A DNA stretch of 38,893 nucleotides from Nemertoderma westbladi (taxonomy: Eukaryota > Animalia > Xenacoelomorpha). Below are positions 1 to 38,893 of the stretch, piece by piece. The notes beneath the pieces were generated by a model that saw only the letters and a program-made list of their open reading frames with translations, made no database searches and had not been told where the DNA came from. Position 1 is the stretch's first letter; every line of letters begins with the position of its first letter. The stretch covers positions 1 to 38,893 of the forward strand of contig JAUCBJ010008039.1 in assembly GCA_032718475.1 (NCBI GenBank), written 5' to 3'. A program made the translations under genes and the position numbers.

Positions 1-1
1 T

Positions 2-649
2 TGTGACTCACGCCATCGCTATTATCCCGGACGCGCCTATGAAGGAGTTTATGCGTTCCATCCATATTTGTTTGCCTCCGTCGAGCAGAAATCTCGCCTA
101 TCAAGTTATGAACTATTGAAGTGCGTTGGAGAATGTATTTCAACCAAATATGTGCGTAAATTTCTCAGGAGCATTAATCCGAGTGACATCCAGTCTTACA
201 ACTTAATAAACTTTATCCGTCAAGACCCTGCCTATGGAGACTTATTCGTCAACTCACACCCTGAGTTACAAGAGGTATATCGACGGCCTTACGAGTATCG
301 AGCCCGCGAACGCGAGTTAGAAAGAACCATTAAACCAAGGAAGTTTCTAACTGCCTATGGTCCACCCACGGCCCTCGTTCAGACCACTCGTAAAGGACCC
401 GTAAGAGCGGCTGTCTTGAAACGAGCTCTCAAAGCCGTTAGACCCCTCTCCCCGGACGTTGATGTCCATCAACCCGGTACTTCTACCGGCGGATATACCG
501 ATCGCAATCCCATACCTTCTGATGCAATCATATTGCACCCTTCACCCCGGAGTTATAGCCCTCCTAGTAAAGTGGCTCGCCCCAAAGAGAAAAGGACTCT
601 TGCTAGCTTCAAAAAACTGCGTAAACGCCGTCCGCGCAAGAAAGACTAA
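2..649 (+). CDS. Unidentified ORF, open from the window edge (C-terminal part only), with Pro/Ser-rich and strongly basic NLS-like tail
   Basis: Frame 2 has no stop from base 2 (CDSRHRYYPG...) to TAA at 647-649; more GC-rich than flanks; ends KKLRKRRPRKKD. No family recognised. Confidence 0.35.
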   Translation, partial: CDSRHRYYPGRAYEGVYAFHPYLFASVEQKSRLSSYELLKCVGECISTKYVRKFLRSINPSDIQSYNLINFIRQDPAYGDLFVNSHPELQEVYRRPYEYRARERELERTIKPRKFLTAYGPPTALVQTTRKGPVRAAVLKRALKAVRPLSPDVDVHQPGTSTGGYTDRNPIPSDAIILHPSPRSYSPPSKVARPKEKRTLASFKKLRKRRPRKKD

Positions 650-3169
650 CTGTTTAGAGTATTTTTGTATTTTAGAAACTGTGATTTTGTATATTTTATA
701 GACTTAAATCCCATTTTCTGGGAGCGGTGTAAAAGCTTTTGTGGGATAACTGATACGTTTGCCTATGCTGGCCAGTTCCCCCCCAGGCGCTGGAATACTC
801 TAAAAAGGTTTTCTAACTGTATATATATTCCCCTCGCCCGCAAGGTACCTTTACAGGGGTTTTAACGGACATAAAAGTAATTCTGCTATATACGTGTTTT
901 AGTGGACATGGTAAGACAAAAAACTTGTAATGCACCAACCACCTTTCACAGCTTAGCCGTGATGATTCATATTACGACATCTAGCAGCTGGTTGCTGACA
1001 TGGAAACAGCCATTGGACGCGTGGTTCTTTGTTTGGCTTGGGCCAATCAAGGCGGTTTTTCCTGTCGACGTGTAGCTTTTCTGCCGATCATAAGGAGAGT
1101 GTTCAGTCTTACTGTTTTTTCTTGATACTTTGTTGTTATTGCTGTCTAAGCCAGAAACACCGGCATTTTTGGATAGATACTGCTGTACCGTAAACTGCTT
1201 GAATTATCGAAAGTATAAACTGTTACCTAATCTCACGAATCGAATATCACCTAACTCATTAATCATATTGTTTGTACTGTTATTTTACCGTCAGTTATTA
1301 ATTGTAAATATTTGTTGATGGAAATATCGCTATTTGGATAATACGGATAAATCACCCAATTCCCAATTTTCTTGATAACACTACAGGTTAGAGAGACCGG
1401 CTATACATAACAATTGCGATTTATATTAATGTGGTGTGTATTGAATCCAATGTTATTTAGCAGACCCTACGTGAGTCAATTACTGCTCTCTTTATGTGTG
1501 ATCAAATGTACTGACTGTCGGCAGAATAGTGTGTATGATTGTGATTGGTAACAAAGTATTTCCTAAAGAATACGTTTTATACTTTAATCATAAGCAGTAT
1601 CGTTGCGTTTAGTATAAGTCTTAGTTCTGTTTAAATAGATAAAGCGCCACGTCCTAAAGGAACTGTTAATATTTCCCGAAAGCCAATAATATCTGTCAGA
1701 GATTAATCATTAACGATCTATCGAATAATACATTAGGTATACACTGCAACCTTACACTGTAATAATACAATTCAAGCATCCGAATTCAGTCTCCCGGGTG
1801 TAGATCCATCGGGTGAATGATCGCGCATGGGCTGACTTCGGCTAATGTTTTGCGTATTAGCATAAATTATTGTCGTATGCTAAAGTGGTTTTAATTAACG
1901 AAAAGACATATAAATTTTGGCAGGTTAAACTGCTAAAGGTCTTCGAAAGCGCGAACAGTCGTCAATCAGGATGTATGGCAATAATCTCTGATCTCCACGG
2001 TACAATACGGTACATCAACCTGCAGACCTGTCTGCTGTCAGACAACAGGTTTTACTGCATAGGCCTACTGCAGTACTGTATAAATATCAAACATCGCGTT
2101 CTAATTATACTAAAGTCCCTTACTCGTCATAAATATTATGCCCTAATAAATTTGAGTATGCTAACGCCACGAAAGGCATCGTTCTATTAGATTAACTCGT
2201 TCTGATTTATATGTTTATTGAGTAAGAGTAACCTAAACAAGAACAGCCATCATCGCGGGGACTATAGTCTACCAGAAACCCTGACCCCCCTATGCCCCTC
2301 TTTATCTGTTTATCAACCATACATCCACTGATCCATGGGACTTGAACAGTACTTCAGCATTGAAATGTTTTGGACGTTTTGTTTTGAAAGTAAAAATATA
2401 GAAGTCTGGAAGTTTTGTTTGTTTTAATTTTTCAGGCAGTCACATTCCACCAACCAGCAACAGTCCCATCCCTTCCCACTATCCCACGGACCACCACACT
2501 GTTTCATTATAAAGTATTCCCATCTCGATGATGGGAATTAATCAGTAATCCGATGGGATTCACAGATTCAAATCCCATCTCGAAGTAACAGCAAAACAAT
2601 AACACGAAAGTCAATAGCTTTACAGTTATATTTGATTGCATTGAAAGTTAATAGAAAGAAGAAGTTAAATTGCATACCGGTATCCATTAAAATATCATGA
2701 AATTGATACGGCAGTTTAGTAGATTAAAACGGCCACAGCAAGATTTATAAAATGAAAAATAAGTAAAATCAGCACACAATATTATCAATATAGACATTGA
2801 AGACAATTTAATAAACAAATACTATAAAAAAATATCTACTAACAATCAATACATGATATATATAATATATATACATCAGCGACTACCATCGCCACTCTGG
2901 TTCAATCAGTCAGTCCGGTATCATTGTTAGCGTTTTGTTGAATTACCCACTCATCCTCAGACCCTCATGGACACCGACGACGAGCTCTAACCCTAACCGT
3001 TAGTCGATTCCTCCTTGACTGGAAACATCAGGTTCGGGCCGTTCGGCCCATACAAAGTCATTAGCCTCCATGCCTGAACCCACAGGATCATAAGATCTAC
3101 AGTATGTATCGGTATATCGTTCAGTCGTTTTTTCCTTTGTCAGTACTGTAGTATTGATAGGCTCCGTCT

Positions 3170-3332
3170 CGTGGGTATTCAGGGGACCCCCATTCGACGT
3201 ATTCGCATCTCCTCCTGGTTGTTTCGGGTACCACCGCCCGCCATATGCGCATCTCTTCGTGGTTGTTCCGGGTACCACCCCCGTTCGCCGCATTCGCATC
3301 TCATCGAGGAAGTTCGGGTCCGGGTACCCCGT
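3170..3332. repeat. Diverged GC-rich triplication of about 45 bp
   Basis: Three recurrences of (ttc)gcatctc...cgggtacc(a/c)cc. Confidence 0.45.
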
Positions 3333-3581
3333 GTAGGCCTATTCATTCATCATTGTTGTTTTTAAAGACCTACCTACACCTACCTACATTCACCCTACAC
3401 GTGCACCTACATGTAGGCTACACATACCTACATGTAGCCTCTATGTAGGCTATACCTCTACGCAAAAGTTTTACCCCTTCCATTACATACCTGCACTACT
3501 TCTGTACTTACTATACATTACTTATTTATTATTCTTTATGCTTGTTTATCAGTTTATTTATTTTATTGTGAGAGAGACTAG

Positions 3582-3798
3582 GGGCCTCCCTAAAACCCGG
3601 TCCGGTCCCGGTCCCCGGTCCCGGTCCCCAAGACCCCTAAAACCCGGTCCGCCGGTCCCAATGATAGTCTACGGGGAATTTATCCAAAACTAGGACCGGG
3701 TAAAACCCGGTCGGTCCTGACCCCTAAAAGTCGGTCCATAAAAACCGGTCCATGCTTGGATTGGCCAATGAAGAAATATTCCAGCCAATAAAACAAGG
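3582..3798 (+). repeat. Left TIR, 217 bp, with internal CCGGTCC sub-repeats
   Basis: Reverse complement of 5687-5903 with about 4 mismatches. Confidence 0.92.
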
Positions 3799-5200
3799 AT
3801 AGTGATATACAGCCAATGAAAAGCTTTGGTTCTGATGAGATACAGAAGCAACTTAGGCAATGAAAGTGTCAGGCTTTAACTTCTGGGGAGAGGCAGAATT
3901 GCAAGCCATTAGCGAACATCTTTAATTATTCTAGAGCCGTTATCCAAATGTCTGCGTGCGTATGTCTGTCCTAAAGTACTGAAGGACCATATCTGCTGTG
4001 ATATTCCATTTTCGGATATAATGGTTATCAAACCCTTAGCCGAAGATCCTTGGAGTGCTGCGGCTGTTAAAGATTTTAAGATGTTAAAGATGGCAGATAG
4101 AAGTGGCATTGGAAATGGGTTGCTCTACAGTAGGCCTAGTTATGGACGGGTTATACAGTATGTTCCCCTATCCATCCATCAACACGAATCCCCTGATGCC
4201 ATAGTTTTTTCCTTGAACTTATTGGAGGCATTTCAAAGACGTATATTGGACCTCCAGAATGGGGTCTAATGATCCGTGCCGATGAGTTATTTACCAAATG
4301 GGAATCTGGGCACATTAAAATTTTATAATATTCATCAAATGATTTTTTACCTTCTGAATGACAATAAATTTTTGCCATTGACATTTTTATCGAACGTGGT
4401 AGGTACTATGCTAGTTAGTAATTGCTTTCCTGGCTAAGTTGATATGTGTAGGAGGTAGGTATGATGATCAGAACACATTAATAACCGCGTTATTTTTTAG
4501 TTTTATCAAGGTATAGGCATGTGGCTTTCTAGCCATTACCGGTATACTATAGAAACTGAAACAGTACATGCGATGACTGTCCGACTTGTACACCATACGA
4601 TCTGCATCATGGCCTACTACTGTACAGTACATTAGAGTGCCTATCATGCCTGCGCAATAGTCTGATAAAAATAACCCTAAAGTGATTACTGCCATCGGTT
4701 CCATATTACTTAGATTATTATTATTATTATTTAATCCAGGCATACATACCCCATAAAATACAGTAAATATTTAACATGGAACACAAATACCGGAGGCACA
4801 AGATAATTGGAAGGGAGACCGAATCAAGGACAACAAAATTATTGTTATAAAAAAATAATACTCAATTAAGTACGTCATAAATAGAGACTGAATTTAATTG
4901 GGGGGTGTAATATATTTATAATGTAATTGCTAAAACCTCCAAAAACCTCCATATACTTATAGAGATCATCTAGCGATTTTTATGAAATTTTCCATGATCC
5001 TTAAGGCAAGCAAGGCCCTTTCACATCCAAACGGAACCGTACACGGCGCGGTACCGCAGGGCCAGCGGTGCACCGCTGAGTGTGAACGACCCTGCGGTAT
5101 ACGAGCGATCTTAATACGAGCGGCCGATTTAAACTCATTTTATATGCCGACGACAGTACTCTTATTTTCTCTCAATACTGTATATATCTACTGAATTATG

Positions 5201-5332
5201 CCAGGACATAACGACGCAGGACCTAATGTCAGAATGTCTCAGCCTTAGGACCTAATGATGCAGGACCTAAGGACAACTCACAGGAACTAAAGACCGAGAG
5301 ACGCAGGACCTAACGGCCAAAGAACCTACTGA
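5201..5332 (+). repeat. Cluster of short (C)AGGACCTAA direct repeats, probably a subterminal array of a nested MITE fragment
   Basis: About 7 variants of AGGACCTAA within 130 bp. Confidence 0.5.
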
Positions 5333-5686
5333 CTGAAATGAAGCGTTAGCGATGCCGGTGGGGGATGGGGTGGTGATGACAAAATCCGAGGTCACATATC
5401 CAAGGCCATGTCACATCGGTAATCAATGGTAATTTCATTTTGTTATGCCGTAGTGTACTACTGTACTGTGTATTGCAGTATTGTATAGTATACAGCGTAG
5501 GGCCTGCCTACTACAATGCTAGATATATAAAGTGGGAAATAAGGCCGTGTGATAATTCCCACGGATGAATATGATGCAGGCCTACCTATAGGCCTACTGT
5601 ACATAGACAAAGACAGAAAGATAATCCCTGTAATAAAGTAAACACCGCTGTATCTGTGTATAGCAGCCAGCAGTAATACTATTTAA

Positions 5687-5903
5687 CCTTGTTTCACTGG
5701 CTGGAATATTTTTTCATTGGCCAATCCAAGCATGGACCGGCTTTTATGGACCGACTTTTAGGGGTCAGGACCGACCGGGTTTTACCCGGTCCTAGTTTTG
5801 GATAAATTCCCCGTAGACTATCATTGGGACCGGCGGACCGGGTTTTAGGGGTCTTGGGGACCGGGACCGGGGACCGGGACCGGACCGGGTTTTAGGGAGG
5901 CCC
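5687..5903 (-). repeat. Right TIR, 217 bp
   Basis: Reverse complement of 3582-3798; directly abuts the LTR remnant at 5904. Confidence 0.92.
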
Positions 5904-6049
5904 TTGTTTCACAGTTATTCCAAGAAACCGAAGGTTTAAGCGTATTTACGCGTCAAAGATTCTGCCACAGCTCAAATTGCTTAGGAAGTTTATCGCTATT
6001 GATAAACCGTGATAGCGATAATACTTATTCCTGCATTCACGGTTTAACA
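5904..6049 (+). repeat. 5' LTR remnant (3'-terminal 146 bp)
   Basis: 100% identical to 17444-17589; ends ...GGTTTAACA. Confidence 0.88.
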
Positions 6050-6063
6050 TTTTTAACAAAAAC
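6050..6063 (+). promoter_or_regulatory. Putative non-tRNA (self-priming) primer-binding site TTTTTAACAAAAAC
   Basis: Starts at the first base after the LTR CA; lacks TGG; exact reverse complement of 17163-17176 (GTTTTTGTTAAAAA) in the 3' LTR. Confidence 0.6.
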
Positions 6064-7703
6064 AAATAAAATTTATAGCAGTTTGCTTTGTACCACAGTA
6101 CATACTCATTTATAAATCAGGTGGGACAACCAATCAAAATTTTATTTATATTTTATCCGATAGGCTATTTCTATAAATGCCACTATTACTGTATTACCGG
6201 CCGACCGGTACTGTTGAGGTTGACTGTATTACAGTATTACCGGCAGACCGGTACCGGTACTGTTAATTAAATCTGCTAGTGTATATATGTGTTTATGTTT
6301 TGGTTGATTGTGTGAATTATCGTATTCGTGGTCAGGTGGTGTGTGCCGGCAACTGTTACTGTACCTTACTGCCTTAGTTATGCTGTTATGTGTATATATC
6401 ATATCAGTATACAGGTATATGTCTGTATGTATGGAGCGTTTTGTTTGTGTGTATGGCCATTGCTGCATAGTAAAATAGACAATGTTTTGGATTTATTGTC
6501 GTTAAGGGTAACAGGTAAAGCCCAGTAGCGGAAGTTTTCGAATAAACATCCAAGAGCTGTCAACTGGCGATCTATTCTGTTCTGGTTGATATTACAGGCT
6601 GCTTGGTGTGAGACTTTTGTACTGTCGGCGTCTTTTTTGTGGACTTGAAAGAAAAAGTCATGGAAAAGGTAAGTTTCATTATATTTTGTCTATAGTCCGT
6701 TAGTAGATTTATAATACCGGTACATTATATTTCAAGTTAATTGTGGTATTATAACGCCCTGGATCAGTGGATCAGGTGAAAAGGGTAGGTAAACAAGTAT
6801 TTTAATACGGTCCCGTCATTAACTAGGCAGCTAGACCAATCTCTATAGCGGAATAGTGTCTATATTAGGCCTACAGTATATATACTGATATACCGGTACT
6901 TTTGCTCTTTTGTATAATATATGTTTAGAACCCTGATAAATAGGCCTATATTTATATATTTACCGGTTCTATGAAGGTATATTACAGTATTATATGGATG
7001 GCTAGACGTTGTAGTTGTTGAGTCTTTAAGCACAACCTGCATTGCAACATAGTTGTAGGGTATAGGCCTACTAATAATTTACTGTAATTAAAAGTAGGTC
7101 ATTTAAATATGCCTTATGTTATATAATACTATGCCCATTTGTTCAGTTTCTCTATACTTTATAATTTGAGTAGCCCATGGCGCAATTACATATAATTATT
7201 GATAGTCTATTCAATTGATCTTTTTTACTTACTTCTGTACTTATGTTATGTATTGCAGTAGGCAGGTAAGCTAGGCTACCGGTACTGTGCGACTTGCAAT
7301 TGCAGAATTGTATAACCTTTGTTTGGGTTTTATTACCGTATTATATTGGATATTTGGTCATAGGCCTATCCAAAATCCCAAGATATAGTTACATTCGTTC
7401 TAGATCATTAGAGTAAACGTGCAGACGTGTATCGTGTTGGTAGGCCTGGCCTACTACACTTGTATAGATATATACTGTAGATAGGTTACTATACTATAGC
7501 CTACTATAGCCTACTATAAAACTATATACTTTCTCATCTAGCTTACAGCAACCAATATTGAATTATTTAAGAACAGTAGTCATACACAAAACATACCGGT
7601 ACCAGTTAAATTTTCTGCCAGTATAAAGTACATATTTTTATTTACCTCTGGCATTTTCAACTATAATTTATAGTTTTTAGACTGGTAGGGTAATAAGGTA
7701 AAC

Positions 7704-10700
7704 ATGTCTCAAATTGAGAACCTTAGTGAGATCGGTAGTGAGACTGACCTTTCCATAGCATCAGAAAATATGTCTATTGTTAGTCAAAGTGTTAGTGAAG
7801 AAAACACAGAGTCTAGTGATGCAAATAGGAATAACCTTGATGTGCATTTGGGATGTTCAAACAAGCATTTACCATCTAAGAGAGCACAAGGATTTAGATT
7901 AGCATTTTCTGAGAAGGTTAAGAAGGTACTAAGGGTAGCTTATCAACAGGAGCGAGATACTACTATTTCATATGTTGCACTAAATGACTTTGTCAAACAG
8001 ATAACCGTGGCATATTATAGTACAAGTAATTCCTATAAAGAACTAGAGTTAGAACTTACAAACTTTGACAGTAAAAATTATAAGTCTCAATATACCAGCA
8101 TCACTACAGCTAGAGACAAAACATTAGAATGTAGTATAGATGCTATTAAGAGATTGCAGATCATAGCTCACCAGTGTCAATTTGCAACTTTAAATGTTGA
8201 CTTAATATTTGGGCCCTTGGCTCAGTCGGCTTTCCAAGAGGATCCTTCTAGGTCAGATGATACAATGATGAAACAGCCATCAGCTGCACAGTTCATTGAT
8301 GAAGTAGAAAGGTTGGAATCACAAGTTGAACCACAATATTCAGTGTCAAATGTTACTAAGGGTACAATTGATGAAATAATAAGAACAGAGCAGGGGAATC
8401 AGGAGTTACAAATAGGTTTGGCTCATAAACGCCTAGTATTACAAGCAGAACATAGACAACGACAATTAGAAATAGAAAAAGAACGGCCTTTTTTGCAAGA
8501 AATGGCATTGAAGGATGAGCTAGATATCAAACGTCAAGAAGAGGAACTGAAAATTAAGTTAAATTCTTCTACTAGAGTAGCAAAAATAATTAATTGCATG
8601 AGGACTAGTTCAATGAAATCTGGATCTGCAGTATCTTCTACTGCTGCAAGTAAAAGTTCTAAAAGGTCAAGTCTATTAACATTTCTTCACGCTGAACCTA
8701 GTGCTAGTATAAAACAGACCCATATAAATTCTACAGTGAATGTTACTTCATCACTATTGAAGCCAACCATAAGATGTCAAGGTACCAGTTATTCCACAGC
8801 AGTGGAAAGTAGTTTGAGTGTGTCATCCAATGTTGCACCATTATCTGTTACATCACCACATGTCCAAACAATAACAACCTCATCAAGTGGTTATGTTGTT
8901 GGTCAAAATACAGTACCCCAAGACCAACCACTATTTTTCATTGAACCTTTGCAACAGGATGTAAGATCTAAGCAAATGTCAACTCAGATATCTCAGGTGG
9001 AATCAAATAGAGGGAAAGTACACACCTCGACACCTTGTAACATAAATCAACAATCTAAGGAAGATATTAGTAAAAAATCCACTGATATTCTTAAAACAGT
9101 TCCAACAAGTTGTCATTCAGATCATTTTTCTTCTAGGATATTTATAAACAAGAATAGGTATAGTAAAGCCCCTGATCATGTTTCTGATTCTAAGAATATT
9201 TCAGAGGATAGGTTTGTTCATATCAATAATATTCACAAGCAGTTAGATGATGTGGATAAAAGATTGATTTCAATGGAAAAGAGTATAAGAACATCAAAAT
9301 CAGAAAATAATGAAGTGCTGGGGAGTATTTCTGAATCACTATTCAATGAAATGGGTACTATGCGAAATAAAATGGATGAAATATCCTCAAATACATTATA
9401 TATTAATGAGTTTCATGAATTACAGCAAAGTCATGCAATATTGTCAGACATAGTCTTTGCAAAGCAACACAAGTATGATACAGAGGAAGAAGGTTTAGTT
9501 TGGGAAGGTTATCAGGAGAGAGGTCCTCCTAATCAGGCATATTCTGCACAAGCTCCAGGACTAGCGACAGCTGCGGTACAGTCTTCCAATAATGTCCATT
9601 ATAATTCAGTATCCAAGCATCCAAATTCACATGCTACCGAATTGGCCATGGGAGTGGCACAGTATAGGAATAATCAGAATTCCAGTTATACTAACCCTTC
9701 GTTTCTACAAGCTACAACTTCAAGAGTGTCCACGGGAGCGGCACAAGGTCATAATGATAATACAAATGTAATATCGCAGGCAACTAATGAGACAAACTCA
9801 GTTCTATTTCCAAATGCATCAATTAATGCAGATTTATCTCAGCGGCAATTACTTGTAAATACACCAGTTTCCAAGACACCACCAGCACCTCCAAATTTAG
9901 ATTACGCCACACAGCCAACAGCACATCATTATAGGAATCCTCCAGGAATTATTGATTTATCTGGGGCAAGAATTGTTGAAGAAATGAGCAAATTAGCAGC
10001 TAAACAGTCATTGCCTCATCTATCCTTTCAGAAGTTCAGTGGTGATCCTCAAAAATGGTTAGGCTTTGTTTTAAATTTCCGTAGCTTTGTTTTAGACAAA
10101 CCTTTTTCGGATACTGAGAAATATACGTACCTACTCAATCTGCTTGACAAAGAACCCAAGAGATTTGTTGAGATTTATGATGGTACAAGAAATGCTTTTC
10201 AGAAGGCATGGGAATCTTTACAAGAACAATATGGAGATGAAAGAAGCTTAGCGTTGCAGCTTATGGATAGTATTTTCAGTGGTGACAGTATTAAGCATCC
10301 AAAAGATTTATTGTACTTTCAGAAGCAGTTACAATCAACTCGAGATAAACTTTCAACCTTGAAATTTGACTATTTATTAGATGATTTCAGTAGGTTACCC
10401 AAAATTATCGCTAGACTTCCAGATTATGTAAGAAAGAAATGGAGAAGGAAGGCTCAAGATTTGAGGGATAACAATCGCCAAGAAACTCTAGATGATCTAA
10501 TTTCTTTATTAAAGAAAGAAACAAAAGCTGAGAATGACCCTATTTACTCAGACAGGGCATTAGGTTGTACTGAAAGACGACATCATGGTTTGTCATTTAA
10601 GATGTCAGAGACTATCACAGATTCAGCAGATAAAGTCATGAATTCAGTTAGATTAGCTATAGATCATTTCTGTGTTCTTTGTCAAATTAAAGGGCACTCT

Positions 10701-12581
10701 TTGACTAAGTGTCAAAAATTTAGAGATACAAAATTATCTGGACGACGGGAATTAGTTAGAAAGCTTGAACTTTGTAAGAACTGTTTTTCTCAAAAACATT
10801 TTCGAAAAAACTGTCCATCGAGGATTAAATGTCAACACTGCCAAGGAAATCACCATACCTTGTTACATAGTGATGCTATGGTGGGAAAGGGAGTCTCCTG
10901 GAAAATGACTAAGGCAAAGACACAACTCCAAACAAAGCTAGCGAATCCAATTGTCAATACATCAACAAATGTGGTTCCTCAAACTGGTAGAGTTAATGCT
11001 ACAGTGCCAGTTTCTAACATCGATTATGAATCTGAAGATGAATACGAATTTGATTCCATAGATGGAGAATCAGATCTTGACAGTGTAACAATGGAAGGAG
11101 ATGATCATACAGATCAGTGTTATATGATAAAGAATAATTTAGACTATATGAAGTCATTTAATGTTATATCTTTAAATATTATTGGTTCAAAGGGATCTCT
11201 GAAAGTGAATGCATTATTAGATGATGCTAGTTCTGTATCATTTATTGACAAAGATCTTGCTGAAAAAATTGGAACATTGTATAGTGAGAAGTCATTGCCT
11301 ATTAAAACAATAGAAAAGGTAGTGCCTCTTAATGTAAGTTACTTAACTTGTGAACTTGATTCCATTGACAATAGTATACGACCTAAATATTTGCCATTGC
11401 GTAATATTAAGCTTGCAGCTTTGAAAGATTTTACAAAAGGGTTTGACAATGAGTATCAATGGACATCTTCAGAAAACAGTTATTTCAATAGTTTAGGTGT
11501 TCCAGAAATTGTTGTTGATGTTCCCAATATATCACTTCTTCTGGGCAATGATGTTTTCGAAGCTCATATGGTCTATGAATATAAACCCAGAATTCCACGT
11601 CCACTTGATATTTATGCTGCTAGAACACTATTTGGTTGGTATCGACGTGGCCCTATGAAAGCCACTCTAGTTAACAGGAAACTCTCAAATGAAATGACGT
11701 TTTTGTGTAGTAGTGATGTTTCTAAAAATAGTATGGATAAGGTAGCAACTTCACCCATTAAATTATATGAAGATGACTCAGACGTTGAGGAGAACATAGC
11801 TTATCCTGTAAACTTGACAGTGTCGAGGAATGATATTGATGAATTAATTACTGATAAAACAAGTCATATTAACATTGAACAATTGTTAGAAAGCGGTTTT
11901 GATAACCTGGATGTTGCAGCTGTTTATGAGAAAATATATAAGGAAGCATATTTAGATGAAGCTGTAAAAGCCTTTTTTGAGAAGGATACTCCTGATCGTG
12001 GATCTCATAGATTAGTAACAGAAGTAGAACACCTCAGATCAAAGAAAATCTTACAGACAACTACCAAGTTATTACCCAATGGGCACTATTCTGTTGGACT
12101 GCTTTGGAAAAATGATAACCCAAAGTTAATAAATAATAGACCATTAGCTATAAAAAGGGCTATGATGCTAAGACGACGTTTATTGAGTGATGCAGATGCT
12201 TATCGCATGTATCGTGCACAATGTGATGGCTATATTGAGAAAGGTTATATTATTCCAGTAGAACATCCAGAGATTACATCAGAGAGAACATATTATCTTC
12301 CACATCATTTTGTAACTGATCAAGACAAACCTGGAAAGGTTAGAGTTGTAAATGATGCTAAGGCCAAGTACAAAGGGATGTCATTGAACAGTCACCTTAT
12401 GGAGGGTCCTAATTTGACAAATTATATGTTAGGAATTTTGCTGCGAGTAAGTGAAAGGAAAATAGCCTTCTCGTGTGATATTGAAAGTATGTTCCACCAG
12501 GTTTACTGCTACGTTGAAGATCAAGACAGTTTACGTTTTTTATGGTGGCCAAATGAAGACCTTGAGGGAGGGAGAGCCTAA
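7704..12581 (+). CDS. BEL/Pao gag-pol polyprotein, 5' part (long low-complexity N-terminus, DUF1759-like capsid, three zinc knuckles, aspartic protease, RT N-half)
   Basis: FSGDPQKW...EKYTYLLNLL; CVLCQIKGHSLTKC, CKNCFSQKHFRKNC, CQHCQGNHHTLLH; ALLDDASSVSFI; YYLPHH, KVRVVND, SLNSHLMEGPNL, DIESMFHQV, LRFLW. Confidence 0.93.
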   Translation: MSQIENLSEIGSETDLSIASENMSIVSQSVSEENTESSDANRNNLDVHLGCSNKHLPSKRAQGFRLAFSEKVKKVLRVAYQQERDTTISYVALNDFVKQITVAYYSTSNSYKELELELTNFDSKNYKSQYTSITTARDKTLECSIDAIKRLQIIAHQCQFATLNVDLIFGPLAQSAFQEDPSRSDDTMMKQPSAAQFIDEVERLESQVEPQYSVSNVTKGTIDEIIRTEQGNQELQIGLAHKRLVLQAEHRQRQLEIEKERPFLQEMALKDELDIKRQEEELKIKLNSSTRVAKIINCMRTSSMKSGSAVSSTAASKSSKRSSLLTFLHAEPSASIKQTHINSTVNVTSSLLKPTIRCQGTSYSTAVESSLSVSSNVAPLSVTSPHVQTITTSSSGYVVGQNTVPQDQPLFFIEPLQQDVRSKQMSTQISQVESNRGKVHTSTPCNINQQSKEDISKKSTDILKTVPTSCHSDHFSSRIFINKNRYSKAPDHVSDSKNISEDRFVHINNIHKQLDDVDKRLISMEKSIRTSKSENNEVLGSISESLFNEMGTMRNKMDEISSNTLYINEFHELQQSHAILSDIVFAKQHKYDTEEEGLVWEGYQERGPPNQAYSAQAPGLATAAVQSSNNVHYNSVSKHPNSHATELAMGVAQYRNNQNSSYTNPSFLQATTSRVSTGAAQGHNDNTNVISQATNETNSVLFPNASINADLSQRQLLVNTPVSKTPPAPPNLDYATQPTAHHYRNPPGIIDLSGARIVEEMSKLAAKQSLPHLSFQKFSGDPQKWLGFVLNFRSFVLDKPFSDTEKYTYLLNLLDKEPKRFVEIYDGTRNAFQKAWESLQEQYGDERSLALQLMDSIFSGDSIKHPKDLLYFQKQLQSTRDKLSTLKFDYLLDDFSRLPKIIARLPDYVRKKWRRKAQDLRDNNRQETLDDLISLLKKETKAENDPIYSDRALGCTERRHHGLSFKMSETITDSADKVMNSVRLAIDHFCVLCQIKGHSLTKCQKFRDTKLSGRRELVRKLELCKNCFSQKHFRKNCPSRIKCQHCQGNHHTLLHSDAMVGKGVSWKMTKAKTQLQTKLANPIVNTSTNVVPQTGRVNATVPVSNIDYESEDEYEFDSIDGESDLDSVTMEGDDHTDQCYMIKNNLDYMKSFNVISLNIIGSKGSLKVNALLDDASSVSFIDKDLAEKIGTLYSEKSLPIKTIEKVVPLNVSYLTCELDSIDNSIRPKYLPLRNIKLAALKDFTKGFDNEYQWTSSENSYFNSLGVPEIVVDVPNISLLLGNDVFEAHMVYEYKPRIPRPLDIYAARTLFGWYRRGPMKATLVNRKLSNEMTFLCSSDVSKNSMDKVATSPIKLYEDDSDVEENIAYPVNLTVSRNDIDELITDKTSHINIEQLLESGFDNLDVAAVYEKIYKEAYLDEAVKAFFEKDTPDRGSHRLVTEVEHLRSKKILQTTTKLLPNGHYSVGLLWKNDNPKLINNRPLAIKRAMMLRRRLLSDADAYRMYRAQCDGYIEKGYIIPVEHPEITSERTYYLPHHFVTDQDKPGKVRVVNDAKAKYKGMSLNSHLMEGPNLTNYMLGILLRVSERKIAFSCDIESMFHQVYCYVEDQDSLRFLWWPNEDLEGGRA

Positions 12582-15516
12582 GGAGTATAAGTTTCAAGTT
12601 CACCCTTTTGGTGTAATTTGTTCTCCTGTCAATACTGGAAATGCATTAAAACAAACATCAACAGATAATAAAGATAAGTTTCTTCCAGAAGTTCATGAAA
12701 TGATTGGAAAGGATTTCTATGTTGATGATGGTTTTCATTCAGAAGATGATGTACAGAAAGCAATAACTATTGCTCTTCAAGTTAAGGAATGTTTGAAATT
12801 GGGTGGTTTTAATGTTACTAAATTTGTTAGTAACTCCAAAGAGTTTCTATATGGCATACCTCAAGAAAGTCGTGTCACTAGTAATCAAGATCTAGAGACA
12901 ATGCCACTACCTGTTTCGAAGATGTTAGGGATTCGCTGGGATCTCAACTCTGATAGATTATTTATTAGATGGAAGACATGGAAGAGCCCTAAGCAGTGGA
13001 CCAAAAGGCTTTGTGTAAGTCTGTTTAGCGCATTTTTTGACCTTATTAATATGATTAGTCCAGTTATACTGACAGCTCGACTTATTATACAGAAGTTGTG
13101 GCAACTTGATTTAGGTTGGGATACCGTTATTCCAGAAGAAAATGCGATGGAATGGAAAAGGTGGGCAAGTAGTATTCAAGGAATACAAAACTTTTCAATC
13201 CCAAGAGAGTATTTTCCTGGCTCACCAATAGTGGGAATATTTGATTATGAATTGCACTCATTCTGTGATGCTTCTGAAAAGGCTGTTGGTGTTGTGATTT
13301 ATCTAAGACGAATTTCAACAGATGGGAGTATATATGTTGCATTCGTAACATCAAAATCCAAAACTATTAACTCAAAGACATTTTTGTCGCTACCTCGGAA
13401 AGAACTTCTTGCTGCATCAGTGGCAGCAGAGTTAACAGATATGGTTAACACCAACTTATCTTTTCCACTAACATTAACATTATGGACAGATTCTATGCTT
13501 GTACTAGCATACCTGGTCACCCAGTTCCCTTTGAAAACCTATGAGGCAAATAAAAGATCTAAAATTTTAGATCTCACTATAATTGATCAATGGAGATGGT
13601 GCCCTGGGGACATTAATATAGCTGATATAGCCTCCAGAGGAACAACAATCGAAAAACTATTGGAGAATACCCAATGGACTAATGGCCCTGATTTTTTGTG
13701 GCAGGATAGAAACCAATGGCCAGTTACTGGTACTATCCATCCTTCTATAAATGCTAAATTAGAAACAAAGAAGTCAAATAGTTCTAAGAAAACAAAACCT
13801 ACTACAGTCTCAGTTAAAGATGATACCAAAATATATAATATGGATCATGGCAGAGACCTTAAAGATCAAAATGATCATATTGTTTATGAAGGCGAGGATT
13901 GTATTTTAGAAGAGTATGTACATTCTACGATTGTAAATTCTGAGTTTCCTGATGTTACAAAGGTGGATAAATTTTCTCAGAAACTATGTGATACTCTTAG
14001 TTCATGGAATAAACTCTGTATACGTACTGCATGGCTTATACGTTTTATTAATTGGCTGAAATCAAAGAAAACGTCGATGTATCCTAAACATATAACAATT
14101 GCAGAACTTAATTGTGCTGAGAAGAAACTAATAATTCTAGCTCAGAAACGTTCATATCCGCAAGAATACTTGATCCTTATGGATGGAAAGAAAGTATCTG
14201 ATACATCGCCATTATATAGGTATACACCTTTCCTTACAGATGGTGTAATACATGCAACTACCCGTCTGCCAATAGAAGATTATAATAAAGACTATTGTAA
14301 CCCAATTATTATACCACCAAACAATTATATACAACATCAGCTCATATGGGATGTGCATCTACAAACTCTGCATTCTGGGAGATCCATAATTATGTCAGAG
14401 TTACGTCATAAATATTATTTAGTAACTCAGCGAGCAGCATTGGATAAAGTTCTTAGAAATTGTATACAATGTAAACAATTTAACAGCAGACCCATGAAGC
14501 AACAAATGTCGGAAATACCAAAGGAGCGGATAACAGCATTTAAACCTCCCTTTTCAACAACAATGGTCGACCTTTGGGGTCCTGTTTCTTGCAAGAGAGC
14601 AAGGACAATGGTTAAACGGTGGTGTGTTATGTATACATGTTATGCAAGCCGGGCAGTGCACATTGGTAGGGTTACTGACCTTAGCACCAATGCGTTTATA
14701 TTGTCACTAAGAAGATTTATAGGTCGGAGAGGGACAGTTCAAAAAATTAGTTCAGATAATGGAACCAATTTTAAAGGAGCAGACAATGAGTTATCAAAGG
14801 CTGTGAAAAAATGGAATAAAAAACAAATTACATTAGAACTCCGTGACAAGGGAATAAATTGGGAATTTCATACAGCTAAAGCTCCATGGCGTTCTGGAAT
14901 GGTTGAGAGACTTAATCGATCAGTGAAACAAGCATTCTTCAAAGCTATTCCCCCAAATATGACATTAACAGATGATCAGTTTGTAACTGTGCTTGTCGAA
15001 ATAGAAGCAATAATAAATTCACGTCCTTTAGTAGGTCAAACCACTGATATTAATGACCCTCAGGTCATCACACCAGGACATTTACTTATGACCAATCCTT
15101 CTGCCATCATACCTCGTTGTGAACCTGAAGAATGTCACCAATATGCACGAAAGGCGTGGAAGGTAACGCAATATGTTGCTCAACGTTTCTGGGACCATTG
15201 GTTAAAATACTATATACCATCATTGAGTATCCGTTCCCAGTGGTATTATACCAATAGAAACCTATCAGTAGGTGACCTAGTTCTAATAACGGATGAGAAT
15301 ATACCCAGACGTAAGTGGTTAACTGCTAGAATATTGGAAGTGAAGCCTGACTCAGCTGGTCTTGTAAGATCTGTAGAGCTTCTAACCATCCATGGTTCCA
15401 AACTAAAACGCCCAGTACAACGACTGTGTTTATTGGAAGAAGCTCGGAAAGATATAGGTGACTACACCAAGAAATTGTCTCGTACAGATGCATTGAAGAC
15501 TTCTGTTTTGCATTGA
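12570..15516 (+). CDS. BEL/Pao gag-pol polyprotein, 3' part after the frameshift (RT C-half, RNase H, integrase, DUF5641-like C-terminus)
   Basis: HPFG, YVDD, LHSFCDASEKA, WTDS, NIADIASRG, H-H-C-C, VDLWGP, SDNGTNF, GMVERL, VGDLVLI; homology resumes at GEPKEY near 12570 within ORF 12475-15516. Confidence 0.93.
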
Positions 15517-16252
15517 CTGTTATTATGCTATATTCTATAATATACGATATTTTAAGTTTTATTTCGTATATATTATTGTTGTATTAGTCCTAGATGTGAA
15601 TAATACGGGAAATGTACTATGCTAGGTCAAGTAAGTATATGGTCTCTAGCATCATTTATGTTCAAGTTTTAGTTCATTACATAATTTGGAAAAAGGTTAG
15701 TTATTTTTGTTGTTGGAATATATTTTAGTGTGATTATAATGAAATTGATTAATGACTATGTGAGTTGACTATTAATTTACATATGGAAAATAAGTATGTG
15801 TGTATGATATACTGTATATTTTTTTTTATTCCTTAAAGTAAAGATCAAATATATCGTTATATACATTTATTTGATCTTGTGGCAAAAAATTGAAGTTACA
15901 CATAACTAAGATTATGTGTATTGATTAAGTTGGTTGTTTCACAATCAGGATAGTAAAAAATGATTGTGGTTTTCTTGACAAAATGGTATTTAACAGAGTT
16001 GAGAAAATATACTGATTGAGTCAGGCAAACTAACTATAAATTTTATCCAAAGCAGGAAATAATAATTTTAAATATTTTCGGATATTATATCAAAATAATT
16101 TCGAATATGTGGAATTCTGTGAGCTGGACTATTGGGCTCTCTGTATGTAATGTTCGGTTTAAATTGCTATTTATTCCCGATAGTATTTGCTGCTGCCTAT
16201 TAAGAAGTCTTAGTAAGTCTAAAACACCATACTCAAGTAAAATTGCAGTGAA

Positions 16253-16622
16253 GCACCACAATGCGCTTCTTTGATGATCGCACCACACTGCGCTTCTTTG
16301 ATGATCACACCACACTGTGCTTCTTTGATGATCGCACCACACTGCGCTTCTTTGATGATCACACCACACTGTGCTTCTTTGATGATCGCACCACACTGCG
16401 CTTCTTTGATGATCGCACCACAATGCGCTTCTTTGATGATCGCACCACACTGCGCTTCTTTGATGATCGCACCACAATGCGCTACTTTGATGATCGCACC
16501 ACAATGCGCTTCTTTGATGATCGCACCACAATGCGCTTCTTTGATGATCGCACCACACTGCGCTTCTTTGATGATCGCACCACAATGCGCTTCCTTGTCG
16601 CTTGCACCACAACGCGCTTCTT
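16253..16622 (+). repeat. 27-bp minisatellite, 13 units plus a partial, in the 3' UTR of the BEL element
   Basis: Unit GCACCACA(C/A)TGCGCTTCTTTGATGATC at exact 27-bp spacing. Confidence 0.97.
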
Positions 16623-17051
16623 ATAGCACTACAGGTCTATAGTAAACAGATTACTATTGAGGAATAGAATAGTCAATGGTTGACTCTCTGCCTATTTGGA
16701 TGTGTCGACCTTTTGGATTAAAAGATCAATGCGAATATATATATATGAACAATAGCCCACATGGATAGATATATTTATTGGATTTGTATAGATTCTTGTG
16801 ATGTATTTCAAATATTGAGTGAAAGTATTTTATCTATACATATATAAAGACATCAGAGCTGTACTTTATAGTATTATAATAATTGTAAGACAATGATTCT
16901 AAGTACTTTATTATATTACTTTATTAGACTTGTATAGATTCTTGTCATGTATTTCAAATATTGTGCTATTGTCAGTAATTTGTCAAAAACCTTTGTAAAT
17001 GTTCATTGCGTCCTATTTTTTGTAAATTTATATAAAGGATTATCCAAATTT

Positions 17052-17060
17052 AGGGAGCAG
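17052..17060 (+). promoter_or_regulatory. Putative polypurine tract
   Basis: AGGGAGCAG immediately before TGTAAGG. Confidence 0.55.
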
Positions 17061-17589
17061 TGTAAGGACGCCACCTAGCGTGTATTGATGGTATTTTACC
17101 TATATATAAAGATGGTGCTACCGGTATGGAATTACATTTCATATAACTTGTTAGTGTGGCAGGTTTTTGTTAAAAACATATTTTAGTATTTCAGTCGGTT
17201 TTATTATAACACTGTCAGACTGTAACATTCAGACTCATCAACATACAGATGAAATCAGATATGTTGAGTTCGTCGTGAGGTGGTTGTGCCAGGGTGAAAG
17301 GGTTGTGGGTGTGGAGGGCTGAACGGGCATAGACGCTGACTGTCTGCATAGGCCAGTGACCAAATACCTGGGCCTATGTATCAGTTATGGACCGCATTAT
17401 TAGGGACCTTCCCCGGGGGGCTTGATTGTCCAATCTTTTGGGATTGTTTCACAGTTATTCCAAGAAACCGAAGGTTTAAGCGTATTTACGCGTCAAAGAT
17501 TCTGCCACAGCTCAAATTGCTTAGGAAGTTTATCGCTATTGATAAACCGTGATAGCGATAATACTTATTCCTGCATTCACGGTTTAACA
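17061..17589 (+). repeat. Inferred full-length 3' LTR (529 bp, TGTAA...TTAACA)
   Basis: TGT after the PPT, TATATAAA within 17101-17110, PBS-complementary 14-mer at 17163-17176, last 146 bp identical to the 5' remnant. The left boundary is inferred. Confidence 0.65.
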
Positions 17590-17603
17590 TACTTTGTATA
17601 ATT

Positions 17604-17878
17604 TTATGCATACTTTGTAACAAATAACATCACATTTCCAAAGTATTCACCACCATTACCTAAAACTTTCTCTATTAATCTAATGGAGCATAATTCAAAG
17701 TCAAAGTATTCTTGCCGATTGTAGTTAGAATATTCCATATCTCCGCGAAATTCTGCATCGTTTGGTGGGTCAGTTGATATAAACCCGAGTTTTCTTCCTA
17801 AATATTTTATATGAATTAATGTGGATCCAAAGTATGCAAGTTTATATCCTTTAGCAACTTCGAGAAGATGAATTGTTC
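17604..17878 (-). CDS. Candidate terminal coding exon of an unknown minus-strand gene (GTIHLLEVAKGYKLAYFG...VMLFVTKYA*)
   Basis: 91 codons open to TAA in AT-rich DNA, preceded by acceptor ...ctatttcaaaaCAG. Confidence 0.4.
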
Positions 17879-18089
17879 CTGTTTTGAAATAGGGTCAATA
17901 TCATGACAAATTGTATACAGCATTCAAATCCTGAATTATCCGGCTTTCAAATGAGCTATCATGCATGTGCACACTACTGTATGTTCACACGAAGTGTCAA
18001 GCGCCATTAAAAAATGTTATTATTAACCAAAAATTTACTTTGATTGCATCCCCTATATCGTTTACTATGCACAAATTAACGAATTATAC

Positions 18090-18178
18090 CTGGAGTATGT
18101 CTTGATGTGTCAAAAATTGTCAGACAACACTTCCAGAATACATATAAACATAAAAGACCCGAGTTGTTTATCTTGGTC
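18090..18178 (-). CDS. Candidate upstream exon (TKINNSGLLCLYVFWKCCLTIFDTSRHTP-G)
   Basis: Acceptor ttcttttcattCAG, donor CAG|GTATAA; its only open frame joins 17878 in phase. Confidence 0.33.
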
Positions 18179-18656
18179 CTGAATGAAAAGAAAGCAAAAT
18201 TGCTATATAAAAGTAATATTTTCCAAAGTATACCATTTGGTAGACACAAAGGGGGTGATATTTGTCTGTATCATAAGGGGTGTTAGTTTTATAAGATTTT
18301 AATTATTCTTAACAGAAGCGGAATATAAAAACATTTCGATTGAGCCCTGGTTCACGAAAATTGGTTGAAAACTTCAAAAGTTATGAGTATTTATATAGAA
18401 AACATGTAAGTGTAACGCTTTTTTTAAACAGGACCATATAATAGATATGCGGAGATAAATTAATATTACGACTTCAATATAATGAGGAACTGATATTATT
18501 TCAGGGAATTTTTATTAACTGCAATAATTAGTGATATGTAATGGAATATGGTTACTACTTAACTACACAATGTCCTGGAAAATCGTGTCGTTTAATGATT
18601 TGAGAAACTGATCTGATACTTTATATACTATTCTAACTCTACTCCGGTACGTTTAA

Positions 18657-20783
18657 CCCTACAGTATCTGGCTGGGGTTATTTGAAGTACTTAATTGTCC
18701 CGGTGCCGGGGGGGGGTCCTTTTATAAATTGTTTAGATCTTGGCTCAAAAATTACAATTTTAATGGAATTAGGGTTTTCGAGGTCGATGATCACTATACA
18801 ACTTGTTAAAAATATTTTATGGCAAAGCAACCATCATTTTTGGTGCTATTTTGGTCCCCCAGGACGAAAAGTGTAAGTAAAAAATATCAAACCAAAACAT
18901 TTTTTGTGTTTGTTTTGATAATTTTGGAGGTATATGGTTTTCGGGGTCGCTGATACGATGAAAACTGGTTTAAAAAATACTGTAAATGGAAACGAAACAT
19001 CATTTTTGGTGCCATTCTGGTGTCCCAGAACGAAAAGTAAAAGTAGCAAAAATTTCAAACGGCAAAAATCTAATTTGGTTGGATAATACGATATTGTTGA
19101 GTGTCATATTCGTGATCAGCATCCAAAAAAACCTATATGGCCATTAAATCAATTTGATTTCGTGGTGATTTTTCATTATCATATTTCCATTACTTGTTTT
19201 TTTCGTGCTCCAGGGGGCACAAACAACTAACCAATAACTAATAATATAAATAACAACATGCTTATGTTATTATATTACACAACTCTTCGATATGTTTGAT
19301 GTTGAGGAATAAACCTTCCCAATGAAATCAGCACATTCTAAAACCTCAGTAGCCAGACTGAAGAGCAAATTTACCACTTTTGAAAAACGTGCTACACCTT
19401 TGGTGCTCTTTTAGTATCTATTAAAAAAAATGAAAATAATTTCTTCTCATCTTGCTTCGATTCCTACAGTAAAGTAGTACAGTAAATGAATTCAACAAAC
19501 CAAAACAGCATAGTTATCGTTTTGGTTATACCAAAGTCTTTGAACGGTGATGTATTTTGAGTAATTTTATCAATCCCGAAAGGTGTTGATATGGTATGTG
19601 TGCAAGGAACTCCATATATCTCGAAAACTACTGGAGCTATTCAATTTTTATTTGCCTCATCTGAAAGAGGACATAATTCTAGTTAGGGCCAAGTACTTTC
19701 GACGCGCCTGACATATTGTTTCAGGGGTTCTATCTAAGAGAAATAACTGGCCCACTAAATTTATGGGCTTTGCAGCAGCGTGGCGGGTCGTATCTATAGT
19801 AGGTCATGATTTCATGGGTAGTGGGATATACAGAAAACACCAACATTAGTGGAGTAGAAGCAATCCCCCCATCTTGCTTACGCAGTCCATGAATGATAAT
19901 CCTTTTCACGAATAATAATAATAGCACAATTAATACTTTGAAGTAGTACAACAAAGTTTATAGTATTCTTGGGGCTTATAATTTATTTGCACTGGATAGA
20001 ATAATCATAGAACTGGTTAACAAATTAATGTGGCCTCCCACATTTAACAACAATAACATGGTACAAACAAATATACACAACGAAAAAATCCTACTTACAA
20101 ATTTACACTCTAGAAATTCCTACCAACAAATTTGCGCAGTGGCTTACAATTTACAGACTTCCAGCTTCCACGATATCAAATAGAACAGGTCACAAAGGAA
20201 GTCGGTTCCTTTCACAAAAATCCCTGTATTGACAACACTTGTATAGTGTGATCAGCTAAGCTCGTCAAGAAACTAAAAGAAGAATCCATTCTCTGAATTC
20301 AAGCTTATAGAGTTAGGAGCCAGCCGGAATTTTTATACACTCTATACACTCTATACACAACCGAATACAAGTGTTGATGGCCTTCGTTTATCGAATATTA
20401 TCATTCAGTTGCGTGGAATACTCCAGGGGGACTGACTCTCCCCAACGTGCCTCCCGATTAAGTCAGTTAGTCGCGCTGCTGAAATTTATATTCTACACCC
20501 TCTCTCCCACCCTCTCTAATCCATGTACAAATCAGATTTCATGAAATGTAATTTTCAAAAACGTCTCAAAAAAGTGCCAAAAGTAGAGTTAAACAATGAT
20601 GCTATAACTCGAACACTTCCCAATATTTTTGAAAACCGTTTTCACTATTAGGAAGACAATTGATTTTTAGGAAAAGTCTTAAAATTTTAGATTCGCAACT
20701 GCGTTTCTTTCAGAGTTTTAACAAAAAAACCACGGACGGGTCATATTGACCCCCCCCCCCCCCCCCCCCCGGGTTTAATAGGG
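18657..20783. mobile_element. piggyBac-like non-autonomous element
   Basis: TTAA|CCCTA ... TAGGG|TTAA ends; subterminal poly-G (about 18708) and poly-C (20750-20770); GGGTCA-TAT-TGACCC palindrome at 20738-20752; degenerate repeats of about 165 bp at 18770-19135; TIR identity is short. Confidence 0.55.
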
Positions 20784-21579
20784 TTAAGCTAATAAGTACC
20801 CTGCAGACAATGCAATTTTCATATTTTCTCACTTTTTTCATACTTTGCTGTTTCTATTCAAAATTCCCTATACGTAATTTACAGAGGAATTTACTCTGCA
20901 TTATTTAGACACAATACTTCAGTATGTTTTGATTCTGAATTATAATTAAACTGTATTGTTATTATCTGTATATGGACACGACACCGGCGGTAGTTACTAG
21001 TCAGAGAGTTCCTTAGACGCTTCTTAGAATGCGTAATTAATATGTGTAATATGAATAGAAATGGCCCCCAGTAACTGTACAGCATCCGGCATTGCAGTAT
21101 TTTATATATTTGCATGATAATGATGAGCACGACTCTCATTATTTCGATATTTTATTCAATTTCTTTAGAAATTCCTCATTATTTCCTTATGCCATGCAAC
21201 GCAACGGAAACGAATGATGATATCATTCGTCCCCCGGAATATACACATATTTTACTATAATGAATAGAAACCCCATCAGATCTTAAAGAAAATAATTTGA
21301 AGCTTAGGTTGGGGTAACACCACTCCTTCCTGTGGACATATAGATTAACTTGTTGCTGCGGTACAATTTCAAAATTTTGTTGGTTTCCCTTATAACTAGT
21401 GGTGGTGCACTAAGTTAGTCATTTTTTGAGGGCAATTGGCTACGCGCGAGGGAACTAACTGCGTAGGGATTAGTTTAAATTATGTCATTGATAATTTACA
21501 TGAATATTATTCATAGTAGTATGAATACTTCAAAGTAGATTTTTTTACGTAATTTAATTCAAATAATTCAATTAGGCCA

Positions 21580-21800
21580 TTAGTCTGGAGACTTATTTCC
21601 AGATGCTTCAAAAAAATTATATGTCGGCGGGTATTTTTTATGAATCACTCTCTCAGAAGTCCCTAAGCCAACTTTAATTCTCCTTGGTGCAACCATACTT
21701 GCAATACGGCATTATTCTATGGGGAGGTGCATATTCTTCTATATTAAAACCAATTAGAATAAATGTTAACAAAATTATTCACTGCATTACAATAAAACCG
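21580..21800 (+). mobile_element. Decayed LINE RT C-terminal fragment (CR1/L2/Jockey-like)
   Basis: SLVQPYLQYGIILWGGAY...KII matches the post-RT LINE motif PYL.Y...WG. Confidence 0.65.
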
Positions 21801-21809
21801 CCACCAAGT

Positions 21810-22105
21810 ATAATAATAATAATAATATTGATTATTTATATAGCGCTTTTCTACGCTCGGCATACCAAAACAGCTTTGTACATGTACAGTCAAGTATGCA
21901 CATATATATAAACCTCTGAATATTCTACCTCTACAGCAACTTTACAAGCACCAAGTAGGAATTTCTATGTTCGAACTATATAATAAACCTATTACCCCAT
22001 CCCCAACATTTAAAGCACTGTACCCAAATAGCGCTGCCCCATCTAGGGATCGAACAGGGCTTCCTATTTGGAAGCCCAGGAATGTCACCACTAGATCAAG
22101 CTGCT
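21810..22105 (-). mobile_element. tRNA-derived SINE (tRNA-Gly(TCC)-like head) with LINE-like tail
   Basis: Minus strand: A box TGATCTAGTGG (22098-22088), CTTCCAA anticodon-loop-like motif, B box GTTCGATCC (22055-22047), 3' end AAAGCGCTATATAAAT followed by (ATT)n. Confidence 0.7.
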
Positions 22106-22215
22106 GCTTGGTCTTGTGGTGACCACAATGTAAGAAATATATAAATCGTACAATTTTCAAATTCAACAGAACACAAATATAATTAAAATAATATTCGACA
22201 TATTTTCTTTTTCAG

Positions 22216-22362
22216 GATTCTCAATGTAATGTTGGAATTGGGATGCGCCAGCTAATAGACTTACTAAATAGTCAACCACCAATGACGATGTTATTGGGGG
22301 CCTCTTGTAGCATTGTTACTCAACCAACTGCACAAACATCTGCTAACTGGAATCTTATTCAG
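22216..22362 (+). CDS. Internal exon of a GABA-B-receptor-like class C GPCR (Venus flytrap / ANF_receptor domain): DSQCNVGIGMRQLIDLLNSQPPMTMLLGASCSIVTQPTAQTSANWNLIQ
   Basis: Acceptor ttttctttttCAG, donor CAG|GTACAT, 147 nt, phase 0/0; aligns with the GABA-B pattern DS.C....G...L.........G.CS.V....A.....WNL.Q. Confidence 0.85.
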
Positions 22363-23237
22363 GTACATATATTACCTGTAGCATTGTTACTGAACCAACT
22401 GCACAAACATCTGCTAACTGGAATCTTATTCAGGTACATATATTACCTGTAGCATTGTTACTCAACCAACTGCACAAACATCTGCTAACTGGAATCTTAT
22501 TCAGGTACATATTTTCCTTGTAGCATTGTTACTCAACCAACTGCACAAACATCTGCTAACTGGAATCTTATTCAGGTACATATATTACCTGTAGCATTGT
22601 TACTCAACCAACTGCACAAACATCTGCTAACTGGAATCTTATTCAGGTTCATATTTTCCTTGTAGCATTGTTACTCAACCAACTGCACAAACATCTGCTA
22701 ACTGGAATCTTATTCAGGTACATATTTTCCTTGTAGCATTGTTACTCAACCAACTGCACAAACATCTGCTAACTGGAATCTTATTCAGGTACATATTTTC
22801 CTTGTAGCATTGTTACTCAACCAACTGCACAAACATCTGCTAACTGGAATCTTATTCATGTACATATTTTCATTGTAGCATTGTTACTCAACCAACTGCA
22901 CAAACATCTGCTAACTGGAATCTTATTCATGTACATATTTTCCTTGTAGCATTGTTACTCAACCAACTGCACAAACATCTGCTAACTGGAATCTTATTCA
23001 GGTACATATTTTCCTTGTAGCATTGTTACTCAACCAACTGCACAAACATCTGCTAACTGGAATCTTATTCAGGTACATATTTTCCTTGTAGCATTGTTAC
23101 TCAACCAAGTGCACAAACATCTGCTAACTGGAATCTTATTCATGTACATATTTTCCTTGTAGCATTGTTACTCAACCAACTGCACAAACATCTGCTAACT
23201 GGAATCTTATTCAGGTACATATTACCTGTAGCATTGT
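22306..23237 (+). repeat. 71-bp tandem array (13 units plus 11 bp) derived from the exon 3' end and splice donor
   Basis: Unit TGTAGCATTGTTACTCAACC...CTTATTCAGGTACATATTTTCCT; first unit overlaps the exon. Confidence 0.97.
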
Positions 23238-23849
23238 ACCTATGTGTACGAATTTTAGTTTTTACTCTTGGTTATAATTATAATTGCTTTCTAGTATATA
23301 AACTTATTCACCATTTCAAATTAAAACGTCACATGAGTGAGAGTTCTCTCAAACAAACAGTATAAAGCTGCTGTACTTGGCAGGTTTCTACTACGGTACA
23401 ACATATAAGGTATAATATTATGGTGGAGTAGATACCTGTCAAAATACTTCCAAAGCATTACAAACAATAAAATGTTGGAAGTAGGTTAAAACAGTCAGAC
23501 ATCCTTGTAAACACAACCTATAGGCCTACTGTAGTTTAGTAGGTTCTTTTAGATCGCTGCAAAGTATCAACTCTATAAAGAATTTAAAATGGGCCGAAAT
23601 TAAAGCATTACAAACAACGAAATGGGAGAAGGATTTCATTTTCTAACAGTTATCGCTCCCTAACGGCAGACTGGGGAACTGCATACCGGTTAGCGTCCTC
23701 CCAAACACGCAGCCTATTATGGTCAGGTACATATCTGCAGAATGTGAGTTAGAACAGATTGTAACAGATGGTTCAACTGCTGTCATACAGTTTCCTACCT
23801 GCTGAAATAGTTTCGCCGAAGCCGGGACAGGCCCGGGTTTTAGAGAGTC

Positions 23850-23990
23850 CCGAATCGAAGTTCCCTGGCATGATCGGCTACTATGTCCATAGCCTCTGGG
23901 CTCGAAAAAAAGACATGAACCGAAAACGCCATAGGCGCAATGATAAAAACAGCAGCTGCTGTATATATGAAATTTAGAAGAGGGCCTAGT
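23850..23990 (+). mobile_element. Possible highly deleted LINE relic
   Basis: PGMIGYYVHSLWARKK resembles the APE segment LPGYYTWSMEATK of the LINE at 36041; MKFRRG resembles its RT thumb. Confidence 0.3.
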
Positions 23991-24354
23991 AATGCTATTC
24001 AATGTATTGGCCCAAACTGCAGAGAATTATATTACTTGCCAAGTTTTACAGTAAGCAAACAGAAACTATTACAGTAGTTTGCAATGTATTGCTCCGTCAA
24101 CTGATAGCTCTTTCCGGTGAATCCTATGGGAATATCCAAACAATAAACTAACAACTAATAATTGTGGCGGTGTATTTAATTTTAATTAATGCGACATTGA
24201 CCTCTTTATGCAATGCTTAGACAAACTATACTGTACAATATTACATTATATTATACAATACAATACATAGACGTACACCCAGAGGACTGGCCAGAAGTAT
24301 AGCCAGAATGATAGTATGAATGACCTCATTCAGGGACTCAAATAGATCAGTGCT

Positions 24355-26162
24355 GCAATTATAGAGGAATATCATCTATCATGTCAACTGTAGCGAAAGT
24401 GTACGATTTATTATTAGCAAAGAGACTGCTAAGATGGAGTAACCTAGATAAATGTCAGGCCGGGGGTTTACCTAACAGGGGATGCACGGAACATATTGTT
24501 GCGTTTACGATTGGTCGTTTACTGATAGACTGCTTTACACAAGAAACTAAGGTTGTATATAATATTCGTAGATTTCAAAAAAGCGTACGATCGGGTACCA
24601 CGGGATCTTTTGCTACAGACATTAAAATTACGTGGTTGTGGTAAAGTTATGTTATTAGCAATACAGGCAGTATATAATTGTACGAAACATATTTTGAAAT
24701 CTGCATTGTTCCTAACTAAGGTAGGTGTCCGCCAAGGGGCGCCCTCGAGTGTTATATTATTTTGTATCTATATTGATAAACTAGTACATATGGTGCGATC
24801 AGCTGTAAGGGAAGATGGGTTTTTAGGGGGAATACATATTCTGTTACTTATGGACAATACTATAATTTTTGCATCAAATAAGGTTAATGCGCTGAAGAAT
24901 TTAAATGCCTTAGTACTTTTTTTTACTACTTACGGGATTGGAAATCAATCAGAAAAAGACCAAATTCTTTACAATAAATGGCAACCTCTATGATAGAGGA
25001 CCTCTTGCTGTAAATAATTTGGTTGTCAATCATTGCGATAATTATGTATATTTGGGGGTGCCGTTTACGTCGGATGGTAAGGTAACAAGTACTCTCTCTA
25101 TGCATCAGTTGCGATGTGAAGAGACTGTAAATAAATTTAGTGTTTTTGCGGGAGTAAACACGAGCCTTCCATTTGTATTAAAGAAACGCGCATTTGATGC
25201 GGCGCTAATGTCGGGATTGTTATATGGGTCTGAAGCTTGGTTAACAAAAAATACTTTACAACTAGAAAAATTTTATTGCAAGATGGTAAAAAATTTACTC
25301 GGTGTGAGATGTCAAACACCAACAGATGTTTGTCTTGTAGAATTAGGTGTACCAAATCTTAAATATTTAATTAACAGCGCTAGAAAACGTTTTATGTCTA
25401 AGATGTTTAAAGAAATAGATTACGAGTTACCGTTTCATAAAGTCTTTGAATTGTGCAAATTAGCGAACACTCCTGGTTACAAAGCATTAATGATGCAGTA
25501 CTGCACTTGTGATGCAGTAGACCCTTTAATAGAAAGTAGAAACCGTATTTTAAGTAAACCACTTAGTGCTACTAAATTTTTAACATATCGCAGCGAAATT
25601 AATGTGCAATTAGTACCGCATCCTATTTATACAGCTATGAAACCTTTTGTGCCGGATTATTTGCGAATTTGGTTTACACGTTTACGGTTAATCTCTCATA
25701 ACTTAAAAATTGAGACCGGTAGGTGGTCGAGAATTAGTAGAGAAAACCGAGTTTGTGTATGTGATGACGTAACTGTTCAGACAGAAGCACATGTATTACT
25801 TAATTGCACTTTAACGGGAGAACTTCGAAACAACAGCAGCTTAAATTTTTACTCTTTGTCTACGCTAATGGGCACAGAAGAATACTATAAACTCTGTAAA
25901 TACATAACCGAGGTACTGGAAATATATAAGTAAGTACAGTAGATACAACAATTGAAGAATAGTATTAGTATATTTATATTGAATTGTGATTATCTTTTTT
26001 GGACGTTACTATGTCACTGTGTGCCGTATAAAGTTAAAATTTATGTTATTATTGAAAATTATTGTAACTTTTATTGTGATGTTGGTGAATTGTATATTTT
26101 GTGTATTTTGTATATTTTTGCGTTTAATTAGTACGTCAATAAACATATATATATATATATAT
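24355..26162 (+). mobile_element. 5'-truncated, frameshifted LINE (RT plus C-terminal zinc finger; L2/CR1-group-like)
   Basis: NYRGI, FVDFKKAYD, GVRQGAPSS, LLMDN (decayed DD), YVYLG, RLRLISHNLKIETGRW...CVC...EAHVLLNC over three frames; AATAAA followed by (AT)n tail. Confidence 0.92.
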
Positions 26163-26414
26163 AAGTACAAATAATAAATTATAATAATTGGCAATTTAGC
26201 AACTTGCCGGGGAGTAGTCGTAGTTTTGTGCTATTATAGTAGTAGAGATATTATTAGTCTCCCGCTCTATCAGGTACAGGTGGAACATATTGATATTTAC
26301 TACAGTATGTTATCAGAAATAATGTGATGAGAGACTTAAGTTGTGAAGGGCGTCGCAAAGGAAGGCAGGAAACCTAAGAGGTTGAGCTAGATTTGCGGCG
26401 GGCTAGATTTGCGC

Positions 26415-29243
26415 CCCATGGAGGACTCAACGTATTGCACATCGCCGTTGTGTGAATAACCTGATCCATGGAGGACTCAATGTGTTGCACATCGCATCGC
26501 CGCTGTGTGAATAACCTGACCCATGGAGGACTCAATGTGTTGCACATCGCATCGCCGCTGTGTGAATAACCTGACCCATGGAGGACTCAATGTGTTGCAC
26601 ATCGCCGCTGTGTGAATAACCTGACCCATGGAGGACTCAATGTGTTGCACATCGCCGCTGTGTGAATATCCTGACCCATGGAGGTCTCAATGTGTTACAC
26701 ATCGCCGCTGTGTGAATAACCTGACCCATGGAGGACTCAATGTGTTGCACATCGCCGCTGTGTGAATATCCTGACCCATGGAGGTCTCAATGTGTTGCAC
26801 ATCGCCGCTGTGTGAATAACCTGACCCATGGAGGACTCAATGTGTTGCACATCGCCGCTGTGTGAATAACCTGATCCATGGAGGACTCAATGTGTTGCAC
26901 ATCGCCGCTGTGTGAATAACCTGACCCATGGAGGACTCAATGTGTTGCACATCGCCGCTGTGTGAATAACCTGACCCATGGAGGACTCAATGTGTTGCAC
27001 ATCGCCGCTGTGTGAATAACCTGACCCATGGAGGTCTCAATGTGTTGCACATCGCCGCTGTGTGAATAACCTGACCCATGGAGGTCTCAATGTGTTGCAC
27101 ATCGCCGCTGTGTGAATAACCTGACCCATGGAGGACTCAATGTGTTGCACATCGCCGCTGTGTGAATAACCTGACCCATGGAGGACTCAACGTATTGCAC
27201 ATCGCCGCTGTGTGAATACCCTGACCCATGGAGGACTCAATGTGTTGCACATCGCCGCTGTGTGAATAACCTCACCCATGGAGGACTCAATGTATTGCAC
27301 ATCGCCGCTGTGTGAATAACCTGACCCATGGAGGACTCAATGTGTTGCACATCGCCGCTGTGTGAATAGCCTGACCCATGGAGGACTCAATGTATTGCAC
27401 ATCGCCGCTGTGTGAATAACCTGACCCATGGAGGACTCAATGTGTTGCAGATCGCCGCTGTGTGAATAACCTGACCCCTGGAGGACTCAACGTATTGCAC
27501 ATCGCCGTTGTGTGAATAAGCTGATCCATGGAGGACTCAATGTGTTGCACATCGCCGCTGTATGAATATCCTGACCCATGGAGGTCTCAATGTGTTGCAC
27601 ATCGCCACTGTGTGAATATCCTGACCCATGGAGGTCTCAATGTGTTGCACATCGCCGCTGTGTGAATAACCCGACCCATGGAGGACTCAATGTGTTGCAC
27701 ATCGCCGCTGTGTGAATAACCTGACCCATGGAGGACTCAATGTGTTGCACATCGCCGCTGTGTGAATAACCTGACCCATGGAGGACTCAATGTGTTGCAC
27801 ATCGCCGCTGTGTGAATAACCTGACCCATGGAGGACTCAATGTATTGCACATCACCGCTGTGTGAATAACCTGACCCATGGAGGACTCAATGTGTTGCAG
27901 ATCGCTGCTGTGTGAATAACCTGACCCATGGAGGACTCAATGTATTGCACATCGCCGCTGTGTGAATAACCTGACCCATGGAGGACTCAATGTGTTGCAC
28001 ATCGCCGCTGTGTGAATAACCTGACCCATGGAGGACTCAATGTATTGCACATCGCCGCTGTGTGAATAACCTGACCCATGGAGGACTCAATGTGTTGCAG
28101 ATCGCCGCTGTGTGAATAACCTGACCCATGGAGGACTCAACGTATTGCACATCACCGTTGTGTGAATAACCTGATCCATGGAGGACTCAATGTGTTGCAC
28201 ATCGCCGCTGTGTGAATGAATATCCTGACCCATGGAGGTCTCAATGTGTTGCACATCGCCGCTGTGTGAATAACCTGACCCATGGAGGTCTCAATGTGTT
28301 GCACATCGCCGCTGTGTGAATAACCTGACCCATGGAGGACTCAATGTGTTGCACATCGCCGCTGTGTGAATAACCTGACCCATGGAGGACTCAATGTGTT
28401 GCACATCGCCGCTGTGTAAATAACCTGACCCATGGAAGACTCAATGTGTTGCACATCGCCGCTGTGTGAATAACCTGACCCATGGAGGTCTCAATGTGTT
28501 GCACATCGCCGCTGTGTGAATAACCTGACCCATGGAGGACTCAATGTGTTGCACTTCGCCGCTGTGTAAATAACCTGACCCATGGAAGACTCAATGTGTT
28601 GCACATCGCCGCTGTGTGAATAACCTGACCATGGAGGACTCAATGTATTGCACATCGCCGCTGTGTGAATAATAAGACCCATGGCGGTCTCAATGTGTTG
28701 CACATCGCCGCTGTTTGAATAACCTGACCCATTGAGGACTCAATGCGTTGCACATCGCATCGCCGCTGTGTGAATAACCTGACCCATTGAGGGCTCAATG
28801 TGTTGCACATCGCATCGCCGCTGTGTGAATAACCTGACCCATGGAGGACTCAATGTGTTGCACATCGCTGCTGTGTGAATAAACTGACCCATGGAGGACT
28901 CAATGTGTTGCACATCGCCGCTGTGTGAATAACCTGACCCATGGAGGACTCAATGTGTTGCAGATCGCCGCTGTGTGAATATCCTGACCCATGGCGGTCT
29001 CAATGTGTTGCACATCGCCGCTGTTTGAATAACCTGACCCATTGAGGACTCAATGTGTTGCACATCGCATCGCCGCTGTGTGAATAACCTGACCCATGGA
29101 GGACTCAATGTGTTGCACATCGCCGCTGTGTGAATAACCTGACCCATGGAGTACTCAATGTGTTGCACATCGCCGCTGTGTGAATAACCTGACCCATGGA
29201 GGACTCAATGTGTTGCACATCGCCGCTGTGTGAATAACCTGAC
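26415..29243. repeat. 50-bp minisatellite, about 56 units
   Basis: Unit CCCATGGAGGACTCAATGTGTTGCACATCGCCGCTGTGTGAATAACCTGA head to tail, no spacers; a few variants with an extra CATCG. Confidence 0.98.
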
Positions 29244-29374
29244 ACTCCACCCTTGAGGAGTGTCAATTTGGAGATCAGCAACGATTTGATGCATTATTAG
29301 TTTCACAAGAATGCAGTGTTGAAATGTTGAAGGTTTTGTTTATTTTGTTACTTTACTATGTCAGCCTCTTTATG

Positions 29375-30200
29375 AATTACTTTACGCCGAGGACCTGGTA
29401 ATGTATGGAAAATCCATTGATTCTATACAAAATGCTTTAAATGATTTATCAAACTATTGCTAAGAGAACTGTCTTACAGCTAACCTGAAGTAAATCAAAG
29501 GCAATGAAATTTGGCCGAGCAGGCATCTAAATCCGACGTCTTAGTTTACCGAGATCAGCCTAGAGTTCATAAACAGTTTCTGCTAACGTGATGTTGTTCT
29601 CACAACAAAGAACTGGGCACTATGCTCATCTCTACAACTGGAAACGTTGAATTGCTTTATGCATGCGGATTACATCCAAGGTAGAGATGGTGGCCGTTTC
29701 TTTGGACAACTCATATAAACTGTGGCGCGTCACTACGAATATAGTGTGCTCTCCAATGCCAATCTGCCACATCCATCGCACGTAATTAATGTCAATGGAT
29801 TTTACTATAAAATCTGCTGCGGCGTAAGTACGCTTCTACAACCAGACTGCTGGATACTATTGATAATCCCAGGCACAATTTATTTCGAATGGCCACACCA
29901 TAATCTGTGTGGCAACTCTAAGTGGTGGGGTGGCGACACACTACTATCACAGAACCACAATTCAGCAATGTGGTTAAAGAACCATATTGCAGCATTACCG
30001 GTACTTGTAAGTAGCATAGAAAGAATCGCTTTCGAAAATACAAATACAAATATCACGTATTGCTGACAAATTTCATTTCAAATGAGGTCATATCTATGGA
30101 AAAAAATAACCCATTGCTTTGGATAACAGATAACACATTTTTGGTAATGGCTGTCACCTCTGTGCACATTGCACACACTTGCTGGCTCATCATAGGTCAG
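29375..30200 (+). mobile_element. Heavily decayed LINE RT C-terminal fragment related to the element at 36041
   Basis: YAEDLVMYGKSIDSIQNALNDLSNYC*ENCLTANL..KAMKFGRAG parallels FADDLL...LQAGLNALSEW...NLKKTAVIKFRRGG; right boundary approximate. Confidence 0.7.
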
Positions 30201-30688
30201 GGAAGGATGAACTCAAGCAAAGCATATACCACCACCGCCCAGCCCATGGGGATAAATCTCAGTACTGAAGCTAAAAGTCATAGTTAAGATAAATAGGAAG
30301 ATGAATTCGCCGATATTACAATGCTTAATACAATTAATTGGTGGTCTGTATCCATCAATTCATATCCCCGCACACTAGCTGCCCTATTCTGTGTTCCAAG
30401 CCAATTAAGTTGAAGGAGTTGTATGTCGCGCTATGCTTTTACTCCACTATGACTGTTGTTATTATGTATATTGTCCAGTTACGCTTTCAATCTGCTCAAG
30501 TATTGACAAGTCCGCAGCTTCAACTTCAACTTTTCCAATGTGGTGTTTGTTACTATCATTAAGCATTCTTCTTTTCTGCTCTTTGATATTATTAAGCTCG
30601 ACTTATATTACCTATGCTATAGAACCTGGACTTACGCTGAATTCGAGCTAGACTTAATTCAATCAATGTCACAGGGTGTAAGTATAGT

Positions 30689-30752
30689 ATAAAACACAAA
30701 ATAAGCGCATTAAAACACAAAATGAGCGCTATAAAACACAAAATAAGCGCTA
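30689..30752. repeat. 21-bp triplication
   Basis: TAAAACACAAAAT(A/G)AGCGC three times. Confidence 0.8.
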
Positions 30753-30881
30753 TTATGATAAGCGATATGGGGAAATTTAATGAATCTAAATTATACTCAA
30801 AATTATTTATTAAATAAAAATACATATATAAATATTCCAATGACAATTCAACGAAAAACTTAAAACCTGGTATTCTTCACC

Positions 30882-30959
30882 TGGGCGTCTCATTGTGTCT
30901 GTCCTCTTCTAGGTATCACATGGGCGTCTCATTGTGTCTGTCCTCTTCTAGGTATCACC
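30882..30959 (+). repeat. 39-bp tandem duplication spanning the splice acceptor
   Basis: TGGGCGTCTCATTGTGTCTGTCCTCTTCTAGGTATCAC twice. Confidence 0.95.
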
Positions 30960-31110
30960 TGTCTCCGGTTCACCAGCACTGATAAACCGAGCCCAATATC
31001 CTCTCCATATAGGAATCTATCCAACAGACTTGGAACTGAACCAACCCAGAATAAACATCATACGAAAGTTCAAATGGAAACGTGTCGCCACTCTCGTTCA
31101 ACTCGAAGAG
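30952..31110 (+). CDS. Next exon of the GABA-B-like GPCR: VSPVSGSPALINRAQYPLHIGIYPTDLELNQPRINIIRKFKWKRVATLVQLEE
   Basis: Acceptor tcctcttcTAG, donor GAG|GTTAGA, 159 nt, phase 0/0; colinear with GABA-B LSY.SSSPALSNR..FP.FFRT.P.....N..R.......W....T; continues the exon at 22216-22362 in frame. Confidence 0.85.
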
Positions 31111-33557
31111 GTTAGACAAAAACATTCCTATATTAGATTGATAATAAATTTATTTAATTACATGAATGGGGGGGGGGGGGGGACATACATTTTTATTAAT
31201 AAAAATCGCGATAAGTAGCAAGTTGGTGGTGATGATGGATGAAGTTATTGCTTTACTAAATACATGCTATTAACACAAAACAATTAAAAGTAGTTTTCCT
31301 GCGTTTATTGGAATTTATGAAACAATACTGACAATCAGAACAGCTAATTAAGGAGCAATAATTGCAATTTTGCAATATGTCATACTCATTTTTATTATAT
31401 ATGGTTGGGTCGAATTTCATACAATATAACTAAATCTCTGCAAATATAATACTCCAGAGCACTAAAAAATTATGGTTAATCAAATTTAAAAATAGACAGA
31501 GTCGTGAAGTTCTTACATATCGCACAGAATACTACAGAACACATTAATACAATAAACTATATGATATACTGCATGCAATGGTTGGAGGAGCGGCGTAGCC
31601 TATTATTGTAGCAAAACCTGAGTTAGTGGAGAACGCTGATAAGTTGACATTACGGTAATGTATAACAAAAACAAACACTAGTTTTACAAGAATTTGTGAG
31701 TGAAATTTATTAATTTCAGTAATATTGAGAGTGTTCAATTTGTATTAGGCCTTGGAAAGTTTGCTACCAATTTGATTAACAGTTAATACTAGTCTGTTTG
31801 TTTGTTTAGTCATTATAGGCCTGTATTGTGTATTCCAGTTGTGGGTCAATACGTGGTGGCGTTGCATTCATATACAGACGGTCTGTTTTTAGAGATATAA
31901 ACTGTATATCTTCATATGATGACATTGTAGGGATAAATGCACGTCTCCATGATTACCCTCCACTTTACACAATCTTGAGCTGCTACTTCCCAGACTCCTC
32001 CAAGGACTTAATGTGTTTGAAACATTCATTGGTAGACTGACTTCGCTAGTGGACCTGTACGATACAGCCATACCAATCATCCTGGCTGATACAAAGTCAG
32101 ATCTTGGCAATCTCCAGGGGCCCAGACATAATAGGGTCAAGGCGATAAGGTGTCCGTCTAAACGATTTCCTTCATAGTCAAGACCTTATTGCTATCGACA
32201 CGTATTCATTGGGACCATTCATTGGACCCTGCATCAGCTTTCCTAGAGGCACAGGCGTATCGTACATAGAACACATCATAACTACTCAACATGTATTTGA
32301 GCAAGTTATCAAAGGCAGAGTGGCGGATGCTGATCTAGCACTCAACTCTGATCACGACCCCATTTTCACAGACTGTCAGTTTAGAACGGTCGCGGATCTG
32401 CCTACAAATCCATCTCAAAAACTGGCGAGCTCTAGACCTGTAAAAATCGCTTGGAATAAGGTACAGAGTCAACATAAAGAGAACTTTCAGCTGTTTCTTT
32501 TACTGTGGAAGCCTCAAAACGCCGTTAATTGGTCTGCAACAGAGTTAGGACAGTTTGCAAACACACTGGAAAACGCAATCTTAAAGGCAGCTGTAATCCA
32601 CCTCAAACATTGTCAGTTTTCTCATAAAACAAAGAACCACCGAATACAATCGTCTCTGCTTTGTAATTGCACGAAAACCTGCCAGAAAGAACCCAGCTGT
32701 GGTGGCAGGATGGAAGGTCTGACACTAGCTTATATAAGGAGCCATTTAGAGAGTCTCGTCATGCCACAAGTCGCTTGAAGAACTTTCTTTTAAAGAACAT
32801 GTTATCCAAGAGGTTGAGGCTCAATGCAAGCAAATTGTCTAGCAAGCCCAAGGAATTCTGGCGATTCGTCAAGGACAAATCTTCTTCTTCACCTCTGGCT
32901 CAGGAAATTATCAAGGAGGACTTAATCGACATAAACAAAGAAAATCCGGATGCTTCTACTAAACTGAAGTCTCTTCAGGCCAAATTTCAGTCCAAAGCTG
33001 ATGCTGCAACATGTCCAGTCATATCGAAGGCCACTGTTCACCATGCTATACATACACTCCATCTCACTTGGGAAATCTCCAGATGCAAATGGGGTCACAA
33101 TGGAGAACATTTTGTCACTTGATATGGACTTTATCACAGAGGAACTTGAGGATCTTATAAATACCTGCTTTAGTCTCGGTGAACTTCCATCTATGTTCGG
33201 CACAACTCTAACCACTAGCTTCTACAAGGGAAAAATCGACCAATTTTATCACCAAAATCGTATCATCCAATATCTACCGAATGGATATTTGGGAAAATCT
33301 TCGAGGGTGTTGTATTACATTACTGTCTACAGTCATTGGTCATCCCGAGCCTCTAAGTAGTTGCATACCAAAGGAAGATTAGTTCGGACATAATTATCGC
33401 AGCTGTTCTAGAATTTATTAATTATCAAAGATAATGCGGCCAATCTTTATACATCTCTAGATATCCAGAGCGCCTTCAATAAATTAGAGTATGACTTGCT
33501 TTTCCAGAACTATCAGAAATTATAAATCCCCATATCTGCCTTGCTCTTATAAGTTAC

Positions 33558-35314
33558 TGTTACTGTGGCGGAGTTGTGTGAATGCGCACTGCACTGTAAG
33601 CATGGACTTGTGTGACTATATACACGGTAGAGTTCGATGTTTCTGTAGACTATAATTTGTATTGTTCACTGATAAATAAAATTGTTAACATAACTGAATA
33701 TAGAGCTGATGGTGAATAATTACTGTACTAATTGATTCTTAATGGCTACTAACTAGGGCTCGATCAAAGCTCCGGCCTCCTGCTCTGGCTCCGGCCATTT
33801 TGGCACCTCCGGCTTCTGCTCTGGCTCCGGTTAAAATATTGCCAGAGTTAATTTTCTAATAAAGTATTATATGTCGTGCATATTCTACTCTGGCCAATTA
33901 TTTACTGATTTACACTACACTGACATACTTATACTGTCAGACTGTAGTACAGCTTAAGCATCAAGCATACTGCAGTACTTACTTACAGTCACTGACTGAC
34001 TGACTGACTCTGTGCAGCTGAGTCATACAAACAGTCTGACAGCAGCACTACAGGACAGGACTCATCTACTGGTACAGTCTGCACGGCAGTGTGAACTTTT
34101 AAATGTTTCAGTTTGCAGGTACTGGCAGACCAGTAGCCTAATACTGTGTACTGCAGTACGGTAGCCTAATACAGTAATAGGACTATACAACACATCAACA
34201 CATACACCAAAACTGGTAATGGTACTGGTACTGGCAGACTGGCGGACTGGTACAGGTACCGGTATTGTAAAAAATTGTAAATGCTATGATTGTACACTGT
34301 CAACTGTACCACTCCAGGCCTTTACTGCTGTACTGGTAACTACTGCAGTTAATGCAGTTAGGTACTGTAGGTAATTGTTAGCCTCCTGTCCGTGTCCATC
34401 CATAAATGATAAATTAATTAGGCCAACTTTAATTGTAAATTGAAAATTCATAAATCTGTAAATTATGAAATTAATTAGGCCCAGCTACAAGCGATTGGTG
34501 AACGATAACGTACTATTTCTATATTAAGGTACTGAATTTTTTTTTAATTCGGTAAACCTAAGTAACTTAAGTAAAAGAACAAGTTGGGTTGAATCATCAA
34601 TTTTAATTCTAACTGATCAAGTTCTCTTTGTGCTGATACACACTGATTTCAAATATATGGGAGTCCCCAATGCACCAATATAAATAGATTCGCAATAATA
34701 ATAATCAAATGAGTTTTTATAATAATAAGCTTATAGTACAAATTATTTAGTCAGTCAGAATTTATTTAGATTTTAACCCCACAGAACTAGGTTTGATACC
34801 CGTCCTGTCTGGTCAGTCTAAAATTAGGCTGTCAACTAATATGTCCAATATCCGGGCCGGTTATCCATGTCCCTGCCATGGCTCTGCCTAGTGTCACCCA
34901 GGTCGAATCCTTTTCAGGCTCACCCTATGCTGACCGGCTCAGCTTGGGGCCCCTCCTTTGTGATGCCTAGTGTCACCCTAGCCTGAATCCTTTTCAGGCT
35001 TGTGCTAGGCTGAACGGTGCCACTCAGGCATTTGTCCCTTGGCAACCAGGAATTCTACCTGGAGCCAGATTGTACTTGAATTCTTGGAATTTGGGCCCCA
35101 TTAAAGCACTGAGAGAGGCGATTTTGTGTTTAGTCGTCATTAAAAATCGCTGTAACCATGTTATTTTTAACTTTTTATCGTTCCAAGTTTTTGCACACGG
35201 TGTCTGGGGCTTTTTGGAATATTTGTCCATTAGAGTTTATAATTTTTATATATACCCGGCACCAAATTTTGAAATAACACAAACACTCCAGTAGCTTTTG
35301 TCACTATGGTAACA
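33558..35314. mobile_element. Solo-LTR-like insertion (TGTTAC...GTAACA) with 5-bp TSD, carrying nested sequence
   Basis: GTTAC at 33553-33557 and 35315-35319; 6-bp terminal inverted repeat; AATAAA near 33676. Confidence 0.7.
33754..33832 (+). mobile_element. hAT-like transposon end (TAGGG followed by GCTCCG repeats), partner end not found
   Basis: TAGGGCTCGATC followed by about 6 GCTC(C/T)GG-type subterminal repeats. Confidence 0.45.
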
Positions 35315-36040
35315 GTTACTACATCTGTACAACATCCCAACTAAAGTTCGACGACATCATTGATAAAGATTGCATAAAATTTGTATGTGGAATTAAACAA
35401 GGCTCACTGCCTGACTGCTATCACCGATCTTCTTCATTATATATATAGCCAAATCCATTTCCCCATTTCCAGGAAACAACAATTTTATTAGTATGTGGAT
35501 AGCTATGCTGGTATATGCGGATGACTTCCTTGTATTTGGCAGGACGCTGGCTGAGTTGGAGCGGACAATAGGTACACTGAATGCAGGTCTAGCCAAGGGT
35601 GAAACTAAAGTTCAAGGACTCTAAAACTAAATGGTCGTACTGCCCGGGTCTGAACCAACCAAAAGGATGCAATCAAACATTCCTTAAAATGAATGGCTCA
35701 CTAATTTTCGAAGATCCATTTGTTACTTTCTTGGGTTCCAAGATGCCTTACCTGAGCTCCTCATCTGCTGCAAAAGATGCGCACGCAACAGGCGATCTGT
35801 AGGATGTCTGTAGGATGGACAACATGTCACTGTAACTGCAATACTATTGGACATCTGTGGCACCTTGTGGCATTACCTACTATCATACATTCTACCAGAT
35901 ACTTAATTGTCTTCTGTGGATCAGATCAGGGAGAATAAGATTAGCTACCGGAAAGCTCTACACAGTATTCTGCACCTTGGCTCATATGTTGACAATGCCG
36001 TGATTTATTCCCTACTAGAATGCCGTCCCATCTCTAGTAA

Positions 36041-38791
36041 ACTCTTCTTGAGTTATCCTCTGACGATTTATTGTCCGGGCCTGATATCCTACTATTAACA
36101 GAGACTTTCGCAACTAAGGAACCCGATCTACCGGGGTACTATACTTGGAGCATGGAGGCGACTAAACCCGCAGGAAGGGGAAGACCAATGGAGGGAATAA
36201 CAGTTGCAGCTAAACCTCACCTGAACCCGGAATTAGTTAGTAAATCAGGATCATTTGTAACAATTAATTCAGATGTTGGAGTTTTTATCTGCTGTTATTT
36301 CGACCCCGACACTAGTAGCGATGAGTTAGTGGACGGTGTTTATAAGGCGATCGAATCAGTTCCTGCTGGTTACAACGGACCAATTATATTAGGCGGTGAT
36401 TTTAACGCCAGAATGGACAAACAGAATTGCAAAGCGGATTGTCTCCAATATCTCATGGAAGAAAGTCACTATGGACTGGAACTGCAGAATGATTTAACTC
36501 AACCAACTTATTACTGCCATAATGGTTCTAGTCTTATAGATTTAATATTTGCAAATGTTAAGGTTTCCTCAATAGACTACCCGATAAATGGATTAAGGAA
36601 ACACATACCACTTAGAATGGAATGGGAGCTAAACGACCTTAGCAACCAACAATCTACGACCAAGGAAGATTCTCAAAGAAAAACTAAGAGAGAACTCAAC
36701 TTAAACAATCTGGAAGCGGACCCTAGGTTATACAACGCATTCAACTTCTTGGAATTTGAGCAGGATATTGACGCAGCCTACTTAAATATTGCAGAGGCAA
36801 TTAAAGATTCAGCCGTACCAATCATATTTTCTAAGGAATCAAACCCCTGGTTTGATGAGGAATGTTACAAACGACGTCAAGAAGTAATAACGCTTCACCA
36901 TAGGGCCAAAGTTGATCCAGCTGAACGCGAACTACTTTGTAGCACGAAACGATTATACAAAAACCTACTGAAGGGAAAACACGCAGCCTACCTAAAACTC
37001 CAAGAAGAAAAACTGATAGCTCGAGCCGAATCCGAGCCTTATAAATGGTGGCAGCAACGCAGAGCGGAACCACCTTGCCCAGTCCCACTGGCAGCATGGG
37101 AAAAACACTTCAGTGACCTACTATCAACAGCCACCCCACCTACCGAACCTCCATCGCAATCAGTCCCATACACTACCGTCGGTGAAGGAGAGGATCTTCC
37201 ATATAATGCTCCTTTTACTCCCGAGGAAGTGGAGGAAGAGTTTATGAAGAAACCAAGTCGGAAGTCCGGGGGACCCGACCGCCTCCCATACGAATTACTG
37301 AAAGCCGCACTCCCGCTAACTCTCTACTTTTGGGTAACGTTATTCAACATATGCTTCATTTCTATGCGCATTGTATCTACGTGGAAATCTTGTATATGTA
37401 AGGTGTTGTACAAAGGTAAAGGACCACGTAACGAACCAGATAACTACCGAGGCATTGCGTTGTTGTGCAATGCGTACAAGGTCTTAACTGGTCTCGTAGC
37501 TCGCCGCTTACGTGCCGCCTTCAGCCACCTGATACCCAGAGAACAATTTGGTTTCCTACCGGGAAGATCTACGGCACAACCCATTGAACAATTGCTCCAT
37601 GATATAAACTGTAACCTCGACCAACCAAGGAGACCCCTGTACGCATGCTTTGTGGATTTCAAGAAAGCATTCGATTCCGTTCCAAGACCTAAACTCATCG
37701 AGAAACTGCGCCGTTTATTTGGGCTCAAAGGAAGAATGCTGCGATTTATAGAAATACTACTATCGACCAATTACATACAAGTCTTCGATGGGTTGCGTAA
37801 AACCAAACCAATAAGCCAGCTGATCGGCCTATTACAGGGTGATACACTCAGTCCTTATTTATTTATACTATACATTGCGGATCTGGTAGATGCGCTCAAG
37901 CGGGCTGCCATTTTAGTAATATTACTGTTTGCCGACGATCTACTGTTTTACTCACACACCAGGGAAAGTCTACAAGCCGGCCTCAATGCTCTATCAGAGT
38001 GGGCGGCTCTGAATGGTCTCACAGTCAATTTAAAGAAAACTGCCGTGATCAAGTTTCGACGGGGAGGTAAACTTTGTAAAGCAGATGAGTTTTATTACAA
38101 CCAGCAACCTGTTATAATCCGAAACGCTTACACATATTTGGGTGTTACTTTCCAGCCAACGTTATCCTTTTCGACACACATTACAAATATCTGTTGTAAA
38201 TCTATAATGTCTATCCACAACATTACAAACCCGCGTTATCTTTCTCTGGCGACCGCTATAAAAGTATTCAACATAAAGATACGACCCATAATAACGTACA
38301 ACCTACATCTAATCTGGCCTCATCTGACTACCGCGAACCTCCATACAATTGACAGAGTAAAGACTAATTACCTAAAGAAAACCTTGGGCGTACACAAAAG
38401 CACATTGAATCGCCTTGTGATAGCTTTGTGCGGGGAGAACACTCTAGTCGAGGACATCATTTGTAATCTGCACCTAAACGATACGGCTGCCTTGATGGAA
38501 TATAGAGCAGATATCGTAACCAAGAAGTCGGAAATTCCGGTCGAGTTCTGGAGCAGCCCGGCATTCCAGAACCGAAAATGGACAGAACCTAACCAATCCG
38601 GTCGGCACGTAACAACACGGGTATCGGTCCACGGATTTCATCATAAGATCTGTGCGACAGATAAATTTCATGCCCCCAACCTGGAGAGCTGTGTATGTCT
38701 GCTGTGCGGAGACCCGGCCCCACTATACCACCTACTAACATGCAAGGAAAACTCGCGAACGCTAACCTCCTGGGCCTCTAATGATACGTAA
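36041..38791 (+). CDS. LINE ORF2: AP-like endonuclease, reverse transcriptase and C-terminal Cys/His finger (N-terminus missing, no native ATG)
   Basis: LLLTETF, GDFNAR, SLIDLIF; NYRGIAL, FVDFKKAFD, GLLQGDTLSP, FADD, YLGV; CLLC...HLLTC. Frame is open from 36041, after a TAA. Confidence 0.92.
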   Translation, partial: TLLELSSDDLLSGPDILLLTETFATKEPDLPGYYTWSMEATKPAGRGRPMEGITVAAKPHLNPELVSKSGSFVTINSDVGVFICCYFDPDTSSDELVDGVYKAIESVPAGYNGPIILGGDFNARMDKQNCKADCLQYLMEESHYGLELQNDLTQPTYYCHNGSSLIDLIFANVKVSSIDYPINGLRKHIPLRMEWELNDLSNQQSTTKEDSQRKTKRELNLNNLEADPRLYNAFNFLEFEQDIDAAYLNIAEAIKDSAVPIIFSKESNPWFDEECYKRRQEVITLHHRAKVDPAERELLCSTKRLYKNLLKGKHAAYLKLQEEKLIARAESEPYKWWQQRRAEPPCPVPLAAWEKHFSDLLSTATPPTEPPSQSVPYTTVGEGEDLPYNAPFTPEEVEEEFMKKPSRKSGGPDRLPYELLKAALPLTLYFWVTLFNICFISMRIVSTWKSCICKVLYKGKGPRNEPDNYRGIALLCNAYKVLTGLVARRLRAAFSHLIPREQFGFLPGRSTAQPIEQLLHDINCNLDQPRRPLYACFVDFKKAFDSVPRPKLIEKLRRLFGLKGRMLRFIEILLSTNYIQVFDGLRKTKPISQLIGLLQGDTLSPYLFILYIADLVDALKRAAILVILLFADDLLFYSHTRESLQAGLNALSEWAALNGLTVNLKKTAVIKFRRGGKLCKADEFYYNQQPVIIRNAYTYLGVTFQPTLSFSTHITNICCKSIMSIHNITNPRYLSLATAIKVFNIKIRPIITYNLHLIWPHLTTANLHTIDRVKTNYLKKTLGVHKSTLNRLVIALCGENTLVEDIICNLHLNDTAALMEYRADIVTKKSEIPVEFWSSPAFQNRKWTEPNQSGRHVTTRVSVHGFHHKICATDKFHAPNLESCVCLLCGDPAPLYHLLTCKENSRTLTSWASNDT

Positions 38792-38893
38792 TTTACCGAA
38801 CTCTTTTAACTCTTTAACGTTTTTACTTATTTATTTGATTTAATTAAATACCGTTTTTATCTACCATAATGCCAGTACCATGGCGCAATTAAA
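36041..38893 (+). mobile_element. Young 5'-truncated LINE with uninterrupted ORF2; 3' end at or near the window edge
   Basis: 2.7-kb ORF, short T-rich 3' UTR, small TGCCA/TGGCG hairpin and ATTAAA at the window end. Confidence 0.93.

Follow-up and report, generated by a model that had tools for sequence, protein, structure and literature searches.

A BEL/Pao retrotransposon of Nemertoderma westbladi that is likely primed by its own RNA

The 38,893-nt stretch of Nemertoderma westbladi DNA analysed here (contig JAUCBJ010008039.1; the window) contains a BEL/Pao retrotransposon that is likely self-primed by its own RNA, because it has no tRNA site and its primer-binding position pairs exactly over 14 nt with the element itself, as in many distant relatives (Table 1). 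We are fairly confident that self-priming occurs in some form; that the primer comes from the RNA's 5' end, is unspliced and is cut by RNase H is a narrower proposal that we favor by a small degree. As the earlier note had stated, the match is exact, starts directly behind the LTR end and involves no TGG; its extension is 0 nt on both sides, and the window has it only once. Downstream of the LTR, TGG first appears at 6122, and an 18-nt primer site for tRNA-Arg or tRNA-Gly of the BEL/Pao type is missing. As in Tf1, the primer site adjoins the LTR end and is complementary to what is probably the element's own LTR.

Table 1. Features of the element and its surroundings in the window
Feature	Coordinates	Strand	Description
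Non-autonomous DNA transposon	3582..5903	.	220-nt terminal inverted repeats; abuts 5' LTR
5' LTR remnant (3' part)	5904..6049	+	ends in ACA; 100% identical to 17444-17589
Primer-binding position	6050..6063	+	TTTTTAACAAAAAC; no TGG; exact complement of 17163-17176
Second helix, leader strand	6066..6088	+	22 bp (13 + 9 bp, one G-U, 2x1 loop) with 16023-16046; predicted
Predicted leader exon	6598..6668	+	putative; ATG at 6660, GTAAGT donor; in-frame splice onto ORF1 would follow
ORF1	7689..12581	+	gag (DUF1759), protease, first part of RT
ORF2	12466..15516	+	remaining RT (YVDD), RNase H, integrase (Peptidase_A17, H2C2, DUF5641)
Second helix, partner strand	16023..16046	+	folding prediction
27-bp tandem array	16253..16622	+	13.7 copies; in 3' non-coding region
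Preferred polypurine-tract candidate	17043..17060	+	TTTAGGGAGCAG before TGTAAG; weak; rank 3/174 TG sites, score 3.1
3' LTR	17061..17589	+	3' end observed; 5' end putative, alternatives 15613 and 17427/17445
TATA box and predicted start	17103..17134	+	TATATAAAG; start probably ~17134
Candidate 45-nt intron	17150..17194	+	putative; GTTAGT ... TATTTCAG; would contain the 14-mer
Candidate self-primer	17163..17176	+	exact reverse complement of 6050-6063
U5-terminal stem-loop	17540..17589	+	predicted; 17543-52 and 17577-86 form 10 perfect pairs; adjoins primer site on its 5' side

The affiliation with BEL/Pao, proposed before, is confirmed by the proteins: Gag, protease, RT, RNase H and integrase are encoded in this order, with the BEL/Pao-specific domains DUF1759, Peptidase_A17, Integrase_H2C2 and DUF5641, and the named top homologues have the same domain set (the catalytic motifs of ORF2, those of RNase H included, were identified by eye against consensus motifs). 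The element proteins gave no chromodomain hit, which together with the BEL/Pao domains rules out membership in the Tf1/sushi group, whose proteins are those of Ty3/gypsy chromoviruses. According to the ICTV profile of Belpaoviridae, BEL/Pao elements are tRNA-primed by definition, through an 18-nt site for tRNA-Arg or tRNA-Gly, have genomes of 4.2-10 kb and replicate in a poorly understood manner (PMC8742986). The element shares with this family the Gag-Pol domain order, the family-specific domains, the TG...CA LTRs and animal-type host signals, but lacks the 18-nt tRNA site and is longer than 11.6 kb; it is filed as BEL/Pao by its proteins, with an exception for the tRNA primer-site feature.

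The element is young. The copy is defective because a frameshift inside RT separates ORF1 from ORF2, and the adjacent DNA transposon probably truncated the 5' LTR, cutting it at 5904. Neither the DNA transposon nor the BEL/Pao element has a target-site duplication, and the flank seen in the empty-site allele does not occur in the window. There are no tRNA genes in the window, an Rfam search of 15400-17700 at E <= 5 gave one match, at chance level, and among viral contigs no relative was detected by protein or by alignment search.

The 3' end of the LTR is set at 6049/17589 by a direct repeat of 146 bp (5904-6049 and 17444-17589, 100% identity) and by sequencing run X2, in which a different 3' flank follows directly after 17589 and the LTR contig stops there. 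For the 5' end we prefer 17061, which would place 17163-17176 inside the LTR and would make the latter 529 bp long; BEL/Pao elements typically have two LTRs of 0.2-1.2 kb, and the 5' one is truncated here. The candidate polypurine tract before 17061 is on par with that at 17427, which has the top score of 3.4; the best candidates in the window score 3.1-3.4, and 14 of 16 relatives score 6.5-30 (left-one-out). Contig depths in run X1 fit a start at 17061 (implied single depth 97/97/89; a weak measure), and those in run X2 fit a short LTR (309/326) better than the 17061 start (309/243). The run data contain no 5' LTR junction in 16620-17589; one at 15613 could be hidden among loose contig ends beyond those listed. 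A start at 17168, with a perfect 7-bp terminal repeat, was rejected, as it has no purine tract and ranks 58 of 174. No AATAAA occurs in 15613-17589.

The 14-nt match exceeds chance expectation. Against 15613-17589, none of the 22,109 control starts reached at least 14 nt (0 of 20,499 in the flanks, maximum 13; 0 of 1,610 in the leader, maximum 11), Markov estimates of chance occurrence are ~1e-4 or lower, and, with 3,000 shuffles each, the 14-mer never turned up for 17061-17589 and did so once for 15613-17589. Between the leader and the 3' region there are 13 inverted matches of at least 10 nt, and the leader, 1,655 nt in length, has the two longest of them within its first 30 nt. Runs X1, X2 and X3 (two samples) have the same 30 letters after the LTR, with no variant listed in 17163-17176, and because these letters are shared, the primer site is a family trait and not a mutation of one copy; it lies outside the coverage of run X4 (small share). 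The 14-bp duplex is weak (-11.4 kcal/mol) and AU-rich, and when the 14-mer was shuffled 200 times, 32 of the shuffled words had an equally stable partner; a word this simple stays similar to itself on shuffling.

The same anatomy, with different letters, recurs in 14 distant relatives. Among 95 related loci, most have no readable LTR end, which is fixed by a direct repeat in 10. Six of these 10 have a TGG tRNA site and no self-complement (four without a complement of at least 8 nt in one scan, four tested in another with at most 5 nt, and L062 by motif only), all four without TGG have a self-complement of 11-15 nt located 2-3 nt from the LTR end, and the two types of site do not co-occur. In L021, L026 and L057, the self-complement exists only across a splice junction; in L022 it is contiguous, and both LTRs, 74% identical, have retained it. 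Scans called nine more spliced loci (L016, L024, L031, L043, L046, L049, L058, L081 and L091) and one contiguous locus (L069). A TGG-type site is likewise absent in all 14 self-complementary relatives, and their partner sequence is invariably part of the LTR or of the LTR-side region that follows the polypurine tract. A splice junction is used by 12 of the 14, and not obviously by the window element. When 10 spliced loci were cross-tested, each matched its own junction over 10-15 nt, and foreign junctions over at most 7 nt in 88 of 90 comparisons, the two exceptions being one sister pair. L069, without an intron, and its tree neighbor L016, with one, have GCTGAAC in common and matched changes elsewhere, and the primers of L022 and of the window element share the core TTTGTTAA. 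Of 40 relatives scanned at off-site CA positions (4,699 positions), 5 gave contiguous matches of 12-14 nt by chance, and contiguous calls therefore count only where the LTR end is fixed. Left out of the count were L001, L015, L054 and L075 (off-site hits of 10-11 nt in relaxed scans), L082 and L088 (long hits from local inverted repeats), L086 (13 nt matched by eye across a junction that has a GT donor and lacks AG) and L065 (of uncertain reading); L018 and L032 are duplicates of L016 and L031.

Covariation is not seen for this exact pair, because the nearest protein, that of L001, a locus without a readable 5' LTR, is only 39% identical. Trees were built for 66 of the first 80 loci (at least 650 aa aligned) and then for subsets of 20 and 17; the window element forms a long branch that joins L062/L070 or L001/L021 depending on the rows (p-AU 0.37). 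The earlier suggestion that self-priming evolved independently in this lineage is not supported: the trait marks a broad BEL/Pao branch, and the long branch of the window element can be placed neither in nor out of it.

The sequence does contain the TATA-like boxes pointed out before, as well as TCAGTC at 17191. The transcript start expected near 17163 would probably have to be moved, as the canonical TATA box at 17103 and an initiator 31 nt on point to ~17134. What speaks for 17163 is the helix, predicted at P~1.0 if the RNA starts there and at 0.3-0.4 for starts at 17060-17155 (crossing helices left out); the TATA spacing speaks against it, as do the relatives, in which the primer lies 140-224 nt downstream of TATA in three of five self-complementary loci with a readable TATA box. 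In the reading that we prefer, the 5' copy of 17163-17176 would pair back with 6050-6063, RNase H of the element would, by analogy with Tf1, cut just after this copy, and minus-strand DNA would be extended from the resulting 3' end, beginning at the terminal CA of the LTR. With an LTR at 17061-17589 and a start at ~17134, the primer would be a capped, unspliced 5' fragment of ~43 nt, paired by its last 14 nt. The distance from the primer end to the LTR end is 413 nt here and 46-463 nt in 10 relatives.

Two predicted structures flanking the primer site are new in this analysis and absent from the earlier note. On the 5' side, the U5 hairpin has a z of -3.9 in the folding prediction, with none of 200 shuffles as stable. 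On the 3' side, the predicted 22-bp helix (-21.3 kcal/mol) is the best among 2,272 windows of the element, again with none of 200 shuffles as stable, and its leader strand overlaps the AATAAA at 6065-6070. This second helix would join the leader to the 3' region of the RNA and might help strand transfer, like CYC5/CYC3 of Ty1, where the leader near the primer site is also described as pairing with a distant 3' sequence (PMC9503155); Ty1 differs in being tRNA-primed, and the contact here is a prediction. The Tf1 'pretzel' has three duplexes, with both flanks of the site paired to LTR sequence downstream of the primer. Here, the 5' flank is predicted to pair as the U5 hairpin, which adjoins the site like one duplex of the 'pretzel' (PMC10085805), and the 3' flank would pair mainly elsewhere, forming only 7 bp with 17199-17205 and far better pairing with 16023-16046. 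In the 10 spliced relatives, the post-site leader tends to pair with the sequence just upstream of the primer at a mean of -13.4 kcal/mol, compared with -10.3 for 90 foreign pairs (p = 0.02).

Self-primed reverse transcription is described for Tf1/Tf2, Tj1 and the Tf1/sushi group of Ty3/gypsy chromoviruses, which resemble the window element in having, beside the 5' LTR, a primer site that is complementary to their own LTR and not to a tRNA, with flanking duplexes (PMC7175516, PMC10085805, PMC4600332). Tf1 belongs to another superfamily and its primer is the first 11 nt of the RNA, whereas here 14 nt would pair, at a probable distance of ~30 nt from the cap; for the duplex on the 3' side, the partner would be a strand located 1.1 kb upstream of the primer instead of downstream LTR sequence, and cleavage is proposed by analogy. 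For TAR/Houba/Osr-1 (Ty1/copia) and Tcn1 (Ty3/gypsy), self-priming has likewise been predicted from a sequence signature, as it has for 12% of the plant elements surveyed (PMC6317226). These are plant and fungal elements of other superfamilies, and the parts of that survey drawn on here mention neither a BEL/Pao case nor a role of splicing (PMC6317226). Our literature search found no paper on self-priming in BEL/Pao. If the signature is functional, there would be self-priming branches in all three superfamilies of LTR retrotransposons, the one in animals being large, and this touches the question, raised previously, whether tRNA priming or self-priming is ancestral (PMC3601003). Such elements would presumably escape tRNA-fragment control, and annotation tools demanding a tRNA site would miss or mis-bound them.

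That the match arose by chance, or by a single copying accident in DNA that is AT-rich and nearly palindromic, is highly improbable. Admittedly, 12 of the 14 letters are A or T, both sites are imperfect palindromes, very many windows were scanned and the energy shuffle is not significant, but no control start came as far, the two longest inverted matches both lie at the very start of the leader, and the family is multi-copy with the same site and has relatives of the same anatomy. Priming by a host RNA (a tRNA fragment, or a mitochondrial or oligo-adenylated RNA), with the 14-bp and 22-bp helices serving only structure (to circularise or dimerise the RNA, or to mask the AATAAA at 6065), appears improbable to us. 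Half-tRNAs are used by ~2% of plant elements (PMC6317226), and the Ty1 primer site pairs with its own RNA if no tRNA is bound (PMC9503155). Nevertheless, the site letters vary freely among the relatives while following each one's own LTR, and none of the 10 fixed-end loci combines a tRNA-type site with a self-complementary one. A host primer would also need GUUUUUGUUAAAAA as its 3' end, whereas CCA is the end of mature tRNAs and Pol III transcription stops at a U5 run.

Two other readings retain self-priming. It is unlikely that priming occurs from the 3' end or in trans, with transcription starting downstream (TCAGTC at 17191) or the LTR being short (17427/17445), so that both strands would be present only in the 3' region of the RNA, or with a separate small RNA made from the TATA box at 17103. 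Both partners do lie 3' of pol, the X2 depths and the polypurine-tract score of 17427 agree with a short LTR, the second-helix strand of L021 lies upstream of its predicted start, and Cer7, a nematode BEL element, is said to carry a self-encoded primer gene; against this stand the LTR or LTR-side location of the partner in 14 of 14 self-complementary relatives, the poor fit of the X1 depths to a short LTR (97/138/97), the rank of 17445 as a polypurine tract (72 of 174) and the lack of a TATA box in an LTR of 145-163 bp. Rather improbable, too, is a primer assembled by splicing, with an LTR of ~2 kb from 15613, a start upstream of 16023 and removal at CAG/17163 of a ~1 kb array-bearing intron, which would bring the helix strand (exon 1) near the 14-mer (exon 2). 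The match starts exactly after CAG, 16213, the best donor, has the helix strand on one side and the tandem array on the other, a deletion variant in X1 ends at 15612, the leader of the spliced relatives tends to pair upstream of the primer, and L081 likewise has a 1,640-bp LTR and a 1,022-nt intron with repeats and the acceptor GCAG/GTTTTAAC. However, the 17163 acceptor ranks 34 of 87 with a score of -2.6 (7.5-13.8 in relatives) and is followed 32 nt later by a better one, the pairing gains 0 nt with the best donor and 1-4 nt with others, 15613 ranks 26 of 174 as a polypurine tract, the X1 and X2 depths fit poorly, and three TATATAAAG boxes would lie within the intron.

The 12 BEL/Pao loci with a splice-junction primer resemble the window element in lacking TGG and in having a self-complement of 10-15 nt at a distance of 0-3 nt from the LTR end; they acquire their primer only through splicing, whereas that of the window element is contiguous, like those of L022 and L069, and may be spliced out. 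Among the splice sites in 15620-17589, the acceptor of the 17150-17194 intron ranks 1 of 87 and its donor 5 of 118, and use of this best acceptor (17195) would remove the 14-mer; the earlier note had not mentioned these splice sites. It is conceivable, if doubtful, that the spliceosome controls BEL/Pao priming both ways, building the primer in the relatives and here, with the primer within a 45-nt LTR intron, leaving the spliced RNA as messenger only and the unspliced RNA as genome. In the boldest form of this reading, the debranched intron would itself be the primer after trimming as far as its branch zone, the A run that lies 18-22 nt ahead of the acceptor (17172-17176). No strong GT-AG junction was found inside the complement, the 14 nt being contiguous. 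Position 17163 was also considered as a splice donor and rejected (rank 79 of 118). A GA-AG intron at 16056-17162, with GCAGG at both bounds, would be non-canonical.

The primer site at 6050-6063, the first bases after the 5' LTR end, matches the reverse complement of 17163-17176, the candidate self-primer, at all 14 positions (extension, 0 nt). The 14-nt match reported in the earlier note was thus verified in the sequence, as was the lack of TGG at the site, the first TGG after the LTR being at 6122. The LTR end was confirmed by a different flank in X2, one of three sequencing runs (X1-X3) containing sequences of this element family, and the 30 letters 3' of the LTR are identical in all three. 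None of the control starts reached 14 nt (0/20,499 and 0/1,610), and the 14-nt word occurred in 0/3,000 and 1/3,000 shuffled LTRs in two tests. The duplex is weak (-11.4 kcal/mol), and the energy shuffle of the 14-mer was not significant (32/200). The self-complementarity of the primer site is a real feature.

The window contains one BEL/Pao retrotransposon, an identity borne out by the domains of its two ORFs; this copy is defective due to a frameshift inside RT.

Features annotated in the window
Feature	Position	Description
DNA transposon	3582-5903	2.3 kb; 220-nt inverted ends; abuts 5904
Terminal direct repeat	5904-6049 = 17444-17589	100% identical; sole long one at the element's ends
ORF1	7689-12581	with ORF2: DUF1759, Peptidase_A17, H2C2 zinc finger, DUF5641
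ORF2	12466-15516	see ORF1
Satellite array	22304-23237	71 bp, 13 copies
Satellite array	26415-29243	50 bp, 56 copies
LINE ORF	36041-38791	endonuclease + RT

The closest proteins show at most 39% identity. In the protease region of ORF1, LLDDAS stands in place of the usual D-S/T-G motif. In the longest contig of X1, 19 letters differ over 7.4 kb, so the family is young; X1 and X2 represent a single sample, possibly the window's own source. Given that the DNA transposon abuts the repeat, that neither element has a target-site duplication, and that the flank of the empty-site allele, present in X1-X3, is absent from the window, the 5' LTR is most simply considered a truncated remnant. The 1.65-kb leader (6050-7704) contains several canonical splice sites, and an upstream ATG exon would join gag in frame. 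AATAAA is absent from the 3' region (15613-17589); one occurs at 6065-6070 in the leader, inside the second helix described below.

No 5' LTR junction was detected within 16620-17589. Purine-tract scores weakly favor LTR starts at 17427 and 17061 and count against 15613, 17168 and 17445. Judged from contig depth, which is a crude guide, the LTR would start at 17061 in X1 and be short in X2; a start at 15613 suits neither run. The primer 3' end lies 46-463 nt before the LTR end in 10 spliced relatives, a range that suits the 413 nt in the window and an LTR of ~529 bp. The transcript start expected near 17163 in the earlier note is favored by folding (P ~1.0 versus 0.3-0.4), since nested models include a rival 8-bp helix between 17155-62 and 17502-09, but not by promoter spacing: TATATAAAG at 17103 and an initiator 31 nt on predict a start near 17134.

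The comparison covered 95 BEL/Pao loci (80 retained from 569 confirmed, plus 15 more), in 10 of which a direct repeat sets the LTR end. Six of these 10, from four families, carry a TGG tRNA-type site and lack a self-complement. Self-complementarity, which the earlier note proposed checking for in related BEL families, was found in all four fixed-end loci without a tRNA-type site. In L021, L026 and L057, it spans 12, 15 and 12 nt, respectively, across a GTAAG...YAG junction; in L022, it is a contiguous 11-nt match, present in both diverged LTRs, that has TTTGTTAA in common with the window's 14-mer. The L022 LTRs (L022:566-911) end in TA, not CA, and are 74% identical, yet retain a 19-nt island around the primer. 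Scans called 10 further self-complementary loci, nine spliced (complementary only across a splice junction) and one contiguous. The strict scan (4,699 CA positions, 40 loci) yielded spliced matches of at least 12 nt in five loci, three of them at fixed LTR ends, and contiguous 12-14-nt matches off-site in five loci. When spliced loci were cross-tested, their own junctions matched over 10-15 nt, and foreign junctions over 7 nt or less in 88 of 90 cases. In the tree, the 11 self-complementary loci labelled at that stage and the six tRNA loci lie on opposite sides of a split with support of 93-95, starred in one tree. The window sits on a long branch of unstable position, joining the long L062/L070 branch, or L001/L021 once L062/L070 are omitted; a p-AU of 0.37 is compatible with its lying either inside or outside the self-complementary group.

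Just 3' of the primer site, leader positions 6066-6088 are predicted to pair with 16023-16046 (13 + 9 bp, -21.3 kcal/mol). This second helix, not described in the earlier note, is the best of the element's 2,272 windows, with 0/200 shuffles as stable. Of the inverted matches linking the leader (1,655 nt) to the 3' non-coding region, the two longest both fall within the first 30 nt of the leader. The final 50 nt of the LTR form a predicted stem-loop abutting the primer site (z = -3.9). Two overlapping predicted 10-bp helices at the LTR end (17530-39/17552-61 and 17543-52/17577-86) could make 17530-17586 an H-type pseudoknot or switch. A 99-nt low-depth homologue of 17481-17579 in X1-X3, with unrelated ends, no TGG nearby and 14 differences in X3, is perhaps the LTR end of a sister family.

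With splice-site models trained on 10 relatives, the top acceptor among 87 was 17194/17195, the TCAGTC flagged in the earlier note; together with a fair donor at 17150, it delimits a candidate 45-nt intron enclosing the 14-mer, and a splice switch is possible. The CAG preceding 17163 ranked 34 of 87. The junction of the candidate intron (17145-17149 joined to 17195-17201) would pair with U5 positions 17465-17476 over 12 nt (5 + 7, one G-U). This U5 stretch lies two nucleotides beyond a CA, an arrangement shared with the primer sites of relatives. The pairing, found post hoc, arose in 2/400 shuffles for that junction and 10/400 for any of 26; the stretch may be a relic primer site, or may trap spliced RNA.

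Somewhat better than even, in our estimate, are the chances of an unspliced, 5'-derived self-primer. The RNA would begin near 17134, and its 17163-17176 segment, the pairing of which is shown at the sequence level, would fold onto the primer site between the predicted U5 hairpin and leader helix; RNase H would cleave after 17176, RT would extend from the terminal CA, and the leader-3' helix would keep the two ends of the RNA joined for strand transfer. The start, the cleavage step and priming itself are inferred by analogy with Tf1, the fission-yeast Ty3/gypsy element.

A 3'-derived or separate primer RNA seems unlikely. About equally unlikely is self-priming via a spliced long LTR; the acceptor rank before 17163 and the contig depth at 15613 do not favor it. 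Adding these two forms to the unspliced one makes self-priming in some form quite probable. A host primer is marginally less credible still, and chance is very improbable.

The nematode element Cer7 reportedly encodes its own primer. Tf1 primes with the 11 bases at its start, which RNase H cuts (PMC7175516), within a 'pretzel' of three duplexes (PMC10085805); Tj1 and Tf2 behave like Tf1, and a downstream Tf2 start omits the primer (PMC4600332, PMC5341516), a precedent for a putative primer-less RNA from 17193 here; self-priming is predicted in Tcn1 and TAR copia (PMC6317226). BEL/Pao elements are described by the ICTV as primed by tRNA-Arg/Gly (PMC8742986). Term look-up in four BEL/Pao surveys (PMC3118150, PMC554778, PMC6238403, PMC8220671) returned no discussion of their primer sites, and 'self-prim' is absent from PMC13524379. 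A search of openly available articles, mostly at the level of titles and abstracts, found no report of BEL/Pao self-priming, in agreement with the earlier note, or of splice-built primers. Judged by sequence, the window element contributes a contiguous, divergent example with a predicted second helix and a possible splice switch: a self-priming-type signature, of putative function, within a family defined as tRNA-primed, and a variant of a known mechanism.

Loci L081-L095 (e.g. L081:1563-3202) are animal-type BEL/Pao elements in 15 contigs filed as bacterial genomes, mostly bins, one being a Wolbachia chromosome record; those in bins are likely host contamination.

Follow-up and report, generated by a model that had tools for sequence, protein, structure and literature searches.

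The array described here is best explained, with good confidence, as a young minisatellite copying the existing exon–intron junction of a spliced gene for a GABA-B-like receptor. Slippage at an 11-base match likely gave rise to it, and splicing likely proceeds from the first donor while the twelve extra donors stay silent. It is a 'mirage' minisatellite and most likely an unexceptional member of a class of repeats described before in human and lancelet genes. The window analysed is the whole of contig JAUCBJ010008039.1 from Nemertoderma westbladi (38,893 nucleotides, forward strand). Sequence matches were compiled from four public runs of one organism, of which X1–X3 are DNA from two samples (X2 and X3 being one sample) and X4 is interpreted below as transcript-derived; the run queries included only the first unit of the array, and contigs rather than whole alleles were compared. 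The receptor features of the window are as follows:

22196–22215, + strand: acceptor of exon A, 11/12 pyrimidines and CAG; the X4 contig exits the window here into another exon
22216–22362, + strand: exon A, 49 codons, phase 0/0, predicted Venus-flytrap domain of a GABA-B-like class C GPCR (Pfam, PDB, X4 contig with one letter different)
22360–22368, + strand: authentic donor (donor 1), CAG/GTACAT, from which the X4 contig joins to 30952
30952–31110, + strand: exon B, 53 codons (Pfam, GABA-B matches); the X4 contig continues from exon A into the first 33 nt of it, and its 3' end is placed from sequence alone

The gene is, by its domain matches, a predicted GABA-B-like class C GPCR with a flytrap domain closest to the GABA-B subunits. 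Exon B matches Pfam ANF_receptor at 79–127 (E 6e-6), at a profile position consecutive with the 31–77 match of exon A, which falls below the cut-off on its own (E 0.063). All 17 PDB matches of exon A (17/17; top match GABA-B subunit 2, E 5e-9) and the best 17 of 21 of exon B (E 1e-4) are GABA-B subunits, and on the flytrap domain of these subunits (PDB 9jqx_B, 4mqe_A) the matches of the two exons lie in the expected order. In contrast to them, the present gene is known from two exons in the window, and 'GABA-B-like' denotes closeness, not subunit type or orthology. An Atlas search returned ANF_receptor clusters only, and homologue searches with exon A or exon B returned nothing (5 and 6 candidates, none scored). 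A Pfam scan of the 230 + strand ORFs of the window revealed no further receptor exon, seven-transmembrane exons included; the remainder of the gene lies beyond the window. A 20-nt piece of the upstream exon in the X4 contig has no match in the window at up to three mismatches. A sister copy of exon A in the DNA runs is 93% identical (9/125 letters differ); since five of the six listed changes are synonymous, the exon has been maintained as coding sequence. Over 22214–22338, run X1 contains three versions of exon A (the window type, a one-letter variant and the 93% identical copy), which suggests at least two loci or a pooled sample, and a recently expanded receptor family.

The donor of exon A is embedded in a tandem array:

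22304–23237, + strand: minisatellite, 71 bp × 13.2; unit composed of the last 52 nt of exon A and the first 19 nt of the intron; junction contigs in X1–X3
22382–23231, + strand: twelve intronic copies with pseudo-donors, read from the sequence; a TAG pseudo-acceptor precedes each, with CTAAC 35 nt ahead of the TAG

Tandem Repeats Finder assigned a period of 71 bp, 13.2 copies and 97% matches to 22304–23237, which straddles the existing donor of the receptor exon (22216–22362). The array comprises 13 units of 52 exon-derived nucleotides with GT directly after every one, and the units differ by distinct variants despite their 97% identity. A common 19-nt linker (type B) is exact in 7 of the 12 full linkers, and two more are one base off it, one of them with GTT instead of GTA at +3. 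The linkers of units 1, 2 and 4 are of another type (type A, GTACATATATTACCTGTAG), which includes the real intron start, and the final linker is 17 nt long; type A lies at both ends of the array and type B in the middle. Eight of the twelve pseudo-donors are identical to donor 1, matching it across the 52 exon bases and at least 8 intron bases, one has T at +3 and three have T at -1, the last reflecting a CAG to CAT change in units 8, 9 and 12 (3/13). The organization is thus that of a mirage: units within 10–160 bp are arranged head to tail, the first copy lies across an exon–intron boundary (71 bp = 52 exon + 19 intron), and the splice signal is repeated in many but not all units (8/12 extra donors unchanged, 4 altered). 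As a repeat, the array exceeds chance; because all copies descend from a single event, however, the splice-like features of the units represent one draw, not twelve. A first-pass annotation of the sequence had correctly recognized a GPCR exon end and donor amplified 13-fold (class C by Pfam and PDB) and three units with CAG changed to CAT; its 19-nt linker in every unit describes seven of the twelve exactly, with two differing by one base, three belonging to the other type and the last one having 17 nt.

The array is real: linker-to-unit junction contigs are present at high depth in X1, X2 and X3, three DNA runs from two samples. Unit depth is 258–372 versus 16–59 for single-copy exon contigs in the same runs; the corresponding ratios are approximately 13–20 (X1), 8–10 (X2) and 6–11 (X3), where depth is not a copy number. 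The X1–X3 contigs, which drop minor branches, contained neither type-A linkers nor the exit of the array as it stands in the window, and this absence carries no weight. The array was not spanned in full by any read or contig and the count of 13 comes from the assembly, but the probability of an assembly artefact is negligible: the junction contigs in all three runs, the unit depth and the distinct variants of the units already refute an artefactual origin of the array itself.

The DNA runs also contain a second intron start, which continues as unique sequence and matches the same place in the exon over 12 nt; its depth is near that of the sister copy, to which it may belong. The sister copy, which is without the window's array exit, has the same AG|GT junction with the intron at the same place. 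The intron predates the repeat.

None of the four runs is indexed as RNA; the index label of X4 is 'DNA?', and the run was taken as RNA from its joined exons and absent intron cover, not from the label. A single 2116-nt contig covers 22215–22365 with one letter different and continues with the letters of 30955 onward, joining 22362 directly to 30952, i.e. donor 1 to the downstream, in-frame acceptor, as had been predicted from the sequence. Upstream of exon A, this contig contains a stretch that is absent from the window and open in frame by eye, and its depth is flat at 28 across exon A. X4 shows no contig cover on the linker at 22366–22381 or on the unique intron, and the form joining exon A to exon B is absent from DNA runs X1–X3. 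Because the exons are joined, the unique intron is uncovered and X1–X3 have no such join, X4 is best read as a transcriptome or cDNA run. A retrocopy as the source of the contig was rejected, given the missing cover of the unique intron in X4 and the missing joined form in X1–X3. The one-letter change in exon A of X4 is like an allele seen in X1–X3; X2 and X3 carry the array, which may or may not lie on that allele.

Donor 1 is used in the observed transcript, which points to regular splicing at the authentic site, as judged from one contig in one run whose contigs drop rare forms and from an animal that may or may not carry the array. The first-pass annotation had named universal use of the 22362–30952 junction as the result that would count against its reading; the observed join agrees with such use, within the same bounds of one contig and one animal's genotype. 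Inclusion of a unit as an exon was not seen in X4, the one transcript-like run. The absence of poison forms is weak evidence either way, since NMD would hide them too, and low-level leakage to other donors, beyond contig resolution, is possible.

The coding consequences of the extra signals were enumerated for paths with no more than one additional intron, set at a minimum of 60 nt. Of the resulting 1118 paths, 20 are open and 1098 closed. The open ones consist of the normal path, nine zero-length recursive CAG/GT paths that leave the mRNA unchanged, and ten that run via donor 2 plus one 52-nt unit, a combination that would add 123 nt, free of stops, and 41 residues. Read-through from donor 1 meets TAG at 22450–22452, and a 52-nt unit spliced in phase 0 reaches a stop at codon 12, so unit inclusion would bring a premature stop, as in a poison exon. 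Both stops had been anticipated in the first-pass annotation, as had the decoy nature of the extra donors, most alternative uses of which insert a stop. Its statement that only the first donor keeps the frame applies to one-step choices and fails for the ten paths through donor 2 and one unit (+123 nt).

As acceptors the units are of uneven quality. True acceptors here have 11/12 pyrimidines. The common linker has 10/12 before its TAG, which is equalled by 13 of 1008 background AGs (about a 5% chance per 71 nt), and the older type-A linker has 8/12, equalled by 135 of 1008 (about 50% per 71 nt); the acceptor-like site attributed by the annotation to most units is therefore apparent in the common linker and hardly so in the older one. 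The CAG of the unit has 7/12, a value reached by 258 of 1008 background AGs. CTAAC (background frequency 0.07 per 71 nt) lies 35 nt before the TAG, yet 16 nt before the unit's own CAG. Use of the TAG pseudo-acceptors is probably hindered by two elements that separate them from the CTAAC, a live donor and the nearer CAG, and also by the 19-nt linker, which is far below the minimal intron of about 60 nt given in PMC3265369. On the latter ground, the linker was also rejected as an intron in its own right. Two units look like fair candidates for cryptic exons:

22950–23001, + strand: unit 10, best cryptic-exon candidate by sequence, with an intact donor after the unit
23163–23214, + strand: unit 13, second such candidate by sequence, with the preceding donor weakened and the following donor intact

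Before unit 10 the donor is weakened to CAT, so that no AG precedes the TAG downstream of CTAAC. Point changes show no significant concentration in the splice signals (2/5 events in the donor 9-mer, P=0.12), selection against decoy signals is not significant (P 0.12 and 0.18), and masking of decoys by RNA structure found no support (z -1.23; 9/100 shuffles fold equally well).

These signals could be taken to form a poison cassette tuned by copy number, in which inclusion of a 52-nt micro-exon or use of a later donor lowers receptor mRNA through NMD. The acceptor-like TAG with 10/12 pyrimidines and CTAAC at -35, the weakened donor before and intact donor after units 10 and 13, and the 1098 of 1118 closed paths fit such a role, and human data offer precedents, as the CBS and 6-16 genes use two pseudo-donors besides the true one (PMC1557585) and splicing is linked to repeat length at many human loci (PMC10078293). 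On the other side, X4 contains one unbranched contig at donor 1 with the linker uncovered, the 97% identity of the units gives no sign of age or conservation, and no copy-number variation is demonstrated; the cassette is thus unlikely. The micro-exon use and NMD dial put forward in the first-pass annotation are likewise disfavored by the X4 contig and by the human cases described in PMC1557585, which mostly use the first donor. A more specific version, with units 10 and 13 as poison micro-exons that set receptor dose and an in-frame receptor of +41 residues made via donor 2, would be a mirage caught making new exon–intron structure. It is decidedly unlikely, and retains some weight because each unit combines a pyrimidine tract and TAG with a branch-like CTAAC and a donor that is still live, and because the better acceptor has spread while three donors have decayed. 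Conversely, the array may have damaged its allele, with downstream donors winning, most mRNA out of frame and the clean transcript coming from an array-free allele or animal. The intron-proximal of two equal donors is preferred in other systems, and here eight downstream donors cannot be told from donor 1 across the 52 exonic and at least 8 intronic bases; moreover, loss may be tolerated given the close family copies, and the X4 animal may lack the array. Yet exon A of the window is open and one letter from the transcript, the array occurs in both DNA samples on differing exon A haplotypes and is thus probably common, and F7 minigenes always use the most upstream live donor (PMC1557585), which makes a damaged allele quite improbable.

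Finally, an intron could be in the course of being gained, either by AG/GT duplication or by a unit taking over as an exon, with the CAG/GT copies as possible recursive sites. The model has been put forward for mirages (PMC3087553), and the 1118 paths include ten open ones through donor 2 and a unit (+41 residues, two introns replacing one) and nine recursive ones. The classic model, however, requires an exonic AGGT (PMC3443670, PMC3265369), whereas the duplicated AG/GT is the existing donor of the 8.6-kb intron, not a site inside a coding exon, and this junction, common to the 93% identical sister copy, is older than the repeat. The intron gain proposed in the first-pass annotation is not supported, for this reason. 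In addition, the unit CAG is an ordinary AG by its pyrimidines (7/12, as in 258/1008 of the background), a 41-residue insert would interrupt the flytrap domain between positions 77 and 79 of the profile, and the +41-residue form was not seen in X4. Intron gain is accordingly very improbable.

The preferred reading remains a young minisatellite with regular splicing at donor 1. Donor 1 would win by its place as the donor that comes first downstream of the strong acceptor of the exon, a rule tested in human F7. Rare mis-spliced products would mostly bear stops and be removed by NMD, as noise, and we propose that the array persists because the first exon end was left intact. Its likely origin is indicated by a short direct match at its two ends:

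22306–22316, + strand: 11-nt match TGTAGCATTGT, left copy, inside the exon, identified from the sequence
23227–23237, + strand: 11-nt match TGTAGCATTGT, right copy, in the intron at the array end; likely seed of the first slippage

A direct repeat of this length is found in 4 of 104 background 150-nt windows. The first copy may have been produced by slippage or mispairing between the exon and intron copies of the match, followed by unequal exchange to 13 units. The terminal match could alternatively be a truncated last unit and not the seed. Taylor and Breden are said to have described, in 2000, the birth of minisatellites at noncontiguous repeats. The type-A linker would be the older form and type B a derivative in the middle of the array, and CAT in three units probably reflects the spread of one G>T mutation. 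The linker type that spread (9/12) is the better acceptor, with 10/12 pyrimidines versus 8, partly because type B ends in the exon's own CTTGTAG.

Just before the exon A AG, the intron sequence of the window at 22120–22213 was found in X1 alone, and the X1–X3 contigs of the other allele and of the sister copy have different sequence right up to this AG. The window's haplotype thus seems to carry a replacement for the pyrimidine tract of the exon A acceptor. The 22120–22213 region and the common array linker have ACATATTTTC in common.

The closest known counterparts are the mirage minisatellites of amphioxus, tandem copies of exon–intron boundaries in Adh3 and the globins BflGb6 and BflGb9, which affect both 5' and 3' boundaries and are reported to leave regular splicing undisturbed (Ebner et al. 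2010, PMC3087553). As in the present array, a boundary of an animal gene is copied in tandem as units of 10–160 bp with many AG/GT signals; in contrast, length instability was demonstrated in amphioxus and not for this array, and the present case is a class C GPCR with duplications at both ends of one intron. Creation of a new intron through exonisation of a mirage unit was published as a hypothesis (PMC3087553, Fig. 7 legend). In the human F7 intron 7 37-bp VNTR, only the most upstream live donor was used in minigenes (Borensztajn et al. 2006, PMC1557585). The same source lists the F7, lamin B2 and PDGF arrays as using the first donor only, and the CBS intron 13 and 6-16 arrays as using two pseudo-donors besides the true donor. 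The F7 array likewise has its first unit across the exon–intron boundary, followed by identical pseudo-donors, with the most upstream donor used (here in the one transcript contig), but its unit consists largely of intron sequence (4 exon + 33 intron nt) and not, as here, of exon sequence (52 + 19); the unit here additionally has a TAG acceptor-like site and CTAAC, and the two cases differ in species and copy-number data (PMC1557585). Intron gain by tandem genomic duplication, in which an AGGT inside an exon is duplicated to give the donor and acceptor of a new intron (PMC3443670, PMC3265369), shares the duplicated AG/GT, whereas here the site was already a donor and no new intron was seen.

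The array thus adds one invertebrate-type case to a known class, again with use of the first donor. It also provides a natural substrate: eight of the extra donors do not differ from the true one, matched units can be compared in which the preceding donor is weakened or intact, and the intron ends in a duplicated acceptor. If unit inclusion were shown, the array could serve to test directly whether mirage units turn into exons and thereby create introns, as published but untested so far, and would be a simple instance of receptor dose set by repeat length.

The acceptor of this intron is likewise duplicated:

30877–30958, + strand: 39-bp × 2.1 duplication of the acceptor of the same intron (TRF, sequence; 7-nt end match)

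The upstream decoy AG (30911–30912) shares 20 identical nt with the true site, and its use would insert 13 codons in frame, ending in TAG; the X4 contig uses the downstream AG. Both ends of the 8.6-kb intron are therefore duplicated, where about 0.02 further splice-site hits would be expected given the first, an after-the-fact figure. The 844ins68 variant of CBS, a single duplication of an intron/exon acceptor junction, resembles 30877–30958; it parallels this 39-bp side duplication and not the 71-bp array (PMC4479818).

Arrays make up 11.6% of the window, and the remainder is largely retrotransposons and other repeats. Two more large minisatellites, at 26415–29243 (50 bp × 56, in the same intron) and 16253–16622 (27 bp × 13.7), are unrelated to exons as far as seen. 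Short dispersed repeats at 21800–21870 and 22005–22115, SINE- or MITE-like, reach depths of tens of thousands in X1–X3 and occur also in X4. A 215-codon + strand frame at 2–646 and short + strand frames at 3913–4405 have no Pfam match. LINE-type elements are located at 36041–38788, 24529–25930, 32149–33522 and 35415–35621, as a 916-codon endonuclease/reverse-transcriptase frame and several fragments. A Bel/Pao LTR retrotransposon occupies 7689–15513, probably within the upstream intron; it has two long open frames, of 1630 and 1016 codons, and contains DUF1759, Peptidase_A17, an integrase zinc domain and DUF5641.
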